Shown here: positions 1-57,530 of the stretch, in pieces
Layout of the letters: the number at the start of each line of letters is the position of its first letter
How positions within the stretch are numbered: the stretch's first letter is position 1
From: Candidatus Thorarchaeota archaeon
GTDB lineage: Archaea > Asgardarchaeota > Thorarchaeia > Thorarchaeales > Thorarchaeaceae
Assembly (NCBI GenBank): GCA_003345595.1
Contig: PRDI01000064.1
Location: 1 to 57,530 of the forward strand
Direction of reading: 5' to 3'
DNA: 57,530 nucleotides
Translations under genes and position numbers: made by a program
The notes under the pieces: generated by a model
Told to the model about the DNA's origin: nothing
The model's input: only the letters and a program-made list of their open reading frames with translations
The model's database searches: none

Positions 1-472
1 AGTAGTTTGTTCGGGGATTGCCGGCGGACCCAGTAACTGTGAAGGGCACAATGCAATTCTGCAGCTCTTCCACTCGTTGTTCAAAGAGTGTTGGCAATAT
101 CACAGCATACTGACTCTCGGCGGCCTCTTCGGCATCAATAGCATGCTGAACAAGCTTGGGGCTCTTGGAGCCTAGGAGCGAGCTAGTATTCCTCAACATG
201 AATGCGCGCGCAGATTCGGTGTCAAGTCCGTCGACGGACTCTAGCAGATCCAACGATTGGATCTCTAGCGCGAAGTAGGCAGCATGCCCACTCAAGAAAG
301 TGAATACGTGATCTCTGAGTCTCAGCAGCGTCACAGGGGCCAAAAGGTCTTCGTGTTTCAGAACACTGACTAGCTCTGAGAGCCGTTTCTGTTCTGATAG
401 TTCTTCTAGGACTCGTGTACTCTCATTGAAGTTGCCTGATCCCAATGCGTGAAGGAACCGGTCTACACTATG
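1..472 (-). CDS. Partial hypothetical protein. The reading frame is open from about 472 to the window start, so the C-terminus lies outside the window. No in-frame ATG occurs near the 5' end, so a TTG/GTG start is possible.
   Basis: The reverse strand has no stop codon over about 470 nt. The translation looks like an alpha-helical protein with no recognisable motif. It is not in the ORF track because the stop codon lies off-window. Confidence 0.3.
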
Positions 473-611
473 TGACAACCTGAGCCCCGGTCTATGTTGG
501 CAGTCCTGCCTTTTCTAGATATCCCGGGTCCATTACGACCTCTTGGACGCAGGAACATCACAAGGATCGGGGCTGGTTGGGTCTCCTCCACTCACACTTG
601 ACAAGTCTGGC

Positions 612-881
612 CTACGAGCCTGTGCCACGCATCTTGTTGACAATGAAGCATTTCTGACGGTACGCCCTGTCATCCAATTCCGTGATGAAGTCTTCAAGCT
701 TCTTGACCTTAGAGAACTCCTCGGAGATCCCTAGGTCGCGGACAGTGACAAAGGCTTTCTTCTTCTCAATGCGGACGTAGACTCCGCCAAGGCCTTCGTT
801 GTGTTTCATGTACACGGGTTCTACCTGGTTCTTCACCCGGTAGAAGCCTTGTCTCCTTAGCATCCTGGTGAACATCATCAT
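612..881 (-). CDS. Hypothetical small protein (89 aa)
   Basis: ORF with a mixed charged and hydrophobic composition. No family recognised. Confidence 0.35.
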   Translation of the reverse strand: MMMFTRMLRRQGFYRVKNQVEPVYMKHNEGLGGVYVRIEKKKAFVTVRDLGISEEFSKVKKLEDFITELDDRAYRQKCFIVNKMRGTGS

Positions 882-1201
882 ATGCAGTGTCTAGCCCTCC
901 CGGCGGCAGACGGTTTGACCTGTAAACGCATCCGTAATATAAACACAGTGTGAGTACACGCTGATGACCGGCTGCGGGCCAAACGTGGCAGTTCTGCCTC
1001 TTGGTTGACACACATGTTTGGCGCGGAACATTCTAACGTGTACTGCACGACTAGCACGTTGAAGCGTGTACACCCGCAGGATTCTGCCTCCTATGGCAGT
1101 CCTTCGCCAACGAGCTAACTTGCCTGCTTTCCCTCGAAAGTGACAAGAAGGCAATGGTTAAATGCGGCAGAACCGCTCGACCTCGAAGGCGGGAAATCAT
1201 C

Positions 1202-1693
1202 ATGGATCTCTGGGTCTCAGCAGTGCTAGTTACCCTCGTTAGTGTTCTTATTGCGGCGGTGTCCACCGTCGCCACAATGAAGCTGGTTGATACTAAGAAG
1301 CTCAAGTCTGACATGGAGGAAGTCAAGGAGTGGCAGAGGAAGTTCAAGATAGCTCGGGAAACGAAAGACCCCCAAGCTCTTCAAGAAGTGATAGATAGCC
1401 AGTCGCGGATCATGCAGATACAGACCTCCATGATGGGTGCACAGTGCAAACCCCAGTTGATATTCTACATTCCATTCCTCATCATCTGGGCGGTGCTCAA
1501 CTCAGTGTTTGGTGCTTCACCTGTCGCCATACTTCCATTCAATCCACAGAAGGCCCTGCCGTTTCTAGAAGGTTATCTGGGCGTGAGCGTGCCTGGTAGT
1601 GGCTTCGGTTTGTACTTCTGGAGCTGGTACATGTTGACTGCCTTCGGTCTCGGCACGCTCATCCGGAAGGCATTCAACCTTGGTTTCCCCTGA
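1202..1693 (+). CDS. DUF106 / EMC3-TMCO1-like membrane protein (archaeal Oxa1/YidC-superfamily insertase homologue). The ORF track extends it to 1154, but the Met at 1202 (MDLWVS...) is the more likely start.
   Basis: N-terminal TM helix, an amphipathic coiled-coil segment (KKLKSDMEEVKEWQRKFKIARE), a middle hydrophobic hairpin and a C-terminal TM helix. This is the topology and size typical of archaeal DUF106 (Mj0480-like) proteins. Confidence 0.55.
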   Translation: MDLWVSAVLVTLVSVLIAAVSTVATMKLVDTKKLKSDMEEVKEWQRKFKIARETKDPQALQEVIDSQSRIMQIQTSMMGAQCKPQLIFYIPFLIIWAVLNSVFGASPVAILPFNPQKALPFLEGYLGVSVPGSGFGLYFWSWYMLTAFGLGTLIRKAFNLGFP

Positions 1694-1835
1694 AACGCTC
1701 AGCCGATTAGTGCGTGTCATGATCAGCCCAGCAATGTTTCTTGTCAGCCTCTAGCTTAGGCACTCTGGTCAGAAAGGTGTTTGGCCTTCCCATATCTAGG
1801 TGCTTGCCTACGCCGACTTGGCAGCAGAGACCCAC

Positions 1836-4454
1836 TCATACATGTTTTCTGATCAGCTTGGACGCCTCTATCCAGAACGTAGCAGCGAATGAGGCGACTA
1901 CGACGAGCAACCAATCCGACACTTCCAGATAAGTTGTCTTCAACTGGATTTGTAGAAACGGCACAGCTGTGACCAACAACAGCATGATTATGGCTATCAA
2001 TCCCCACAGGGTCATGATCCTATTTGACAATAGTCCTTGTCTGACAAGTGGCTCTCTCTCGGACCTCGTGTTGAAGGCTAGAAAGACGTGAGTCAATACC
2101 CACGTAGCAAAAGCCGCTGTCTGTGCATATACGAGGTTTCCTGTTCTGTAGTAGGTCAGGAGGTAGCAGAGAGACACTGCCGCAAAGAGGCATAACGCAC
2201 CGACAAAGATCCCTGTTAGAGTATGTCTGTTCAGAACTTTCTCCTTCGGGTCTCTAGGCGGGCGCTTCATGATGTCCGGTTCCATGCCCTCTGCGACGAA
2301 CCCGCTTGAAGCGGCAAGGTCCATGAACATCTCCAAGAGGATGATCTGAATTGGAGCGAAAGGTAGTGGCACTGCAAGGAGAATTGGCAGTAAGAATATC
2401 AAGATGAGGGCAACCTTGACCGAGAGATAGTATCGGATGCCTTTCCTAAGATTGTCGAAAATCTTTCGACCCTCTCTGACTGCGCCTGCAATGGACACGA
2501 AGTTGTCGTCTGTCAATATCATATCAGCGGCTTCTTTGGCTGCATCGGTGCCCTTCACCCCCATGGCGATGCCGATTGCCGCCTCCTTCAGAGCAGGTGC
2601 ATCATTCACTCCATCCCCAGTGACGGCGACGACTTCTCCCGTCTGCCTGAGGAGCCTGACTATCCTCAACTTGTGTTCTGGTGTGATTCTGGCGAATACC
2701 GATACTGTCTTGAGCGCCTCTTTCAGATGATCGTCGTCGAGCGACGAAACCTGAGCTCCTGTGAGTGGTCCTTCGTCATCGGGTATGCCAACCTGAGTCG
2801 CTATCGCTTTCGCAGTTTCGGGGTGGTCGCCTGTCAGCATTATGACCCTTATTCCTGCTGCCCTGCATTCAGCAATGACGCCCGGTACTTCAGGTCTAGC
2901 AGGATCGCTGAAACTAACCATTCCAGCGAAGGTAAGATTCCTCACATACGCTTCACGTTCTTCATCCTTGTCAAGAGTGCGATATGCGACTGCAAGTATT
3001 CGTTCACCACCCGAAGCGATTTGAGTCGCGGCCTCGGTCACCTTGGCGAGCTCTGAGCTGGTGAAACTGACTTCTCTATCTCCCAGCAGAGTCTTCGATG
3101 ATCTTTCTAGGACAGCCTCAGGCGCTCCACTTGAGTAGATAGTTCTCTTGTCTTCCTTAGCATACACATACGAAGCCATCTTGGTCTTGTTGTCGAAGCT
3201 AAACTCGTCAACAAGGACGTATTCAGCCAAATCACTGACTGCAAGTCCAACGTCCTTGGCCGAGTTCGCTAGGGCCGCTCCCATTGGATTGGAGCCCTTC
3301 AACCTCTCATACTCCATGGTCATCTGAGCCCGCGTTGCGAGGACTGCCATCGTCACTAGTTTCTGTACAGCAGGGGATACTGAAGGCAGTGTCAACTCAT
3401 GATTGCTGAAGACATGCCCGAGTTTCATTGAACTCTCGGTCAGTGTTCCAGTCTTGTCTGTGGCAATCACTGTAACGCTTCCAAGGGTCTCTGACGCTCT
3501 AAGACGCTTAACAAGAGCATTCTTCTTTGAAAGGGCATATGTGCCGACGGCTAGGACCATTGTGATCACAATCGGCAGCTCTTCAGGGATCACAGCAAAG
3601 GAAAGCGACAGACCTGTCAAGATCATCGTCTGAAGTGGTTGTCCTCGCAAATAGCCAAGGACTGGAATCAGGACACTGAAGAATATCGCAATCCACACCA
3701 GAGTTTCGCTAAGCTGCTTCATTGCGTCCTGAAGAGGCGTTGGAGGCTCCTCGGCTTCCTCAGTCAACTCTTGGACTCTGCCGAGCTCGGTACTCTTTCC
3801 GGTGGAGGTAACGACAGCTACTCCTTCACCCTGAGCGATTAGAGTTCCAGCCAAGACCATGTTCGTGAGATCTGTCAACTGGGCACTAGCTGGCATGACT
3901 ACTTCGGCATCCTTCATGACAGGTAGAGACTCGCCAGTGAGTGATGATTCATCGAGCTGAAGACCATATGCTTTCAGCAACCTAGCATCGGCGGATATGC
4001 GCTCTCCGATGCTGAGTACAAGAATATCGCCAGGCACTATCTTCGCTGAGGATATCTCAATCAGCTCTCCACCGCGAATCACATTGGAAGTTGGAGATGA
4101 TAGTTCCTTTAGGGACTTTACTCCTTGGTCAGCCCTGTACTCGTTGTAGACCTCTACCAGAACGAGAACAATGATTATCGAGAATATGGTGGCAGCATCG
4201 AGAAGCGTCCCGAGCACACTGTACAGGACTCCCACAAAGATAAGGAGCAATATCATTGGCTCAGTCGCTTCTTCTTCTAGTTCTTCCAGGAAGCTTTCCT
4301 TTTCCTCCTCGATTAGTGAATTCTCCCCATACTTCTCAAGCCTAATCTCGGCTTCCTCAGAGGTTAGTCCTTTCCTTGGGTCAGTATCAAGCGCAGCAAG
4401 GACTTCCTCAGCATCTTGCGAAGCCCATGCAGTGGTTCTGTTCGCAGTGTCCAT
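1836..4454 (-). CDS. P-type cation-transporting ATPase (E1-E2 type II, probably Ca2+ or other cation)
   Basis: Phosphorylation motif DKTGTLT, hinge motifs MLTGDHPETA and TGDGVNDAPALK, a PEGL-like IPEELP in M4, and ten predicted TM helices. Length is 872 aa. Confidence 0.92.
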   Translation of the reverse strand: MDTANRTTAWASQDAEEVLAALDTDPRKGLTSEEAEIRLEKYGENSLIEEEKESFLEELEEEATEPMILLLIFVGVLYSVLGTLLDAATIFSIIIVLVLVEVYNEYRADQGVKSLKELSSPTSNVIRGGELIEISSAKIVPGDILVLSIGERISADARLLKAYGLQLDESSLTGESLPVMKDAEVVMPASAQLTDLTNMVLAGTLIAQGEGVAVVTSTGKSTELGRVQELTEEAEEPPTPLQDAMKQLSETLVWIAIFFSVLIPVLGYLRGQPLQTMILTGLSLSFAVIPEELPIVITMVLAVGTYALSKKNALVKRLRASETLGSVTVIATDKTGTLTESSMKLGHVFSNHELTLPSVSPAVQKLVTMAVLATRAQMTMEYERLKGSNPMGAALANSAKDVGLAVSDLAEYVLVDEFSFDNKTKMASYVYAKEDKRTIYSSGAPEAVLERSSKTLLGDREVSFTSSELAKVTEAATQIASGGERILAVAYRTLDKDEEREAYVRNLTFAGMVSFSDPARPEVPGVIAECRAAGIRVIMLTGDHPETAKAIATQVGIPDDEGPLTGAQVSSLDDDHLKEALKTVSVFARITPEHKLRIVRLLRQTGEVVAVTGDGVNDAPALKEAAIGIAMGVKGTDAAKEAADMILTDDNFVSIAGAVREGRKIFDNLRKGIRYYLSVKVALILIFLLPILLAVPLPFAPIQIILLEMFMDLAASSGFVAEGMEPDIMKRPPRDPKEKVLNRHTLTGIFVGALCLFAAVSLCYLLTYYRTGNLVYAQTAAFATWVLTHVFLAFNTRSEREPLVRQGLLSNRIMTLWGLIAIIMLLLVTAVPFLQIQLKTTYLEVSDWLLVVVASFAATFWIEASKLIRKHV

Positions 4455-4596
4455 CGGAAGATTCCCTCAACCTAATCGGTTCTGCCTGAAGGCACGTCAA
4501 TATTCCCGACTTCTTATCTTTTCTGCAGCGCCATGGATTCAAGCGAAGCGACCCAGTTCAAAACAGTCATATTGAGGAAACGCAATTGCCAGAGGT

Positions 4597-5796
4597 ATGA
4601 CTTCTGAGTCTGCTAAGGTCTACTTCGGATCGGTCAAGCAAGGGAACAGAGGCAAGTTTGCCTCCTTTGCCGCGAAAGTTGATGAAGTTGTCAAGAAGCT
4701 TGACCTGTCCACTATCGAGAAGAAGGACAAGGTTGCCATCAAGATGCATCTGGGGTATGAGGACGGCTACCAGACACTGCCTGTGTTCTTTGTGCGTCGA
4801 ATAGTCGAGGCAGTGAAGAAGACTGGAGCATTCCCCTTCATAACTGACAATCCCACATCAGTCTACAACGCCGTTAATCGAGGATACACGTCTGAAACCT
4901 GTGGGTGTCCTCTAATACCATTTGATGGAGTGAAGGACAAGTACCTCTACAAGACGCAGATTGATTTCAGAGGAGTAGACACTCTCGAAATGGGTGGTGT
5001 TCTACACGACTCTGATGTGCTGATAGATTTGGTTCATGCCAAAGGTCACAATACGTGTGGATATGGAGGAGCAATAAAGAACCTGGCCATCGGAGGGTTC
5101 TCGGCGCAGAGTCGATGGCAGAAATACCACAATATCTGGGACGCGATTCCCTACTGGGACTCCAAGAAGTGCACACCGGGTCATGCCAAGAAGCTCGTTG
5201 AATCATGTCCTGACCGTTGCATTAAGTACAAGGAAGTGGAGCACGAGCTGAAGCTCGAGTTTGATATGTGCAACCAATGTATGAAGTGCATTGAGGCGGA
5301 CAAAGGTGTAGGTTCTCTTCAGCTGAAACAGGAGAGCTTCTCTCTCTTTCAGGAAATGATGGCCATTGGCACAAGCAAGGTGTTGGAGAGGTTTCCGCCG
5401 AACAAGAGGTTCTTCATCAACTTCCTCATTGACATAACAGCTTACTGTGATTGTTGGGGAATAGGGCAACCCGCCGTCGTGAACGACATTGGTGTGCTCG
5501 GCAGCAAGGACATTGTTGCGATAGAAAAGGCCACGCTGGATCTCATTGCGAAAGAGGGTTTGATAGAATCGATGATACCTCTCTACTTCAGGCCGAACCT
5601 CGATCCTAAAACGAACCTGCATCCGTTCGCAAGGATTCACGGGCCGATGAAGGACCCTTACATCGTGGTCGACTACGCCCAGAAGCTAGGTCTGGGGACG
5701 AAGAACTACGAGCTGATTGAGGTGTTATCGCCCGTCTCGACGCTAACAATGAAAGCGCCAACGCATGTGTCTGAGATTGAGCCTACGTTCTTCTGA
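4597..5796 (+). CDS. DUF362 domain protein with an embedded 4Fe-4S ferredoxin-type cysteine cluster
   Basis: CPDRC...CNQCMKC cysteine pattern. The overall composition resembles DUF362 iron-sulfur proteins. The start is divergent from the ATPase gene across a 143-bp spacer. Confidence 0.65.
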   Translation: MTSESAKVYFGSVKQGNRGKFASFAAKVDEVVKKLDLSTIEKKDKVAIKMHLGYEDGYQTLPVFFVRRIVEAVKKTGAFPFITDNPTSVYNAVNRGYTSETCGCPLIPFDGVKDKYLYKTQIDFRGVDTLEMGGVLHDSDVLIDLVHAKGHNTCGYGGAIKNLAIGGFSAQSRWQKYHNIWDAIPYWDSKKCTPGHAKKLVESCPDRCIKYKEVEHELKLEFDMCNQCMKCIEADKGVGSLQLKQESFSLFQEMMAIGTSKVLERFPPNKRFFINFLIDITAYCDCWGIGQPAVVNDIGVLGSKDIVAIEKATLDLIAKEGLIESMIPLYFRPNLDPKTNLHPFARIHGPMKDPYIVVDYAQKLGLGTKNYELIEVLSPVSTLTMKAPTHVSEIEPTFF

Positions 5797-5946
5797 GCCT
5801 CTCGGGTCGCCCAAGAATACACTGGCCTCCGCTAAGGCATGGGGCTTCTTGCACAGCTTCAGAATAGGTGTGCACTCCGATGGCGATGGTTGCTGTGAAC
5901 CAATGTCTAATATGGTCTAGAGGGACAGTTCCTTTACCGATGGAAC

Positions 5947-6120
5947 ATGGCGATTCTAAAAGAACCCTATCTAATGCCTTTGGGCTGCACCTGCCTGGCG
6001 GTCGCGATTCTCTTGGACCATTTTGTGCCCGGCGATGGCATACTCGATTTTCTCATTGGCGTGCTGACCGGGATGTCGATTGTGCTAAACTTGGTGGGTC
6101 TGTACAGAAGCCGGAAATAG
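5947..6120 (+). CDS. Possible small membrane protein of about 57 aa, below the ORF-track cutoff
   Basis: Translation MAILKEPYLMPLGCTCLAVAILLDHFVPGDGILDFLIGVLTGMSIVLNLVGLYRSRK. It has two hydrophobic helices and a basic C-terminus, and sits in an otherwise gene-free 565-bp gap. Confidence 0.25.
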   Translation: MAILKEPYLMPLGCTCLAVAILLDHFVPGDGILDFLIGVLTGMSIVLNLVGLYRSRK

Positions 6121-6360
6121 TAGCGACCTTCAGACGATGGTTGAGGAGTCAGTATCTAGTCCTCGACCTCGCAATAGACTGGCTTCGGGCGGAAGAACGA
6201 GAGCAGGTCGACGTACCCCCCGGCATCAACAGCAAACATGATGCCAGTTCGCTGGACCTACAAACTGCAGAGCCGGCTTCTTGCGGAGTTCGAATCCTAT
6301 AAGACGGCTGTCATCAGAGGCACCACCATTACCTATGCGAAGTAGGAGGCAGAAGAACGC

Positions 6361-7131
6361 ATGTCAAACAAGCCTGACCTTGCTCTAGCGCTCGAGCTTC
6401 TCAAGAACCCAAAGTATCCCCGAACAGCCAAGTACGATCCGGAATGGCTGGTGGGGTTGGACATGGGCTGCCCCACGTTCTGGCTGCTCGAACGCCTGTG
6501 CGAAGCGATGGAACTCAGACCTGGCATGCGAGTCCTCGACCTAGGATGTGGGAAGGCAGGCGGGTCGATATTCTTGGCAAAGGAGTACGGCTTGCAGGTC
6601 TGGGCTGCAGACCTTTGGATCAGTCCAAATGAGAACTGGCAGCGGATTCGTGACGCAGGACTTGAAGCCCATGTCTTTCCGATTCGAGCTGAGGCAAACA
6701 AGCTGCCTTTTGCTGAGCAGTTCTTTGACGCAGTCATTGCCGTCAACTCGTTGTTCTTCTTTGGTACAGACGATGTGTACCTCCGACACCATCTGGTGAA
6801 CATTGTCAAACCCGGTGGTCAGTTTGGGATAGTTGTACCCGGATTCTACAATGAGTTTCAGGGTGACCTACCTGCAACTGTCCCAGACCATCTCAAGGTG
6901 TATTGGGAATCCTGTATGCTATACACTTGGCATTCTGCTGAGTGGTGGAGGCGGCATTGGCTTAAGACCAACCAAGTAGAAGTCGAGCTGGCGGACAACT
7001 TTCCGGACAACGAGGGCTATCAAACGTATCTTGACTGGGAGAGGATCATACGCTACAAGGAGAAACTTGCCGAAGACGATGCAGGTCGAAACATCACTTT
7101 CGTTCGGCTCGTTGCCCGCCGCAGGACGTAA
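6361..7131 (+). CDS. Class I SAM-dependent methyltransferase
   Basis: Motif I VLDLGCGKAGG, followed by the acidic motif II (AADL) and a typical MTase motif order. Confidence 0.8.
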   Translation: MSNKPDLALALELLKNPKYPRTAKYDPEWLVGLDMGCPTFWLLERLCEAMELRPGMRVLDLGCGKAGGSIFLAKEYGLQVWAADLWISPNENWQRIRDAGLEAHVFPIRAEANKLPFAEQFFDAVIAVNSLFFFGTDDVYLRHHLVNIVKPGGQFGIVVPGFYNEFQGDLPATVPDHLKVYWESCMLYTWHSAEWWRRHWLKTNQVEVELADNFPDNEGYQTYLDWERIIRYKEKLAEDDAGRNITFVRLVARRRT

Positions 7132-7386
7132 TCTGCCGCCAAGGACAATATCAGATTCCACTACTCTCCACATCAGCCGCCATCTTTGTTATAAGCCAAA
7201 GCTATGAACGAGTATCGAAGTCGTCTGTATATGGGGGCGTCGAGCAAGCGGTGTCAGACCCATCTGAACCGCTCGAACCGAAGTGTGCCTCAGTGCGCAA
7301 TGCGAGGAAAGCGACAATGCTCGAGCGGTGAGTGTGTGATGGTGCTTCACTCATGGCAGCGAAGTTCAACTAAGGGCGCCACGGGT

Positions 7387-8913
7387 ATGGTGGTCTTGGG
7401 CGTCCTGTTGTTGTTGTTGGCCAATGCTGCGCCCGCGTCTGCGGACGCAGACCGCTATACAGAGTATTTCGATACTACCATCTACGAAGATGCTGCGATG
7501 ACAAACGTCACAGGTTGGGGGTCTGGGGCTATTCGGTTACCTCGAGAGGGCCTGGCGACTATGGGCCGTTGCGACATGCCCGCCGATGGTTATGGAGTGG
7601 CAATAGCAGATAACATTGCATACGTGGCCGATACGTGGTCAGGGTTGCAGCTGGTCAATATCACTGATCCCGACCAACCCAGCCTATTGGGCGGCTGCGA
7701 CACACCAGGTCGGGCAACTGCCGTGACAGTGGCAGGTGGCATTGCGTACGTTACCGATGATGCTTTGGGGTTGCAGCTGATTGATGTCACGAATCCCCTT
7801 CAGCCGCTTATAGCTGGAGCCTGTCAGGTTCCCATTGTAAGTGATGTGGCGGTTTCTGGCCGCATTGCTTGGGTGGCCGCCCTGAATTCGGGTCTCTTGG
7901 CCATCGATGTTACCAATCCCGACCAGCCCGTCCTGCTGGGCATATACACCACTGGTAATCCTGTACGTGCGGTGGCGGTCTTTGATGGCATCGCCTACGT
8001 AACTGTGTTTGGTGAGGGGTTGACACTGATCAACACCACGAATCCTTTCCAGCCAGTGCTGCTGAGCAGCTGTAATACGCCCGGATCTGGAGAAAGGGTT
8101 GTGGTAGAAGCAGGCATCGCATACATTGCCGATGGATCTTCTGGCTTGCAGTTGATTGACGTTTCGAACCCCTTAGAGCCTAGTCGGGTCGGCAGTTACG
8201 ACACTGTCGGCGATGCGATAGCCGTGGCGGTAGTTGATCGTTTCGTCTACGTTGTCGACAATAACTTGGGATTAGTAATCATTGACGCAACAACTCCGAG
8301 TCGTCCATTGTTGCTTGGCGGTTACGATACGCCCGCAATGCCGATGGGGGTAGCCGTGGCCCAGGGCATTGCCTGCATCACTGATGGGTCGTCTTGTCTG
8401 ATTGTGCTAAAGCCGGAGTCCGACTTGGGCGAGGATTTCAAGCCTGTGGCAGTCGCTCAGTCGCTTAGGGTATTCGATAGTGGGACTGGCTTTATTGCGC
8501 GAGCCACTTTGTCATGTTTTCCGTCCTTGCCGACCGGAACTGCAATCGTCTTCGCTTTCTCAGTCGACGACGGTGCTCATTGGGAAACTGTCACACCTTA
8601 CGACGAGCACATGTTCACGTATGTGGGTTCCCGTCTGCGTTGGCGCGCCGTCCTAACCTCGAGTAATCCGCTACTAACCCCTGTCATGACTTCCTTGGCC
8701 ATCACAGTGACTGTCGCGGAATATGTAACCATTGACACAACTGTCCCGATAAGTACGACCTCGTTCACGGTTTCACCTTGGTGGGAAGGCCTCCCGTTGA
8801 GTCCTATCAGTCTGGTAGTGACATCTTGTGCAGTCGCTATCATTGTGATAGTGTCCTGCATGATAGTACGTGAGAGTCGCAGCCAAGAAATCGTGGGCTC
8901 CCTCTCGTCTTGA
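7387..8913 (+). CDS. LVIVD-repeat beta-propeller surface protein with a signal peptide and a C-terminal TM anchor. The ORF is open from 7204, but the start is probably at the signal-peptide Met at 7387.
   Basis: Seven or more repeats of the GLQLI(D/N)VTNP...G(I/V)AYV(A/T)D type match the LVIVD repeat. The N-terminus MVVLGVLLLLLANAAPASA is signal-like. The C-terminal hydrophobic stretch VVTSCAVAIIVIVSCMIV is followed by a charged tail. Confidence 0.8.
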   Translation: MVVLGVLLLLLANAAPASADADRYTEYFDTTIYEDAAMTNVTGWGSGAIRLPREGLATMGRCDMPADGYGVAIADNIAYVADTWSGLQLVNITDPDQPSLLGGCDTPGRATAVTVAGGIAYVTDDALGLQLIDVTNPLQPLIAGACQVPIVSDVAVSGRIAWVAALNSGLLAIDVTNPDQPVLLGIYTTGNPVRAVAVFDGIAYVTVFGEGLTLINTTNPFQPVLLSSCNTPGSGERVVVEAGIAYIADGSSGLQLIDVSNPLEPSRVGSYDTVGDAIAVAVVDRFVYVVDNNLGLVIIDATTPSRPLLLGGYDTPAMPMGVAVAQGIACITDGSSCLIVLKPESDLGEDFKPVAVAQSLRVFDSGTGFIARATLSCFPSLPTGTAIVFAFSVDDGAHWETVTPYDEHMFTYVGSRLRWRAVLTSSNPLLTPVMTSLAITVTVAEYVTIDTTVPISTTSFTVSPWWEGLPLSPISLVVTSCAVAIIVIVSCMIVRESRSQEIVGSLSS

Positions 8914-9379
8914 AACCTTTGTGAGGACCGCCGTTGGGTTCATCGGCTGCCATATGACATAGCCTACTGTGCGCGCTAGGGTCGAAGCAATCATGACCTT
9001 GATCTCGCCAATTGCCGGTCATATATCTCATGAGAAGGTCAATGGTATTCAAAAGAATGCGCTCATCGCTTTGGTGAAGGACAGCCAAAACAGTTTTCAC
9101 GCCAGTCCTGCAACAGTGGAGGCCGAAAGTGCAGTGCCAGTAGTCGTTTCTTGTTTGGTTCTCCCCCTCGCATGTTTCCGTCTGAGGGGGACGTCTGCCA
9201 TTCAGGCTGAGTCGGCCGAACCTGACCTCCTATGCGGACCGAGCTGGTTGGTACGACCCCGTCTTGGCTATGGTCTCCCATTGACTCAGCCGAAGAACGC
9301 TTAATACTACTCACTGCCATATACTCTTGGGACTTCGTCCATGTGAGTCGTCGCATGATTCTCGCATGGATCCAAGAGC

Positions 9380-9877
9380 GTGTCAGTTGTGACAAGTGAA
9401 TCTGAGTCATTTGCCTATCTCAACCCCGAAGAACGCCTGAAGAAATACAAGGAGTTCTTGGCTTCTCTGGAAAGGGAGGACGCGGCAGAACGACACAGAC
9501 ATGCTGGCCGTCCATCAGGACCTCAACCAAAGGTAGCGCCTGCCCGACAGGAATCCGCCCGGGCAGACTCACATGATGGGCGTGGAATACCCAGCCTGAA
9601 GCTCCGTGGCACAGTATCGGGCCGACAGAAGGAGTCAGAGGCAAAGGCCGGAGACGAGAGGAACCGTGTACTGTTGCGAGTCAAGCAGCGGGCTGTTGAG
9701 TCAGAAATAGACGAGGTCCGCAGAGAGAAGGCTCAGCTCGAGAGGAAGCTCGAAAGAGGGCATATTAAGCAGGAAGCGTATCAGCAGGAACTAGAGCAAC
9801 TCGTAAAGCGGGGTCAGGCCCTGCTTCGTAGAAGGCTCGATGTTGCCAAAGAGCTGAGCGAAGTTGTCGAGGACTAG
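9380..9877 (+). CDS. Hypothetical charged coiled-coil protein
   Basis: Rich in Glu, Arg and Lys with heptad-like segments (EIDEVRREKAQLERKLERG...). No enzymatic motif found. It overlaps the next gene by 14 nt. Confidence 0.4.
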   Translation: MSVVTSESESFAYLNPEERLKKYKEFLASLEREDAAERHRHAGRPSGPQPKVAPARQESARADSHDGRGIPSLKLRGTVSGRQKESEAKAGDERNRVLLRVKQRAVESEIDEVRREKAQLERKLERGHIKQEAYQQELEQLVKRGQALLRRRLDVAKELSEVVED

Positions 9878-10502
9878 ACGCAAGAGTGTCAGCGTGCTTG
9901 GCTTTGGAGACAGCTTGACTGCTGGAACACCAGGTTATGACCCCACAACTGGCTACGGAAATCAGCAGTCACAGTATGGATATTGGCTTGTCAGGAGGGC
10001 AAGAGAAGAGCGACAGCTGGCTCTAAGGTTCGACAATCAAGGTGTTCCAGGAGAACTTGCCCGACATATGCTGCAACGTTTGCACAGCATCTTAGACAGA
10101 ACTGACTATGCCGTCGTCATCATTCTCGGCGGCAGCAACGACTTGGGCTGGGGCGATGAACCGGACAGAGTATTCAGCTACCTGAGCGACCTCTGGCAGC
10201 GTGCGCTGGATACGGGTTCGGGTGTGATTGCGTGTACTATACCGCCTATCGGAATGCCCTATCCTCCGCTGCAGGAGGCCCAGATCCGACTCAACGAGAT
10301 GATAACTGAAGGATTGCGAGGGCGGGATTCTGAACTTGTCGTCGACCTCTTTGCAGCACTGTCCGACGAAAGAGGACTGCTGCGGCCAGAGTTCGACAGT
10401 GGTGATGGCCTCCACCTAAGTGAATATGGGTATAGACAGATGGGTGAGAGGATCTGGGCGGACGGTGCCAGGCGAATGTTAGACTCATCTCACGGTTTCT
10501 AG
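9864..10502 (+). CDS. SGNH/GDSL-family hydrolase (lipase/esterase-like)
   Basis: Block I GFGDSLTAG carries the catalytic Ser. Block III is GGSNDLGWG and block V DGLHLSEYGY carries the Asp-x-x-His. Confidence 0.8.
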   Translation: MSRTRRKSVSVLGFGDSLTAGTPGYDPTTGYGNQQSQYGYWLVRRAREERQLALRFDNQGVPGELARHMLQRLHSILDRTDYAVVIILGGSNDLGWGDEPDRVFSYLSDLWQRALDTGSGVIACTIPPIGMPYPPLQEAQIRLNEMITEGLRGRDSELVVDLFAALSDERGLLRPEFDSGDGLHLSEYGYRQMGERIWADGARRMLDSSHGF

Positions 10503-10618
10503 TTCCATCGGTTGCTTTTTCTTGTAGGGCATCATCAAGGCTCCCAAGCAGAATACAATCACACAAAAAGGAAATACGCCCGGTCACCAGAGGCGTTGTA
10601 GTAGCAGGAGGACCTGCT

Positions 10619-11533
10619 GTGAGTACGAAGCGCCGACTCCCAAAGACAAGTCGACTGGCCTTTGTCAGCACTGTATGCGATATGAGCAGGCGCGGCGATA
10701 TCGATGCAGTCATAGACACCTTCGAGGGCTACTGGAGAGACAAGACTCGCTATCCTTGGCACAACACCTACGTAATGCTGGAAAAGTACTGGGCACTGGA
10801 GAATCCCGAAACGGATGTATCGGAAACACTACTGCTACTACGGGATGGCGTGTTCGGAGCCCTCGGACTTCACTCGCTGAGTCTGCCCATTGAGATGTCG
10901 ACTCAAGAGATCTTGAGGAGAATCGTGAAAGGACGCTCATGGAAAGACTCACGCCGGTCCGCCAGAGAATACCTCTCTCAGGTCGTTTCTGACATGATCG
11001 AGCAGGGTCAGATCGCTCATCTCATCCCTTCGGCACTGAAGCATGATGGGCTGGGATTCCTATTGCCCTCGCTAGAAAAGGCTCGACTTGACGAGTTCCG
11101 GAATGCACGACCAAAGATAACACGCGGTAAGCTCGACCTTAGACCTCTCTCAAAGTCGGTCATCGGCCGGACACTCCTGAGGCAGCTATCGACAAAGAGG
11201 GAAATGCTTGCGGTGGATGACCCCCAGGTGGGGCAGGCGGAAGAAGCGTATGAACACATGCTCTTAGACCTCGAAGTGGGTGAAGGCGTAGCGACTCTCT
11301 CTCCTGAAGATACTCTGCAGGTGACAATAAGCGGCGAGCCACTTGAGGAAACGACAGAGAGAAAGCAGGTTCGAGGGGTCCTTCCACTTACCCCTGGGGT
11401 GCAGACTAACCTGACAGAGTATGTTGGATCGCCCGCTGATACGCAGAGTGCCGAAATGTCTGATGTTGCTGAGGTCAGAAAGCGCGAGAAACGAAAGAAG
11501 GCTGAGCCAAACAAGGGAAGTGAGGCGTCGTGA
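10619..11533 (+). CDS. Hypothetical protein. An alternative start at 10682 (MSRRGDID) is possible.
   Basis: A long ORF with protein-like composition. Its stop overlaps the next start (ATGA), consistent with an operon. Confidence 0.45.
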   Translation: MSTKRRLPKTSRLAFVSTVCDMSRRGDIDAVIDTFEGYWRDKTRYPWHNTYVMLEKYWALENPETDVSETLLLLRDGVFGALGLHSLSLPIEMSTQEILRRIVKGRSWKDSRRSAREYLSQVVSDMIEQGQIAHLIPSALKHDGLGFLLPSLEKARLDEFRNARPKITRGKLDLRPLSKSVIGRTLLRQLSTKREMLAVDDPQVGQAEEAYEHMLLDLEVGEGVATLSPEDTLQVTISGEPLEETTERKQVRGVLPLTPGVQTNLTEYVGSPADTQSAEMSDVAEVRKREKRKKAEPNKGSEAS

Positions 11534-13062
11534 CTGCGGTGGCAAAACGCAAAGCGGCTACAAAAAGGAAGGCGAAGCCGCCGAGCCTAGACGAGATTGA
11601 GGCTACCGCTCTCGCCGACCTTCGAGATATTGCATGGCGTCTTGACTCTCCCGACATGGCAGAGATGTATGACGCGGCTGCTAGAATGTCTACATTTCCT
11701 GTGACAAGGTCTCTGCTGCCTAGGGCAATGAGCGCTATCAAAGCTGACGACCCAATTGTCCGGAAGGCCGCCTTAGGAATGGCGGGAATGAATGCTTACG
11801 GCTCATATGTCAATGAACTAGTGACACTGATGAAGGGTGTGAACCCGGCTGATCGTGAGCAGGTCCTGCAGGTTATCGAACAAAGAATGAGGCAGACCGG
11901 GGGACTTGTTTCCACGTCGGAGCAGAAGCGATGGGTCGACGCGCTTGAAGGACTTGGCAGAGAGCACCAGCCAACGGTCTGCGGCATCATGGCACTTCTG
12001 GGACCGCAAGGGACTCAGTGGGTAAGAACGCTGATTGCTGAGAGAGTAGAAACCTTGCATCCCGGTGCAGTGCAGAGACTCACTGCCTTCACTGAGCCGA
12101 CTCGCGGCGCATTGCTGAAGAGTCTGTGTCAGAAGTCTGCAGAGAAGAAGCGTGAGCTACTGCCATATATCTGCGGGCTGATTGACACAAAGACGATTCA
12201 GTACCTCGCACCCTTTCTGAAAGCGGGCGATTGGCATGACAGGTCTGAAGTGGCAGAAACTGTGGGCAAGCTGGGTATCATCTCCCCGGTAGGAATTGTG
12301 ATGGACATAGTTGCGGATGCTGATTGGCGTGTGAAGCAAGCGTTCTTGAAGGACCTGAACATTGCATCGTCGAAGTTCGCTGCCCTACTGAAGGTTCTTG
12401 GATACCTAGTTGGGGACTCACACACAAGAGTGGGAGGACTGGCTGAGAGATGCCTGCTTAGACTGGGGTCAGAGCCGTGCCGTGGTTCTACTATCGAGGC
12501 GCAGCAGAAGAGGATCGAAAAGGAGTTCAGAGCGCATCTTCTGAAAGCAGCAGACGCCAACAAGGACATTCAGTCAGGCTGGCTTGGTGTTAGTCTGGTT
12601 GAAACATCTCCTATTCCAGTCTTCTCTGAGCAGGAAGAAGAGGAGACCAAGGGTATCGAGAGAGCCCAGGGCGTGAGTCTTGAGGACATTGGTGGTCCTC
12701 GCCCGGGTACAACGCCAGAATCCCAGAAAGACAGTCGCCTTGACTTGATGGCCGCTCTCATTGGCGCTCGCAAAGCCGCTAAAGCTCCAGAGTCTCCTCC
12801 GAAGCAAGAACCTTCATTGGCCGAAGAAGCCCCTCCTCTGCCGGTTTCTGGTTCGACTGCAACAGACCGGTTTATGATGTTGCTGAGAAGTATGACAGCG
12901 ATATCTGGGAAGGAGGTCTCCATCTCGAAGCTGAAGGAGAACGCCGTCTCATCAGGAATGACAGACCATGAGTTCGACACTACGCTGGAACAGCTCGAGC
13001 GTGATGGGATTGTTTATCGCTCGAGAAAGGGCTCAGTGAGTATTGTTGATATGGAAGTCTAG
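11530..13062 (+). CDS. HEAT/PBS-lyase-like repeat protein with a disordered linker and a C-terminal winged-helix domain
   Basis: Repeated D(W/S)x(V/R)(R/K)xxAxxxLG helical hairpins (DWHDRSEVAETVGKLG, DADWRVKQAFLKDL, DSHTRVGGLAERCL). A Pro/Glu/Ala/Lys-rich low-complexity linker follows. The C-terminus ...MTDHEFDTTLEQLERDGIVYRSRKGSVSIV is wH-like. Confidence 0.6.
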   Translation: MTAVAKRKAATKRKAKPPSLDEIEATALADLRDIAWRLDSPDMAEMYDAAARMSTFPVTRSLLPRAMSAIKADDPIVRKAALGMAGMNAYGSYVNELVTLMKGVNPADREQVLQVIEQRMRQTGGLVSTSEQKRWVDALEGLGREHQPTVCGIMALLGPQGTQWVRTLIAERVETLHPGAVQRLTAFTEPTRGALLKSLCQKSAEKKRELLPYICGLIDTKTIQYLAPFLKAGDWHDRSEVAETVGKLGIISPVGIVMDIVADADWRVKQAFLKDLNIASSKFAALLKVLGYLVGDSHTRVGGLAERCLLRLGSEPCRGSTIEAQQKRIEKEFRAHLLKAADANKDIQSGWLGVSLVETSPIPVFSEQEEEETKGIERAQGVSLEDIGGPRPGTTPESQKDSRLDLMAALIGARKAAKAPESPPKQEPSLAEEAPPLPVSGSTATDRFMMLLRSMTAISGKEVSISKLKENAVSSGMTDHEFDTTLEQLERDGIVYRSRKGSVSIVDMEV

Positions 13063-13151
13063 GCCAACGTACCCAATCTTCGCGGACCACTGACCATTTT
13101 CGATAGGCAAAGACTAATCTGTTATGCCCCCTACACCCACTGACGGCTGAG

Positions 13152-14510
13152 GTGCCGCAAATGGTGGAATCGACGCTCATCAAGGGTGGCCTTGTGGTGA
13201 CAGGGGACTCTCAGGGCCGAGTGATCCCTGGTGGATTCGTGAGGATCGAGGGAAACAGGATATCCGAGGTTGGCAGGGGGATCCCCCGCCTGAAGTCAGA
13301 TACGACCATCGACGCATCGAAGAACGTGATTATCCCGGGTCTGATAACCGCCCATACACATCTCTATGGTATTCTTTTGAGAGGAGCAACCCTTGGCATC
13401 GAGCCACCCACGGACTTTGCTCAAGTCCTTCAGCGCGTGTGGTGGCCTCTTGACGAAGTGATGAGCGTCGAAGATGCGAGGTCCAGTTCTCTTGCTGCTT
13501 CTGCAGACATGCTCCGAAACGGTTCTACGTTTTTCGCCGACACCTACTCAGGCCCAAACTCGATTGATGGCGTGTTGGATGCTATCTCGGATGCCGCCCG
13601 GAATGTGGGTATCCGTTCAATGCTGTCGTTTGAAATCACTGAACGCAACAGTCCCCAAGAAGCGGAACGCGGCCTGCAGGAGAATGTGCGGTTTGCTCAG
13701 CGCTGTTTCAAGGAGAAAGGCCTCTCGTCAGCGATGATGAGCCTGCACGCCTCGTTCACGGTGAGCGATGAGCTCATCACAAGGGCAGTGACGCGGGCAT
13801 CTGGTCTCGAAATCCCTGTGACCATCCATACTTCTGAGGGCTTGGTGGACGTCTATCACAATCTCGAGAAACATGGAGAAAGGACAGTTGAACGCCTGGA
13901 CAGACTCGGCGTGTTGCGACGTCGTACTGTACTGGCTCACTGTGTACATGTCACTGCGCCAGAGATTGAGATAATGGCGCGGCAGGGTGTGGGTGTGGCG
14001 CATAACCCAATGAGTAACATGCTCAATGCGGTTGGCACTTCACCAGTGCCCGGCATGCTCGCGCGACGAATCCCGGTCGGTCTAGGCAATGACGGTTGGA
14101 TCTATGACCCATTCGAAAACATGAGGTGTGCGTTCACTGTTCATCGACTTGCGGCATGGAACCCCAGTGTCATGACTGCCGAACAAGTATTCAGGATGGC
14201 AACGATTGATGGCGCCCGATGCTATGGGCTTGACAGGGAGCTGGGCAGCATCGAAGCTGGAAAAATGGCAGACATTGTTCTCCTTGGTGTCTCTAGGGTG
14301 CCAACGCCACTCGATGCCGGTTCGGTCATTGGTCATCTAGTCAACACGTTCGGCGGCAGGGACGTGGAACGAGTCATTGTTGATGGAAGAACCGTTGTAG
14401 ACCACGGGCGGTTGTCACTGATCTCAGATGACGAAGTCGCAGGTAGATGTCAGAGGACGGCTCAGGACTTGTGGTCAAGACTATCCAAAAGAATAACGAG
14501 GAAACAATGA
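13152..14510 (+). CDS. Amidohydrolase of the ATZ/TRZ-MtaD-SsnA family (nucleoside/base deaminase or chlorohydrolase type)
   Basis: N-terminal metal-ligand motif IIPGLITAHTHLYG, an internal HxH/His-Asp pattern, and a length of about 450 aa typical of MTA/SAH deaminase-like enzymes. Confidence 0.8.
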   Translation: MPQMVESTLIKGGLVVTGDSQGRVIPGGFVRIEGNRISEVGRGIPRLKSDTTIDASKNVIIPGLITAHTHLYGILLRGATLGIEPPTDFAQVLQRVWWPLDEVMSVEDARSSSLAASADMLRNGSTFFADTYSGPNSIDGVLDAISDAARNVGIRSMLSFEITERNSPQEAERGLQENVRFAQRCFKEKGLSSAMMSLHASFTVSDELITRAVTRASGLEIPVTIHTSEGLVDVYHNLEKHGERTVERLDRLGVLRRRTVLAHCVHVTAPEIEIMARQGVGVAHNPMSNMLNAVGTSPVPGMLARRIPVGLGNDGWIYDPFENMRCAFTVHRLAAWNPSVMTAEQVFRMATIDGARCYGLDRELGSIEAGKMADIVLLGVSRVPTPLDAGSVIGHLVNTFGGRDVERVIVDGRTVVDHGRLSLISDDEVAGRCQRTAQDLWSRLSKRITRKQ

Positions 14511-14572
14511 GTCGCAGAGGAGAAGTCCATTCGCATAGAAAGAGGATACAGGAGCTGATGCCTCTGATCACT

Positions 14573-15268
14573 CTACTTTCTCTTCATGCAGACGACTGCG
14601 CCGAGAATGACAACAACACCGACTCCAATCCCGATGAGCAGGATGTTGTCTTGAAGCATCACGATGAGGTCATTTGGAAGACCCTCTCGAATGATTTTCA
14701 GATTGAGGGTTTCAGTGGAGCTCGTTGCGTTAGTAATATGCCAAGTATACTCGGCCAAGAACCCATCAGACTTGAGATAGGATGCTTCAATGGTAATTCT
14801 TTGGCCAACCGGCGTGTATGCCAAAGCCATTCCCCAATAGGCCGAATTAGTGGTAAATGTGGTTGAGTGATTCCAAAGAGCGCTGGTCTGTACAACCTCA
14901 GTCATGAGTGTCCAATTGCCGATTGGGACGGCCAAGTGTCCTCCGAACAATGCGAGACCTAAGAACAGGACTCCGTACAAGCCGATGGTAGTGCCATTAG
15001 TCCACATCACATCAATGTCAACAACTGGTACCTGAGCCCAGTCTGTGACGACATTGGGTATCGAGGGGGGAGTATCTGTAACATTCATGTATATGCCCTC
15101 GTGGAGGCTAATGTCCTCATCAACGTTGACGGCATCAAATGTAAAGTTGAACTGATTAGTTTTCGCAACTCCCCATAGAAGACCTTGCGAGGTCGCCGCA
15201 GCGACCGGGGAAACAGCAAACATCAAGACGGTAGCCGTAGCTACCAGCCACACATACGCCCGTTTCAT
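14573..15268 (-). CDS. Secreted, membrane-anchored surface protein, paralogue A (231 aa from the signal-peptide Met). The ORF track extends it to 15556.
   Basis: Signal peptide MKRAYVWLVATATVLMFAVSPVAAATSQ, many N-x-S/T sequons, and a C-terminal TM helix plus KRK tail (LLIGIGVGVVVILGAVVCMKRK) that is near-identical to paralogue B. Confidence 0.65.
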   Translation of the reverse strand: MKRAYVWLVATATVLMFAVSPVAAATSQGLLWGVAKTNQFNFTFDAVNVDEDISLHEGIYMNVTDTPPSIPNVVTDWAQVPVVDIDVMWTNGTTIGLYGVLFLGLALFGGHLAVPIGNWTLMTEVVQTSALWNHSTTFTTNSAYWGMALAYTPVGQRITIEASYLKSDGFLAEYTWHITNATSSTETLNLKIIREGLPNDLIVMLQDNILLIGIGVGVVVILGAVVCMKRK

Positions 15269-15758
15269 GTTGTTCCACTCTTCTGGTATTACTTCACTAG
15301 TGCCAGGCATCGGGTCGACGGGACTGCAGAAAAGTCTTCGCCTCATCTCCTTCGCGGGACTATTCCGGGACGTCTTTTCTAAGGAAGCATGCACCGCCAA
15401 ATCAGTTGCGCGCCCGGCATCTGTGTATCCTACCTTCTTCGTAAGTGTGGCTACGACATTGACGGACACTCCCGGACCGACATACATGGTTCTATCCGTA
15501 TTCATGACCATGATCCTCTTCGGAGGGCTTTCTCCTGCCCCGGAAATCTCTGCCATTTTCGTGCACGATGGATATCAGTCAGCACATGGATGCACCGGGC
15601 CACTGCACCACCAACTCTCAGATAGGAGGTCATGCGCCTATCCCTTTTGCCGCCAGTAATGTACGTTGGCCTTATGGTGTGCTATGAAGGCCGCGACCCA
15701 CGCGACCGTTGCCCATTAGTCCAGAAAAAGGATGCAGGGGCTGGTCCCCCTGATCATT

Positions 15759-16454
15759 TCACTTCCTCTTCATGCAGACGACTGCACCAAGAATGACAAC
15801 AACACCGACTCCAATCCCGATGAGCAGTATGTTGTCTTGTATCATCACGACAAGGTCGTTCGGCAGACCCTCCTGGATGACACTGAAACTAAAGATCTGA
15901 GCTGAGCTGGTCGCATTTGTGACCGTTATGGTGTACTTGGCCAGGAACCCGGTAGACTTGAGGTAGAGCGCTCCAATGGTGGCTCTCTGACCGCTTGAGG
16001 TGGCTGTGAGAGACATCCCCCAGTAAGCTGAATTACTGGTGAATGCTGTTGAGGTATTCCAACCAACCGTGGTTTTGACGACTTCAGTCAGGAGCGTCCA
16101 ATTGCCTATTGGCACGACCATGCGTCCTCCGAACGCTGCAAGACCTATGAACAGGAGCGCATACAAACCAATAGAGGTCCCATTGGTCCACTTCATGTCC
16201 ACGGTAACAGTCGGCACCTGAGTCCAAACTGTGATGACATTGGGTATCGTGGGGGGAGCAGCTGTCACAATAATGTACATGCCCTCATGAAGGCTGAGAT
16301 CTTCCTCGGGATTCGTAGCATCCATTGTGAAGTTGGCCTGATAATCATCTGCAACTCCCCAGGAAAGATTCTGCGATGTCGCCGCAGCTACTGGAGAAAC
16401 AGCAAACATTAGCACGGTAGCCACGCTGACTACCAACACAAGCGTGCGTCTCAT
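15759..16454 (-). CDS. Secreted, membrane-anchored surface protein, paralogue B (231 aa from the signal-peptide Met). The ORF track extends it to 16532.
   Basis: Signal peptide MRRTLVLVVSVATVLMFAVSPVAAATSQ, the same length as paralogue A, and a shared C-terminus ...GLPNDLVVMIQDNILLIGIGVGVVVILGAVVCMKRK. Confidence 0.65.
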   Translation of the reverse strand: MRRTLVLVVSVATVLMFAVSPVAAATSQNLSWGVADDYQANFTMDATNPEEDLSLHEGMYIIVTAAPPTIPNVITVWTQVPTVTVDMKWTNGTSIGLYALLFIGLAAFGGRMVVPIGNWTLLTEVVKTTVGWNTSTAFTSNSAYWGMSLTATSSGQRATIGALYLKSTGFLAKYTITVTNATSSAQIFSFSVIQEGLPNDLVVMIQDNILLIGIGVGVVVILGAVVCMKRK

Positions 16455-16844
16455 ATTCTTCCTCTCTTTTTGTGCCACATAACTAGTGGTGGGCAAACGG
16501 TCGACGGAGTTGCAGAAAAGCTTTCGCCTCATTTCCTTCGCAGGACGGTGTTACAATCCACTCTTTGAGCAGACTCATCGCTCATGAGAACCTTCGGGTG
16601 TTAACATCGGCAGCTGGAAACGAAAGGAACGTCACTAGATACTTAGTAAGGCCAGCACCTCCCAATGTGCTTCATGTGGTTACTTCTCGACATGCAGGTT
16701 CGCGAGTCGCAGTCTCTTAATTGCCTGACAACATCTCTTCGTCGTCGAAACCGGCCTCAGGGTTCCACGACGGATGTGTTGTGTTCGCTCGGTGCCCAAT
16801 TCGTGCACGACTCAACAGGGTTTTGAGCTTGTTCGCTCCTCATT

Positions 16845-17795
16845 TTGCCAACTATGTCTGGCGAGAAACTAGGCTACAATTACGATGGGCCCATCTTCGA
16901 CGCCCACTCTCATGCAGCGGATGAAACCGCTTTGAAGCTGATGATGGAGGTCGCCGCACAGTATGGCGTAGAGAAAAGACTCCTCATCTTGCACAGTGCC
17001 AAGCCCGCTGCATTCGAAGAGAAGTACTCCGGTCGTCTCGTTTTTGCCAGGTTTCTGATGATATCGAACTTGCGATCTTTGGAACCTGACAAGCTAAAGG
17101 CAGAGATTGATTCGATGGCGGTTGATGGGTACAGCGTCGCGAAGATGCATTTTGCCCCCTTGTGGATCGACCGATTGGCCGAGCAGCCATTACTCACGTC
17201 CGTGAACGATGAACGGCTTGACACTCTGTTTGGAGTGCTCGAAGAAAGGCAAATCCCTGTCCTGATTCATGTGGCCGATCCGGACACCTATTACGCCACT
17301 CGCTATGCCGATATGGGTAGATATGGCACAAAAGACAAGCATATCGGGGAGTTTGAGGAGCGCCTTTCTAGAAACAGCAGGCTGCATTTTCAAGTGGCAC
17401 ACTTCGGAGCCCAACCCGAGCCAGAGCGGCTAGCTAACCTAGGCCGAATGTTTGACAGATACAGCAATCTGAGCGTTGACACGGGATCTGCACGTTGGAT
17501 GGTGAGGGAGCTCGGTCGAAGCCCTATTCGAGCGAGGGAGTTCATTATCAAATACTCTGGCAGGGTGCTCTTTGGGACAGACTGCGTAGCACGCACGCTT
17601 GAGCGAGGTTACTACGAAGGTAGGTATTCCTCGGAGAGGTTGCTTTGGGAAACCAATGTCAGCGGTGTTCCGCTGCCCTTTGCTGACACTGATACGGAAA
17701 ACAGTGGAGGCACATTCATCAATGGGCTGTCATTGCCGAAGAAGGTCCTTGGCAAGCTCTACTGGGAAAATGCACAGGCTCTCTATGGGTTCTGA
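16845..17795 (+). CDS. Amidohydrolase-2 family (TIM-barrel metal-dependent hydrolase/decarboxylase)
   Basis: N-terminal D-A-H-S-H metal-binding motif (FDAHSHAADE), internal His and Asp ligands, about 316 aa. Confidence 0.65.
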   Translation: MPTMSGEKLGYNYDGPIFDAHSHAADETALKLMMEVAAQYGVEKRLLILHSAKPAAFEEKYSGRLVFARFLMISNLRSLEPDKLKAEIDSMAVDGYSVAKMHFAPLWIDRLAEQPLLTSVNDERLDTLFGVLEERQIPVLIHVADPDTYYATRYADMGRYGTKDKHIGEFEERLSRNSRLHFQVAHFGAQPEPERLANLGRMFDRYSNLSVDTGSARWMVRELGRSPIRAREFIIKYSGRVLFGTDCVARTLERGYYEGRYSSERLLWETNVSGVPLPFADTDTENSGGTFINGLSLPKKVLGKLYWENAQALYGF

Positions 17796-17947
17796 AGCCC
17801 GGAGGCCCGTTCTTGGCGAACGAAGGTATTGGGTCCTAGCCAGAGCGCGCTACAATCTGTGTTGCCTCTTCACCAACACCACGTACATAGCTGCAAATGC
17901 AACCATGGCCGGCACCATGACGATCAGCGGATCTGTTCCGATGGTGT

Positions 17948-18510
17948 CTACCAGGTATCTGATGGTTTCGTTCGAGCCCCAATTGCCATTCGCGTCCCGT
18001 GCAAAGACATCCCAATCAATGCCGTCCTTCTGCCAGCTGAAGGCGATCTCATAGAACCTCGGGTGCTGTTACCTTCTGTCATCTGTACAGACCGATTGTG
18101 CCACTCGCCCTCAGAATGAGGCCTGAAATGCAGGGTGACGAATTCGGCCCCGTCTTCGTCGCTCACCCAGAACGACATACTATAGGTCACGTTAGGAAGA
18201 AGTGACCAGTACGTAGGGAGGAACACCCGGCCCCGGGTGGAGATGGCAACTCTATCATCGGCCCGTCAGGCAATGTCGCAATCGCTTGACCTGAAAGAAA
18301 GGGCGGTTCATATGCGTGTGCACCCAGAATGATGATTGGCGCAATCACGGACACCCTCGCTTGGAACATGCTGACACCCACATTCCAGCCTCCTCGTACA
18401 TTGAATAGTTGGCACCTTGAGTGAGAAGAATCTTGCTGTTTTGCAGAAACACTGACCTCTTCGGCTCGGTCATCAGTGTCTTCGCATATCTGCCACTCTG
18501 AATAAGTCAC
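17948..18510 (-). pseudogene. Possible frameshifted or degenerate gene. Two overlapping minus-strand ORFs (18187..18510 and 17948..18226) sit in different frames.
   Basis: The two ORFs abut with a frame change at about 18190-18226. Neither has recognisable motifs. The region is otherwise a 700-bp coding void. Confidence 0.2.
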
Positions 18511-18860
18511 TCTATGCGTGAGCCGCGCTTGACAGAGTGTTTTCCTTTGGGCTTTTCTTTCTTCGTTGGTTTCTTCTGTTCCCCTTGACTTGGACTTGTC
18601 ATGTAGTCTGTCAGTGCCATTTGACCTGGCTCAGCGAGCCTCCACTTTGTACCGTCGGGCTCTCGCTCGATCACTCTCTCCCGTTTCATGTGCCGCATGT
18701 GATATCGAACCGTCGCGGCCGAAAGATTCACGTCGTCGGCAACATCGTTCACAGAGGCCCAATCTGCTCCATCGAGTCTTCGGATTATGCTGCTACGACT
18801 AATCAATCCCCGCCTTACACTTCTAACCCAGTGCAGACGTGCTCTTTGATCGATACTCAA
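18507..18860 (-). CDS. Winged helix-turn-helix DNA-binding protein with a lysine-rich C-terminal tail
   Basis: HTH-like segment LSAATVRYHMRHMKRERVIEREPDG followed by a wing (TKWRLAEPG) and a basic tail KKPTKKEKPKGKH. Confidence 0.5.
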   Translation of the reverse strand: MSIDQRARLHWVRSVRRGLISRSSIIRRLDGADWASVNDVADDVNLSAATVRYHMRHMKRERVIEREPDGTKWRLAEPGQMALTDYMTSPSQGEQKKPTKKEKPKGKHSVKRGSRIE

Positions 18861-18921
18861 GAGTCATCCTCACCATCTTCGCATCCCGGGCGGATTGATA
18901 GCATTCTTGTGGCACATACGC

Positions 18922-19275
18922 TCACTCATGTCCTTGGCCAATCAGCGACAGGAAGGCCGCCGGCTCAGTCCCCTCGGCAATAGGTCGTACTCGATAGTCA
19001 GGGTAGCTATGGCTTAGTCGGGCCGCAACCCGCGTTCCCATGAGCTTATTCATGAAATCCGCCTTCTTTCCCCTCCAAAGGTAGACGACCTTGTTCTCAT
19101 GGTCAATCAGCACAAGGACCTTGTCCGTTGCGGTGTGCTTGGCGTACTCCTCTGAGGGAATCATTCTCGCTTGGGCGTCGACCTCGAAAGCCTCGACCAT
19201 TCTGCTAGCTCCGGGAGCCTTCCTCACTTGTCCATAGGTACCGCCACCCTTATGATTCTTTTTTCTATGGCTCAC
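18922..19275 (-). CDS. Single-domain gelsolin/villin-fold protein (candidate Asgard-type actin regulator)
   Basis: The core DKVLVLIDHENKVVYLWRGKKADFMNKLMGTRVAARL resembles the gelsolin-domain signature (for example human G1 [31 protein letters not shown]). Its size of 117 aa is right for a one-domain gelsolin. Called by eye only. Confidence 0.45.
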   Translation of the reverse strand: MSHRKKNHKGGGTYGQVRKAPGASRMVEAFEVDAQARMIPSEEYAKHTATDKVLVLIDHENKVVYLWRGKKADFMNKLMGTRVAARLSHSYPDYRVRPIAEGTEPAAFLSLIGQGHE

Positions 19276-19362
19276 GCCCGCTGGTCATCCAGGGCCAATA
19301 ATGCGGGACAAAAGGGCCCACACGTCATACATTAGCATAAATGCAGTGATGCTGTTCGTGCT

Positions 19363-20109
19363 TTGATGGTGTGTGCCTTGTCAGACAGCAGCCGCAGTGC
19401 ATGGTTCGTAGACCGAGAAAGGAGGCGGGTAGAGCTCACCACAGATCAAGTTGTCACCTCTTTCCCACTGAACGCAATTCCCGACCCATTGTATGAGCCG
19501 ATGGCAAGCGCACTCGATGGCGATCTTGACCCTCAGACCAAGATTCAGAATCTGTATGAGTCATCACTCATGAAGCCTGCCGTTTGCACATTGAATGCCG
19601 GCGGACCGTTTCCGGTCAATACAGCCACGAAGATTGTCCGGTTGACTCTCACTGATGATGCGCTCAACGATAAGCTCGACGACATGGAAGGGCAGCTTCT
19701 GGCGCTACAAGGGCGTCCCTTCAAGGAAACCCTTGAGGATCGCATTGAGATCTATAGGGACCTATACAGAGATGACATGAAGATTGACAGACTGCGACTG
19801 GGTGCTGTTGAGATGTTTCGGGACGTGACATACGCGAACATCCAACGCGACCCGAGGGTTGCCCTGAGCTTCTGTTGGACCCGGCACAATCAGCAGCCGG
19901 CGGTTGGCTACCAGATCAACTGTGTTGCCGAGATATCACGCCCCGGTGAGCCCTTCTACAGGTTCATGCGATGTCTAAGGTCACTCTTCTCATTCAAGTT
20001 TCTTGAGATGCGCGGAACCGAGTATGCTTGTGCCTACAAGTTCTGGGTGTGCGAAGCCAAGGAGAAGTCGTTGACACCCAAGCCCGGCTTTGTTCCGCAT
20101 GAGCTCTAG
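19363..20109 (+). CDS. Hypothetical protein, possibly a split-barrel (PNPOx-like) fold
   Basis: A 248-aa ORF with protein-like composition. Its 3' end overlaps the convergent vWA gene by 4 nt. Confidence 0.45.
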   Translation: MMVCALSDSSRSAWFVDRERRRVELTTDQVVTSFPLNAIPDPLYEPMASALDGDLDPQTKIQNLYESSLMKPAVCTLNAGGPFPVNTATKIVRLTLTDDALNDKLDDMEGQLLALQGRPFKETLEDRIEIYRDLYRDDMKIDRLRLGAVEMFRDVTYANIQRDPRVALSFCWTRHNQQPAVGYQINCVAEISRPGEPFYRFMRCLRSLFSFKFLEMRGTEYACAYKFWVCEAKEKSLTPKPGFVPHEL

Positions 20110-22649
20110 TAGTTCGTAACTCTGAGCAAACTTTGAGGGAGTTCTTCTATTGAAGCAATGTTGAGTACTACCCCGTGTGCTGCCCTTGCCAAGGCGTCTG
20201 CTGAATCCGCATTGTGAGAAGTGGACGGCACGATTATTATAGTCCTGATCTCCTGCTGTCTGATCTGCCCTGCCAACTCCTCGCATGCGGCAAGATCGCT
20301 GAGATACATGTCTGTACTGAGTATGAGAATCTTCTCCTTTGCTCTTGTCTGCGTAAAGTCCTCAAGGGCAAGGCTCAGGGATTGCCTCGCGCCGGTGCCG
20401 CCTCCTGCTCTCACATCAAGAAGATCCCCGGCAACTTTCTCAACAGATACGCCGCGGTCCTGTATCCGTTTTACCACACAAGTTTCGCTATCAAACAGAA
20501 CAACCCCAAAGTCGTCTCTCTGTACTGCAAAAAGCCCGGCCATGACCGACACTGCCAGCATTCCGAGCTTCTCTGGAGCGTCCATCGAGCCAGACTTATC
20601 TAGAGCCCAGAAGAATGCACGGTGACCCATGTAGGTTTCAGTTGCTAAGAAGTCGTCCGGGTTCAGCATCTGAAAGTCTGTTCTACCCTGACTCAGAAGG
20701 GACTCAATTGTCTCTTCAAGGTCTATGAGGTCCACCTCATCTCCAATTCTGAACGGCCTTACAGTGGGAGTCTCCATGAGTCCTCCTAACATGGATGATC
20801 CCATTATTTCTCGTGAGAAGCGCATTCCGAGGTCCACGAGGAGTTTCTTGGCTATCCGCCTGAGCTGTTCCTTCACGTCGTCGGGAATCTCATCGCGGTA
20901 GGTGTACCAGATTCTTACGACGTCCGTGGCGGGTCCACCGAGGAGACCGGCCATGACTCTGTCGGTTCTTTCAGACTTGGGAGGAATGGCTCTATCTTTG
21001 TCGCCGTAGGCACCACCAGAGTTCCGCACTGCCCCATAGCTACCTCGTCGGTCGGACAACAACCCCAGGGCCGCTAGGAGATTAACGTGCGCCACCGCTC
21101 CCAAGGCCGCCTCGTTGCTCCTCTCGTAGGCAATATCACCTAGCTGCCTGAGTTGAGCCGTCGTCAGCCCTGCAGAGGCCATTAGTTCATGAAGTCTCTC
21201 AAAGCTCGACACCCCTTGCTGAATCAGCTTCTTGATGACTTCAAAGCTTGGGTTCAGTAGCTCGAGTATCTCCTCCTCCGTCATGTCTAGGCGTTCGCCC
21301 GCCTGCTTGATTGCCTCAATGGACGGCCGTTTTCCGACGTTCGCACACGATCTGACTGTCTGGCGCAGGTGTGCCCCGCTCTGTGCTTGGCAGGCTGCCG
21401 CATCCGCGAGATGCTGTTCCATATCATCCCACTTCTCAGCAGTGGACCTGTCAGGCATCTTCTGGCGATGGGACTCGGCCTCCTTAAGCTTCTGGACTAG
21501 GAATTCAGCAGGAGAGGATCGCGATTCTGCGCTCTCAATCGCGGCCTTGGTCAGCTTGTCAACTAGGTTCTTCCAGCTTAAGCTGTCCATCGCACACCCA
21601 GCAAGCTGCTTGATGTCAACATTCCCAGAGGCGCCGGCATCGTACTGCGAGTCATATTCCTGCAGTACTTCCTCAGTCACATCCTTCCCAGTGTGCTTCC
21701 GTATGCTGCCCGCAAACTCGAATGAATCATCAAGACGATATGTGGTAGCTGCCGTCTTGATCAGGTGCGAGAGGATATCAGGAGTTCTGCCCAATTCGCT
21801 TGAATAGGATGACGCTTGACTGAGATTACCGAGTGTCTCCTGAAGTACCTCGTCCATGGCCTTCCGCTTCGCCTTGCTCAGTGCCTGCAGCTGTTCAACG
21901 TGACGTAGTGCCCTTGCCGCGGTAGAAGGATCCCTAGTTGCCAGCTGTGTGAAGTCGGCCATGACGTCGCGGCTCTTGTTGAGTGCCTTTGCGGCTAGCT
22001 TCTCGGCGGCGTTCTGGGTCTTGCACAGGTTTCCTAAGACCTTGAGGACCGCAGAGTTGGCGATGTCTCTGCTTGTCAGGTTCCCTGCTCGGTCGAGGAG
22101 TTCTGCGGCCGCATTTGACCTCAGTTCCTCGTCGCTGGAAATCCCTCTCAACACAATGTCGCCATCAGATAGGTAGTCATGAGCTGCGTTATACAGTGAT
22201 GAGTCCTCTGCTGACCTGACTTGCTGAAGGTAGTCGTACCCGGCTTGCACGCGGTCCTTTCGGATTCTCTTTGCTAGATCTTGCTCCCAGCGAATTTGCT
22301 GTATTACAGCTTGAATCTTGTCAGCCCTCGCCGGGCTCTCCTGCAGCTCCGATTGTGGCTCTTCTTTTCTCTCTTCTCTTGTTCTGCCGAGGACCATGTC
22401 TTCTGCAATCAATCGCGCAAGTTCTTGGTCAGGGGGAAACGTTGTGCAAACGGCGGCATCAATGAAGTCATCGAGGGTCAAGCGACCCTGCCTGAGGTAT
22501 CGACTGGAGAGCAGCTGTGGTATTGCTTGAGTCTGGCGTATGCTGGGTTTCGTCTTCGTTTCAGGGGAGTTGCGCAACCTTTTGACGAACTCGTACGCAA
22601 ACTCGGGTACATTTGACAGGACAGGTTCAATGGTGGCAAGGGCTGTCAT
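20106..22649 (-). CDS. Large protein with a C-terminal von Willebrand factor A domain (CbbO/NorD-like partner of a MoxR-class ATPase)
   Basis: The C-terminal vWA has a MIDAS DxSxS motif (LDKSGSMD) plus downstream Thr and Asp positions (TGARQS, LSTDMY). About 600 aa of N-terminal sequence is alpha-helical and charged. The start overlaps the MoxR stop (ATGA). Confidence 0.85.
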   Translation of the reverse strand: MTALATIEPVLSNVPEFAYEFVKRLRNSPETKTKPSIRQTQAIPQLLSSRYLRQGRLTLDDFIDAAVCTTFPPDQELARLIAEDMVLGRTREERKEEPQSELQESPARADKIQAVIQQIRWEQDLAKRIRKDRVQAGYDYLQQVRSAEDSSLYNAAHDYLSDGDIVLRGISSDEELRSNAAAELLDRAGNLTSRDIANSAVLKVLGNLCKTQNAAEKLAAKALNKSRDVMADFTQLATRDPSTAARALRHVEQLQALSKAKRKAMDEVLQETLGNLSQASSYSSELGRTPDILSHLIKTAATTYRLDDSFEFAGSIRKHTGKDVTEEVLQEYDSQYDAGASGNVDIKQLAGCAMDSLSWKNLVDKLTKAAIESAESRSSPAEFLVQKLKEAESHRQKMPDRSTAEKWDDMEQHLADAAACQAQSGAHLRQTVRSCANVGKRPSIEAIKQAGERLDMTEEEILELLNPSFEVIKKLIQQGVSSFERLHELMASAGLTTAQLRQLGDIAYERSNEAALGAVAHVNLLAALGLLSDRRGSYGAVRNSGGAYGDKDRAIPPKSERTDRVMAGLLGGPATDVVRIWYTYRDEIPDDVKEQLRRIAKKLLVDLGMRFSREIMGSSMLGGLMETPTVRPFRIGDEVDLIDLEETIESLLSQGRTDFQMLNPDDFLATETYMGHRAFFWALDKSGSMDAPEKLGMLAVSVMAGLFAVQRDDFGVVLFDSETCVVKRIQDRGVSVEKVAGDLLDVRAGGGTGARQSLSLALEDFTQTRAKEKILILSTDMYLSDLAACEELAGQIRQQEIRTIIIVPSTSHNADSADALARAAHGVVLNIASIEELPQSLLRVTNY

Positions 22650-23572
22650 TAAGACTCAGCACCCTTCTTGCCCAAGACTGTGCGAACGAGCGCACTAACA
22701 GCTGGCTCGGCATCTATTCCCGGACGGAATCTGAGAGCACCTATCAATACGCTGGTCGCCGAATCAGAGAGTATCTTGTGCGTGACCTCGCCATTGTTAT
22801 CTCTTGTTGCCATTTGGGCTGAGAGTCGCGCAATCGAGATTCCGGCACGAATCGACGCAGGCAATTCTATGTCCGGACTGACTCTTGAAGCCGAAACTAG
22901 ACTGTAGACGCTATCAAGAACTGAGTCACTCAGCTTGTACTCGGGGCAGTTTACGCGTATTATCTCCAGTTCAGTTTCCTTGTTGGGGTATCCGAGTCTG
23001 ATCCAGACCCTAATCCTGTCTCTAAAGGCTTCACTCAGCCTGTGAGCCCCGGCCATTTCTTCCGGGTTCATCGTGAGAACCGGAAAGAAGCCGTCATGCG
23101 CCTTGATTCTACCGAGTCGTTGAACGTTGACGGTGAATTCCTCGAACGGCTCCAAGAGAGTGTTTTGAACATACTCGGGCAGACGGTTCCCCTCATTGAG
23201 ACCGAACACTCCTCCAAACACCATCGCCTTCAGCAGCGGTCCGGGCTCGAAGGAATCGAGGGTAAACCCCTTCGTCAGAACAAGCGCAGGGTTGAACGAG
23301 CCTATCAAGTGTGCCGGTCTTACTCCTTCATCTCCAGTGACCCATTGAAATAGCCTGTTTGTCTTCTCAGCGTAGGCCCGCAACAGGAGAGTCTTGCCCA
23401 CACCTGGCGGACCGATTATCCCCGGTATCAGATTCGCGTTCTCGCAATCAGTGAGTATGTCCCACGCATCTTTGTATTGGTCCTTCACAACAATACGTAC
23501 CTTTTCGCGCGATGCTGCCGCTAGGCGTTTCTGGAAGGCTTCACCAAATCCTTTTTCCTCATTCTCTGGCAT
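22649..23572 (-). CDS. MoxR-class AAA+ ATPase (AAA_5, CbbQ/NorQ/NirQ-like)
   Basis: Walker A GPPGVGKT, Walker B hhhhNEGNR-type, and an arginine finger. Length is about 307 aa. Translationally coupled to the downstream vWA gene. Confidence 0.88.
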   Translation of the reverse strand: MPENEEKGFGEAFQKRLAAASREKVRIVVKDQYKDAWDILTDCENANLIPGIIGPPGVGKTLLLRAYAEKTNRLFQWVTGDEGVRPAHLIGSFNPALVLTKGFTLDSFEPGPLLKAMVFGGVFGLNEGNRLPEYVQNTLLEPFEEFTVNVQRLGRIKAHDGFFPVLTMNPEEMAGAHRLSEAFRDRIRVWIRLGYPNKETELEIIRVNCPEYKLSDSVLDSVYSLVSASRVSPDIELPASIRAGISIARLSAQMATRDNNGEVTHKILSDSATSVLIGALRFRPGIDAEPAVSALVRTVLGKKGAES

Positions 23573-23611
23573 GACCCTACCCCTGACGTATCTCAGTCTA
23601 CTGCAGGCAGA

Positions 23612-24691
23612 TTAAAACCCATCCGTCACTTCACCGGCTTCCGAGGTTTGTTTTCTTTTGGCGTCTGTAGATCCGCCAACCGCAGTCCGTTGATGCAGTT
23701 CTTGGGAATAGGCAAACAGTGCAGGTTGGCCGCCCGTATGCCAGAACAGAGTCGGGCTGTCCGATGGTATCTCTCCAGACATAGCCATTTGTATGAGCCC
23801 GACTCCAGCCTTTCCAGTGTACACTGGATCCAGCAGGACGCCTTCGAGTCTGGCGAACATCTCGATTGCCTTGCGCTCAGGGTCGCCCATGACCGCATAT
23901 CCTTCACCGATGAACCTGTCATCGATTAATATTGCGGGCTTGAACTTCTCTACAAGTGAAGGGTACTCTCTCATCATTCTCTGAAGAAGATCGCGTACAC
24001 GGGATGTCGCAGCGTCAGCACTGTCATACACATTCAGGCCTAGGATTTCTGCATCAAGACCCATCATGTGCTGCCCTGCAATCATACCTGCCAGTGTCCC
24101 TCCTGTGCTCGTGGCTACGATGATGCGTTCAGGGCTGAATGCTGCTCTGTCAAGCTGTTGTTTGAGCTCCTGAATGGCTGCTGCATATGCTAGTGATCCA
24201 ATGGGCGTGGCGGCACCTGCTGGGACAGCATAGGGTTTCAACCCGAGTTCTTCAAGCGTTGTCACCACAGAGGCAAGTCTGTCATTCAGCGGGAGAAAGC
24301 CCTCATTTGGGAAGAACTTGATTTCAGCCCCATAGATAGCATCGAGCAGAAGGTTTCCTGTGTATTCATCCGGCTCTTCACCGCCAAGAAGCAGAACGCA
24401 TCGCATACCGGCAGCCGCCGCCGCGGCGGCAGTCTGTCGGCAGTGATTGCTTTGCAGAGCTCCCACGGTGACGAGCGTATCACAACCTTGTTGCTTGGCA
24501 TCTCCAATGACGAACTCAAGCTTTCTTGTCTTGTTACCGCCGAAACCGGGCCCAGTCATGTCATCGCGTTTTATCCACAGATTGTCAAGCCCCAGCTCTT
24601 TGCCTAGGTTTCTCATTGGGTGAAGGGGAGTTGGCAGGAATGCCAACCGGGTTCTCGGCAGGATATCGAACATGGCTAGTGGTGATGGCAT
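23612..24691 (-). CDS. PLP-dependent enzyme of the 1-aminocyclopropane-1-carboxylate deaminase / D-cysteine desulfhydrase family
   Basis: N-terminus LPTPLHPMRNLGKELGLDNLWIKRDDMTGPGFGGNKTRKLEF, with the PLP lysine in the GGNKTRKLE context typical of the ACCD/DcyD family. Length is 359 aa. Confidence 0.8.
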   Translation of the reverse strand: MPSPLAMFDILPRTRLAFLPTPLHPMRNLGKELGLDNLWIKRDDMTGPGFGGNKTRKLEFVIGDAKQQGCDTLVTVGALQSNHCRQTAAAAAAAGMRCVLLLGGEEPDEYTGNLLLDAIYGAEIKFFPNEGFLPLNDRLASVVTTLEELGLKPYAVPAGAATPIGSLAYAAAIQELKQQLDRAAFSPERIIVATSTGGTLAGMIAGQHMMGLDAEILGLNVYDSADAATSRVRDLLQRMMREYPSLVEKFKPAILIDDRFIGEGYAVMGDPERKAIEMFARLEGVLLDPVYTGKAGVGLIQMAMSGEIPSDSPTLFWHTGGQPALFAYSQELHQRTAVGGSTDAKRKQTSEAGEVTDGF

Positions 24692-24807
24692 GCAAACATG
24701 GATATCAAGAATACCAATAGGGCGGCCAGAGCCCGTTTCGGGACTTCCTACATGAGCTACATCCGACGCTTAAGAGGCCGTTCATGCATGGGTTGGTCAA
24801 TCGGGGT

Positions 24808-24993
24808 CTATGGGAGGCGTCCAAAGAATCCCGAGATGAAGGCCAACAGGAGTGCCAGCAATATGATGACACCAACAATCTGGCACCAGCATTGACAGAA
24901 CCTGTCACAACAGCCCTTTGGCTTCTCTACCTCCTGATGTTCCTTCTTTTCGGGGTAGTCTGTCGGCAGTGGAATCTCTGTCATTGTGGTCAC
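24808..24993 (-). CDS. Possible small Cys-rich membrane protein (61 aa)
   Basis: Acidic N-terminus, a CCDRFCQCWC cluster, then one TM helix. It sits in a 509-bp intergenic gap and competes with an overlapping plus-strand ORF. Confidence 0.25.
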   Translation of the reverse strand: MTTMTEIPLPTDYPEKKEHQEVEKPKGCCDRFCQCWCQIVGVIILLALLLAFISGFFGRLP

Positions 24994-25199
24994 TTTGAGA
25001 TTTCTTGTCTATTGCTGAACAAGGTCGGACGTGAGGTTGGCAGTCTTATGAGACTATCTCCGCTGTGCTAGTATTCTTCGGCCGCTTCCGCCCCCTCTGT
25101 GATACTGAGCACAGTTCAGCAAAAGGGAGAAAAGGATTCCCGGTCTGGCTTCCATGTTCGTCATTATACTGTCTCTGAACGCAGGGAGATAATCAGGGC

Positions 25200-26603
25200 T
25201 TGAGCGGACAGATGGATACCATCCTCGATAGGCCTAGGGGTCTGAGACTGATAGGAATCACGCAGATGGCGTTCGGCTTCTTCGGGCTGCTAGCCTCGAT
25301 AGGCCTCGTGATAGCATCACTAGTGGGCAATCCTTCTTTTCTGGGGATGGGCCTGCTGTATTCTGTAGTCATATTCCTATGTGTCGCACTCCCGTGCCTT
25401 GTCATTGGAAATTACGTGGACGACCTCCGCCGCAATGCAGTCCTCGCTCAGGTGGCGTACAGCGCTGGTGCGGCCGTTGTCGCAGGGTATTTTCTGTACC
25501 TCCGTGGAGTATCCTATCATTGGACTGTCCCTTGGTTTGGGTTGGGGCTTGATGTTGATGTTGGCAATCTCGCTGTGCTCGTAGTTGTCACTCAAACGCT
25601 GTTTGTGCTCTACCTGGTGACCAAGTGGAAGAGTGTTGCTCCTCCGCGTGGAGTCCACATTGAGCGTGACAAGAAGAAGGCGCGAATCCTGGAACAGGGT
25701 CTGGTACCATCGCCACTGCCAGCTGGGCTTGTAGCTAGCGATGGTCACACTTCCTTGACGGACGAAGCGACTAGAAAGATAATGGAAGTCCGAAGAGTGA
25801 CAACCACTGAAGGAATGGCAATCCTTTGCTCGAACTGTGGTGGCGCTACCCCTGTTGCGAAAGCTGAGAAGGACAATACTATCGTCTGTCAGTTCTGTGG
25901 AGTAAGATTAGGTCTCAGCAGTGTCTTCGTGCCCTGCGTCAATCACACGGAGTACTTGGCGGCAACCACTTGTGCTGTCTGTGGCGAGCATTACTGCCGA
26001 ATGTGCCTCACTGCACAGGAGCCCCCAGTTGACGAACGGTGGAAGGGGTCCTCGGTGTTTCTGTGCCAGAGATGCTTTGAGGGCCGCTATCGACCTGCTG
26101 TGACCACTGCCTCCCTGGTCATACCTATCGACAAGCTGTTCTCAAAGGCAGGAACGAGATTCAGTAGAGTCGGATCACTCTACGGCAAGTTCCTTCGTGC
26201 ATACGGACATATCATGAGATACGTCCTCCAGTTCGCAGCCAGAGCTGCCGCTTCTGTAGGCAAAGGCAGTCACGGAAATGACAACGCTGGAGCTGTGATC
26301 ATAGCCATTATCATAGCCATAGTGGCAATTCCAGTCCTTGTCGGGGTAGCCATGTTGCTTGCAGCGATTGTCATCGTTCCTTTGTTGTTCTATGCGGGCC
26401 TCATTGGGGTGGCAATCGCGGCTGTTCGGATTATCAGACGTACCGATTTCCTAACTCTAGAAAGGGCTCGTCAGGAAGGTATTGTCTTGCGCAGGCCTGC
26501 AAAGAAAGTCGAGTCTCCACTAAGAGAGGAGAGCAGACCTTGGGAGAACCCCCGCGAGTGGAAAAAGGAAGTCACCAAGGCTGAGCCCTTCATCAGGAGA
26601 TAG
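25200..26603 (+). CDS. Polytopic membrane protein with a cytoplasmic zinc-ribbon and a B-box-like Cys cluster, paralogue 1
   Basis: About five N-terminal TM helices. Then CSNCGG...CQFCG (zinc ribbon) and CVNH...CAVCGEHYCRMC...CQRCF. Three more TM helices and a charged tail follow. Confidence 0.6.
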   Translation: MSGQMDTILDRPRGLRLIGITQMAFGFFGLLASIGLVIASLVGNPSFLGMGLLYSVVIFLCVALPCLVIGNYVDDLRRNAVLAQVAYSAGAAVVAGYFLYLRGVSYHWTVPWFGLGLDVDVGNLAVLVVVTQTLFVLYLVTKWKSVAPPRGVHIERDKKKARILEQGLVPSPLPAGLVASDGHTSLTDEATRKIMEVRRVTTTEGMAILCSNCGGATPVAKAEKDNTIVCQFCGVRLGLSSVFVPCVNHTEYLAATTCAVCGEHYCRMCLTAQEPPVDERWKGSSVFLCQRCFEGRYRPAVTTASLVIPIDKLFSKAGTRFSRVGSLYGKFLRAYGHIMRYVLQFAARAAASVGKGSHGNDNAGAVIIAIIIAIVAIPVLVGVAMLLAAIVIVPLLFYAGLIGVAIAAVRIIRRTDFLTLERARQEGIVLRRPAKKVESPLREESRPWENPREWKKEVTKAEPFIRR

Positions 26604-26607
26604 GTGA

Positions 26608-27444
26608 TTGATGATGTCCTCGGAAACGATCATGTGTCCCGTCTGCGGCGGAGCAATCCAAACAGTCTCTCCTGACAAGGTGAACAGATGCGAATTCTGT
26701 GCGAGCCCGGTCTTGGGCAGGAGGCAGAATCATGACTGTGTCAATCACCCCGGTCGTGTGGCAAAAGGCGTATGCAGCGTATGTGGAGACCTCGTCTGCG
26801 AAGAGTGTATCCAGTTACGGGTAGGGGACTATGGCGGCAAGCTATTCACAATTGCAAACTGTGGGAAACCTGATTGCGTTCAGGAGAGCAAGTGGGCACA
26901 GCCTCTCAATCTTGAGTATCAGCGTTTGGCTAACATGGATTGGTCTGACTCGGTCGACAACTCTATTCTTCGTGTCACGGGACTAGGAGCAGTCCTGATG
27001 GTGGTCTTCGAGCTCGTTTTTGTGCTGTGTATGCTCTATGTCCAGTACTTCACATCGTGGGGGCTGACCACAGACCCTGTTCCCAACATACCATACTTCT
27101 TCGTAAGAGGCGACACGGTAGTTCTGTTCTGCATCATCGGCAATCTTTTGTCGGCTCTGCTGCTCCAGACTGCCCTTCAGGTCCATGTGCACGAAAGGCA
27201 GCTTGGCGCAGGCATACTCCTTATGTTGCTCTTGGTCACAGAGGTGGGCTTTCTGCTTGGCAGGGGTCTTCTCTTCAATCTCCGCTTCTATCCCAGTCTG
27301 TATCTGATCCCCTTCTTCCTAGGAGCATTTGTGATTGCCACACTCATGGTCTTTGGTGGGGCACTACTAGCGATAGGAGTCGGATTCAAGAAACGAAAAC
27401 AGCTGAAGCGGGCTAGAGAAACCTTGGGCCTGTCAGGGCAATAG
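26608..27444 (+). CDS. Zinc-ribbon/B-box-like membrane protein, paralogue 2, with the domain order permuted relative to paralogue 1
   Basis: N-terminal CPVCGG...CEFC ribbon and CVNHPGRVAKGVCSVCGDLVCEEC...CGKPDC, followed by five TM helices. It starts 4 nt after paralogue 1 ends. Confidence 0.6.
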   Translation: MMMSSETIMCPVCGGAIQTVSPDKVNRCEFCASPVLGRRQNHDCVNHPGRVAKGVCSVCGDLVCEECIQLRVGDYGGKLFTIANCGKPDCVQESKWAQPLNLEYQRLANMDWSDSVDNSILRVTGLGAVLMVVFELVFVLCMLYVQYFTSWGLTTDPVPNIPYFFVRGDTVVLFCIIGNLLSALLLQTALQVHVHERQLGAGILLMLLLVTEVGFLLGRGLLFNLRFYPSLYLIPFFLGAFVIATLMVFGGALLAIGVGFKKRKQLKRARETLGLSGQ

Positions 27445-27457
27445 TCAGGTTTACCGA

Positions 27458-29206
27458 CTACAACTCAGTGATGTCAAAGAGGTCTATGATCCTGAAGCGC
27501 TTGACGTCAACGAGCCCAAGGTCTGTAATCTTGAGCTCCGGTATGACCGGGAGCGATAGAAAAGCCATTGACATAAAGGGCTCCTCAAGTATGCTTCCCA
27601 GCGCGTGAGCCGCCTCCTTGAGCCTTACAAGATTGTCGCTGACATTCTCGATAGACTGGTCCGACATCAGACCGGCAATGGGAAGCGGGAGAGATTCAGT
27701 CACCGTTCCGTCGCGGACCACAGCGATTCCTCCCTGCATCCTGACAATCTGGATGGCAGCTTCGATCAGGTCGTGGTCATTCGTGGCCACCGCTACAATG
27801 TTGTGACTGTCGTGCGCTATGGAGGAGACCATTGCTCCTTCCTTGATTCCCACCCCTTTTACGAATCCAATGGCACGAGGTTTCGAAGCGTTGTGCCGCT
27901 CTATAATAGAAACTTTCACAATGTCACGGTCGATGTCAGGGACGACGAGCCCGTCAGTAACTTTGGCCTCCTCAATTAGCCGCTTCGTGATGATTTGACC
28001 CGGTATCATGCCAATGACATTGATACGACTTCCCCGTGCTTTGACTTGGAAGTCCTCGGGCTCAAGCCAGTGTATGTTCACAGACCTACGCAGTCTTGGC
28101 TGTTCCTGAATTCCGAATGTGTCAGTCATTTTGCCGTCCTTAGCAACAAGAACACCTTGTTTGAAGACCATTTCCACACCGATGTGTTGGAGCGAATCCA
28201 AGACGACAATGTCCGCATTGTAACCTGAAGCAACCGCCCCTACATACTGCAAACCATAGTGGCGCGCAGTCGACAATGTCGCCACCTTGATAGCCAACAC
28301 CGGATCAACGCCCATCGCGACAGCGTTTCTGATCATGCTGTCGATGTGCCCCTTTGTTATTAGGTCGAGGGTGTTGCGGTCGTCTGTCACGAAGCTGCAA
28401 GACATTGCCGTCTGTGGTTGGATGAGACTAGCCAGGGCAGTAAGGTTCCTTGCCGTTGAGCCCTCTCTGATGTGTATGTGCAGTCCTGCGGCGAGCTTGC
28501 TTCTTGCTTCATCGAGAGTGGTGCACTCATGATCTGAAGAAATCCTTGCCGCGACGTAAGCCATTAGGTCTGTGCCTGAAACCAGTGGCGCATGGCCATC
28601 GATTCTCTTGCCGAGAGCAAGCGAAACGCGGATCTTCTCCAGTATCTCGGGGTCCTTGTACACGACGCCCTGATAGTTCATGGCTTCTGCGAGACCCAGC
28701 ACGTAGGACTCTGTCATCAATGGCTGGATATCGAGGAAGTCTAAGGATACAGCGTTTGTTTCGAGCTCCGTTGCAGGCACACAAGACGGGAGCATTATGT
28801 AGACTTCCAATGGACCCCCGCGCATACTCTTGCTTACGTACATGATGCCCTCCATTCCAAGGACATTCGCGATTTCGTGAGGGTCGGCGATGACAGCCCC
28901 GGTTCCATGGGGAACGACTGCACGTGCGTATTCCATGGGCATGACCATTGAGCTTTCAATGTGCACATGGCCGTCTATGAATGAGGGGGCGACGTACTTC
29001 GCCTTGACGTCGATGACCTCTTTTCCAGCGTAGCTTCCTATTCCAGCAATGAAACCGTCGTGAATGGCGACATCACCCTCCGTGATATCACCAGTGAATA
29101 CGTTGACAACGGAGGCGTTTCTGAGAACGAGATCTGCTCGCGTTCTCCCCGCTGCGACGTCAATCATGTGCTCAAGGGGGTAATGATCTGGACGTGTGAG
29201 AAACAT
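27458..29206 (-). CDS. ade: Adenine deaminase
   Basis: The signature PSFIDGHVHIESSMV matches the adenine deaminase metal-binding motif (xIDxHxHIESSM). The 582-aa length matches Ade-family enzymes. Confidence 0.85.
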   Translation of the reverse strand: MFLTRPDHYPLEHMIDVAAGRTRADLVLRNASVVNVFTGDITEGDVAIHDGFIAGIGSYAGKEVIDVKAKYVAPSFIDGHVHIESSMVMPMEYARAVVPHGTGAVIADPHEIANVLGMEGIMYVSKSMRGGPLEVYIMLPSCVPATELETNAVSLDFLDIQPLMTESYVLGLAEAMNYQGVVYKDPEILEKIRVSLALGKRIDGHAPLVSGTDLMAYVAARISSDHECTTLDEARSKLAAGLHIHIREGSTARNLTALASLIQPQTAMSCSFVTDDRNTLDLITKGHIDSMIRNAVAMGVDPVLAIKVATLSTARHYGLQYVGAVASGYNADIVVLDSLQHIGVEMVFKQGVLVAKDGKMTDTFGIQEQPRLRRSVNIHWLEPEDFQVKARGSRINVIGMIPGQIITKRLIEEAKVTDGLVVPDIDRDIVKVSIIERHNASKPRAIGFVKGVGIKEGAMVSSIAHDSHNIVAVATNDHDLIEAAIQIVRMQGGIAVVRDGTVTESLPLPIAGLMSDQSIENVSDNLVRLKEAAHALGSILEEPFMSMAFLSLPVIPELKITDLGLVDVKRFRIIDLFDITEL

Positions 29207-29367
29207 CGGAGGTCACTGTATCTGAGTCGCAAAAGGTAGTGAAAAGGCTTGTCTGTCCTAGCTTGAGCCTCTTAGAGTTCCATGCGTGTGGTTTTTATTC
29301 CATATGCCTCAACATCCCCGAAACTTTGGCTTGCCCCCTGCTGCAGTTGTCGTCGAGATGAACCATT

Positions 29368-30024
29368 GTGAGATGGATACACAGGCGCCGGATCCGAAAG
29401 GACTCGCGGAGCATAGCACTTCTGGCTGTTTTCTCATCTATGGCTATTGTCCTTGAGATTGTGCCATGGCCCGGAGTCCTTGACATCCCTGTGCCAGGGG
29501 TGCTAGGATTCAACATCAACTGGAGCGGCATACCCGTAGTCATGGTGTTCTTCGGTCTTGGGTTCGCATACTCACTGATTTCGGTCGGAGCTATGTGGGC
29601 GGCGATAGCCTACCGCAATTTCACTGGAGCTGCGTTCAAGGGGCCGGCAGAGCTTTTTACCGTTCTAGGCCTGGTGGTGGCGAAGCTGGCGATGGCCAAG
29701 TGGAAACCCGGAAGGAAACTCTCGCTCGCAGCCTACACAGTGACTGCCTGCCTGTTCAGAGCTGTGGGCATGTATTTCACAAATATCCAGCTCCTTCCTG
29801 TATTCTATGGAATGCCGATTGAAGTAGCTGCCGTTGCGTCTACGCTCTATGTTCCTTGGAACATAGTTCAGGCAATCATCAACGTCGTTCTTGGTGGTCT
29901 GCTCTACTTCGCGATACCTGAGCGGCTTGCTACTGAAGCCGGTCTGGGTGACCAGGCAGACAGGCGTATCATCGAGGAACTGCCGCCAGACACCGCTGAC
30001 GAAGGAGCACACGCCGAGCAGTAG
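29368..30024 (+). CDS. Polytopic membrane protein, possibly an ECF-transporter S component or BioY-like vitamin transporter
   Basis: Five to six TM helices in about 190 aa with small-residue-rich helices. Weak resemblance only. Confidence 0.45.
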   Translation: MRWIHRRRIRKDSRSIALLAVFSSMAIVLEIVPWPGVLDIPVPGVLGFNINWSGIPVVMVFFGLGFAYSLISVGAMWAAIAYRNFTGAAFKGPAELFTVLGLVVAKLAMAKWKPGRKLSLAAYTVTACLFRAVGMYFTNIQLLPVFYGMPIEVAAVASTLYVPWNIVQAIINVVLGGLLYFAIPERLATEAGLGDQADRRIIEELPPDTADEGAHAEQ

Positions 30025-30038
30025 GCTAACGAAGGGAT

Positions 30039-30836
30039 GTGAGCAGAGATTTGGCCTCTTCGAAGCTTGAAATCATTCCAATAAGGGGTATTCGCATTGT
30101 CAAGATTGGCGATGATCTTCCGGCCTTGGTCGTTTCAGCGTTAGAGAAGAATGGTATCAGTCCCAAGCTCGGTGATGTCCTTATTGTCACGCACAACGTA
30201 GTGTCGATTGCGGAAGGGCGAGTGTTCTCTCACTCAAGCATAGTCCCGTCTGACAGGGCCAAGCGAATCGCTCAGGCCACAGGCCGCACCCCAGAGAAGG
30301 TCGAGGTCGCGCTTCAGGAGGCGAAGGAAGTGATTTGCGAATTGCCCGTTCTGATGACTAGAACAAAGCATGGAATCTTGACCGACTTCTCAGGTGTCGA
30401 CCAGAGCAACGCCCCACTCGCCACGTACATCGCTCTCCCGGTCGACCCTGATGGAACCGCCCATCGCATACATACTGCTGTTACAAATCACTTCGGGGTC
30501 CACCTTCCAGTCATCATCACCGACACCCACGGGAGACCATGGCGGCTTGGTGCAGTAAACATTGCGATAGGTGTTGCAGGTATGTCTCCTTTCTATAGGA
30601 ACGCAGGAAGAACGGACCTCTACGAGCGTGAACTGAAATCATCACTTGTGTGTCTGGCTGATGAATTGGCAGAGGCGGCAGAGCTTGTCATGGGCCAGGC
30701 AAATGAAGGGATTCCCGTAGCTATCATCCGGGGAGTGCAGTATGAGCCAGGTCTGGGCAATGCGACTAGTATACTTAGGAATGAATCGGATGACCTCTTC
30801 CAGAAGACTCGAGACTCATCGAAAGCCGAAGGTTAG
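30039..30836 (+). CDS. cofE: Coenzyme F420-0:L-glutamate ligase (CofE/FbiB N-domain family)
   Basis: Motifs IPIRGIRIVKIGDDLPALV, LGDVLIVTHNVVSIAEGR, DQSNAP and ITDTHGRPWRLGAVNIAIGVAG match conserved CofE blocks. Length is 265 aa. Confidence 0.75.
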   Translation: MSRDLASSKLEIIPIRGIRIVKIGDDLPALVVSALEKNGISPKLGDVLIVTHNVVSIAEGRVFSHSSIVPSDRAKRIAQATGRTPEKVEVALQEAKEVICELPVLMTRTKHGILTDFSGVDQSNAPLATYIALPVDPDGTAHRIHTAVTNHFGVHLPVIITDTHGRPWRLGAVNIAIGVAGMSPFYRNAGRTDLYERELKSSLVCLADELAEAAELVMGQANEGIPVAIIRGVQYEPGLGNATSILRNESDDLFQKTRDSSKAEG

Positions 30837-30952
30837 TTCGGTCTGCATCTTGCCGATGCAGAGGTGACAGTCGTTCTGGCTAGTGTGCTGGCCAATGTAC
30901 ACGACTGGCTTCATCACAGAAACGCTTAGATTGAACGTTATCGGGTGAGTCG

Positions 30953-31885
30953 TTGGGTATTTTAGTGGTGAGCAACTCTGGCCGTTTTACAGGCCCAATT
31001 GTCTTCTCCGCCGCAGGAATTGGACTGGCAATCATCGGGGTCACATCTTGGGCCCTACGCTTCAACCATGATAGGCCGCTGTATGATCTTGTCAGGATTG
31101 TTCCCGGCAAGGTGCCCACAGATGCACTGGCAATACTAATCGCGGTTTTGCCGATATATGCCATCTTTTTCCTCCTGCTTACCGTTCCCATTGCATCACT
31201 AATGCTGTTCTTCAACAGACTCCTGAAGGCTCCATCGTTCACGCAGAGCATAATGAAGTTAGGCGAGCAGTTCAGCGGACGCGCAATGATCAAAAGAGCC
31301 TTCATGCCGGCTTTGTTTTCACTCTCCTTTGGAGAACTGATAGTCAGCCTGCTGCCCGGTTGGTTGTTCAATGACCCGGGCATAGTGGTTGGCGGCGGCG
31401 GGACCGTAATAGAGGCCATCGCCCCTCTCATGACCACCCTCGGAGCACTAATCGTTCTGCCCGCGGCACTGGCCTTCTATGCACCAACTTGGCTTCTTAA
31501 TGACGCGGGCGTCGTGTCGCACCTGAAGCCTACGCTGCTCGAAAACCGTCGTCCTCCTGACACTGAAGGTGTCGGACGATGGTACAGCAACTTCATCAGC
31601 GGGTTCGCAATGCTCGGATTTCCCATATCAATGGCCTACCGGTACTTTTACCAAGCCTTCTTCATCATGGGTGTGCCTGTCACCCCGTTTACCGTGTTTC
31701 TGAGTGTCTTCTGGACTGTTGGTCTTCCTTTGTTGGTGGTGTCCTTCGTCGTTCCCATAGTCATGCTCAATGAGGTAATGCTAGGACGGACAACTAGGGC
31801 GATTCGGCGAGTTGCTAGATCGATGGGTGCACGTGATGTTGAGCCTGAACGGGTGAAAGAGGTTGGTCAGCAGGCTCCTCAGTGA
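30953..31885 (+). CDS. Polytopic membrane protein of unknown function
   Basis: Eight or more hydrophobic helices. The overlapping minus-strand ORF 30880..31437 was rejected. The 3' end overlaps the convergent gene by about 70 nt, so one of the two ends may be shorter. Confidence 0.5.
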   Translation: MGILVVSNSGRFTGPIVFSAAGIGLAIIGVTSWALRFNHDRPLYDLVRIVPGKVPTDALAILIAVLPIYAIFFLLLTVPIASLMLFFNRLLKAPSFTQSIMKLGEQFSGRAMIKRAFMPALFSLSFGELIVSLLPGWLFNDPGIVVGGGGTVIEAIAPLMTTLGALIVLPAALAFYAPTWLLNDAGVVSHLKPTLLENRRPPDTEGVGRWYSNFISGFAMLGFPISMAYRYFYQAFFIMGVPVTPFTVFLSVFWTVGLPLLVVSFVVPIVMLNEVMLGRTTRAIRRVARSMGARDVEPERVKEVGQQAPQ

Positions 31886-32489
31886 GTTCTCCTACGACCT
31901 GCCTCGTCTGCCAAGGGGCCGACAAGAACACAACTGACTGCGGCTTGGACTTCTTGTCCACATGGATATAGCCCGACTGCGCTAAACACTTGGCAAGCCT
32001 CTGAACCTTTGGCTTCGTCATCCTCATCTTCTTTGACAACACATCGTAAGTCGAGCGCCCTTCTGTCCTTATGACGTCGAGCAGTCTGAACTCCGGGACG
32101 GTTAACAGGGCGGACCTTAGTAACTCGTTTTCTCTGCGGAGTGAGTTCTCATCGCCAGACAAGCTTCTAGCTACGGTGTCACGCAAGTCTAGAATCTCTT
32201 CCATCAGCGAAGCTCGCTCTGATTCGAACCTGCCGATGATTCCGTTGGACGCATGAATAAGCTCAGAGCTAAGGTCACACCCAAGCCCGTCTAAGGCCTC
32301 TCGAGAAGCCATCCTCGACTCGCCTATCACGCCGGCGAGGTCGGACGAGTCAAGCCATTGATTATTGACGAGCGATCCGAGCTGAGTGAAGTATGTGTCA
32401 AGCCTCTTCATCCATTGGTCCTTGATGTCTTGAAAGACCCCGGCTATCTTGAGCGTCAATCGGGCGGCCGCGTCATCAGATTTGCTCAT
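31815..32489 (-). CDS. Coiled-coil protein with a C-terminal winged-helix DNA-binding domain
   Basis: Heptad-rich middle region. The C-terminus ...LSKKMRMTKPKVQRLAKCLAQSGYIHVDKKSKP is HTH-like. Confidence 0.45.
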   Translation of the reverse strand: MSKSDDAAARLTLKIAGVFQDIKDQWMKRLDTYFTQLGSLVNNQWLDSSDLAGVIGESRMASREALDGLGCDLSSELIHASNGIIGRFESERASLMEEILDLRDTVARSLSGDENSLRRENELLRSALLTVPEFRLLDVIRTEGRSTYDVLSKKMRMTKPKVQRLAKCLAQSGYIHVDKKSKPQSVVFLSAPWQTRQVVGELTEEPADQPLSPVQAQHHVHPSI

Positions 32490-32556
32490 TGAGATGTGTC
32501 CGTGCTTTCATTCAACATGAGTGCGTGTATCACACAGGTAAGACCGTACGGCGAGT

Positions 32557-34086
32557 TCATTCTGAGGACTTGGGCTCAGTTAGAGAGGCATTTACTGTGA
32601 GTGTGTCCAGTCTATCCACAAGGACAAAATCGAAGAGACTCCGAGTAACCCTTGACTTCGCGCCGCTGCCACCTATTCCTCTTCTTTCCCGAGTCTTCAG
32701 TCTGAAACCTGCATCAGCAAGCGCATGCGCCACTCTGTCGAGGTCGGCGACAGGTATCCTGCTCCTCCCTTCGCCCAGAGCAGACAACACAGAATGCCCA
32801 TATGACGTAAGCTTGAGGTCGCTGATGTCTGCCTGGCCTCTGTCGAGTGGAATAACCACTGATTCCATTTCTTCCTGACGGAGATGTATGATTCGGTCAG
32901 CCAACTCTGGCTCGCCGAGGGCCAGCAGAGCCTGCACATCTATGAACAGGGTAGGTCCCATTCTCTTCACCTGAGACCGAATCATCCCAATCGCGCGTTG
33001 AAGGAGAGATTCTTTGAGTTTCGAGAAGTCTGAACCGCAGTCTTCCGCGGGAATCAAGAGAGTCGGGTCTCCATCGTATCCAGACAGATAACCCAGCCCA
33101 AAACCTTCAAGCAAGCCCTTCTGAGCGTGGAACCAATGCCCCGGCGCAACTCTCGACAGAATCGCATCCAGCCGTTTCCTCAGCTGTCCAGTCCCTGCCC
33201 GCTTCGCTTCTGACTCGTAGTCATAGGCGGTCAGCTTCGAATGGTGTACACATGTCATCCATCTCAGCACTGGAGGAATTATCGCCCGAGGAGCTGAAGT
33301 GATTGGATCTCGCATTTGCAGTGCTTTTGCTGCTGCGATGTACTTGAGTGCCGGGTCAACTCTCAGCTGTACGTCGCCCCTAAGCTCAACATGAGCCAGA
33401 GTATCCAGCCAGAACAGAGGAGAGACATCGAGCGTTTCAGTTTTCGCCCGGTTGTCACTTTCATGACCAACCCGAGGGAAACATGAATCAGTCTGATCCT
33501 TTTCGCGTTGCATCCTCCCAACAATGATTCTTGACAACTGCTTGCAGTCTTGCAAGGGGTACAGGTTCAGGTTGTCTATCGGGTTACCACTGAAGTCAAG
33601 TTGGCGGACTCTTGAGCACTGTGTCAAGGGAGTGACATCGAGGGTCGTGATACCATTGTCCGACAGGTCGAGTTCTTCCAGTGATGCACAGTGACTGAGA
33701 GGCCTGAGGTCGATTGAATCCAGCCTGTTCCCTCGAAGCGAGAGTGACTGTAGTCGTGGGCAGTGTCTGAGCGGCTCTAGGTCAACGGTATTTAGACAGT
33801 TGCCGTACAGCCAAAGTAGCTCCAGATCTTGGCATCCTGCAAGTGGGCTGAGGTCCACGCGGGCAATACCTACACCACCCAGGTATATCCTGTCAGTTGG
33901 CACTTGGACTGAACTCACTTCGTTGTTGCCATGCAGTGTAGCAAGCGTAACCGTGTCCAATGGGGAAACCTCAGGCGCAGACTTCGTGGATATATCCCGT
34001 CGGGGAAAGCAGTGCGGCCAACCCGAAGAACGTACAACCAACGCGACTCGATGGCCACGACGGCAGGTGAAACCTGCTACTCTCAT
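32557..34086 (-). CDS. Leucine-rich repeat (LRR) protein with an about 300-aa C-terminal domain of unknown function
   Basis: Eight or more consecutive 22-23-aa repeats of LxxLxxCxxLxxLxLxxNxIxxIDLxP type (LEPLRHCPRLQSLSLRGNRLDSIDLRPLSHCASLEELDLSDNGITTLDVTPL...). Confidence 0.8.
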   Translation of the reverse strand: MRVAGFTCRRGHRVALVVRSSGWPHCFPRRDISTKSAPEVSPLDTVTLATLHGNNEVSSVQVPTDRIYLGGVGIARVDLSPLAGCQDLELLWLYGNCLNTVDLEPLRHCPRLQSLSLRGNRLDSIDLRPLSHCASLEELDLSDNGITTLDVTPLTQCSRVRQLDFSGNPIDNLNLYPLQDCKQLSRIIVGRMQREKDQTDSCFPRVGHESDNRAKTETLDVSPLFWLDTLAHVELRGDVQLRVDPALKYIAAAKALQMRDPITSAPRAIIPPVLRWMTCVHHSKLTAYDYESEAKRAGTGQLRKRLDAILSRVAPGHWFHAQKGLLEGFGLGYLSGYDGDPTLLIPAEDCGSDFSKLKESLLQRAIGMIRSQVKRMGPTLFIDVQALLALGEPELADRIIHLRQEEMESVVIPLDRGQADISDLKLTSYGHSVLSALGEGRSRIPVADLDRVAHALADAGFRLKTRERRGIGGSGAKSRVTRSLFDFVLVDRLDTLTVNASLTEPKSSE

Positions 34087-34174
34087 GTTCTTTTATCCTT
34101 TGACACATATCTGGATGTGGGCAGAGAACAATACTGGCCGGCATGTGTGTGTCTGATTTCGAGTTAGCGTGCGT

Positions 34175-36937
34175 CTAGTAGTCCATTGAGAGATCGAACT
34201 TGAACCTACCCGGTGAATGTGGAATATCGATCACGGTCCAAACGATATTTCCGTCCGTGTCATACTGAACCTTGCTGCCATCGATGGTTAGCCTCAGTCT
34301 TTCTGTTCGCCAACGTCTAGGCACCAGAATCCGAAGGCGAATGCTGTCTGGAGAATGAATCGCATAGGAACCCCTGATCCTGGAGTCACCAACGGCGTAC
34401 TCGAAGACCGGTGTTCGGACCTCGAATGCTGCAAAAGGAAGACCTGCAGGGAATGAGATCCCCTCAATGTCTGGCTCGACCATCATCTTGAGGAGTGCCA
34501 GCAGGTAAGTCGCATGGAGATTAAGGTTCATAACGGGGAAATCTGTGGTCGGGGTTGCGAAGTTGTAGTAGGTTTCTCCGGGTCGCTTGGAGTATGAGGC
34601 GTTGAATGCATCAGGCCCGCTCCATATTCCAGGCCACAGGTTGGGGTAAGCTTGTGAGTGGTGCTGCATTGAGTTCTTGACCAGCGACTGCCAAGCGAAC
34701 TCCCGTGAGTACATGCTGCAACCCCAAGCCAGCAAAGCACTCATGGCTGGCCATGTGCCTCCATTGACGTCGCACCCTCTCTCAAGATAACCTGCAAGAG
34801 TTCTGTAAGGGGGGTAGACAAGAAACTGACCCCAGGCCGAGGTTTCGTCGAGTCTGCGAGAAACGGTGTGAATCACGCGCTTTGCCTGTTCTTCAGACAA
34901 CACTCCAGAAATCAGAAACCAAGTCAGTGGCTCCAGAAAGATGCTCTTGTTTCCAATTGGCAAACCTGTGCCATCCCAGCCACGGTAGAACCAGTAACCG
35001 TTCCACGAATCAAGACAGGCTCCTTTCAGACTCTCACATGTTGCAGTCAGTCGCTGGGCTCGTCCCCTCTCGCCCCGCTTAGTGAGAAGCGAAGCGATTC
35101 TGGGCAGGATGTAGAGAGCAAATGCAGAGTTGAACATCGACTCCCCTTCACCGAGAAACCTGCGCCTATTCCTAACCATCGTTGAGATCCCGTCGTTCCA
35201 GTCGCCGTCGCCGGCTCGCAGAAGGCCATGCTCTCCCAGTCCGACTCGGTCCAGCAGGTAATCAAGGGCAAGAAGTATCCGCACATAAACAGACGATTCC
35301 AGTCCGGCTGACCTAGGATAGAATGGGATCCGTTTCTCTAGGAAATCGAAGTCGCGCGTCGCAAAGACATACTCTGAAAGCCCCCAGAGAAGAAAGAGGT
35401 ACAGGTCAGATGGCCTACTGTGAACAAGGGCGCCCCCCAGCATACCGTACCCCTGGGTCATGTACGCCAGCTTTCCATCAGACGTCATCATCCGCATGAC
35501 ATACTCGAGCGTCTCTCGTGCAAGGTCAGGAGCTGTGTATGTTGCAGCGATCGAGAAGAGAACCATGTCACGCGGGGCTCCCTGCAGTCCCTGCAAGTAG
35601 TAGTAAGCACCACCTTGCGGCAGGAAATGGTTCTGGAAGTACTCATCGTAGAGGGCCGAGCTTCTGAGATAGTAGGAGTGCCATTTGGTTTCCCTACTAG
35701 TCCAGTCGTAGCTAGCGTCAGCGACCTTCATGTCTACGAGGTCTTCCTTCCATGCAGTGACGCAGTCGGACAAGAGTGGAAACTGGAGTGAAGACTCGCG
35801 AATAGGCGAGAGATTATGACGATACCTCTTCACAATGTCAGAAACCGCTTCCTCGGACGCATACCCAAACAGAAAGGACTGCCTGCTCGACTCTCCGGGT
35901 TTTAGAGAAGTCTTCAGGGAAAGACTCAGGCAGGGCTGGTCTCGACGAGTGAGAGGCCGTGAGAGGGTATCATCACAATGAGTATGGTGGAGTTCAGCCA
36001 GTAGCGATTTGACCGAGGTCTGTGGTCGCACCGACGGATCACTCAGGCAACTCAGAAAGAGTGACTCTGGATAGAAGTTCGCAGAAGCTGGATTGCCGCG
36101 TGCGGGCCGCGCTCCGACATACACTGGCTTGAGCAGGACTGTGCCTTCATCCAGCGTGTACCTTGTCTGGAATGCGAATCTTGACGAATGCGAGTCTCTG
36201 ACTTGTTCAGGAGCAAAACCGATGAGATATTGTGCAGTCTTCAAAACATTGCCCATGACATTGAGCATGCGGCTTGGGCCAAACAATACTCGTTTTCGAT
36301 CAGAATAGATGAGAGAGCCAATAATGCTGCGTAGGTTTACGCCCCAATAGTCTCGGAGGATGAACTCCTTGAGAGAATCGGAGTTGTTTACTATTGCTAG
36401 TTCGGACAGGACCACGGCATCGTCCGAACGCGGTGCAAAGATCACATGATCGAGAATCAAACCATTCTTATTGGTGACCTTTCGGAAGTAGCCAGTGCCA
36501 AAGACGCGGCGCATTCCTGTAGCGTGTTTCTGGGTCGAGTACAGATCACTCCAGGAACTCAGTCCATTGCCAGCGCACTGAATGATTACGATCCCACCAA
36601 ACCCGAAGGGCCTCTTGGTGTCCCTCTTCACTAGCCACTGAGGGCCGCGAGAACCCTCCATGACCTCGACCGTACCATCATTATGTGCCAGAATGTTGAG
36701 GCGATCATTGCCCAGCTGGTGCCAATGGTCCCGTGACGAACCATAGGTTGTCGTGTAGGCCGCTTTAGGGTCTGATACGTGGTCACATGTGTATTCGTAA
36801 GCAGGAAGACCATACTCGTCTGTGAACCAGTGCCCGAAGTGGCCTCCGTCGGTCATCTTTGCGAAAAATGGCTGTACATTGGAACGTAATGAACCTTGAG
36901 TGAGGTGCATGCCTGTCATGGAACTGACGCTAACCAT
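34175..36937 (-). CDS. Glycoside phosphorylase/hydrolase with an (alpha/alpha)6-barrel, GH94-like (cellobiose/chitobiose-phosphorylase type)
   Basis: At 920 aa, it carries a GDGDWNDG motif resembling the catalytic-acid DWND block of GH94 enzymes and aromatic-rich six-hairpin segments. Family assignment is tentative. Confidence 0.55.
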   Translation of the reverse strand: MVSVSSMTGMHLTQGSLRSNVQPFFAKMTDGGHFGHWFTDEYGLPAYEYTCDHVSDPKAAYTTTYGSSRDHWHQLGNDRLNILAHNDGTVEVMEGSRGPQWLVKRDTKRPFGFGGIVIIQCAGNGLSSWSDLYSTQKHATGMRRVFGTGYFRKVTNKNGLILDHVIFAPRSDDAVVLSELAIVNNSDSLKEFILRDYWGVNLRSIIGSLIYSDRKRVLFGPSRMLNVMGNVLKTAQYLIGFAPEQVRDSHSSRFAFQTRYTLDEGTVLLKPVYVGARPARGNPASANFYPESLFLSCLSDPSVRPQTSVKSLLAELHHTHCDDTLSRPLTRRDQPCLSLSLKTSLKPGESSRQSFLFGYASEEAVSDIVKRYRHNLSPIRESSLQFPLLSDCVTAWKEDLVDMKVADASYDWTSRETKWHSYYLRSSALYDEYFQNHFLPQGGAYYYLQGLQGAPRDMVLFSIAATYTAPDLARETLEYVMRMMTSDGKLAYMTQGYGMLGGALVHSRPSDLYLFLLWGLSEYVFATRDFDFLEKRIPFYPRSAGLESSVYVRILLALDYLLDRVGLGEHGLLRAGDGDWNDGISTMVRNRRRFLGEGESMFNSAFALYILPRIASLLTKRGERGRAQRLTATCESLKGACLDSWNGYWFYRGWDGTGLPIGNKSIFLEPLTWFLISGVLSEEQAKRVIHTVSRRLDETSAWGQFLVYPPYRTLAGYLERGCDVNGGTWPAMSALLAWGCSMYSREFAWQSLVKNSMQHHSQAYPNLWPGIWSGPDAFNASYSKRPGETYYNFATPTTDFPVMNLNLHATYLLALLKMMVEPDIEGISFPAGLPFAAFEVRTPVFEYAVGDSRIRGSYAIHSPDSIRLRILVPRRWRTERLRLTIDGSKVQYDTDGNIVWTVIDIPHSPGRFKFDLSMDY

Positions 36938-36987
36938 CTAGGAATCGCAGTCATAAACGCCAACGAACCCAAAGTGATCACAGGATG

Positions 36988-38451
36988 TCAGTCCTCAATC
37001 TGAGCTAGGGCTTTGGCCAGTTTCTGCTTCTCTTCAATGCCTGCCAAACGATGGATCATGATTCGTTGCGCCTGAGGGGAGCCTGCACCATGCATCGATT
37101 CTGTCAGGTATCCTACTGCGGCTCGTCCTAATGTGAGGTTTTCAATCAACCTGAGCATCTTGATCCGATTCACTGTTTCGACGCCTTCGGCGCCAGCCAA
37201 GTACTTCTCGATTATCGTTCTGGTCTGCGGGTTGTGCAGCTCACGAGCGCTCGGACATGTCACAAACAATCCGCCAGCTATATCCTGAAGCAGGCGCGCT
37301 ATCTCGAATGGAAACCTGGTCACGTTTTGCTTGCAGACATTGGCCAAGAGAATGTCAACAAGGTAGTTACCAGCTGGGGTCTGAGTACCGCAGGCCGAGC
37401 AAGCCATGCCGCAGGCATAGAGAGTTTCGTTGAGATGAGTCATCTCTGTGATCTTGTCTCGAATGTGAGATGCTTGGAGAACGCCATTGTACTGCGCAAT
37501 CGTTGCAGCAGCGCCGATGAGAATGTCGCCAACACCGACTTTGCATCCGCCGTAGCTCTGACGATGGTAGGCGGCAAAAGACTCTACGAGACGGGGAGTG
37601 AAGGTGGTTTCGCCATCCATGAATATCCGTTCGTTGGGTACGAATACATTGTCGTAGACCACCAAGCACTCTTGTCCCCCATAGACTGGGTTCCCGCAGT
37701 CGATGTCTCCTTCTGGGCTCACGTCAAGCCGGCGCTGGTCGGAGGACTGGCGTCCGTAGTAGTACGTGATACCATGAGCGTCTGCCGGAACCGCACAACA
37801 GATAGCGTAGTCATGGTCATCCTCACGCATATTGAGTGTTGGCATTATAAGATGCCCATGAGAGTTGATGGCCCCGGTCTGATGCGCTTTGGCCCCGCGA
37901 ATCACCACACCGTCCTCGCGTCGCTGCACAACATGAACGTAGATGTCCGGGTCCACCTGCTCGGATGGGCGCTTGCTTCGATCTCCCTTAGGGTCAGTCA
38001 TTGCTCCGTCGATTGTCCAGTCCTTTCCCTCTGCAAGCTTGACATACTCGATGAATCGTTCGTGATAGTTGGTACCGTGTTTCTTGTCAATCTCGTGAGT
38101 GGTCAAGAACACCGAATTGAGAGCATCCATACCCACACATCGTTGGAAGCAAGTCCCACACTTCTGGCCAATGAGGCGGAGCATCTTCACCTTGGTCTGC
38201 AGGTCCTCAGTGCTCTGGTGGAGGTGACAGAACCGATTGATTGTGTTCCCTGTCAGGATTGATTTCGCGGTCATCAGGTCGCGATACTGGGGATCGTTGG
38301 CAAGATCATAGGTCAAAGCGACAGAGTTGATCGATGCTTTGATGATGGGGTGGTCTACTGGATTGTCGACTCTCTCCCCGTAAAGAAACACCGTGATAGG
38401 CTTCCTCTTACGAAGACTCTCTCGATAGTCGTTGCCAGTCATCAATGCCAA
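36988..38451 (-). CDS. abfD: 4-hydroxybutyryl-CoA dehydratase / vinylacetyl-CoA isomerase (AbfD family)
   Basis: At 487 aa, it has an HpaB-like fold but with the CGTCFQRC cysteine pair at the AbfD [4Fe-4S] ligand position (Cys99/Cys103 equivalent). A downstream H...CC cluster sits near the second ligand site. Confidence 0.72.
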   Translation of the reverse strand: MALMTGNDYRESLRKRKPITVFLYGERVDNPVDHPIIKASINSVALTYDLANDPQYRDLMTAKSILTGNTINRFCHLHQSTEDLQTKVKMLRLIGQKCGTCFQRCVGMDALNSVFLTTHEIDKKHGTNYHERFIEYVKLAEGKDWTIDGAMTDPKGDRSKRPSEQVDPDIYVHVVQRREDGVVIRGAKAHQTGAINSHGHLIMPTLNMREDDHDYAICCAVPADAHGITYYYGRQSSDQRRLDVSPEGDIDCGNPVYGGQECLVVYDNVFVPNERIFMDGETTFTPRLVESFAAYHRQSYGGCKVGVGDILIGAAATIAQYNGVLQASHIRDKITEMTHLNETLYACGMACSACGTQTPAGNYLVDILLANVCKQNVTRFPFEIARLLQDIAGGLFVTCPSARELHNPQTRTIIEKYLAGAEGVETVNRIKMLRLIENLTLGRAAVGYLTESMHGAGSPQAQRIMIHRLAGIEEKQKLAKALAQIED

Positions 38452-38739
38452 ATGCCATCACTTCCCATACGCCGACTGAAACGAAATAGGATTCGGGGTC
38501 CGTTTTGAACGTGATAGGTACTGCAGATGATGCTCTTTAGTGTTGCATTCTATACGTGTTCTGAACAGGCACACGAGTTGAGCTGCAATTCGACTCAGAA
38601 TCGCGGTGCAATAACGGGCCTGATTGCCTGTTTCTTTGGGGCGCCAGCAGATCTTGGGTTAACTCTCTAACCTTTTTATCCTCTGGCGTTCCTATTACTG
38701 GAGGCAGTATTCGGTTTCAGATAACAGGACGTACTGACA

Positions 38740-39738
38740 ATGGGATTCATTGTTGACTTGGCGCAAGACTGGCACGAGTACGAGAAAGCTTGGACCGCTT
38801 GCATGCAGAATCACTACTGGTTCAAAGAGCCGAGAATATTGGACTTCAGGAGAGACGAGGAGCTGGCTGAACAGGAGCAAGATTTCGGCCGCGATGACCG
38901 CGCGTTCCTGATCGCGCGGCGAGAGGGGTCTCAAGACATAGTAGGCGTCCTTGGACTAAAGGTCGCTGCACACAGTGGAGTGATAAGGCGATGGGAACCC
39001 TCTGTTGTCACCTCTGAAAGGAGTACTCGCGTCGGAGAGATTCTGCTGGCGGAGGGTCTCAAGCTGCTGGGAAAGAGAGGAGTCACGAATGTCACATCGG
39101 TGATGAAGTACCCAAAGGAGTTGGAGCGGGAAGTGAAGTGGTATGCAGACCTCTTCAAACGCCAAGGCTTCGAGATGCCAGTTCCGCCGGCTGCGCAACT
39201 CATTGCCGACCTCCGCGACTATCGAGTGGCCGAACGTTCTTCTCCAGGAGTCAAAATCGTCACCGCAGAGAAATACGATGACCAGAAACTTGCAGAGATC
39301 ACAATCAAGGCGTTTACATCAACGCCCGAAGACAAGCGGATTCACGGCCGCTATCCTAGTGTCACCGTCCCGAGTGAGGCTCTGAGGACCATCCAAGACC
39401 TGAGAGCCGGCAGACTAGGTCAAAGCCCTCCCGAGATGTGGAAAGTTGCGCTTGTCGGCAATGACGTTGCGGGAATGACCGGAGCTTTCATCCGCGTTGA
39501 GCCGTATCAACCCAAAACGGGCGTGCTCGGTCCAGTGGGCGTCCTTCCCGAGTTTAGGAAGAGAGGTATTGGATCAACCCTTGTGATATCAGCCCTCCAG
39601 AGCATGAAGAAGCAGGGTTGCGAGTATGCACTGGTCAGCACTCCTCAAGAGAACAGCGCTGGCATAGCTACGTATGTCAGAGGTGGATTCTCTGACCTCT
39701 ACAGACAGGTGACATTCGAACGAGTCCTGTCCAAGTGA
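38740..39738 (+). CDS. GNAT-family N-acetyltransferase (tandem GNAT-like halves)
   Basis: C-terminal acetyl-CoA-binding motif FRKRGIGSTLVISALQSMKKQGCEYALV (the R/Q-x-x-G-x-G/A pattern). The N-terminal half has a similar beta-alpha layout. Confidence 0.6.
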   Translation: MGFIVDLAQDWHEYEKAWTACMQNHYWFKEPRILDFRRDEELAEQEQDFGRDDRAFLIARREGSQDIVGVLGLKVAAHSGVIRRWEPSVVTSERSTRVGEILLAEGLKLLGKRGVTNVTSVMKYPKELEREVKWYADLFKRQGFEMPVPPAAQLIADLRDYRVAERSSPGVKIVTAEKYDDQKLAEITIKAFTSTPEDKRIHGRYPSVTVPSEALRTIQDLRAGRLGQSPPEMWKVALVGNDVAGMTGAFIRVEPYQPKTGVLGPVGVLPEFRKRGIGSTLVISALQSMKKQGCEYALVSTPQENSAGIATYVRGGFSDLYRQVTFERVLSK

Positions 39739-40049
39739 ATCATCCCTCGGCCTGTGTCATTGCTTTCCCCGTGGAAGTCCGTTGAGCAGACGTCATAAGT
39801 AATACACATAGAGTTGCAGACTGAACGCCGTTGCTGTTTCCTTCGGCATCATTCGTTTCACCCCAAGAACATGACAGATGTCATAGCGGCGACGATGAGT
39901 TGCTTTCTACATACTGCTGACGTACTTGATGTCTAATATCCTGGATGTCTTCCTCATACGAGATGAGAAAAGGATGCTGCGGGCCCGAACAGTTAATAGG
40001 ATGACCATGGTCTGTGGATGCGCATAGCCTCAGTTGGAGAATGTAGGCT

Positions 40050-41333
40050 TTGGATCTCGCGGGCACACTTGTTGTTGTCGTTTTCGTGATCACATATGCA
40101 GCGATAACCTCGGAGAAGGTCAATCGCACTGCGATGTCGCTCACTGGAATGGCAATCGTGGCAATCATCCTGCGGATCCTAACAGGGACTACATTCGAAG
40201 AAATCACCCATCACATAGGATGGTACACAGTCCTTTTCGTCACGGGTCAAATGATTATCGTTGCTGTGTCGCGAGCTTCAGGTATGTTTCAATACCTTGC
40301 ATTGGCCCTCGCCAGACCGACTCGCGGCAATCCACGCCGCCTCTTCATTACCCTTATCGTATTCGTGTTCTTCATCTCTCTATTCTTCGATACAACATCC
40401 ACAATGGTGATCATCGGACCCCTGACGATTGAAGTGTGTAAGGCCCTGGGTATGGACTTCAAGCCTCTACTTATTTCAGAGGCCATAGTTGCCAACTACG
40501 CCTCCATACCGTCAGTGGTCGGGGATGTGCCCAACCTCGTAATAGCTGGTGTGACAAGAATCAACCCCGGATTCCAGTTCGTCGCTTTGATGCCGCTCTC
40601 CTTCATATTCCTCGCGTTATCACTGCCGCTGATGCTTCGCTATGCAGAGCGCTCTCTGGAAGGACAGGACTTCGCAAAGGCCGAAGAGCTGTTCAGGGTT
40701 AATCCCGCGTCACTAGTGCGGTCCCGCATCGAATTCTACATGTCCGTTGTGGCTATGATAGTCCTAATCTTGGCCTTCACGATAGGAGTTGCCGAGGGCG
40801 TGGAAGCTAGCTTGGTGTCGATTGGCATCGCTGGAGTGATGCTGCTCGTCACTCGACATGACGTCGACATGGTCCTGCGCCAGGTGGGGTGGGGCACGGT
40901 CTTCTTCATCATCGGTCTTTTTGGGATTGTTGCGGCTCTTGAGATTACCGGAGTCATCGCCGATATTGCCGCTTGGATGAGCACAGTCGTAGGAACGGAC
41001 AAGGCACTAGCTACACTGTTCATGTTCTGGATTCCAGGGTTGGTGTCCTCTGTTGTCGACAATGTGCCGATTGCCGCTCTGTTGTCACCGCTTGCCGTCG
41101 AATTCGCAGCGATGGGCCCGGTGATCCCTCTTGCATTGGTTACTGGTGTCAACATCGGAGCATTCATCCTGCCCGTAGGCTCTCCTGCAAACATAATTGC
41201 CCTTGCGCTATCAGAAACCGAGGGAGACCCGATTGGCATGGTCGCCTTTGCAAAGGCAGCGACGCCGATTGCCATCCTCATGATGCTTGTGGGCACAGGC
41301 TGGTTGCTTATGTTGTCGTTCGTGTTCGGCTAA
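40050..41333 (+). CDS. ArsB/NhaD-superfamily (CitMHS-like) ion/anion permease
   Basis: About 427 aa with 10-12 TM helices and an internal two-fold repeat. The glycine-rich hairpin segments are typical of the IT superfamily. Confidence 0.65.
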   Translation: MDLAGTLVVVVFVITYAAITSEKVNRTAMSLTGMAIVAIILRILTGTTFEEITHHIGWYTVLFVTGQMIIVAVSRASGMFQYLALALARPTRGNPRRLFITLIVFVFFISLFFDTTSTMVIIGPLTIEVCKALGMDFKPLLISEAIVANYASIPSVVGDVPNLVIAGVTRINPGFQFVALMPLSFIFLALSLPLMLRYAERSLEGQDFAKAEELFRVNPASLVRSRIEFYMSVVAMIVLILAFTIGVAEGVEASLVSIGIAGVMLLVTRHDVDMVLRQVGWGTVFFIIGLFGIVAALEITGVIADIAAWMSTVVGTDKALATLFMFWIPGLVSSVVDNVPIAALLSPLAVEFAAMGPVIPLALVTGVNIGAFILPVGSPANIIALALSETEGDPIGMVAFAKAATPIAILMMLVGTGWLLMLSFVFG

Positions 41334-41444
41334 GATGATGACAGTCGATGATTCGCACAGAAGAAATTCCTTCACCATGATTGAAGGAGCAGCCACTCAC
41401 GGGAAATGTCAACGCGCAATTCCTGAATGGTGCATTTGTATTCG

Positions 41445-41744
41445 TCAGACCGTGCGACCGCTCTCAGATTCGTTCTTGCGCGTTTGGGACTGTGTCTTCT
41501 TTGGAACACTCTCAATCTCCTCAAAGCGTCTACGCATACAGTCCTTGATGAACTCAGGAAATGAGGAGTATCCTAATCTGTACTCCTGGTTTTTCCTCTC
41601 CCACTTGGTCTTGAGGTCCTCAGGAATCTTGACACTAAGATGCCTTGTCACATTCATAGAAGCGTGAGGGTGTCGTGATAACCTTTGCCATCCCTCAGAA
41701 GGTACACTCAACGAAGATTCGATTTCTCGCTGGATGCTAATCAC
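41445..41744 (-). CDS. Small putative ribbon-helix-helix-like regulator or hypothetical
   Basis: 99 aa. The segment KIPEDLKTKWERKNQEY...FPEFIKDCMRRRFEE is basic and helical. Weak. Confidence 0.35.
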   Translation of the reverse strand: MISIQREIESSLSVPSEGWQRLSRHPHASMNVTRHLSVKIPEDLKTKWERKNQEYRLGYSSFPEFIKDCMRRRFEEIESVPKKTQSQTRKNESESGRTV

Positions 41745-41947
41745 CTAATGCAATCGTTGTCAAGCCAAAAACCCAAAGGCAGATCTAGCTTGCCTTTCCG
41801 GTGCGCCCGCCTATATCCATGGCTCCCTTATATGGCAAACGCTAAAAGGAAGAGCACCCGGCTAGAGTGCAGACTGGACATCGCAGTACTGCGTGTTCAG
41901 AAGTGTAGAGTCGAGGATATTACTTACCAAGGAAGAGGTGTGTTCTA

Positions 41948-42352
41948 ATGTCAGAACCCAAACGCTACTTCAAGGGAGATGATTTGGATAAGGCCATTGA
42001 CTGGCTCAAGGAGAACATACAGAGTGCCGACGTCACAGTTGAAGTCGAAGGGACTCTGCTGGAAACGGGCGCAAAGGTGTCGTTTAGCGGCCTTGTAATA
42101 GACGCAGAGAATGGATTTGGCAAGACGGACAAAGTCATCGTCCGGCTCGACAAGAAGCCGCGGTGGACAAGCGAACAGATGGTAGCTATCGGAAAACCGG
42201 ATGTCAAGAAAGATGATGCCGAAATCGCCACGGAAGAGGTGTTCTTCAGACTCAAGACAAGAGGCGAGCATCCGGCAAGAAGAGCGAGTCATGAGCCCGA
42301 GCACAGACGCACTACTCGTCGCAGTGAGCATCACGACCATCATGATGACTGA
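41948..42352 (+). CDS. Hypothetical protein with a His/Asp/Arg-rich tail (HEPEHRRTTRRSEHHDHHDD)
   Basis: A 134-aa ORF followed 55 bp downstream by a GC hairpin and T-tract. Confidence 0.45.
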   Translation: MSEPKRYFKGDDLDKAIDWLKENIQSADVTVEVEGTLLETGAKVSFSGLVIDAENGFGKTDKVIVRLDKKPRWTSEQMVAIGKPDVKKDDAEIATEEVFFRLKTRGEHPARRASHEPEHRRTTRRSEHHDHHDD

Positions 42353-42404
42353 TGATCTCATGTGAATGTCAATCTTGCCACAGCCTTCACGACTGAAAGT
42401 TGCT

Positions 42405-42446
42405 GGCGGAGTCACGTTTTGCGTCCGCCGCAACCTTTTCTTTTGG
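42405..42446 (+). terminator. Hairpin (GGCGGA-13 nt-TCCGCC) followed by a CTTTTCTTTTGG T-tract, a terminator candidate for the 41948..42352 gene
   Basis: Read directly from the sequence. Archaeal termination commonly uses oligo-T tracts. Confidence 0.35.
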
Positions 42447-42563
42447 CTTGCCTTACTCTCGCAGCGTTTCCGTTTTGTCTGTGGATCAGAGGCACCTTAC
42501 TCTGAGCAGGCTAGGCAACAGGCGCGATCGGCATTCAGCTGTCCTCATGATTGCGATGAACGT

Positions 42564-43112
42564 CTATCTCTTGATATGAGACCATGGTAGAGGTTGGGGG
42601 GTTGACTGAATGAATCTGCAAATGACCTCCCGAATGCCTTCGGGGTTATGGACAGATTTGAACACAAGTGCCGGTTCATTAGGACTGCCCATCTTGAAAA
42701 CCCGAACATCTCCCATCAAAGCAGGTTTTTCGTCTGCACTAATCGAGGTCTGAACGGACAGAATCTCGTCATAGAATACCCGAGTGGTTGTCCTTGTTAT
42801 GATTCCTCTGCGGATCCTTAGGTTCCATGTAGTAATGATGTAGAGCGTGAACCTTCTCTTGACTTCAATCAACGTGACAATAACAGCACCAGTAAACAAT
42901 GCTGTCATTCCGAGGATCCATGCGGGCATGTCTTGAATCACGAATCCCGCCGCCGTTGTCACATTCGACAGGAGCCCAATCCCTGATACAACTCCCGCGA
43001 TCACGTAGTAGATGAGGAATGCGGCCCTCTTGGTATAGATGATTGAGATGAGTTTCTCTCTCTTCTCGACGGGAAGATCACAGACAGGCTCTGCACCAGT
43101 CATCGAGGCCAC
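42564..43112 (-). CDS. Membrane-anchored bacterial-type PH domain (bPH_2/YdbT-like) protein
   Basis: Two N-terminal TM helices followed by an about 100-aa beta-rich domain. This matches the DUF304/bPH_2 architecture. Confidence 0.45.
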   Translation of the reverse strand: MASMTGAEPVCDLPVEKREKLISIIYTKRAAFLIYYVIAGVVSGIGLLSNVTTAAGFVIQDMPAWILGMTALFTGAVIVTLIEVKRRFTLYIITTWNLRIRRGIITRTTTRVFYDEILSVQTSISADEKPALMGDVRVFKMGSPNEPALVFKSVHNPEGIREVICRFIQSTPQPLPWSHIKR

Positions 43113-43284
43113 GTGACAAAGGCCTATCGGTCATTCTTAATAAGTTGCCGTCGGGGATTCCTAGCCAAAGCGCTAGGATTTGCCGTCGACAGCCGCCAAC
43201 GGAAAAGAAGAAGGTGCCCGGGAGTGATCATACCGGGCATCAACTGATGACATACTGTTAGGGCTCATAGGACTCGGACTGAAC

Positions 43285-43725
43285 TCAGGAGGGATATATT
43301 TCCCATAGCGTGTCACATGCATGTACGACGTGATTGATGAGCTGCTGCACTTCCTGAGAGGTGAGGTCAGTGTCGTTGGTTTCTGAGATGACTATGATGT
43401 CGTCGTCATTATCAATCCCATACTTGACACCATTGGCCTTCCAAGACTCCTTGAGCATGTCGTAGAGGAACTTCTGCTTCACAGACTCCTCAACCTGGTT
43501 TACGCTAGTGAATGGAGCAACTATGTAGACCCACGACTCGTCATTGTTGGTGACGATCTTCACCTTGAGGTCCTCGAAATGATCTGTCTTCCAACGCATC
43601 GTTATGACTTTCGGGTCTCGGCTGTACTTTATCCCAACACTCTTCAGCAAACCTTCAACAGTGTCCAGAATGGCCATCACGAATACCTCTTGGAGGTGGT
43701 TTCCTCCGACGTTGTATATTAACAT
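43285..43725 (-). CDS. YbjN-like (T3SS-chaperone-like fold) putative sensory-transduction regulator
   Basis: About 140 aa, acidic, with an alpha/beta pattern (WKTDHFEDLKVKIVTNNDESWVYIVAPF...) typical of the YbjN domain. Tentative. Confidence 0.4.
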   Translation of the reverse strand: MLIYNVGGNHLQEVFVMAILDTVEGLLKSVGIKYSRDPKVITMRWKTDHFEDLKVKIVTNNDESWVYIVAPFTSVNQVEESVKQKFLYDMLKESWKANGVKYGIDNDDDIIVISETNDTDLTSQEVQQLINHVVHACDTLWEIYPS

Positions 43726-43825
43726 GCTTGGGATGGGCCAATCCTGCCATACATGTGGCTCGTGCGTGGGTCCTCGACTGAATAGGTTGTGAATCCTTAT
43801 ATCGATTGGTTCGGAATGATATACT

Positions 43826-44740
43826 GTGCCCCAATTCTGGGGAAAAGAGCGCCGAGGTCGGAGTATGCAGGATCTTGCTGCACTTGCAGTGCTGATGTGG
43901 CAGGTTTCACTTGGAATCTTCCTGTTTGGGCTGTTCTACACTTTCGGCTTGTTCGCACTTGGTCACGTCTTCTCGGTCATTGGAGAGGCTGGAGGAGAAC
44001 ACGAAGTTGACCACGACATAGACCACGACATAGACCATGACATAGACCACGACATAGACCACGACATAGACCACGACATAGACCATGACGTAGACCATGA
44101 CATAGACCATGACGTAGACCATGACGTAGACCATGACGTAGACCACGGTATCGATCACGATGTCGACCATGATGTTAGTCATGATGCGGATTATGGCGTC
44201 GACCAAGATACTGAGACTGACCATGATGTTGGCGTGGAGCACGATGTAGAACATGGGGGCGAGTCAGGTTTCTTCGAAACGTCAGGCGGAGCACCAATGG
44301 GAGTTACGATCGGCACATCGCTCGTCACGTTCGGGTTCTTTGGCGCTGTGCTGTACTATGAGGGGCTTGCTCTGCCGCTTCCGTTGAAGGCCCTGCTACA
44401 CATTTCTACTACCGTGCTCATCGTCTACTCAATTCGGGCACTTCTGTCAAAGGTGCTTGTAGAGTCGGGTTTCATGATTCAGCCTCGTCACATAGTCGGC
44501 CATCAAGTAGAAGCGGTTTCTACAGTCAGAGATGACTTTGGCGAGATACGAGCGGAGACCGAAATGGGCCTCAGGCGTTTTCTGGCCCGGCCGTTTGTGA
44601 AGGGTGGGTTGTTCCAGAAGGGCACTACCCTCTATGTGGTTTCTGCGGACGAGAAATTCGTCTACGTTGATCCTAGAAAGGACGTTGCCCGCTCGCAGCA
44701 GAAGCAGAGTGGTAGAGCCGGACCCGACGAGAAGAAGTAG
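43826..44740 (+). CDS. NfeD-like membrane protein (short NfeD: N-terminal TM helices plus C-terminal OB-fold) carrying an internal (Asp-His-Asp-Ile/Val)n repeat insert of about 80 aa
   Basis: N-terminal hydrophobic helices, then the repeat block, another TM pair, and a C-terminal beta-rich domain (…HIVGHQVEAVSTVRDDFGEIRAETEMGLRRFLARPFVKGGLFQKGTTLYVVSADEKFVYV) typical of the NfeD OB-fold. It lies immediately upstream of an SPFH/flotillin gene, the canonical NfeD-SPFH arrangement. Confidence 0.65.
   Translation: MPQFWGKERRGRSMQDLAALAVLMWQVSLGIFLFGLFYTFGLFALGHVFSVIGEAGGEHEVDHDIDHDIDHDIDHDIDHDIDHDIDHDVDHDIDHDVDHDVDHDVDHGIDHDVDHDVSHDADYGVDQDTETDHDVGVEHDVEHGGESGFFETSGGAPMGVTIGTSLVTFGFFGAVLYYEGLALPLPLKALLHISTTVLIVYSIRALLSKVLVESGFMIQPRHIVGHQVEAVSTVRDDFGEIRAETEMGLRRFLARPFVKGGLFQKGTTLYVVSADEKFVYVDPRKDVARSQQKQSGRAGPDEKK
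44009..44250 (+). repeat. In-frame tandem repeat with unit GACCACGACATA (DHDI). About 13 near-perfect copies are followed by about 7 degenerate copies encoding DHDV/DHGI/SHDA...
   Basis: Directly visible in the sequence at 44009-44250. The period is 12 bp, with synonymous and conservative drift at the distal end. Confidence 0.95.
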
Positions 44741-45150
44741 AGCGGCTTGTCGCTACTTGCACGCTAGTCAACTACCTCCGTTTCCGAGTTCCCATGTGAT
44801 GTTGTCAGTCACAATGATATTACGTTCTGACGAAGCGGCTCGGTAACGGGACCAATGCTAGATTACGCCAAAAAGACCTGCAGAAGTCTATGCCATTCCT
44901 GCGCAGCTTTATATCTTTTTGATTCGAGCTGTTCTCAGTGCGTCCGGTCTGCATGACCTAATAATATCCCGGATGCTCAGAGCAGGGGATTGCCATGTCC
45001 AACATGGTTGATGAGGCAGGGTTGCTTGGCACCGATGACTTGGTTGAATGGGTCTCATTTCGACAGAATGAGGCCGAATGGGACCAAGACCAGGGAGGGC
45101 AGTGGACCAGGGGGCACTGAAACCAACAACAAACGGATGTCGGCTAAGAT

Positions 45151-46491
45151 ATGCAAGATGTGTTCAGCTGGATATGGCAGAATCCCGCAGTTTCTATTCC
45201 AATCTTCGGGATTCTGGCTCTTCTTCTACTGTTGCTCTACATCAAGAAGTACGTGCGCATTTACGACCCAAATATCTTCTATGTGCATCTCCGAAAAGGG
45301 AAGGCCAAGAAGCAGGGCGAGGGCGGCATGGTCATCAGAGTGCCGTTCTTCGATAGGATTCTCGCTGTTGACAGGACAGTTCAGCAGCTGAACATCAGTG
45401 CAGAATCAGTGCTCTCCAAAGAGAAGCAGAAAATCAAGCTCAACGCCGTGCTTCAGTGGCAGGCGGAGAACGCTATCGCGACGATAAACAACGTCAAGTG
45501 GAGCGAGATACCGCCAAGACTGACCGCAATCATTGAGTCTGTCATACGAACAGCGTGTGCTCAGCTATCTGTTGAAGAGATACTGATGGAACGCCAGAAG
45601 ATCATTGAGGCAATCAAGAAGGAGCTCATAGACATCGTGAGCGAGTGGGGGCTCAAGGTCGTCACCGTCGAAATTGTAGATGTGACAGTTGTAAATGACT
45701 CGTTCCTGCGCGACATGGCAAAGCCCCGTGAAGCAGAGATGCACCGACTGGCACAGATTGCGCTCATAGATGCTGACCAGTCCACAGGCACTAAGGACAT
45801 TGAAAGGACTCGAGTACTTCGTGAGAAGGAGATTGATCGGGACAAGCTAGTTGGTGTCCAAGAACAGGCACAGATGAGGGCTATCCAGGAGTCAGAGAAG
45901 CAACGTGAACAGAGCGTTCTGGAGATCGAGCTCCAGAAGGAGCTGATGAGGAAACGCTACGAGAAGCAGCAGGCAGAAGTCGAAGCCAGCAAGTCGTTAG
46001 AAGTGGCGAAGCTGCTCGCTGAAGGTGAGCGGGAGCGCAAGGTTAGACAAGAGGTGGAGGTAGATGCACAGCGCATCCTACGGGAGGCTCAGGCTCATGC
46101 TGAGCAGATCACTATGGTCGCAACGGCTGAGGCGGAAAGAACCTTGAAGGTCACTAGCGCTCAAGCGGAAGGTATCAAGAAGACGCTTGCGGCCGCGAGA
46201 GACTACACACCACAGGCCTTCGCAAGGGACTTCCTGCAGATGCTGCCGGAGATCTATGAACACGTCAAGATTGGTGACGTGACTCTGTTTGGAGGCGGCG
46301 GCGGTGCCGCAGGAGATGGCGGCGAGAGTACAGGAAGCGGCGGAGGAGCTTTCGGCGTCTATGGCAACGTCTTGCTGCCAATGATGCTGATGGCTCGGAT
46401 GATGGGCTTCGACTTCAAAGGCCTGATGAAGGGCGCTCTTGGACAGATGGCCACTGTCGAGGATGAGGGGGATAAGTCGAAGAAGGCGTGA
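45151..46491 (+). CDS. Flotillin-like SPFH/band-7 protein
   Basis: N-terminal membrane hairpin, an SPFH core (…MVIRVPFFDRILAVDRTVQQLNISAESVLSKEKQKIKLNAVLQWQ…), a long Glu/Ala/Arg/Lys coiled-coil (flotillin repeat) and a Gly-rich tail. Length is 446 aa. Confidence 0.85.
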   Translation: MQDVFSWIWQNPAVSIPIFGILALLLLLLYIKKYVRIYDPNIFYVHLRKGKAKKQGEGGMVIRVPFFDRILAVDRTVQQLNISAESVLSKEKQKIKLNAVLQWQAENAIATINNVKWSEIPPRLTAIIESVIRTACAQLSVEEILMERQKIIEAIKKELIDIVSEWGLKVVTVEIVDVTVVNDSFLRDMAKPREAEMHRLAQIALIDADQSTGTKDIERTRVLREKEIDRDKLVGVQEQAQMRAIQESEKQREQSVLEIELQKELMRKRYEKQQAEVEASKSLEVAKLLAEGERERKVRQEVEVDAQRILREAQAHAEQITMVATAEAERTLKVTSAQAEGIKKTLAAARDYTPQAFARDFLQMLPEIYEHVKIGDVTLFGGGGGAAGDGGESTGSGGGAFGVYGNVLLPMMLMARMMGFDFKGLMKGALGQMATVEDEGDKSKKA

Positions 46492-46586
46492 TCCGTAAAT
46501 GGGTCACCCGTGGGCCCACAGGTCCGGGATGATAACCCGGCTCGTGGGCCCTTGCACCGGTTGTTTGAAGTCAACTGCGCGTATCG

Positions 46587-48107
46587 ATGGCAACCGTTTC
46601 AATAGCTGCTCTAAGACTTATATGGCTCTCCAGTAAACTGCATGAAGGCGTTCCTGTGACCATGAAGCTAAAGGAGGTTTCAAGGGTGCAGCTCCTGTCG
46701 GAGGCTTACAGTCTTTATGTGAGACAACGGCCTCAGGGGAGTGCCCAAGTCTTCTCCTTGGACTATGCTGACAAGCTCAAAATCTACGATACATCAGGTT
46801 CCGTCAAGTCCTCCACCAATTGGAGTAGTAAGGTCCGCTGCATTGCTGTCGGTGATGTTGAGGGTGAGGGGGACGACGCTCTGGTTGGAGGCATAGCGAA
46901 CAGGGTGGTTGTTGTAGATCGTGTGGGAAAGCCAATATGGAAGATTGAACTCGAAAGTGATGTTGTCGGCTGCGATGCGCGCGATGTCGACGGGGACGAT
47001 GCCGCCGAGATTGCTGTTGCCCTGGAGAACAAACGGATCATTCTTTGGAACGATGACAAGACAGCCCTCTTTAGCCGCGTCATGGATAATCCAGTTGCAG
47101 ACATTTGGCTTGAGGAAATGACAGGAAGCCCAGAACTGGAAGTGGTGGTAGCAGATCGCAAGGGTAACCTCGTTATCCTGACCGCGGCCGGGTACGAAAT
47201 AAGGCGTATGAAGCTCGGAAACGATCTGAGAGTCTTTGCTGTCTTATCCTTTGGCAGCAGGAAGCTTTTCGTGACTGGAGAGAACTCAAATGCACTGAAG
47301 GTGTGGGATATCGACGGGTCTGAGACAGGGTCAATCGAACTCTCCGGGAAACCTAGAGCCCTTGCCACTGGGTCACTTGGTGGCATTTCAGACATGGCTT
47401 ACCTTGTCGTGAGCACAGATGACAAGAAGCTCAGCTTCTGGCAAATCCAAGACACAGACAAGCCGAGTAGACAGGAAAAAGTGACACTCCAGCAAATGGA
47501 GTCAACGAGAACTACAATCTACAAACGTGCCATCAAGTGTGGCAATTGCGGTGCACCCGCCTTGCCTGAAGCCAAGAGATGCGGATCGTGTGGGGCCATC
47601 TTGGAGATCTCGGCAGAGTACAAGATTGAGGAGTTTGTGAAAGAATGCATCGACTCCGTCATGTCTAGACATGAGAGAATCAAACTGAAAGACCTGGATC
47701 GCATCCTGAGAAGGACACTGCCCAAGCCAGTGCCTTACAACTTGCGGATGAATCTTCAGACAATGATTGAAACGGGTGACATTGATGGCTACATCGAAGG
47801 CAACACGTTCGTCCGCGCCCAAGAGACCGAACTGCGGAAGGAGGATCTTCCGACCACGGAGGCCGTCGAAAACATACCCGACGTGCTTATGTCTCTCCTT
47901 AAGGGGGAGCAGAGATTCGAGATTGACGTTCTTGAGAGTAGGACAGGCGTTCCCAGGAAAGTCTTGAGGCATACCTTGATGATACTTCTCGGGGAAGGGC
48001 TTGTTGAGGGCTACTTTTCAGGTGATGAATTCGTGCTTAATCAAAAACAGGACGCGCAGGAGTTCGTTAGAAGGCTGGAGAGTGAGCTGACGGAGCTGAG
48101 TAGTTGA
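46587..48107 (+). CDS. Beta-propeller (FG-GAP/PQQ-like repeats), C4 zinc-ribbon, tandem winged-helix protein
   Basis: About 300 aa of repeated hydrophobic-strand/Asp-Gly-Asp blades (IAVGDVEGEGDDALVGG..., DVDGDDAAEIAV..., VVVADRKGNLVIL...). Then CGNCGAPALPEAKRCGSCGAIL. Two C-terminal about 70-aa wH-like units follow. Confidence 0.55.
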   Translation: MATVSIAALRLIWLSSKLHEGVPVTMKLKEVSRVQLLSEAYSLYVRQRPQGSAQVFSLDYADKLKIYDTSGSVKSSTNWSSKVRCIAVGDVEGEGDDALVGGIANRVVVVDRVGKPIWKIELESDVVGCDARDVDGDDAAEIAVALENKRIILWNDDKTALFSRVMDNPVADIWLEEMTGSPELEVVVADRKGNLVILTAAGYEIRRMKLGNDLRVFAVLSFGSRKLFVTGENSNALKVWDIDGSETGSIELSGKPRALATGSLGGISDMAYLVVSTDDKKLSFWQIQDTDKPSRQEKVTLQQMESTRTTIYKRAIKCGNCGAPALPEAKRCGSCGAILEISAEYKIEEFVKECIDSVMSRHERIKLKDLDRILRRTLPKPVPYNLRMNLQTMIETGDIDGYIEGNTFVRAQETELRKEDLPTTEAVENIPDVLMSLLKGEQRFEIDVLESRTGVPRKVLRHTLMILLGEGLVEGYFSGDEFVLNQKQDAQEFVRRLESELTELSS

Positions 48108-48168
48108 AGGTGAATGAGATAGCACGACAGAAGCTTCGCGGTGCGTCGACAAGTATAGGGGTGGACTA

Positions 48169-51060
48169 ATGGACATCAGTAAGAGAATCGTTATCACGTT
48201 CGTGACAGTCGCGTTGATTCCAATTCTGGTCATGTCTGGGCTCGCAGCATACACCATATACAACGTATCGAGCGAGAACGCCAGTGATGCTGGTGACGCT
48301 CTGGAAGCCGAAGAGAAGGCCAACCTGGAAAGACTGGCCAATGACACAGCACTGTTCATAGAGGAGAGTATGCAGAGCTATATTGACGGCGTCTACATTA
48401 TGGAGAAATACTGCGAGGACCTCTTTAATGGACGCATCAACGCCAGTCCACAGGAGTCCTACTACTGGGATTATCTGCTTGAACTGTCGGTCAATGGCCG
48501 TAACATACCGGGTAGGCACTATGATCCGGCATACGAGTATGTGCTGGACAATGGCACAATAATGAGTCCGGGTTATGTTTCGTTTGACGTCAGCTGCTAC
48601 TACATGCCACGTCCGTTTTTCCCAAATCCGGCTGACCCATTTGACCTTGATCCGGTGACAGAGTACTATCTCAACGTGTCGAGCAACATGGACAACATTT
48701 TCAGGGCACTCCATCAAATGAATGGTGACTACATCTGGTTGTACATTGGGATCGACCCTGGCGTGTGCGGTGCCCATCTCTTCAAGAACTATCCTCATGA
48801 CACGTTGCAGTACTTCATGCTTGATGAAGCAGGCAATCCTATCCCTCCTGAACAGGACTATGACCCACCTGAGGAAGAGTGGTACGATAACGCTGCGGCT
48901 GTTAGCATTGCTAATTCGAGCATGGCATTCACTGGTCCCTACGGCGATCCATCGACGGGTCTGGTGATATCCATGGGAAGGCCAGTGTACTACGACAATG
49001 GCACTCTCATAGGTGTCGTTTCTGCTGACGTCACGTTGGACACCGTCTTGGCAAGTGTTCTAGACATCCGGGTGCTAGAGAGTGGTTACGCATATCTACT
49101 CCGGTCTGATGGTGGCGTCATTGCGCACCCCGATTTCGCCCTTGAGGGACAGACCATATACGATCTTGAGTTTGCAGCGGATTCCCTTTCTGAGAAGGAA
49201 GCGTTCGCCATTATCCTTGATACCGTTCTTGACACTGGTTATGGTCAGAACACATTTACGAAGAATGCAACGCAATGGCTGGTGACTTTCAAGCAGGTGC
49301 CGAATTCTGGCTTCCTTTTGGCTGTGGTCGTTCCCAAGTCCGAGGTGATTGCCCCGGCACAAGACGTTCTGTCACTGGTCCTGACTCAGACAACCTACCT
49401 GACACTAGTGCTTGGCGGCGTGCTGGCTGTTGTTGCCGTCATGGTCGGTGTTGTATCATACAAGCGAGGACGCTCAGTGACAGAGCCCATCAAGGAGATG
49501 ACGCGCCTCGTCGAGAAGATGGCGAAGCAGGACTTCACGAGAAGCATCACTACCACAGGCTCAATGTACGAAGAGATTGGCACAACGGTAGATGCGCTCC
49601 TCAGCTTTCAGGAGGCGTGTAGATTCGGTAATCAAGCTTTCATTAGAGGTGACTTGAGCCGCGCGCTTGCGAACTATCAGAACCTTCTCGAAATCAGCAA
49701 ACGGCTTCATATCGAAGTCGGCGAACAGACCATGTATCTGAACATAGGCAACGTCTTCCGACAACGAGCTGACATCAACAGTGCCCAGGAGTACTATGAC
49801 AGAGCGCTCTCAATTGCCAATACACTGCTTGAGAGGGCAAAGGCAGATGGGACAGATGAAGCGGATGCCATGGATAGGATTGCCTCTGTTTATCACAACA
49901 TGGCCCTGCTGGAAACGGACCGCGGAGAGTACGACAAAGCGATGTCTAGACTCGAGGACGCAGAGGCTGTCGATAAGACCCTTGATAACAAGCGCGGCTT
50001 GGCAAGGCGTTATGATGCAATGGGCCTAGTGATGATGAAGCAAGGACGCTACAGCCAGGCGAGATCACGTTTCGACGATGCAAGGAAGCTCGCTTCAGCC
50101 GAAGGATATGACAGAGCTTTGGCTTACATCGGTTTTCACATGGGCGAATTTCATGTGAGTCAATCCGACCTGAACAAGGCGAAGGCTTCATTCCTGCAGG
50201 CAATCGAACTGGCAGAAAGGACGGAGGAGTTCTGGCTACAGGTGTATTCCATGCAACAACTGGCAGACGTGTATGACCAGCTGGATGAACCCAGTCACGA
50301 CATCCGGAGGAATGCTGAGAAGCTCAGAAGATCCATCCAGTTCAAGAAGAGTGTAGTCTTCGTCATCGACTACTCTGGCAGCATGCGCACCCAAGACAGG
50401 ATAAAGGCGGCAGTAGAAGGAGCAAGGGCGATATTCGAGAGTCAGATCAATCCACAGGACGAGGTAAGCATTATCACATTCAACATAGCCCTCCAACAGG
50501 TACTTCCCCTGACCAAGAAAGGAGAATACCGAGATCTGAAAGAAAGCCCAGTCCATCGTGCTCTCGATTCAATCAGATACCCCAACTACTCGACGGCATT
50601 CTACGACGCACTCGGAAAAGCTCTTGAGGATCTCAATAAGATTGAATCGAGCGAACATAGGTGGATTATTGCCCTGAGCGATGGGCAGGATAATAGCTCC
50701 AAGACATATTCTCTGGACGCTCTGAAGGGCATAGTCACAGAGAAGGACAGACAAAGCAAGAAGAGGCCTCTTACCATCGAAGGTTTCATACGAGACAATC
50801 ACCTTGATGTGAATCTCATTATCATCGGGGTAGGAGAGGAGCTGAAGAAGGAGATTGACAAGGACGTTCGTTCTCGTGTGTCTGGCAAACGAATGGACTT
50901 CGAAGAACTGCTAAGGTCTGTCTGCGAGTCGATTCCTCAGGGACAATACCTCTCCGTAGTCGACAGCCATGACGTTCAGCTGGACATTGAGAAGGCATTC
51001 AAGCAGATCGGGGTCCTGATGGCCCAACTAGAAGTGGGAGGAGCAACTGATGATTACTAG
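48169..51060 (+). CDS. Membrane sensor: TM, extracellular dCache-like domain, TM, short HAMP-like linker, TPR repeats, C-terminal vWA domain
   Basis: TM1 (IVITFVTVALIPILVMSGLAAYTIY). An about 370-aa extracytoplasmic region with Cache hallmarks (YIWLYIG, GYAYLLRSDGGVIAHPDF) follows. TM2 (LVLGGVLAVVAVMVGVV), then TPR-like helical pairs (AL..Y...L.I), then a vWA domain with MIDAS DYSGSM plus SDGQDNSS. Confidence 0.72.
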   Translation: MDISKRIVITFVTVALIPILVMSGLAAYTIYNVSSENASDAGDALEAEEKANLERLANDTALFIEESMQSYIDGVYIMEKYCEDLFNGRINASPQESYYWDYLLELSVNGRNIPGRHYDPAYEYVLDNGTIMSPGYVSFDVSCYYMPRPFFPNPADPFDLDPVTEYYLNVSSNMDNIFRALHQMNGDYIWLYIGIDPGVCGAHLFKNYPHDTLQYFMLDEAGNPIPPEQDYDPPEEEWYDNAAAVSIANSSMAFTGPYGDPSTGLVISMGRPVYYDNGTLIGVVSADVTLDTVLASVLDIRVLESGYAYLLRSDGGVIAHPDFALEGQTIYDLEFAADSLSEKEAFAIILDTVLDTGYGQNTFTKNATQWLVTFKQVPNSGFLLAVVVPKSEVIAPAQDVLSLVLTQTTYLTLVLGGVLAVVAVMVGVVSYKRGRSVTEPIKEMTRLVEKMAKQDFTRSITTTGSMYEEIGTTVDALLSFQEACRFGNQAFIRGDLSRALANYQNLLEISKRLHIEVGEQTMYLNIGNVFRQRADINSAQEYYDRALSIANTLLERAKADGTDEADAMDRIASVYHNMALLETDRGEYDKAMSRLEDAEAVDKTLDNKRGLARRYDAMGLVMMKQGRYSQARSRFDDARKLASAEGYDRALAYIGFHMGEFHVSQSDLNKAKASFLQAIELAERTEEFWLQVYSMQQLADVYDQLDEPSHDIRRNAEKLRRSIQFKKSVVFVIDYSGSMRTQDRIKAAVEGARAIFESQINPQDEVSIITFNIALQQVLPLTKKGEYRDLKESPVHRALDSIRYPNYSTAFYDALGKALEDLNKIESSEHRWIIALSDGQDNSSKTYSLDALKGIVTEKDRQSKKRPLTIEGFIRDNHLDVNLIIIGVGEELKKEIDKDVRSRVSGKRMDFEELLRSVCESIPQGQYLSVVDSHDVQLDIEKAFKQIGVLMAQLEVGGATDDY

Positions 51061-51074
51061 GAGGCGGGAGTGAA

Positions 51075-52538
51075 ATGTCGATCACACGCAAGAAAGGCAG
51101 TTTCCGAAGAAACGTAATTGTGACTTTCATGTTGATCTCAGTCCTCTCTCTGGCGGCCACAGGCGCAGTCGCGCTGACCTTCATGAATCTTATTGGTGGG
51201 TTGACCACCGACGAGAGCTCCCAGGCGCTTGAAACCCAGATTGAAACAAACATCGAGCTGACTGCTGAGAACAATGCTCAGGTCATCAGACAGAAGCTTT
51301 CCAACGCAGAGGCAATGGTCAGTGCCATGGCTGAGGAGTGTGAAGCCCTGTTCAAAGATACGTCAACATACCAGCCAAGAAATGTGTACTATGACTACTT
51401 CTATGAGTATCCCTCGCCCGGCCTCTATCCATCGGACACACACTTCGAGGCAGGATATGGCATCAATGTGTCCTGGAACTATAGCAGCTGGTACATCCCC
51501 GGTTCCTACTCTGGCAACTATGAAACATACAAGACAGCGAATGCTGAGAGGCTTGGCAGAGCATCGAATCTTGACATCATTTTCAAGGGCGTTCACGATA
51601 GGGCCTCTGAGTTCAGGTGGTTGTATTTGGCGTTTGAAGACGACCTCTTCATCAACTACCCCGGTAGCATTGTGGGCGGAACGGATACGGAGAGGAACAA
51701 TCCACTAACACAGTGGCATTGCAGTGAAGATGACTGGTATCAGACCCTCCGGGCAGGCAACGGAAACATGTTGTTCGTTGAACCGTACTACGACCCCATC
51801 GAGGGAGTTCTTCTGATATCGATGGGTAGAGCAGTCTATGACGGGGACGGGTTCTTGATGGGCGTGATAGCTGGCGACATCACTGTGGAAGACATCAGGA
51901 CAAAGATACTGGACGTACAGGTCCTCGAAACCGGTTATGCAGCTCTCTTAACCGCTGGTGGCGACATCGTGGCACATCCCGAAGTCGAAGATGAGGATTA
52001 CGCATTGTATGGTGGAAACCTGCCTCCGTTGACAGATTTCGAAGTGAACATCCCCGGCAACACTCCTGCTTTGACGACTGCACAGATGGCACAAATCACG
52101 TCAGGGACAACAGGTACAACGGAATACCGGCGGAGCGGGATTGATCTTCTTTTGGCCTACACCCCAGTCGGCGTGGGAGGATACATCTGCATCATAGTAG
52201 TGCCCATTGAAGAGGCCAAAGCCGCAATCCCGGTGCTCGAAAGCAGGATTCAGACCGCAAACATCCAAGCGATTCTATTCATGGGGACGATTACGGTCGT
52301 GGGGATTGTTGTTGCAGGTTTTGTTGCAGGCGGCATATCAAGTCAGGTCACGAAGCCCCTACAGTACCTGATGGGTCTCGCTACGAAGAATGTCACAGCG
52401 ATGATAAAGCAAGAACGACTCGACACGCAGGATCTACAGGTCGACAGACAGTTCATAGCGAAGGATGACGAGATCGGCGAACTGGCCAGAGCCTTTCAAG
52501 GTATGCTTGACACGATGCGAGAAGACGAGAAGCAGTAG
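51075..52538 (+). CDS. Membrane sensor paralogue: TM, dCache-like domain, TM, HAMP, with no recognisable output domain
   Basis: Same Cache hallmarks as the upstream gene (FRWLYLAF, GYAALLTAGGDIVAHPEV). TM2 is followed by a HAMP-like amphipathic segment ending EIGELARAFQGMLDTMRE. It starts 15 nt after the upstream gene. Confidence 0.72.
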   Translation: MSITRKKGSFRRNVIVTFMLISVLSLAATGAVALTFMNLIGGLTTDESSQALETQIETNIELTAENNAQVIRQKLSNAEAMVSAMAEECEALFKDTSTYQPRNVYYDYFYEYPSPGLYPSDTHFEAGYGINVSWNYSSWYIPGSYSGNYETYKTANAERLGRASNLDIIFKGVHDRASEFRWLYLAFEDDLFINYPGSIVGGTDTERNNPLTQWHCSEDDWYQTLRAGNGNMLFVEPYYDPIEGVLLISMGRAVYDGDGFLMGVIAGDITVEDIRTKILDVQVLETGYAALLTAGGDIVAHPEVEDEDYALYGGNLPPLTDFEVNIPGNTPALTTAQMAQITSGTTGTTEYRRSGIDLLLAYTPVGVGGYICIIVVPIEEAKAAIPVLESRIQTANIQAILFMGTITVVGIVVAGFVAGGISSQVTKPLQYLMGLATKNVTAMIKQERLDTQDLQVDRQFIAKDDEIGELARAFQGMLDTMREDEKQ

Positions 52539-52615
52539 GTTCTATACAACTGCAGGAAGTGATGTAGCTGGCTACTGGTGATTGGTCACTCGAGAAGTCA
52601 AGGCTCATCTATGGT

Positions 52616-54409
52616 GTGGCTAGAAACGACCTGCACTTTCTGGACATAGCCAACAATGGAGACCTCGTACTACGGCTAAGAGGCCAGACCATTACATTCG
52701 ACGAGATTACGAAGAGGGTCAAGGTCGAATATAGCAAAAGAGAGGACTACACATCATCATTTACTCTCCGCATCCCGCAGCTGATTCAGCATCAGGTACT
52801 GAAGCTGAGAGCCGCGTTTGCCAATGCGATGCGAAATCTGGACTACCAAGGAGCCTTCAGGGGCGTCTATCCTGTGAAGGTCAACCAACGAGCCGATAGC
52901 ATAGTCCCTATCCTGGACGTGGATTCAGAATATGGACTCGAAGTCGGGACCAAAGCAGAGCTGCTTCTTGTGAAAAAACTGACGGCCAATCAGAAGCATA
53001 GACTGATCATATGTAACGGTGCGAAGGACCCTGAGTATCTGGACATGATAAGTCGATATTCTGAGGAGGGATACGATCTTCACACCTCGGTAGAGTCCAG
53101 CCATGAGGCCAGACTGATAACCGGTTTGTTCGAACCAGAAAGGACGAACCTGATTCTTCGATTGAAACCCTACGTGACAGCTCGTGGTCGGTGGTCACAT
53201 TCAGCGGGCAGGGAATCGAAGTTCGGCTTGAGCATTCATGACCTATTCGATGTCATTGAGCTGCTCAAGGAACAGGGCTTCCGGGACACCGTAAGAACAG
53301 TGCTTGGACACATAGGGTCACAGGTGGCAGCTATTGAGGACTTCCGTCCGTTCGCTGCTTACCTAGCTCATGCGTTTTGTGAAATCAGACGTGTTGGCCT
53401 TAGGAATCTGAAGACCATCGACTTTGGTGGGGGGCTGCCGACTGACTACACAAGTTCGTATCCCTCAGATCTTATGGATCAGTATGCGTCCATGATCATC
53501 CAGGGTGTCAAGGATGAGATCGGCGTCCACTCTCGAGGCGGGGTCACACCAGACATCATGGTAGAATCGGGACGGAGTCTTACGGCACCTGGGTCGTTGA
53601 TTGTTGTTAAGGCAACAGAGGTCCGTTCGCTCTTTCCAACAGATGTGGAACTTGCGGAAGAGGATGTCCGCGAGAGAAACACATGGAGCGTTCGGATCAG
53701 GAACTCAACATCGGTCACAGAGCTTGTAGAAATCTGGAATGAATTCTTGGCATCAAAAGCGGCACTACCGAAACTCTTGGACGAGCTTCGTGCACGGGAG
53801 AGGCTAATAGGTGACCTGAGGTCCGAACTCCGTCAGCAGCTCGCACGCCTTGTCGCGAGGACGATGAGGGCAGATAGCTTTTTGGAGACCATCTGGAGTC
53901 CGGACTATATCGTGATCGGGAATTTCAGTGTGTTCAACTGCGCTGCCGACCACGTCCTTGCGAACCAGTACTTTCCCGTTTTGCCAATAAGGGACTTGCA
54001 TGTCAGGCCTGAAACCACAGTTCGATTGGTTGACATCACGTGTGACTCTGATGGAGAGATATCTGAGTTCCAGAGAAAGGGCGTCGATGAGATGTGGTTG
54101 ACCAGAGACTACAGGCCCGTTGCTATGCCTACGCAAGAGATTGGGATAGGCATACCTGTCGGATACATCAAGAACGTGGAGGAATCGTACTTCGTCATAG
54201 CCCTGACGGGGGCCTATCAAGACGTCATTGAGATGGATCACAATCTGCTTGGCGATTTGCCAGACGTCATCATTCATCTGACAGATGATGACAAGTGGTG
54301 CATTACTTGGGCCACGGGGGCTGAGTCAATGGCGAAGATACTGGAGCGCATAGGGTACAGCGAAATGGGCGACCGTAAGGACCCATACATGTCAGACCGG
54401 AAGCAGTAG
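52616..54409 (+). CDS. speA: Biosynthetic arginine decarboxylase (SpeA; PLP-dependent fold-III decarboxylase)
   Basis: N-terminal block IPQLIQHQVLKLRAAF...GVYPVKVNQ matches the SpeA FPQILQHRLR...YPIKVNQ region. Glycine-rich DFGGGLP also present. Length is 597 aa. Confidence 0.82.
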   Translation: MARNDLHFLDIANNGDLVLRLRGQTITFDEITKRVKVEYSKREDYTSSFTLRIPQLIQHQVLKLRAAFANAMRNLDYQGAFRGVYPVKVNQRADSIVPILDVDSEYGLEVGTKAELLLVKKLTANQKHRLIICNGAKDPEYLDMISRYSEEGYDLHTSVESSHEARLITGLFEPERTNLILRLKPYVTARGRWSHSAGRESKFGLSIHDLFDVIELLKEQGFRDTVRTVLGHIGSQVAAIEDFRPFAAYLAHAFCEIRRVGLRNLKTIDFGGGLPTDYTSSYPSDLMDQYASMIIQGVKDEIGVHSRGGVTPDIMVESGRSLTAPGSLIVVKATEVRSLFPTDVELAEEDVRERNTWSVRIRNSTSVTELVEIWNEFLASKAALPKLLDELRARERLIGDLRSELRQQLARLVARTMRADSFLETIWSPDYIVIGNFSVFNCAADHVLANQYFPVLPIRDLHVRPETTVRLVDITCDSDGEISEFQRKGVDEMWLTRDYRPVAMPTQEIGIGIPVGYIKNVEESYFVIALTGAYQDVIEMDHNLLGDLPDVIIHLTDDDKWCITWATGAESMAKILERIGYSEMGDRKDPYMSDRKQ

Positions 54410-54521
54410 TCTAGTTGGGTATAGGAGAACGGAAGCTTGCATCAGGACGTTTCAAGTGAAGGTGTGCGAAAGTCAGGCTAGGTTCCGCAAACTCAGCACC
54501 ACTGATTCTCTGTCCATTCGC

Positions 54522-54761
54522 TCACTTCAAACGCTTGACTAGCCAAACTATCTTGGTTCCGTCTTCCTTCATCTCAAGAATCTGATTGCCTGTGCGCTCG
54601 GCCCAAGCTGGAAAGTCCTTCTTGGTCCCGATGTCTGTCGCGATGACCTTGATCACCTCTCCAACCTTGATCTGATTCACCAACTTCTTCATCTCAAGAA
54701 CAGGCATGGGGCATCTCATCCCACTGGCATCCAATGTCTTGACCACAACGGTATCTGTCAT
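54522..54761 (-). CDS. tusA: TusA/SirA-family sulfur-carrier protein
   Basis: LDASGMRCPMPVLEMKK carries the CPxP active-site motif in a 79-aa two-layered alpha/beta protein. Confidence 0.85.
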   Translation of the reverse strand: MTDTVVVKTLDASGMRCPMPVLEMKKLVNQIKVGEVIKVIATDIGTKKDFPAWAERTGNQILEMKEDGTKIVWLVKRLK

Positions 54762-54895
54762 GCTAGGTTCCTCACTTCCGGCCGGGACTCCTAGGTTTTA
54801 TGCATTACCATAGGTTCTCACGACGCACAATTGCATCCATTTCGACATGCTTATCTAAAGAGTTCAGGGCCGATTTCATTAACAGGTGATTAACT

Positions 54896-55291
54896 ATGGC
54901 TTTGCTGCAACTGTTTCTGCTCGTCCTGTTCGGCCTTGGCATGAGCACCATGTTCTCGGGATTCATGCTGGCAAGACGGATGGGCATGTACCTGATGACG
55001 CAGGTCATGACATTGATGTTGGCGATGTTCGTGGGGCTAGGCGCACTCGTTGTGGGGCTCTTCCTGCCGCCGACAGTGCCAGCAATGTTCGATCTGTTGC
55101 ACATCCTGCTCCTAGTTGAGCTAGTGCTGATCCTTCTGGCTACGTTGATGGAGTTTGGCCAAGCGCTGCCAATCCTCCTGAAGACCATGCAGGGCGGGCC
55201 TATTCACAGTGCCCACATTACAAACTTGATTGTGACTCTGTTCTTCACTCTAGGGCTAGTCCTGTACTACACGGAAATCGCAGTGATCTAA
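54896..55291 (+). CDS. Small polytopic membrane protein (131 aa, four predicted TM helices) of unknown function
   Basis: Strongly hydrophobic helical ORF between the tusA and dsrE-like genes. The competing minus-strand ORF 54805..55188 is non-protein-like. Confidence 0.4.
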   Translation: MALLQLFLLVLFGLGMSTMFSGFMLARRMGMYLMTQVMTLMLAMFVGLGALVVGLFLPPTVPAMFDLLHILLLVELVLILLATLMEFGQALPILLKTMQGGPIHSAHITNLIVTLFFTLGLVLYYTEIAVI

Positions 55292-55309
55292 AGTTGGGGT
55301 GATCGAGAA

Positions 55310-55672
55310 ATGGCAAGTATATACATCGTTGGGCAATGGGGACCTGAAGCCGCAGAGCGTTGCTATGGACCTTTTGTCACTGCAACAACTGCACAGGCTC
55401 AGGATGTCGAGGCTAAGATCTTTCTCATGATGGATGCCGTCTATCTGATGAAGAAGGGCATTGCTGAGAAGATAAAGGCACCAGGGTTTCCACCACTGCC
55501 CGATCTCATTGACTCGTTCCTGGACGCGGGTGGAAAGATAGAGATCTGTTCCAACTCAGCCAACTTCAGGGGTCTAACCGAGAAGGACTTCAGGGACAAG
55601 AGGATTCAGATTGCCGGTGCTGCCGCCATGATCAATGACGTGCTGAAACACGACAAAGTGATGTTCTTCTAG
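55310..55672 (+). CDS. DsrE/DsrF/YchN-like sulfur-relay protein
   Basis: A 120-aa Rossmann-like pattern with a conserved Cys in the KIEICSNSANFRGL segment. It starts 19 nt after the upstream membrane ORF. Confidence 0.65.
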   Translation: MASIYIVGQWGPEAAERCYGPFVTATTAQAQDVEAKIFLMMDAVYLMKKGIAEKIKAPGFPPLPDLIDSFLDAGGKIEICSNSANFRGLTEKDFRDKRIQIAGAAAMINDVLKHDKVMFF

Positions 55673-55790
55673 TGTCAAACCAACAGGTGAGCAGGATTTC
55701 TCCTTTGGATTCTGCATGGACTGGAATCTGAATGGGTTCCAGTCCCTCTCGTTTTTTTCGCTCTATCTGATAGGCAACTATCGTCATTGA

Positions 55791-57530
55791 TCAGCGATTG
55801 TAGGGATAGCATGGCTTCACCATTAACCCCATGAGGGCTGTCCTCAGCTGGTCATCAGACACGAATCCTGAAACCTGGTGATCCCCACAGAGCCTGATTA
55901 AAGGGACGACTGGTACATCATTCTCAGAAACACTAACAGAGGGGTCATCTACGTTGACAACCTCTACGCTCCGAGACGGAAGGCCAAACTCTTGGACCAG
56001 CCCCATCAGTATCTCAAAGGCTGGTTCACAAAAGAGGCAGTGATTGGACTTGTAGAACGTTATGCAAGAGTTCTTGCCGCAGGGCAGGTCCAAGGGTTCT
56101 CTCCAAGACGGGACTACCACAACGAACCGAGCCCCCTCCGAAGCCCTGCCTTTAACACGGTCTTCAACCCAGACTTTCCCACCTAGCTGTTTCGTAATGG
56201 CGTCAGCGACCGTGAGACCCAGCCCTCGACCTACTATCTGAATGGTAGGACTCCCGGTGCGCTTGAAGATGAATTCCTTTAGAGAGTCAGGGATCCCCGG
56301 GCCTTTGTCCAAGAACTCGAATCTTACGCTATCACCATGGTCGCTTTCTTCACATTGTACTTCGACCTCTATGTCATCCCTCTCATCATGCATTGCGGAA
56401 TTGTGGACGATGTTGAAGAAGACAAGGTCGAAGTACGTATGTGCCGCGACGTAGAACTCACCCGGCTTCAGGTCACTTCGAAGAGTAATCTGTTTCCATG
56501 GGAAGTCCTGTCGAACCGAGCTGATTGCTCTCTGCAATGAACCAAAGGGATCAGTTTTCTCCTTTATGGGGGGGTTCTCATGCACTGCCATCAGCAATCG
56601 AAGGTTAGCTACCATCCTGGCAGCGCGTTTCACATTCCATGTACTCTGTGTTACGAGAGGCCTGAGGTCACCGGGAAAGTCTGGCGACGCTTCGATGAGC
56701 CCCAGAGTGAAGAGAAGGGTCTGGTTGCAGTTGTTCAGATCGTGGGTCATGACCTCAAGATAGAGATTCGCGCGTTCCCTCTCGATGCTTTCTTGCTCCT
56801 CTGCTTCCTTCCTGTGAGTAATATCGATGACCATGAGAGCAATAGTGGTGGACTTGTCATCCTCAGGCAGTACACTGGAACTGATGCTTACCCATACGCT
56901 CTCCCCGTCTGCGTTTCGCAGCCTCATTTCCCTGTCCTTAATACTGTGACCTTCCAGCACCTCTGATATGAGCTGCCTTGCGGTGTCTGTGTCGGTTGGG
57001 TCACTCGGCAGAAACGAAGTGATGCCTCGACGTAGCAGCTCATTCTCAGGGTAGCCTAGGAGTCTCTCAGCGGCGCTGTTTACTCCTTGGATGATGCCAC
57101 GGGGACTCAGAGTGAAATATGCGATAGGTGACGACTCGTACAGCTTCTTGTACCGAATCTCAGACTGCTCCACAGCCGCCTCTAGCTCAAGCTGTTGGTC
57201 AATGTTTCTGGCAACAACAACAATCGCGGGTCTACCATCGAAGATGAAGTCTGCAGTGCTGACCTCGACGTTGAGTGGAGCGTTCTTTCCAGTGAGGAAA
57301 CGGGCTCGAAAGCTTGAACGACTCTGCTCACCGAAGGCGAATCCCTCTTGCTTCTCTTGGAACAGATGTGTCGCGACAGGATCCAGAACGGACTCAAATG
57401 CGGCCCCAACGAGGTCAGACTCGTTATATTCGAGCATCTTTGCTAAGGCAGGATTGATCATTACTATTCTGCTGTCTTGCACTACAACGATCCCGTCGTT
57501 GGCCATGTGAATAATATCGTAGTACCTACT
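55791..57530 (-). CDS. Sensor histidine kinase (PAS, PAS, DHp, HATPase_c) fused to a C-terminal thioredoxin-like CxxC domain. The N-terminus lies outside the window.
   Basis: Two PAS cores (DGIVVVQDSRIVMINPALAKMLEY, SPIAYFTLSPRGIIQGVNSAAERLLGY). A phospho-acceptor His in VMTHDLNN, G1/G2 boxes (DKGPGI, GRGLGLTVAD), and a tail with a CLFC redox motif. The frame stays open to the window end. Confidence 0.8.
   Translation of the reverse strand, partial: SRYYDIIHMANDGIVVVQDSRIVMINPALAKMLEYNESDLVGAAFESVLDPVATHLFQEKQEGFAFGEQSRSSFRARFLTGKNAPLNVEVSTADFIFDGRPAIVVVARNIDQQLELEAAVEQSEIRYKKLYESSPIAYFTLSPRGIIQGVNSAAERLLGYPENELLRRGITSFLPSDPTDTDTARQLISEVLEGHSIKDREMRLRNADGESVWVSISSSVLPEDDKSTTIALMVIDITHRKEAEEQESIERERANLYLEVMTHDLNNCNQTLLFTLGLIEASPDFPGDLRPLVTQSTWNVKRAARMVANLRLLMAVHENPPIKEKTDPFGSLQRAISSVRQDFPWKQITLRSDLKPGEFYVAAHTYFDLVFFNIVHNSAMHDERDDIEVEVQCEESDHGDSVRFEFLDKGPGIPDSLKEFIFKRTGSPTIQIVGRGLGLTVADAITKQLGGKVWVEDRVKGRASEGARFVVVVPSWREPLDLPCGKNSCITFYKSNHCLFCEPAFEILMGLVQEFGLPSRSVEVVNVDDPSVSVSENDVPVVPLIRLCGDHQVSGFVSDDQLRTALMGLMVKPCYPYNR

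Follow-up and report, generated by a model that had tools for sequence, protein, structure and literature searches.

The locus considered here raises the question of whether a short open reading frame encodes a stand-alone gelsolin of the Asgard type, what such a protein would do, and what its position next to a gene for a winged helix-turn-helix (wHTH) protein may mean. Throughout, the window is the whole 57.5-kb stretch of DNA that was analysed. An earlier reading made from the DNA letters (the sequence-only reading) placed a 117-aa gelsolin candidate and a wHTH regulator here, and both frames, each of 117 aa, exist on the minus strand, at 18922..19275 with a GTG start and at 18507..18860 with a TTG start. 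We propose that the first of them contains, with high confidence, the gene of a 92-aa ortholog of Thorarchaeota ProGel, a one-domain gelsolin/cofilin-type actin-binding protein, on a contig from a Thorarchaeote. Homology, predicted fold, a corrected start, lineage, and a conserved gene pairing with its motifs are shown here by computation. Akıl et al. characterised the ProGel family in 2020 (PNAS; PMC7444086), so the window gene is a recognition and not a discovery. ProGel is the ‘prototype’ gelsolin/cofilin, which has been proposed to resemble the ancestor of cofilin and gelsolin in eukaryotes.

Identity and start site of the ProGel gene

The gelsolin core pattern on which the gene was first picked out is partly correct, in that the core VLVLIDHENKVVYLWRGKKA is present but the pattern was one residue short, with two residues (Y-L), not one, lying between the ‘VV’ and the W. 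In a phmmer search of the PDB the ORF matches 7c2f_B, the Thorarchaeota ProGel, at E=3.4e-33 (117.6 bits) over ORF residues 26-113, with E values of about 1e-8 to 1e-9 for vertebrate gelsolins. At the sequence level this gelsolin similarity is far beyond chance. The Pfam Gelsolin profile PF00626 gives 20.9 bits (E=3.2e-4) where the gathering cut-off is 21, and the miss of 0.1 bit is a threshold matter and no evidence against homology; a Pfam scan of the window ProGel found no other domain. Precomputed PF00626 matches exist for only some of the homologues, most of which are named ‘hypothetical protein’, as are the ProGel relatives in nearly all source names seen. Because of these labels and of scores just under the Pfam threshold, profile-based recognition is needed to find ProGel. 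The clade is a tight one: among 1.84 billion representatives searched it comprises two, at 145-153 bits, with the next protein at 71 bits, and identity within it is 54-93%, a range into which the crystallised protein falls.

The length of 117 aa reported for this protein did not hold, since it is that of the longest possible ORF only. Comparison with relatives makes it almost certain that translation begins from the ATG at 19200 (M26 of the long frame), which gives a coding sequence at 18922..19200 on the minus strand with a single gelsolin/cofilin-type domain (MVEAFEVD...LIGQGHE; 92 aa plus the stop). The homologues (n=90) are mostly 89-99 aa long, and those inspected, together with the crystallised protein, begin MVEAFE. 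A Shine-Dalgarno-like GGAG lies 8 nt upstream of this ATG (19209..19212, minus), and 30 of 33 related upstream regions have an SD-like tetramer between -7 and -20. Further upstream, 48 nt from the ATG, is a conserved motif that we call M1, GAAAAAAGAATCATAAG (GAAA-N2-8-SATAAG; 19249..19265, minus). Translation of the full ORF from GTG 19275 would place a basic, Gly-rich N-terminal tail of 25 codons (19201..19275, minus; it includes MSHRKKNHKGGGTYGQVRK) ahead of the gelsolin domain, and indeed the frame is open from 19275 and N-terminal extensions of 101-138 aa occur in a few database homologues. The N-terminal extensions of those homologues, however, bear no sequence likeness to one another, and the equivalent of the tail is interrupted by in-frame stops in two loci whose ProGel is 93-95% identical (L006 and L011) and lacks protein-level conservation in three others (L001, L012, and L014), while the conservation of M1 and GGAG within it is seen in the DNA and not in the protein. 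The relatives’ stops, their MVEAFE starts, and this conservation at the DNA level speak against the 117-aa protein, which we reject as extremely improbable, and the stretch 19201..19275 is most likely a non-coding 5' leader and promoter. The plus-strand ORFs over the region (for example, 18537..18983, 148 aa) were rejected as antisense shadows, homology being found only to the minus-strand frames.

Predicted fold and probable relation to actin

The AF2 model of the window ProGel (pLDDT 90.8, pTM 0.81) has strands at residues 2-7, 13-15, 28-33, 38-43, and 70-75 and helices at 49-65 and 81-86, so that a single domain spans residues 2-86 of the 92. These elements make up the predicted gelsolin fold, in which one long and one short helix accompany a central beta sheet. 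The best Foldseek match of the model is 7c2f_B (E=2.6e-13, TM 0.88/0.92, rmsd 1.6 Å), and the rest of the best 50 matches listed are domains of gelsolin, adseverin, villin, CapG, severin, or Asgard two-domain gelsolins (2DGel). Hence, the structural check that the sequence-only reading had suggested returned a gelsolin fold and no unrelated family, and its proposal of a stand-alone Asgard-type gelsolin is borne out, 7c2f_B being the best match both by sequence and by predicted fold. Conservation across the homologues is concentrated on the long helix, in which K52, L53, G55, T56, R57, V58, A59, A60, L62, S63, and H64 vary little or not at all, and the same is true of L41-W42-R43-G44. In gelsolin G1 and in cofilin the long helix is an actin-binding element. 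The gelsolin-type ‘DWG’ motif named by Akıl et al. (PMC7444086), and not the cofilin WP, is present as D33...W42-R43-G44; all of 45 homologues keep W42 and G44, and the D33 column is D or V.

Both the window protein and Thor ProGel (PDB 7C2F chain B; PMC7444086) are about 90 aa long and consist of one gelsolin/cofilin domain and no other, and they have in common the MVEAFE start, the LWRG and KLMGTRVAA.LSH helix motifs, the predicted fold, and membership of one tight orthologous clade, with 54 of 88 residues identical (61%). The 39% of residues that differ are mostly in the first 27 positions and the C-terminal tail, and the clade consensus D24/N26 is A24/D26 in the window protein, about 90% of the clade having D at position 24. 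Against the explanation that we favour may be set this 39% difference from the crystallised protein, A24, the 0.1 bit by which PF00626 is missed, and the lack of an actin gene in the window. N51 of the window protein aligns with the Glu of ‘RFERL’ in horse gelsolin G2, a HMMER alignment of one column only and one that varies across the ProGel clade. That Glu is, we assume, a type-II calcium ligand in G2.

More distant relatives share the domain fold but are built differently. The Asgard two-domain gelsolins (Thor 2DGel/2DGel3, 7C2G/7C2H; Loki and Heimdall 2DGel, 7WHG/7WHF) are likewise of Asgard origin, and the window ProGel compares with 2DGel at a query-normalised TM of 0.73-0.80 (Foldseek), E values of 0.002-0.07 (phmmer), and about 18-21% identity; what sets them apart is a second domain, a WH2-like linker, and severing and capping that depend on calcium. 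Eukaryotic gelsolin, villin, adseverin, and CapG (for example, human gelsolin G2, 1KCQ, 5FAE) match at a query-normalised TM of 0.78-0.87 and share the W-x-G strand and the EG.EP..F C-terminal motif, whereas their three to six tandem domains and calcium regulation are their own. The ADF/cofilin family has a single domain of related fold, the pose of ProGel on actin has been described as cofilin-like (PMC7444086), and later work names ProGel the Asgard cofilin. However, the additional helices of cofilin are missing from ProGel, in which the gelsolin W-x-G stands in place of the cofilin WP, and membership of ADF/cofilin (PF00241) was rejected, with no Pfam match at E<=1 and no cofilin among the best 50 Foldseek matches.

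What the protein would do can be judged from its crystallised ortholog, by analogy with which we infer that the window ProGel binds actin. Thor ProGel was crystallised on rabbit actin, where it binds the cleft between subdomains 1 and 3 at a site overlapping with those of G1 and cofilin, binds G-actin weakly, and bundles and anneals F-actin at high concentration, effects that needed 96-256 uM protein; its calcium sites are absent and the assays were run in EGTA (PMC7444086). Based on these data, we propose that the window ProGel would decorate the sides of filaments and promote their bundling or annealing, without calcium control. Because the published data used rabbit actin at 96-256 uM, the native activity of ProGel is uncertain, and one may argue that the gelsolin fold serves a role other than actin binding here, the in-vitro effects on actin being a weak side activity. 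The gelsolin-like domain of Sec23/24 is an example of this fold used for something other than actin. The concentrations required, the weakness of the G-actin interaction, and the fact that cytoskeletal genes lie near ProGel in none of the loci all speak for such a role, but the most conserved surface of the protein is the long helix that binds actin in gelsolin and cofilin, and we consider a non-actin role very unlikely. An actin-binding ProGel remains our preferred explanation.

Lineage and conserved gene order

The contig is, as read from the names of its relatives and from gene order, of Thorarchaeote (Asgard archaeal) origin, which agrees with the Asgard source proposed earlier. All of the ProGel relatives with source names are Thorarchaeota, except a single record labelled Lokiarchaeota, and a taxonomy look-up places Thorarchaeota within Promethearchaeati. 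The six-gene neighbourhood is collinear with Thorarchaeota MAGs, among them a 916-kb MAG contig (L001) on which the order is AAA_5, the 847-aa gene, the PNPOx-like gene, ProGel, wHTH, and Amidohydro_2; it is because this order is common to Thorarchaeota MAGs that we assign the contig to the Asgard archaea. The sequence-only reading had gone further, to a eukaryote-like toolkit of actin regulation, and here the lineage and ProGel itself are in agreement, but among the about 50 ORFs scanned in the window there is no actin, profilin, Arp or Arp2/3-like, or other cytoskeletal gene, so the wider claim rests on published Thorarchaeota work. An LRR protein (32557..34086; LRR_8) had been taken as a further pointer to Asgard archaea; the protein is real, but LRR repeats are not Asgard-specific and it adds little.

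On the upstream side of ProGel is a divergent gene (19363..20109, plus) for a 248-aa protein with weak PNPOx-like (FMN-binding split-barrel) character (PNPOx_N 25.5 bits, cut-off 28.1), and this gene is present and divergent in 33 of the 34 loci with enough upstream sequence. Beyond it, at 20106..23572 on the minus strand, are genes for an 847-aa protein, which has a DKSGSM MIDAS-like motif and no Pfam match, and for a MoxR-like AAA_5 ATPase (307 aa; E=1.2e-14), a pair that adjoins the PNPOx-like gene frequently and not constantly (27/32 loci). On the other side, 37 of 38 related loci have a wHTH ortholog on the same strand as ProGel and immediately downstream of it, usually after a gap of 19-63 nt (61 nt in the window). 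The pairing persists in spite of a different upstream context (L025, L026) and of insertions further downstream (L008, L009), and the one exception, L036, has kept ProGel and lost the wHTH gene. By contrast, the next junction, between wHTH and Amidohydro_2, is interrupted in most loci, with gaps of 0 to 2936 nt. An ORF at 18187..18510 (minus), which overlaps the wHTH stop by GTGA, was excluded from the unit, being poorly conserved even in the closest relative.

The neighbour itself (18507..18860, minus) is an ArsR-type wHTH protein of 117 aa, and its TTG start is backed by orthologs that begin MSID.RARLHW. Its description as a wHTH protein was upheld, with HTH_24 above its cut-off (23.2 bits against 21.9), HTH_20 at 24.6 bits, HTH_5 also matched, and an AF2 model (pLDDT 79.2; helices at 5-30, 37-44, and 48-60, strands at 64-66 and 72-75) that shows a helix-turn-helix and a two-stranded beta wing. 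The Foldseek matches of this model are all generic winged-helix proteins (Zalpha, PapI, cullin WHB, CzrA, SmtB, and MarR), and the search gave no specific family. Sources call its orthologs ArsR family, and it shares with the ArsR/SmtB-type regulators the helix-turn-helix, wing, and Pfam matches, but it differs from them in its long N-terminal helix (RAYL..IRNV.RGL), its disordered Lys/Arg-rich tail, its fixed position after ProGel, and its distinct clade. The strong matches of this clade that have source names (86 bits and above) are Thorarchaeota and one Lokiarchaeota-labelled record, as for the ProGel clade. A search with the single sequence returned only two relatives because the family diverges quickly, and a profile of the locus orthologs was needed.

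Conserved motifs and the ProGel-wHTH pair

Two non-coding motifs accompany the pair. M1 occurs once in the 57.5-kb window when both strands are scanned, and in 26 of 45 loci it closely precedes the start of ProGel, mostly by 43-57 nt, with six other matches across all loci. It would act either as a BRE/TATA-like promoter or as a specific operator, and the single match in 57.5 kb and its rarity elsewhere in the loci make it unlikely to be a generic promoter consensus. The second motif, M2, is conserved in relatives just after the ProGel stop, and its regular expression, a pattern defined post hoc, matches 1-22 nt past the stop in 20 of 45 loci, with no other match in 534 kb (both strands counted). 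The window has an intergenic, degenerate copy, CCACAAGAATGCTATCAATCC (18892..18912, minus), in which 13 of 19 positions, judged by eye, match the CACCAGAAAACACTTAGTC form. M2 may serve as a promoter for the wHTH gene itself, as an operator, or as a signal at the 3' end. A scan of 18100..19500 for bacterial-type promoters and terminators, uninformative for an archaeon, gave no terminator and two promoter-like matches where 0.8 are expected. In our proposal ProGel has its own conserved promoter-like element and Shine-Dalgarno site and is followed by the clade-specific wHTH gene, the two being inherited as a unit.

Whether this unit is also a functional one is a separate matter. ProGel and wHTH may form a two-gene module in which the wHTH protein controls both genes via M1 and M2, or in which ProGel modulates the wHTH protein and so makes gene expression follow the state of the actin pool. 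The persistence of the pairing where the flanking context varies, compared with the broken junction that follows it, points in this direction, as do the same lineages spanned by the two clades and the conservation of M1 and M2, which are not a generic promoter consensus, in loci whose ProGel proteins are only about 60% identical. However, the loci all represent a single narrow lineage that also keeps a much longer block collinear, the PNPOx-like gene included, so that much of the pairing could be due to shared ancestry alone. In addition, L036 keeps ProGel without the wHTH gene, the M2 pattern was set after looking at the data, and the wHTH fold is generic, and we consider a functional module doubtful. 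A more far-reaching proposal, in which the wHTH protein acts on M1 and M2 and might itself be modulated by ProGel or actin, would link the state of the cytoskeleton to transcription in Thorarchaeota in a manner loosely analogous to eukaryotic G-actin/MRTF signalling, and this we regard as quite unlikely.

The window gene is one more ProGel ortholog, and the prototype role of the family is already published. The new lead is its near-constant pairing with wHTH, in which the gene for one small DNA-binding protein immediately follows ProGel in nearly every locus. This pairing was not found in the gelsolin papers searched; nor do those papers address how ProGel is expressed. The pairing and its two conserved non-coding motifs provide a testable handle on the expression of an Asgard actin regulator.

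Gene model and fold of the gelsolin-like protein

The prediction that the open reading frame at 18922..19200 (minus strand) encodes a gelsolin domain is confirmed by sequence comparison and by modeling. The sequence-only reading had proposed such a domain from a core pattern, which does fit the gelsolin-core stretch VLVLIDHENKVVYLWRGKKADFMNKLMGTRVAARLSHSYPDYRVRPIAEGTEPAAFLSLIG within the frame 18922..19275, although the spacing from 'VV' to W is two residues and not one. The Pfam Gelsolin model matches residues 56-109 of the 117-aa frame (E=3.2e-4), its 20.9 bits narrowly missing the threshold of 21 bits. In a phmmer search against all PDB chains the top match is 7c2f_B, the crystallised Thorarchaeota ProGel, a single-domain gelsolin/cofilin-type actin regulator (E=3.4e-33, residues 26-113 of the 117-aa frame; 54/88 identical, 61%), followed by horse and human gelsolin (4e-9 to 5e-8), with Asgard 2DGels at E about 0.002-0.07. 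The AlphaFold2 model for the 92-aa protein, with 45 homologues as input (pLDDT 90.8, pTM 0.81), has one long helix (49-65) and one short one (81-86) in addition to a beta sheet. Foldseek against the PDB likewise places 7c2f_B first (E=2.6e-13, TM 0.88/0.92, rmsd 1.6 Å, 88 columns), and the other 49 matches listed are all gelsolin-superfamily domains. Since the best matches in both searches are gelsolins, neither a non-gelsolin fold nor an unrelated family heads the results, and the original call holds.

The length given in the earlier reading does not. A maximal frame of 117 aa with a GTG start exists (18922..19275, minus strand), but ProGel is almost certainly 92 aa long, starting at the ATG at 19200, as judged from its relatives. 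The 90 database homologues are mostly 89-99 aa long, those read share the start MVEAFE(I/V)D with the crystallised chain, and the N-terminal extensions of a few have no sequence in common. The two closest relatives (loci L006 and L011, ProGel 93-95% identical) carry in-frame stop codons in the equivalent upstream stretch, and conservation upstream of the ATG is of the DNA and not the protein type. Together these stops, the homologue starts and the DNA-type conservation make a 117-aa protein from the GTG at 19275 very unlikely. The ATG is preceded at a distance of 8 nt by the tetramer GGAG (19209..19212, minus strand), and SD-like tetramers precede ProGel in 30/33 related loci.

Orthologous group and proposed action on actin

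A k-mer-seeded homologue search gave 90 clusters (54-93% identity), of which the source-named ones are Thorarchaeota 'hypothetical proteins' apart from two records, one with the label Lokiarchaeota and one with the label Promethearchaeota. When 1.84 billion representatives at 50% identity were searched exhaustively with a profile (cut-off E<=1e-3), 216 proteins were returned, with only two representatives at 145-153 bits and the next at 71 bits, a sharp drop that puts the window ProGel and the crystallised one together in a single tight group of orthologs. The other matches include 90-146-aa singles, doubles of ~190-200 aa, proteins of ~280-380 aa and proteins of 700-3400 aa with many repeats, which by length only agree with the architectures published for ProGel, 2DGel, 1DGelX and eukaryotes. 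As a phylum, Thorarchaeota belongs to Promethearchaeati (Asgard), and the names of the relatives, with the collinearity of locus L001, bear out the earlier interpretation as an Asgard-type stand-alone gelsolin. Of five loci from a genome scan, three are in Thorarchaeota MAGs and two carry the label 'uncultured archaeon'. The best, L001 (ProGel 78% identical; 916-kb contig of a Thorarchaeota MAG), has the gene order of the window, namely AAA_5 ATPase, 847-aa protein, divergent PNPOx-like gene, ProGel, wHTH, Amidohydro_2 and membrane-protein paralogues, with proteins 46-79% identical. The JGI metagenome contig Ga0153915_10000364 (L010; 41,290 bp) is 100% identical in all seven compared proteins and so comes from the same organism. 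GC content is even along the window (0.49-0.54), thus giving no sign of a foreign insert. Because the gene is an ortholog of a family already characterised structurally and biochemically, its novelty is low.

The types ProGel, 1DGelX and 2DGel go back to Akıl et al. 2020, as does structure 7C2F, a complex of Thorarchaeota ProGel with rabbit actin (PMC7444086). On actin, ProGel occupies a site that overlaps those of cofilin and of gelsolin G1, and its pose resembles that of cofilin, one helical turn away from that of G1; the characterised protein has no calcium sites, interacts weakly with G-actin, binds filament sides, bundles and anneals filaments at high concentration, and decorates actin filaments in part in human cells (PMC7444086). 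A 2022 paper termed ProGel the Asgard cofilin and stated that functional ProGel had been demonstrated for Thorarchaeota alone. By analogy with this ortholog, we propose that the window ProGel would act on actin in the same way. In the 45-sequence alignment, invariant or near-invariant positions cluster in strand 38-43 (L41, W42, R43, G44), account for 11/17 residues of the long helix and extend to Y69-R70-x-R72-P73 and E79-P80, a pattern that fits a conserved actin-binding helix. N51 replaces, in the HMMER alignment, a Glu of gelsolin G2 that we take to be a type-II calcium ligand. In this one column, which is variable across the clade, the replacement would fit calcium independence.

No actin, profilin or Arp-like gene was found in the window. 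The LRR protein (32557..34086) that had been taken to point to the same toolkit is real but lacks diagnostic value for Asgard archaea. Elsewhere, an EMC3/TMCO1-like (Oxa1-superfamily) membrane protein adjoins a P-type cation ATPase (Cation_ATPase_N and Cation_ATPase_C) at 1154..4454, and a 278-aa protein (26608..27444, plus strand) has a weak match to the B-box zinc finger, elsewhere mostly eukaryotic (22.3 bits, below the cut-off of 24.1). A row of signalling/scaffold-type genes (45151..52538, plus strand) includes an SPFH/Band 7 protein, a beta-propeller (WDR19-like match) with a zinc ribbon, a 963-aa dCache-TPR-VWA protein and a dCache-HAMP protein.

The ProGel neighbourhood and its flanking motifs

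The gene directly downstream (18507..18860, minus strand; TTG start, 117 aa) encodes a winged helix-turn-helix protein (wHTH), as the sequence-only reading had suggested, of predicted ArsR type: HTH_24 is over threshold (23.2 bits), with further matches to HTH_20 and HTH_5, and in the AF2 model (pLDDT 79.2) the helix-turn-helix and its two-stranded wing are preceded by a long N-terminal helix, while the Lys/Arg-rich tail is disordered. Foldseek with this model finds generic winged-helix proteins only. The TTG start at 18860 is supported by L001, which has ATG at the equivalent position and begins MSIDPRARLHW. Its orthologs have in common the signature RAYL..IRNV.RGL..R..I ... T(V/I).YHL.NMERE..VER...G.GW(R/K)L...Q..L and, in a profile search, form a small clade (source name ArsR family; scores fall sharply below 86 bits) whose named members are Thorarchaeota and the one record labelled Lokiarchaeota.

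Of the 45 loci gathered, one that duplicates the window itself and one repeated locus were left out before neighbours were counted, the denominators being loci with enough flanking sequence. A wHTH ortholog lies directly downstream of ProGel on the same strand in 37/38, mostly 19-63 nt from the ProGel stop (range 3-238 nt). The sole exception, L036, has instead a convergent gene for a 532-aa repeat-rich, membrane-anchored surface protein (L036 4276..5874). The pair is kept despite a different upstream context in L025 and L026 and despite genes inserted further downstream in L008 and L009. The 248-aa protein upstream (19363..20109, plus strand; sub-threshold PNPOx-like split-barrel match) is divergent from ProGel in 33/34 loci and tandemly duplicated in L008. 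Beyond it lie a MoxR-like AAA_5 ATPase (307 aa) and an 847-aa protein (20106..23572, minus strand), the latter adjoining the PNPOx-like gene, and the pair tied to the ProGel locus, in 27/32; the 847-aa protein has no Pfam match, but close to the C-terminus it carries the MIDAS-like motif DKSGSM. Amidohydro_2 lies no more than about 70 nt from the wHTH match in 5/25 loci, and this junction is interrupted in most, with gaps up to 2936 nt. The most stable junctions are ProGel-wHTH and PNPOx-ProGel, and common descent accounts for part of this stability since all loci come from one narrow lineage.

Further downstream, a doubtful 107-aa frame with a hydrophobic segment (18187..18510, minus strand; GTG start overlapping the wHTH stop, GTGA) is just 50% identical over 50 aa to its closest relative in L006, where flanking genes reach 81-93%, and no Pfam match falls in the 710-nt stretch 17796..18506. 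A 257-aa membrane-anchored protein, also without a Pfam match (15759..16532, minus strand), has copies downstream of Amidohydro_2 in most related loci, including three tandem paralogues in L001 (7758..10328).

Two non-coding motifs flank ProGel. M1 (GAAA-N2-8-SATAAG; 19249..19265, minus strand) lies 48 nt upstream of the ATG, occurs once in the entire window, and is found just upstream of the ProGel start in 26/45 loci, mostly at 43-57 nt, with just 6 other matches in all loci. M2, exemplified by CACCAGAAAACACTTAGTC, follows the ProGel stop at 1-22 nt in 20/45; its general form, directly after the stop, is CCAGAAAACACTTAG-like. With the pattern set post hoc, no M2 was found outside this 3' position in 534 kb over both strands, and the only copy in the window is degenerate (18892..18912, minus strand). 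Since in both a hexamer containing TA comes after an A-rich tract, the simplest reading is that M1 and M2 are BRE/TATA-type promoters. As both motifs are rare elsewhere, specific operators are a possible alternative. If M1 and M2 are promoters, ProGel and wHTH may each have their own.

The ProGel-wHTH pairing was not found in Akıl et al. 2020 (PMC7444086) or in the 2022 Asgard-cofilin paper, and a full-text literature search for Asgard gelsolin with ArsR gave no match; papers outside the searched literature may note it. We put forward the conserved pairing of ProGel with the wHTH gene, together with the two motifs, as a modest candidate lead.

Follow-up and report, generated by a model that had tools for sequence, protein, structure and literature searches.

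The locus examined here raises the question of what a long, periodic run of aspartate and histidine is doing inside a predicted membrane protein encoded next to a flotillin-like gene, and whether such a run is a recent oddity of one genome or a selected feature of a protein family. The window analyzed is the whole 57,530-nt stretch of contig PRDI01000064.1 from a Candidatus Thorarchaeota archaeon.

An Asp/His repeat array in a predicted membrane protein gene

Both open reading frames reported in the preliminary description are present on the forward strand, at 43826/43865..44740 and 45151..46491. The start of the first, formerly placed at GTG 43826, was moved to ATG 43865: MQD/MQE opens all orthologs, and the GTG is missing in sister lineage L004 and reads GTA in a 99.8%-identical contig. 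The resulting YqiJ-like NfeD candidate gene (43865..44740, + strand) encodes 291 aa that comprise a first transmembrane (TM) helix, an Asp/His repeat loop, TM2, TM3 and an OB-fold barrel, as indicated by the ORF, an AF2 model, fold matches and hhalign. A putative TATA box for this gene (TTATAT, 43798..43803, + strand) lies 62 nt upstream of the ATG, and 20 further Thorarchaeota loci keep a GGTTTATTT/CTTTATAT element approximately 70-80 nt 5' of the start.

In-frame tiling resolves 43997..44260 (+ strand) into 22 12-bp units, (D/E)-H-(D/E/G)-(I/V) and decayed variants thereof, 16 of which encode x-His-(Asp/Glu/Gly)-(Ile/Val/Ala). The units run in the order EHEV, fourteen DH(D/G)(I/V) and SHDA, followed by DYGV, DQDT, ETDH, DVGV, EHDV and EHGG, so that the tandem Asp-His-Asp-Ile/Val repeat first noticed from the letters is real, as is its course from a pure 5' side to a decaying 3' side. 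TRF reports a 12-bp repeat GACCACGACATA at 44009-44147 (11.6 copies, 94% matches, score 208) within a looser array at 44000-44175, and the near-perfect part of the array consists of 12 units built on GACCAYGACRTA (44009..44152, + strand). A 100-aa slice of the loop contains 34 D, 19 H, 7 E and neither K nor R, and His amounts to 2.0% across the long ORFs of the window; a comparable segment is absent from every other + strand ORF of at least 100 aa in the window. The AF2 model, built on a 22-sequence alignment, assigns loop residues 42-142 a pLDDT below 50 and no secondary structure, values for which disorder is only the default reading. The loop is hence predicted to be disordered, cytoplasmic and polyanionic, its cytoplasmic side being predicted solely from the three TM helices and the positive-inside rule.

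Probable relationship to YqiJ-type NfeD proteins

In the AF2 model, the hydrophobic N-terminal TM helix (residues 1-43, 43865..43993, + strand) spans positions 2-43, with a pLDDT of 79-86 over the first 30 residues. The TM2-TM3 hairpin, which is the best-conserved membrane part of the family (residues 145-201, 44297..44467, + strand), is formed by helices 145-163 and 172-201 at a pLDDT of 80-87. These three predicted helices make up a membrane anchor N-terminal to a predicted five-stranded NfeD-type OB-fold barrel (residues 214-269, 44504..44671, + strand), which was identified by AF2 and fold search.

Aligned by hhalign after removal of the repeat, the Thorarchaeota C-terminal alignment matches a YqiJ group, composed of E. 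coli YqiJ plus four proteins that pass the Pfam YqiJ_N cut-off, at 96.4% (E 1.2e-9, 127 columns), a score to which the TM segments contribute. This link emerged solely with groups of intermediate sequences and with the repeat removed, and comparison of the family with E. coli YqiJ alone yielded a probability of 1%. No NfeD or YqiJ model in Pfam or NCBIfam matches the window protein, which has no match to PF01957 (NfeD C-terminal domain) at E <= 1 and returns 0 families for PF21001 (YqiJ_N) and PF07290 (YqiJ_OB), for which E. coli YqiJ, as the positive control, reaches 58.2 and 54.0 bits. PF01957 is matched by three remote relatives at E <= 0.01, the best at 1.8e-05; the one of the three whose bit score is shown (P0043) reaches 21.9 bits, under the 29.1-bit cut-off. 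The Pfam and NCBIfam matches that the repeat protein did produce (Sdr/Clf adhesin repeats, gp5 C-terminal domain) were discarded as low-complexity noise, and searches of PDB sequences, whether with this protein or with the family profile, retrieved just acidic repeats from NELF-E and proteins like it. The C-terminal NfeD-type OB fold proposed at the outset is thus supported by the fold search, remote profile comparison and synteny, and the repeat protein is, as part of an overall reading that we consider probable, a YqiJ-type NfeD membrane protein.

A flotillin-like SPFH gene with its own promoter motif

The downstream gene (45151..46491, + strand) encodes a flotillin-like SPFH/Band_7 protein of 446 aa with an N-terminal TM segment (a hydrophobic stretch, then KKYVR), an SPFH domain, a putative long coiled coil and a Gly-rich and hydrophobic tail. 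Its earlier assignment as SPFH is confirmed by Pfam PF01145 (Band_7), which matches residues 39-204 at E 7.8e-23 (81.9 bits, against a 23.6-bit cut-off). Sequence matches in the PDB are stomatin, QmcA and flotillin-1, and phmmer aligns residues 57-342 with residues 25-327 of human flotillin-1 (E 1e-6). The AF2 model of this protein is too poor for a fold search (mean pLDDT 55.5, SPFH domain below 50), a single helix at 216-350 reaching a pLDDT of up to 91 within it. Pfam PF15975 (Flot) has no match in the window protein, and precomputed PF15975 assignments exist for a subset of its 75-79%-identical orthologs; against the NCBIfam FloT equivalog it scores 38.4 bits, below the 700-bit cut-off.

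The NfeD-like gene was found in 35 Thorarchaeota species, and in nearly all of them, among loci with enough sequence, the SPFH gene follows on the same strand. With SPFH orthologs 75-81% identical across Thorarchaeota, the NfeD-SPFH pair is, by sequence identity, among the best-conserved membrane-scaffold modules of the group, a conservation of relevance to Asgard archaeal membrane organization. The two genes had been described as an operon, a designation that is not borne out. A TATA box of the SPFH gene (TTTATA, preceded by CTGCGCAG; 44908..44913, + strand) is situated in the intergenic spacer, 243 nt upstream of the ATG, and is invariant in 22 Thorarchaeota species, the mean column identity of the spacer being 32%. 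In addition, the spacer extends to 1.4-2.2 kb in 6 of 35 non-redundant related loci, leaving room for another gene. Since a conserved TATA box precedes each of the two genes, these motifs suggest that the two can be transcribed separately. The SPFH leader also contains a 41-codon ORF of uncertain coding status (44995..45120, + strand), called as a gene in close relatives; with 96% nt identity, 3 synonymous versus 2 non-synonymous changes and no counterpart outside the window's own lineage, it was not accepted as a gene. RNAalifold predicted no consensus structure for the long SPFH leader in 20 species, and scans of the window for Rfam families and tRNAs gave no hits.

Conservation of the periodic array and of acid-X alternation

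The repeat had been regarded as an insert in the NfeD homolog, and comparison among orthologs contradicts this reading. The repeat is present in every full-length ortholog, with a loop length of 59-147 aa in the 34 loops extracted from Thorarchaeota, and its D/E-H-D/E-hydrophobic register is strict across the extracted loops. Around the 777 His residues of 33 loops, D/E occupies position -1 in 85% of cases, +1 in 78% and +3 in 80%, V/I/L/Y occupies +2 in 77%, and another His is found at +4 in 70%. Perfect 12-bp-periodic DNA runs, by comparison, span just 6-12 nt in most species, which indicates that the arrays are old and kept at the protein level. On the evidence of these comparisons, selection is shown to maintain the periodic array throughout the Thorarchaeota class.

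An acid-alternating segment follows TM1 in 26 of 28 remote relatives, in which an acid recurs at i+2 with a probability of 0.6-0.97 and adjacent acids are almost nil (p1 ~0). Several relatives of the same architecture, such as P0036, P0037, P0039, P0046 and P0054, have 0% His in the loop, and in most of these 40-46% of loop residues are hydrophobic; in His-free lineages the X positions are hydrophobic. Because some remote relatives sharing the architecture lack His altogether, the ancestral property is acid-X alternation and not His chelation. As far as sequence comparison reaches, the array is an old trait under selection in the entire Thorarchaeota family and, in the form of acid-X alternation, in the wider YqiJ-like group.

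A proposed cation-binding role and its alternatives

The explanation that we consider probable is that the window encodes a conserved Thorarchaeota pair, a YqiJ-type NfeD protein and a flotillin-like SPFH scaffold, in which the loop binds cations and changes length in frame. By analogy with YbbJ-QmcA and NfeD-FloA, the NfeD barrel would dock onto the SPFH assembly at the cytoplasmic face. A precedent for the stoichiometry is QmcA-YbbJ, for which a cytoplasmic cage of 26 heterodimers is attributed to Tan et al. 2024 in the account given by PMC13086221. The loop, of approximately 88 aa with some 41 carboxylates, 19 imidazoles and no Lys or Arg in a periodic (Asp/Glu)-His-(Asp/Glu)-(Ile/Val/Leu) arrangement, would act as a flexible polyanion holding divalent metals and/or protons at a scaffold-organized membrane patch. 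Its 12-bp units would be gained and lost in frame through slippage or unequal recombination, so that loop length, and hence capacity or reach, would vary between close strains without the protein ever being switched off. Metal or cation binding by the loop is plausible by analogy, as the peptide Ac-HDHDHDHDH binds Mn(II), Fe(II) and Zn(II) (PMC11938343) and the (HD)9 loop of RcnA has been described as a Ni/Co site (PMC6760104); the His-centered version of the metal buffering or sensing suggested in the preliminary description is weakened by those relatives whose corresponding loop has 0% His.

Among the alternatives, the one that survives best, although we judge it unlikely, is that the array constitutes a ligand-free entropic or electrostatic spacer, which would fill the space beneath the SPFH cage or hold it open, or else determine the reach from TM1 to the hairpin, and for which charge, disorder and approximate length alone would matter. 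The disorder predicted by AF2, the wide range of loop lengths between species, the tolerance of length changes in near-identical strains and the His-free acidic versions in relatives are all compatible with such a spacer. It would have no need, however, of a strict four-residue register that persists through diverged DNA in 33 species, with His at +4 and a hydrophobic residue at +2, and the near-absence of adjacent acids points to a geometric constraint, not one of bulk charge.

The cation-binding reading could also be carried further, in a form that we regard as distinctly unlikely as it stands. YqiJ-type NfeD proteins might line the interior of a flotillin-like cage, with about one acid-X loop per subunit, and thereby make of it a polyanionic compartment, attached to the membrane, for storing or buffering divalent metals or protons, its capacity tuned as repeat units are rapidly gained and lost in frame. 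If true, NfeD would for the first time have a concrete biochemical role, and would have it in the archaeal lineage that stands closest to eukaryotes.

Acid-X alternation could instead denote an amphipathic beta structure, Asp lining one face and His or hydrophobic residues the opposite one, that assembles between subunits or on the membrane surface, possibly upon cation binding or a change in pH, and that serves as a structural or pH-switch element instead of a metal buffer. The i+2 recurrence of acids and the dearth of adjacent ones in 26 of 28 remote relatives accord with this arrangement, as do the hydrophobic X positions of His-free lineages, and His/Asp pairs titrate near neutral pH. Nevertheless, we deem it improbable, since the AF2 loop lacks secondary structure at a pLDDT below 50 and a net charge of about -40 disfavors a sheet or contact with the membrane in the absence of counter-ions.

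In-frame length variation among closely related strains

The length changes invoked above are directly observed. Near-identical contigs, whose flank 3' of the array is at least 99.67% identical to that of the window, carry 22, 22 and 17 units. Contig L052, with 17 units, has five fewer than the window, at 99.7% identity in the downstream flank and 97.5% in the upstream one, and a 60-bp length gap separates the window from both L052 and L004. Differences of two units (P0059 versus P0001) and of one unit (P0066 versus P0010) occur in two further pairs of close relatives. An independent metagenome contig from another record, L054, differs from the window by 15 SNPs over 7271 bp, with no gap and 22 units, and 3 of these 15 SNPs fall within 44009..44152. 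This part of the array is a recently expanded section whose length and sequence vary among near-identical strains, in agreement with the recent expansion and between-strain copy-number variation anticipated in the preliminary description.

Short tandem repeats may be expanded or collapsed during assembly, and signs of difficulty do exist here: two contigs (L013 and L056) break off inside the array, N runs interrupt it in L043-L045, and the exact 291-aa protein was not found in the gene-position collection. An artifactual origin of the long perfect array is nonetheless very improbable, given that L054 has the identical 22-unit length in an otherwise concordant sequence and that 20 contigs from many samples all carry the sister lineage's shorter, 17-unit allele in identical form. 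A slipped-strand contingency locus switching the gene on and off, which had also been suggested and which a tandem repeat with strain-to-strain copy-number change might evoke, is scarcely credible and was excluded, because the unit is 12 bp long, every variant seen preserves the reading frame, with length differences that are multiples of 12 bp, and the array sits in the coding region, not in a promoter.

Significance and comparison with known systems

We know of no role assigned to YqiJ-type NfeD proteins. In the library searched, no paper joined NfeD with a histidine-rich region, and recent papers still call the function of NfeD unknown or unclear (PMC11222466, PMC13086221). The analysis shows that a strictly periodic Asp/His loop is retained throughout an archaeal class in a probable YqiJ-like NfeD protein, that acid-X alternation persists at the equivalent position in the wider family, and that array length shifts between near-identical strains. 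The array thus offers a defined peptide for cation-binding tests and a natural allelic series for phenotype.

Among the closest known systems is E. coli YqiJ-YqiK, a DUF1449 protein (YqiJ_N + YqiJ_OB) paired with a flotillin-family protein and classified as NfeD2-SPFH2 (Hinderhofer et al. 2009; PMC2636767). Gene order and strand are alike, and YqiJ shares the architecture of TM1, a short H/D-containing loop, two TM helices and a C-terminal OB barrel, with DAHLDHYD at the position equivalent to the window loop; YqiK aligns with the long SPFH partner and its putative coiled coil at 30% identity over 252 aa. The YqiJ loop, however, has approximately 8 residues, versus about 88 aa of strict tetrapeptide repeats in the window protein, and the E. 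coli spacer measures 26 bp, versus 410 bp with a promoter motif. Unlike YqiJ-YqiK, the window pair is archaeal (Thorarchaeota), and its NfeD-like member falls under all Pfam YqiJ/NfeD thresholds.

Short NfeD proteins with solved OB domains also resemble the window protein in their barrel, which superimposes at 1.6-2.0 A over 61-63 residues on B. subtilis YuaF (2k14), P. horikoshii PH0471/1510-C (2exd, 3wwv), 3cp0 and YbbJ of the E. coli QmcA-YbbJ cage (8z5g), at 13-25% barrel identity. They likewise have a membrane anchor before the barrel and an adjoining SPFH gene, but no acidic repeat loop has been described in them. In S. aureus NfeD-FloA, where the NfeD gene again precedes the flotillin gene, the cytoplasmic OB-like domain of NfeD binds the flotillin coiled coil, NfeD stabilizes flotillin oligomers, and the functions reported concern the stabilization of unfolded proteins (PMC11222466). 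FloA is a flotillin of the shorter type, however, and the NfeD that accompanies it lacks an acidic repeat and has a multi-helix membrane domain (PMC11222466). The array itself has a likeness in the Ni/Co efflux protein RcnA (YohM), also a membrane protein with an alternating His/Asp loop encoded by a short in-frame tandem repeat. In Salmonella, units of this repeat are gained and lost between isolates, and (HD)9 was lost during passage through a deletion of 54 nt (PMC6760104). RcnA belongs to an unrelated transporter family, and its repeat has a dipeptide (HD) period in place of the tetrapeptide (DHDI) period of the window protein, so that the likeness is one of analogy only.

Identity of the gene pair

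ORF calling on the forward strand places a first reading frame at 43826 (GTG) or 43865 (ATG) to 44740 and a second at 45151-46491. A preliminary description of the locus had opened the first frame at GTG 43826. This codon was dismissed, as MQD or MQE opens every full-length orthologue, the sister lineage lacks the GTG, and a contig with 15 SNPs relative to the window over 7271 bp has GTA in its place; orthologue alignment therefore puts the start at ATG 43865. Pfam and NCBIfam scans of the encoded 291-aa protein returned no match to an NfeD or YqiJ model, and PDB sequence searches yielded acidic low-complexity matches only. AlphaFold2 modelling from 22 orthologues gives a helix at residues 2-43, about 100 unstructured residues at pLDDT below 50, two further helices (145-163, 172-201) and a barrel of five strands at 214-269 (pLDDT 74-84); the top Foldseek matches of the protein were YbbJ (8z5g, the QmcA-YbbJ cage), YuaF, 3cp0 and 3wwv, all of them weak (E 1e-3 to 2e-2). 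Searching 1.84 billion representative proteins with the family profile recovered only 33 relatives at E <= 0.001. Pfam YqiJ_N matched five, and Pfam NfeD three, of 28 relatives scanned (E <= 0.01), and the four YqiJ_N-matching relatives with scores checked reached 30.9-48.1 bits, above the cut-off of 23. With the repeat region removed, hhalign linked the Thorarchaeota family to a group including E. coli YqiJ at 96.4% probability (E 1.2e-9, 127 columns); for two intermediate groups the probability was 97.8% and 98.6%. E. coli YqiJ shares the layout of the first protein and carries DAHLDHYD exactly at the array position. Because fold, profile-profile link and gene context agree, the first protein is a remote, YqiJ-like NfeD and not a member by curated thresholds; the NfeD identity proposed earlier is upheld to that extent, and the curated models do not recognize it.

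The second protein contains a Band_7/SPFH domain at residues 39-204 (Pfam, E 7.8e-23), an N-terminal hydrophobic helix with KKYVR directly after it, and a Gly-rich C-terminus ending in a hydrophobic tail. Its long helical region aligns with human flotillin-1 over residues 57-342 (E 1e-6) and with the coiled coil of E. coli YqiK (30% identity over 252 aa). The Pfam Flot domain is detected in some 75-79% identical orthologues, with the window protein below it and far below the NCBIfam FloT cut-off, and its AlphaFold model was of too poor quality for use. "Flotillin-like SPFH protein" is a fair name, which keeps the SPFH part of the original flotillin call; the protein may or may not be a flotillin in the strict sense. 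Homologues of both proteins, close and distant, were found in Candidatus Thorarchaeota genomes and metagenomes, which places the window in Thorarchaeota (Asgard archaea).

A periodic Asp/His array in the NfeD-like family

Tandem Repeats Finder identified a 12-bp tandem repeat with consensus GACCACGACATA at 44009-44147 (11.6 copies, 94% matches, score 208), together with a second, looser call at 44000-44175. In-frame tiling of 43997-44260 gives 22 units, ordered 5' to 3' as EHEV, 14 DH(D/G)(I/V) units, SHDA, and the decayed DYGV, DQDT, ETDH, DVGV, EHDV and EHGG, so that the Asp-His array first described was correct in substance. The loop contains 34 Asp, 7 Glu and 19 His with no Lys or Arg; in the window's long ORFs, 2.0% of residues are His, and no similar segment occurs in any other forward-strand ORF of at least 100 aa.

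The array is present in every full-length orthologue, with loops of 59-147 aa and, by one counting, 8-25 (D/E)H(D/E/G)x units across species. Around 777 His residues in 33 loops, D/E occupies position -1 in 85%, +1 in 78% and +3 in 80% of cases, V/I/L/Y position +2 in 77%, and His recurs at +4 in 70%. The array DNA of most species is no longer tandem, the longest perfect 12-bp-periodic run typically spanning 6-12 nt. A periodic protein encoded by drifted DNA implies that the Asp/His pattern is kept at the protein level, and the array thus reads as a selected family trait. Fresh expansions span 35 nt at period 12 in the window and, in related loci, 43 nt at period 24 (L041), 50 nt at period 36 (L019) and 77 nt at period 36 (L045). 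Higher-order repeats with periods of 36 bp or longer were seen in L024 (DHDLDHDIGHEV blocks), L019 and L045, the last with at least 20 DHDL units; these differing periods point to independent recent expansions with different unit sizes.

Outside Thorarchaeota, an acidic alternating segment follows TM1 in 26 of 28 remote relatives, in which the probability of an acid at i+2 is 0.6-0.97, adjacent acids almost never occur and His ranges from 0 to 26%. In the two relatives checked, the His-free P0039 and the YqiJ_N-positive P0058, a Band_7 gene comes next. As read from these alignments, the general rule is (acid-X)n, of which His at each fourth residue is one version.

The expected copy-number variation between strains was found. 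The related locus L052 shares 99.67% identity with the window in 5.1 kb of downstream sequence and 97.5% in 5.2 kb of upstream sequence, and has 17 units against 22, a difference of exactly 60 bp. L054, from another metagenome record, has 22 units and aligns to the window without gaps over 7271 bp; of its 15 SNPs, three lie within about 40 bp of the pure array part. In the sister lineage, a 271-aa allele is identical on 20 contigs and a 263-aa allele has two units fewer; the homologues P0010 and P0066 differ by one unit. All length differences are multiples of 12 bp, and the comparisons indicate a segment that mutates readily and varies in length, not a switch that shifts the frame.

Gene order and promoter motifs

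Wherever sequence suffices among 35 species-level Thorarchaeota genomes, the SPFH gene lies 3' of the NfeD-like gene on the same strand. Among 35 non-redundant related loci the two genes are never closely spaced: most loci have 185-410 bp between them, and six have 1.4-2.2 kb. Within the spacer, 22 species share an invariant TATA box (TTTATA, 44908-44913 in the window, plus strand) that follows CTGCGCAG and lies 163-264 nt upstream of the SPFH start, against 32% column identity in the rest of the spacer. A TATA-like element of its own, likewise conserved, precedes the NfeD-like gene by about 60-80 nt. Since each gene has a TATA motif, the operon proposed initially is better described as a conserved neighbour pair with separate putative promoter motifs, for which co-transcription is possible.

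The TATA box position predicts a long SPFH leader, in which RNAalifold found no consensus structure. The window spacer (44741-45150) is 90% identical in DNA to that of the sister lineage L004, compared with about 82-84% in the coding flanks, and (A/C)A(A/G)GTGCG is conserved about 25 nt 3' of the TATA box. A 41-codon ORF at 44995-45120 (MSNMVDEAGLLGTDDLVEWVSFRQNEAEWDQDQGGQWTRGH) is an annotated gene in close relatives (DNA 96% identical; three synonymous and two non-synonymous changes) and has no counterpart in Thorarchaeota further away; an upstream ORF and plain conserved leader RNA are both conceivable. Most species carry GTGAG(T/A)AG(A/G)A about 10-20 nt 5' of the SPFH ATG (e.g. L014:5140-5174, L019:1560-1594), where the window lineage has GGATGTCGGCTAAGAT instead.

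Upstream, two divergent minus-strand genes encode a bPH_2 (bacterial-PH-domain) membrane protein (42564-43112) and a 146-aa protein with weak CesT-like similarity (43285-43725); many Thorarchaeota genomes hold this pair 5' of the NfeD-like gene, adjacent or about 3 kb off. Relative to the other Thorarchaeota loci L001 and L003, about 8 kb (46587-54409) is inserted between the SPFH gene and a TusA/DUF5400-like/DsrE-like block, encoding a beta-propeller and zinc-ribbon protein (46587-48107), a 963-aa dCache-TPR-VWA protein (48169-51060), a second dCache protein (51075-52538) and an Orn/Arg-decarboxylase-like protein (52616-54409). The downstream block is conserved (window 54522-57506, L001:8476-12843, L003:8510-12768) and is bounded in the window by two minus-strand genes, TusA (54522-54761) and a PAS histidine kinase (55791-57506), with genes for a small membrane protein (54896-55291) and a DsrE-like protein (55310-55672) between them. 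Next after it in L001 and L003 come an ArsR-type HTH_5 regulator and a P-type ATPase, whose window equivalents would fall past its end; they hint, if weakly, that something related to metals lies close by. Elsewhere, a 509-aa leucine-rich-repeat protein (32557-34086, minus strand; LRR_8, E 7e-21) is odd for an archaeon and fits an Asgard genome.

Discussion

The locus combines a defined architecture, an NfeD-type barrel and a conserved SPFH neighbour with a selected periodic Asp/His loop that varies in length in frame, and we hold the identity and evolutionary statements on the NfeD-like protein and array with high confidence. NfeD barrels are cytoplasmic and bind their SPFH partner (PMC11222466), and 26 QmcA-YbbJ heterodimers assemble into a cage on the cytoplasmic side (Tan et al. 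2024, as cited in PMC13086221). Given three TM helices, and Arg/Lys after both TM3 and the SPFH anchor, the positive-inside rule would place the N-terminus outside and the loop and barrel in the cytoplasm, beside or under the scaffold, where each loop would supply 19 imidazoles along with about 41 carboxylates. Binding of Mn(II), Fe(II) and Zn(II) is known for HDHDHDHDH peptides (PMC11938343), a Ni/Co site has been ascribed to the (HD)n loop of RcnA (PMC6760104), and knock-out of a YqiK-family (COG2268) member in Shewanella reportedly altered iron metabolism (PMC1468410). By analogy, the most economical reading would be a flexible cation-binding polyanion with capacity or reach set by unit number. 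Cation binding is a tentative assignment; the explanation as a whole, identity and evolution together with cation binding, is modestly favoured if given one compromise judgement.

Alternatively, the loop could be a ligand-free charged spacer, or could form amphipathic beta structure induced by cations or pH. A phase-variable locus, the slipped-strand contingency locus of the preliminary description, is largely excluded by length differences that all preserve the frame. An assembly artefact in the window is likewise largely excluded: several assemblies break or hold N runs within the array (contig ends in L013 and L056, N runs in L043-L045), but the independent contig L054 agrees on the unit number. 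Single array-length calls nevertheless need care, and because of such breaks and masking orthologue gene models are often too short, many database entries beginning within the repeat (e.g. P0003, P0006, P0011, P0018).

The literature searched returned no paper on NfeD together with "histidine-rich". NfeD-SPFH pairing and the YqiJ-YqiK type were already known (PMC2636767); what appears to be newly described is a periodic Asp/His array that is conserved yet rapidly changing in length across a whole archaeal class, the acid-X rule suggested for the YqiJ-like group as a whole, and a separate, conserved promoter predicted for each of the two genes.

Follow-up and report, generated by a model that had tools for sequence, protein, structure and literature searches.

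What do two adjacent membrane sensors do together when one continues into a von Willebrand A (vWA) domain and the other ends just after its HAMP domain? This question is raised by the window, a 57,530-nucleotide stretch of a Thorarchaeota contig, in which open reading frames occupy precisely 48169..51060 (+, 963 aa) and 51075..52538 (+, 487 aa). We propose, with a probability of about one half, that their products, A and B, join as subunits of a single transmembrane receptor, which is non-enzymatic and signals through the regulated docking of a protein. The two genes stand in a cluster of four:

46587..48107, + strand: Prop, a beta-propeller/Zn-ribbon/winged-helix-like protein, directly upstream of gene A
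48169..51060, + strand: gene A, proposed output-bearing receptor subunit, TM-dCache_1-TM-HAMP-TPR-vWA, 963 aa
51075..52538, + strand: gene B, proposed partner subunit, TM-dCache_1-TM-HAMP, 487 aa
52616..54409, + strand: SpeA-like PLP-dependent arginine decarboxylase, downstream neighbour of gene B

The order Prop, A, B, arginine decarboxylase is fixed in about 60 Thorarchaeia species. In the window, A and B are separated by a 14-nt spacer with a ribosome-binding site, GGAGG, inside it.

Architecture and topology of A and B

A preliminary description had read A as a TM-Cache-TM-HAMP-TPR-vWA protein and B as its paralogue. Profile searches and Foldseek support this layout, with both the Cache and the vWA folds recovered. 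The paralogy is borne out by an alignment of A with B over 464 aa at 27% identity (E = 8e-44). The features are as follows (bit scores from Pfam):

48187-48258, + strand: A TM1, hydrophobic segment, residues about 7-30
48271..49335, + strand: A extracytoplasmic double-Cache sensor, aa 35-389; dCache_1 63.4 bits (cut-off 45), with PDB matches
49375-49461, + strand: A TM2, hydrophobic segment, residues about 403-431
49465..49614, + strand: A HAMP-like helix-connector-helix, aa 433-482; HAMP only 15.4 bits, below the cut-off of 25
49615..50283, + strand: A cytoplasmic TPR superhelix, aa 483-705, about six repeats; TPR_12 66.8 bits, above cut-off
50344..51036, + strand: A cytoplasmic vWA domain, aa 726-956; VWA_2 45.2 bits and VWA 37.0 bits, both above cut-off; complete MIDAS
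50368-50382, + strand: A DxSxS of the MIDAS, D734-x-S736-x-S738; further MIDAS residues T809 and D838
51207-52238, + strand: B dCache; dCache_1 60.0 bits
52260-52352, + strand: B TM2, hydrophobic segment, residues about 396-426
52356-52520, + strand: B HAMP; 20.6 bits, below cut-off

Residues about 35-400 of A match dCache_1-HAMP receptors best, in sequence as in fold (PctA, Mlp24, Mlp37 and mmHK1S-Z2-type kinases), and PDB matches of the sensor include Mlp24, PctA and PctC. In the AlphaFold2 model of A (pLDDT 76.5 overall, 85-94 in the TPR), Foldseek recovered a double-Cache fold (Mlp24/Mlp37), a TPR superhelix matching those of LGN/Pins and kinesin light chain, and an alpha/beta vWA fold. 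Two hydrophobic segments are present in each protein (the first at residues about 15-41 in B), with Lys/Arg clusters before TM1 and after TM2, and N-glycosylation sequons are enriched in the Cache part; together these place the Cache outside and the HAMP, TPR and vWA parts inside.

For the HAMP domains claimed for both genes, both window proteins score below the Pfam cut-off, which relatives reach: the homologous position in Hodarchaeota A reaches 25.2 bits, the A and B proteins of loci L077 and L078 have strong precomputed HAMP matches, and the AS1 proline and a 'DEIGxLxxAF'-type AS2 motif are present in the HAMP region sequences. The monomer model of A is poor at the HAMP itself (pLDDT 24-43), and its helix 465-493 covers AS2 and the first TPR helix without a break. 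No known transmitter follows, as had been stated for B: Pfam and NCBIfam profile searches found no kinase, cyclase, MCP or phosphatase domain in A or B. B terminates about 5 residues past its HAMP and has no further Pfam domain, so that the window protein is output-less as described, but this does not extend to all its relatives, some of which bear a C-terminal Zn ribbon, accompanied in some cases by HEAT repeats. A Zn ribbon is found at the C-terminus of B in L062, L077 and L078, but on Prop in Thorarchaeia, Hodarchaeota, L064 and L080.

A conserved MIDAS and a proposed docking output

The MIDAS of A had been described as intact (the strings DYSGSM and SDGQD are indeed present), and D734, S736, S738, T809 and D838 are invariant in 38 Thorarchaeia orthologues of 57-86% identity. 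Over the wider span from archaea to eukaryotes DxSGSM and LTDGxDN are kept, and the MIDAS is nearly invariant, as is a 'RFGNxxxxxGD' motif at the TPR junction. Among the Thorarchaeia orthologues the cytoplasmic module is conserved more strongly than the sensor, and the vWA domain is followed by a conserved acidic/aromatic tail. Among solved structures, the family vWA profile matches the vWA domains of ITIH4, the ArnB paralogue vWA2 of Sulfolobus (5a8j, among the best such matches), the anthrax toxin receptor and BatB (3ibs, 4jdu). In MIDAS domains the coordination of the metal is completed by an acidic residue of the bound protein.

The preliminary description had suggested signalling by metal-dependent docking, and the findings support this reading. 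We propose that small molecules would be bound by the extracytoplasmic double-Cache modules of A and B, and that the signal would pass via TM2 to a HAMP bundle built jointly by both. A HAMP shift would then move the TPR superhelix and the C-terminal vWA domain of A, because the second HAMP helix runs directly into the first TPR helix. As output, A would dock or release a cytoplasmic protein in a regulated way, by means of its TPR groove and of the metal ion at the MIDAS, without catalysis.

Many prokaryotic vWA proteins pair with MoxR ATPases. The vWA domain of A could accordingly serve a MoxR-type AAA+ ATPase as its adaptor, in the manner of BatA/BatB or other MoxR-vWA pairs, with ATP-driven remodelling as output in place of simple docking; the BatB match and a MoxR-like AAA_5/AAA_3 gene in the window (22649-23572) would fit. 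We consider this very improbable: that gene lies 25 kb from A and B, and an AAA+ gene occurs in none of the conserved neighbourhoods examined. BatA and BatB are membrane-anchored vWA proteins like A, and BatB-type proteins unite vWA and TPR, but Bat proteins are encoded in MoxR/DUF58 operons, have the vWA ahead of the TPR and lack Cache and HAMP, whereas MoxR is unlinked to the A/B pairs in these neighbourhoods.

A and B as proposed partners

The pairing itself is strongly conserved. In all Thorarchaeia loci (about 60 species) A is followed by a B orthologue of unchanged length, and the pair is kept in all five divergent archaeal lineages inspected. Across 69 metagenome loci, B was adjacent in 50 and fused to A (B-A) in 4, 12 being uninformative, so that A is linked to a B-type gene in 54 of the 57 informative loci; the 3 exceptions lack B despite long flanks. 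In other lineages the A and B genes overlap at start and stop or are less than 20 nt apart. A-type and B-type sensors form separate, co-inherited lineages across clades; in L077 and L078 the nearest relative of A is B and vice versa, and this pair may be of independent origin or have been homogenised. Eukaryote-type proteins of 1,400-2,100 aa align with B-type proteins in their N-terminal half and with A-type proteins in their C-terminal half. It is this near-constant adjacency, together with the B-A fusion in the eukaryote-type clade, that leads us to place A and B in one receptor, as a proposed heterodimer.

The preliminary description had left B as either co-receptor or competitor. A could be a self-sufficient homodimeric receptor. 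In that case B would be no obligate co-receptor and would either sense on its own or act as a decoy or competitor, taking up ligand or poisoning A dimers: B has a complete sensor and HAMP of its own, the pockets of A and B are unlike within a pair (e.g. YRWYYDD in A vs YDWYYDD in B of L092, L096 and L121), and three loci do without it. Near-universal, tight adjacency and co-inheritance as separate lineages make this unlikely in our view, and the fusions, which impose a 1:1 stoichiometry in one polypeptide, are hard to square with a freely titrating competitor. The role of co-receptor is thus favoured for B.

Prop, a candidate docking client

Prop is cytosolic. Its 7-bladed FG-GAP/BBS2-like beta-propeller (aa 27-288) is followed by a helix, by a Zn ribbon of the CxxC...CxxC type (aa 316-340) and by two winged-helix-like modules (aa 347-484). 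Its true start is probably Met26, at 46662; orthologues have about 480 aa and all four Cys are invariant. Pfam gave Beta-prop_WDR19_1st at 29.1 bits as well as Zn_Ribbon_1, the Hodarchaeota homologue reaches 32.5 bits for BBS2_Mid (cut-off 27), and Foldseek matches of the AlphaFold2 model (pLDDT 83) include BBSome, KICSTOR and WD40 propellers. Prop lies immediately upstream of A in every Thorarchaeia locus that extends that far; homologues flank the pair in L064, L075 (Hodarchaeota) and L080 and occur in 24 of the 69 metagenome loci, and none was detected beside the pair in L065, L077 and L079. A further link to the pair is the Zn ribbon, borne by Prop in some lineages and by B in others. In the receptor that we propose, the most likely docking client would be Prop; in turn it could have targets further downstream and, by way of its winged-helix modules, possibly affect gene expression.

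The same partners allow another reading, in which A and B transduce no signal and form a membrane anchor or scaffold for a coat-like or BBSome-like structural or trafficking complex (TPR, vWA, propeller), the Cache being an extracellular attachment or gating element. The TPR of A resembles the LGN/Pins and kinesin light chain scaffolds, Prop resembles BBS2, BBS1, BBS9 and IFT-A propellers, and the family is common to archaea and eukaryotes. This reading nevertheless appears improbable: the input is a typical ligand-binding dCache followed by HAMP, a combination known from transmembrane signalling receptors, its pocket residues are conserved within clades, and the propeller likeness is generic, many WD40 proteins scoring equally.

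The sensor pocket and the arginine decarboxylase neighbour

In PctA, R126 touches the ligand carboxylate and the R126A substitution lowers affinity 61-fold (PMC8915833). The pocket of A corresponds to that of PctA as Y121 to Y231, R126 to E236, W128 to W238, Y144 to Y258 and D173 to D287; position 236 is E in 34 and Q in 4 of the 38 orthologues. At the positions examined, the pocket of B reads W/D/W/Y/Y/D/D, with Asp at the R126 position. Because the Arg that clamps the carboxylate in amino-acid-binding Cache domains is thus replaced in this clade by Glu in A and Asp in B, the ligand is, judging from the pocket sequence, probably not a free alpha-amino acid; agmatine, a polyamine or another cationic or decarboxylated compound is the likelier candidate.

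Such a ligand would fit the conserved neighbour, which matches Orn_Arg_deC_N in Pfam (84.6 bits) and scores 321 bits for the NCBIfam biosynthetic arginine decarboxylase, below its cut-off of 369. The gene lies downstream of B in those Thorarchaeia loci that extend that far, and in a divergent clade (L064, L065) it keeps its place next to the pair but stands upstream of it, on the opposite strand; this linkage is limited to one clade and could be synteny inherited through a single inversion. That SpeA is incidental, the ligands being unrelated to arginine or polyamine metabolism, is a possibility to be taken seriously, if not one we would favour. SpeA is absent beside the Hodarchaeota pair and the other archaeal pairs inspected, some lineages that lack it also have an acidic residue in place of R126, and Thorarchaeia synteny extends widely beyond the cluster. 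Against this, the adjacency survives the switch of side and strand, and in every SpeA-linked locus with an aligned sensor the R126 equivalent is E, D or Q, never R.

Relation to known systems

PctA, Mlp24, Mlp37 and mmHK1S-Z2-type receptors share the TM-double-Cache-TM-HAMP input half with A and B, which differ from such dCache_1-HAMP receptors in lacking an MCP, kinase, cyclase or phosphatase, in the TPR and vWA output of A, and in the pairing of paralogues. A precedent for B is the Cache_heme-HAMP (CHH) receptor, an output-less Cache-TM-HAMP protein that signals by binding the product of a neighbouring gene through its HAMP (bioRxiv 10.64898/2026.05.25.727664). CHH is, however, bacterial, senses through a haem-Cache and has an operon-encoded soluble Ser/Thr kinase as partner, whereas the A/B pair has no kinase and the partner of B is a paralogous membrane TPR-vWA receptor.

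The only well-known combination of dCache_1 with a MIDAS vWA is that of the alpha2delta calcium channel subunits and CACHD1 (PMC4822843, PMC8915833), which gave a weak fold match to A (8x90_B, Foldseek) and weak profile matches. There the vWA is inserted in the Cache, both are extracellular and HAMP and TPR are lacking; in A nothing interrupts the Cache, and the vWA lies in the cytoplasm, at the C-terminus. A precedent for the mode of output proposed for A is ArnA-ArnB, which represses motility in Sulfolobus acidocaldarius and in which a cytoplasmic archaeal vWA protein signals via protein-protein interaction (PMC6509490). ArnB differs from A in being soluble and phosphorylation/FHA-regulated, with a beta-sandwich and a helical C-terminus and without membrane sensor or TPR. 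ArnA, the partner of ArnB, bears a Zn ribbon.

LGN/Pins and kinesin light chain, the best fold matches of the A TPR, and the integrin I-domain and Rea1/midasin, whose MIDAS docking is the mode proposed for A, are eukaryotic soluble or adhesion proteins homologous to A at the domain level only; we know of no ligand-gated Cache/HAMP control in any of them.

Distribution of the family

The literature searched holds no description of a TM-dCache_1-TM-HAMP-TPR-vWA architecture, in agreement with the earlier remark that this was not a recognised system. The receptor family, undescribed in that literature, is conserved across Asgard archaea and occurs also in several protist lineages. An exhaustive search with the vWA domain recovered the same full architecture in many other archaeal lineages, Hodarchaeota among them. 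The same search yielded a separate, well-supported clade from eukaryotes (Andalucia, Stygiella, Trimastix, Platysulcus, Mallomonas) and one giant-virus MAG. Neither this eukaryotic reach nor the four-gene cluster figured in the preliminary description. The full architecture is present in 62 of the 149 closest vWA representatives, the remainder being mostly fragments, and one protein (P0264) carries a different multi-TM input on the same HAMP-TPR-vWA module, which marks the TPR-vWA part as a modular output.

Two paralogous Cache sensors, one continuing into a TPR-vWA module

The two adjacent sensor genes of the preliminary description, A and B, are ORFs that sit exactly where it had placed them, both on the + strand and separated by a 14-nt spacer with GGAGG inside. 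With their neighbours they are arranged as follows:

46587-48107, +, Prop, beta-propeller/Zn-ribbon/winged-helix gene (annotated ORF)
48169-51060, +, A, TM-dCache_1-TM-HAMP-TPR-vWA gene (963 aa)
51075-52538, +, B, paralogous TM-dCache_1-TM-HAMP gene (487 aa)
52616-54409, +, SpeA, SpeA-like arginine decarboxylase gene

Pfam assigned dCache_1 (PF02743, cut-off 45 bits) to both A (63.4 bits) and B (60.0 bits), in line with fold matches to Cache receptors and with the flanking TM segments, and assigned TPR_12 (66.8 bits), VWA_2 (45.2 bits) and VWA (37.0 bits) to A, all over their cut-offs; the MIDAS residues of the vWA domain (DxSxS...T...D) are complete. For the HAMP domain claimed for both proteins, defined as a helix-connector-helix of roughly 50 residues after TM2, the signals are mixed: the homologous region of relatives reaches the 25-bit cut-off of PF00672, whereas A (15.4 bits) and B (20.6 bits) of the window remain under it. 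Both window proteins carry HAMP hallmarks (the AS1 Pro and the AS2 'EIGxL..AF' motif), and the region is modelled by AlphaFold2 as a helix-loop-helix of low confidence. Paralogy is clear, with 27% identity between A and B over 464 aa covering the whole sensor part (E = 8e-44).

Neither protein contains a known transmitter, as first described for B: Pfam and NCBIfam searches (E <= 0.1) found no kinase, MCP, cyclase, phosphodiesterase or phosphatase domain, and likewise no GGDEF/EAL, PP2C, Ser/Thr kinase or histidine kinase domain, and where kinase or MCP equivalogs matched, far under their cut-offs, they did so over the Cache, HAMP or TPR parts alone. A chemoreceptor or histidine kinase identity (NCBI calls one orthologue 'Methyl-accepting chemotaxis protein McpC') was rejected in the absence of any MCPsignal or kinase domain. 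Public annotations of A-type proteins read only 'tetratricopeptide repeat protein', 'cache domain-containing protein' or 'VWA domain-containing protein'.

Each protein has two hydrophobic segments, one on either side of the Cache region, with Lys/Arg clusters before TM1 and after TM2, and N-glycosylation sequons are concentrated in the Cache part (21.9 vs 3.8 per 1000 residues in A; on average 11.0 vs 5.1 in orthologues), which places the Cache domain outside and the HAMP, TPR and vWA parts inside. In an AlphaFold2 model of A, built on 38 orthologues (pLDDT 76.5), a double-Cache ectodomain is followed by a TM2 that extends as a long helix, a poorly modelled HAMP connector and a helix (residues 465-493) in which HAMP helix 2 runs on into the first helix of the TPR part; some six TPR repeats, modelled at pLDDT 85-94, then lead to a vWA domain of alpha/beta fold. 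Foldseek searches of the PDB matched the Cache part to Mlp24, Mlp37 and PscC, and the TPR part to the TPR domains of LGN/Pins and kinesin light chain.

A and B belong to a conserved gene cluster

Full-length A orthologues (941-965 aa, 57-86% identity) fall into at least 120 clusters, nearly all labelled Thorarchaeota, and a scan of one genome per species found the gene in about 65 Thorarchaeia or 'Promethearchaeota' genomes. The order Prop, A, B, SpeA is seen on every contig that extends far enough, showing that the neighbourhood of the pair is conserved across Thorarchaeia loci. In a divergent Asgard clade (loci L062, L064, L065 and L066), A is 33-36% identical and still followed by B, SpeA lies on the other side of the pair and on the other strand, and in L064 Prop is found downstream of the pair in convergent orientation; the linkage of the cluster has thus outlived rearrangement. 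The adjacency of SpeA may be mere synteny, a reading to be set beside this persistence.

Prop combines a 7-bladed propeller, whose repeats are of the 'DVDGDD' type, with a ribbon of four invariant Cys and two winged-helix-like modules. Because its orthologues are ~480 aa long, its start is probably Met26 (46662); residues 1-23 are disordered in the model. Its Foldseek matches are generic propellers, with BBSome, KICSTOR and IFT-A subunits among the best, and a specific homology to BBSome or IFT proteins was set aside since generic WD40 propellers score just as well. A literature search on Thorarchaeota beta-propeller/solenoid or coat-like proteins returned nothing usable. Instead of a signalling receptor, the A/B system could, less probably, be a scaffold with a structural or trafficking role, and what favours this is limited to the scaffold-like TPR and the BBS-like propeller.

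B is a near-constant partner of A

The pairing extends beyond Thorarchaeia. A B-type Cache-HAMP gene directly follows A in five of five further divergent archaeal lineages, with an overlap or a gap of <20 nt at the junction; one of these, a Hodarchaeota MAG, has the order A, B, propeller plus Zn ribbon. Scanning metagenomes uncovered an A-type ORF at 69 loci. A B-type ORF lies next to it at 50 of them (A>B in 36, B>A in 12, divergent in 2), and four encode long fused proteins; flanks were too short to judge in 12, and only three have no B although 1.5 kb or more is available on each side. Among the sensors of Thorarchaeia, Hodarchaeota and the loci L064/L065, L079 and L080, best matches run from A to A and from B to B, indicating that the duplication is old and that both lineages were co-inherited; in two other loci, L077 and L078, A and B are mutual best matches. 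Eukaryote-type proteins of 1,400-2,100 aa align with a B-type ORF over their N-terminal half and with an A-type ORF over their C-terminal half, and this B-A fusion has four TM segments. We therefore disfavour the idea that B is an independent sensor or decoy, against which both the fusions and the co-inheritance speak.

That B ends after HAMP is true of the window, but not of all relatives: in L062, B (4784-6781, +) continues into a Zn ribbon and HEAT_PBS repeats, and in L077 (9817-11580, +) and L078 (9388-11214, +) it ends in a CxxC...CxxC Zn ribbon. In lineages with a short B, the Zn ribbon is on Prop instead, an alternation of the fusion type that gives a weak hint that Prop may act at the receptor.

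The TPR-vWA module is a conserved, probable output

The MIDAS motif, reported as intact in the window, proved invariant: D734, S736, S738, T809 and D838 are identical in the 38 orthologues (57-86% identity) and the MIDAS residues are conserved throughout the A family. More generally, the cytoplasmic module of A is more strongly conserved than its sensor. An exhaustive search with the vWA domain alone (A aa 715-963) against 1.84 billion cluster representatives gave 723 matches at E <= 0.001, the best 149 of which were classified by scoring with Thorarchaeial sub-profiles. Among these best 149, 62 have the complete TM-Cache-TM-HAMP-TPR-vWA architecture, another 20 are (HAMP-)TPR-vWA proteins, mostly N-terminally truncated, 54 are short fragments and only 12 are other long vWA proteins. 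In one metagenome protein, P0264 (806 aa), a ~5-TM N-terminal region replaces the Cache part and HAMP-TPR-vWA is retained, a different input on the same module that supports the view of TPR-vWA as a modular output.

Two signatures mark the family, a 'LRFGNxxYYxGD' motif at the HAMP/TPR junction and an acidic/aromatic C-terminal tail. This tail, after the last vWA helix (51010-51057, A residues about 948-963), reads '...LEVGGxTxDY' in Thorarchaeia, '...VEGFxPE[EDY]' in other archaea and '...GQxxxE[DES][YF]' in eukaryotes, and could be a putative intramolecular MIDAS or TPR ligand, that is, autoinhibitory. The vWA domain also has a Thorarchaeia-specific insertion, EIDKDVRSRVSGKRMDFEE (50848-50904, A residues about 894-912), which is absent from the other archaeal and eukaryotic members.

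We compared the pair with systems already described. On the input side it is a dCache_1-HAMP receptor of the ordinary kind; for the output half of A, no described counterpart appears among the receptor classes of a Cache census (PMC4822843) or an archaeal signal-transduction census (PMC5847659). Literature searches combining Cache, HAMP, vWA, TPR and Asgard found no description of the A/B architecture, in keeping with the earlier impression that it is not a described system. The calcium-channel alpha2delta subunit is a weak Foldseek match of A, and matches to alpha2delta/CACHD1 are weak and local; unlike those proteins, A has an uninterrupted Cache and a C-terminal vWA placed after TM2, HAMP and TPR, and an alpha2delta-like identity was rejected on topology and domain order. 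MoxR-vWA/Bat systems are defined by a vWA gene linked to a MoxR AAA+ ATPase (and DUF58). That the vWA of A is such a MoxR-dependent adaptor seems improbable: no AAA+ gene was found in the conserved A/B neighbourhoods examined, and the window's single MoxR-like gene lies at a distance of 25 kb. ArnB-type regulators combine a soluble vWA, a beta-sandwich and a C-terminal helical bundle bearing phosphosites with an FHA partner, whereas A is membrane-bound, has vWA as its last domain and resembles them within that domain only, and no FHA protein is present in the A/B cluster. ArnB, a cytoplasmic vWA regulator of Sulfolobus, is nevertheless a precedent, and among solved structures the family vWA profile has one of its best matches in the ArnB paralogue vWA2 (5a8j). 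For a receptor of the B type, a Cache_heme-HAMP protein that lacks an output domain and binds its partner kinase via HAMP is a precedent (bioRxiv 10.64898/2026.05.25.727664). The family of A thus lacks the defining features of alpha2delta/CACHD1, Bat/MoxR systems and ArnB-type regulators and, as seen in its ligand pocket, of dCache_1AA.

The ligand pocket departs from that of amino-acid sensors

The universal amino-acid sensor dCache_1AA is defined by the AA_motif (Gumerov et al. 2022, PMC8915833), which in PctA numbering comprises Y121, R126 and W128 for carboxyl contacts and Y144 and D173 for amino contacts. Alignment to PctA, an amino-acid chemoreceptor, did not yield this motif in window A or B. 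The corresponding residues are Y231, E236, W238, Y258 and D287 in A, which also retains a Tyr at the Y129 position, and W, D, W, Y and D in B. Both depart at R126, the residue that touches the ligand carboxylate and whose replacement (R126A) lowers affinity 61-fold (PMC8915833): B has Asp there, and the 38 A orthologues have E (34/38) or Q (4/38). YDPRxRxWY is kept in A and B of Hodarchaeota and in many eukaryote-type A proteins.

Loss of the carboxylate-clamping Arg with retention of the amino-group residues bears on the amine sensor dCache_1AM. This family is characterised by an AM_motif that includes a small pocket insertion and specific aromatic residues, the R126 position is also unconserved in amine-binding dCache domains, and Halobacteriota are the only archaeal phylum reported (Cerna-Vargas et al. 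2023, PMC10104139). In SpeA-linked metagenome loci with an aligned sensor, the R126-equivalent is always E, D or Q and never R. A strict tie between an acidic residue and a SpeA neighbour was rejected, as it holds in one direction only, acidic residues also occurring without SpeA; it is for this reason plausible, though only weakly so, that members of this clade detect an amine (agmatine or a polyamine, for instance). In four eukaryote-type metagenome loci (L092, L096, L121 and L122), read at positions 231, 236, 238, 239, 258, 260 and 287 of A, A has the canonical amino-acid motif (YRWYYDD) and B has YDWYYDD. With Arg in A and Asp in B of one pair, the two subunits may respond to different ligands.

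Relatives in protists and a giant virus

The system is wider than the preliminary description saw, being a conserved cluster whose family is present in Asgard archaea, protists and a giant virus. Cluster look-ups returned the jakobids Stygiella incarcerata and Andalucia godoyi (ANDGO_00932), Trimastix marina (Preaxostyla) and the stramenopiles Platysulcus tardus and Mallomonas annulata; further eukaryotic members are EukProt entries. Pfam confirmed dCache_1, HAMP, TPR and C-terminal VWA in the eukaryotic members. A mixed archaeal and eukaryotic alignment used as a profile was swamped by TPR proteins and gave one new name, Andalucia godoyi. The eukaryotic clade, which spans jakobids, a metamonad and stramenopiles, is made up of B->A pairs or B-A fusions. 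A giant-virus MAG contig (GVMAG-M-3300023179-27; L084 = L093) carries a B>A pair (ORFs 3826-5373 and 5527-8229), the A-type gene of which belongs to the eukaryote-type clade. Bro-N and PARP genes occur on the contig of another locus, L081 (carrying P0326), which is likewise AT-rich and poor in introns.

When 42 sequences of the cytoplasmic module were placed in a neighbour-joining tree, all eukaryote-labelled and eukaryote-type sequences formed a single clan in 50/50 bootstrap replicates, with the L079 group as the closest archaeal group; this quick distance tree is unrooted and thinly sampled, and so gives no direction. Most archaeal relatives are metagenome sequences without taxonomy. Gumerov et al. 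describe the Cache domain of all eukaryotic dCache_1 proteins as interrupted by an inserted vWA, and trace eukaryotic Cache to transfer from Bacteria (PMC8915833). The eukaryotic proteins found here do not fit that description.

It is conceivable, although we consider it unlikely, that A/B represents, in Thorarchaeia, an ancient receptor system that Asgard archaea and eukaryotes specifically have in common. Its eukaryotic clade would then derive from the Asgard ancestor of eukaryotes, or would have been exchanged once, perhaps via giant viruses. If so, it would count as a new signature receptor of eukaryotes, one that signals by docking through HAMP-TPR-vWA and cooperates with a BBS2-like beta-propeller; it would contradict the inserted-vWA and bacterial-origin view of eukaryotic dCache_1, and might be the source of the alpha2delta Cache-vWA partnership.

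A proposed docking receptor model

The computed basis of our model is that two Cache/HAMP membrane proteins without a catalytic domain occur as a conserved pair, that A ends in TPR and a MIDAS-intact vWA domain, that its cytoplasmic module is conserved more strongly than its sensor, and that A and B are physically fused in one clade. A and B would form a heteromeric HAMP bundle, in which ligand binding would cause a rearrangement transmitted along the continuous AS2/TPR helix, after which the TPR groove and the MIDAS metal would capture or let go of a cytoplasmic protein. Prop is the best candidate client, and its winged-helix modules might tie the signal to gene expression. We give this overall receptor and docking model a probability of about 0.5; the specific ligand and client are far less assured. 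The reading first proposed holds as far as computation can test it, since linkage of A and B, the MIDAS and the architecture agree.

Among the extracellular sensors of prokaryotes, transmembrane Cache/HAMP receptors are the most common, and they are classed by a handful of enzymatic or chemotaxis outputs. The A/B family would add a non-enzymatic output, a TPR solenoid with a MIDAS-bearing vWA, and an obligate paralogous partner, and signalling would proceed via regulated protein docking. The A family keeps about 60% identity over a whole Asgard class, is present in Hodarchaeota and has a monophyletic counterpart in several deep protist lineages, and thus bears on two questions: which signalling machinery the archaeal ancestor of eukaryotes had, and how eukaryotic Cache-vWA proteins arose. 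These hypotheses are directly testable with soluble sensor domains, a soluble TPR-vWA fragment and the neighbouring beta-propeller protein.

Other genes in the window

A second A/B-like pair, suspected from 920-aa and 487-aa ORFs at 34175-38451, is actually a GH94-like protein and HpaB. The SPFH/flotillin and Asp-His-repeat genes upstream were rejected as parts of the system, as they are not conserved neighbours. Side observations are as follows:

20106-22649, -, 847-aa ORF after the MoxR-like gene, no Pfam match at E <= 0.001
22649-23572, -, MoxR-like AAA+ ATPase (AAA_5/AAA_3)
32557-34086, -, 509-aa leucine-rich-repeat (LRR_8) protein, no link to A/B
43826-44740, +, membrane protein with a long Asp-His repeat (DHDIDHDV..., ~residues 60-140), without Pfam match
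45151-46491, +, SPFH/Band_7 flotillin-like protein, directly downstream of the Asp-His-repeat protein
55791-57506, -, PAS-HATPase_c sensor kinase with a Cys-rich C-terminal extension, no link to A/B

The 847-aa ORF could encode a putative MoxR partner protein, and the Asp-His-repeat and flotillin-like genes may be an NfeD/SPFH-like pair with a metal-binding repeat.
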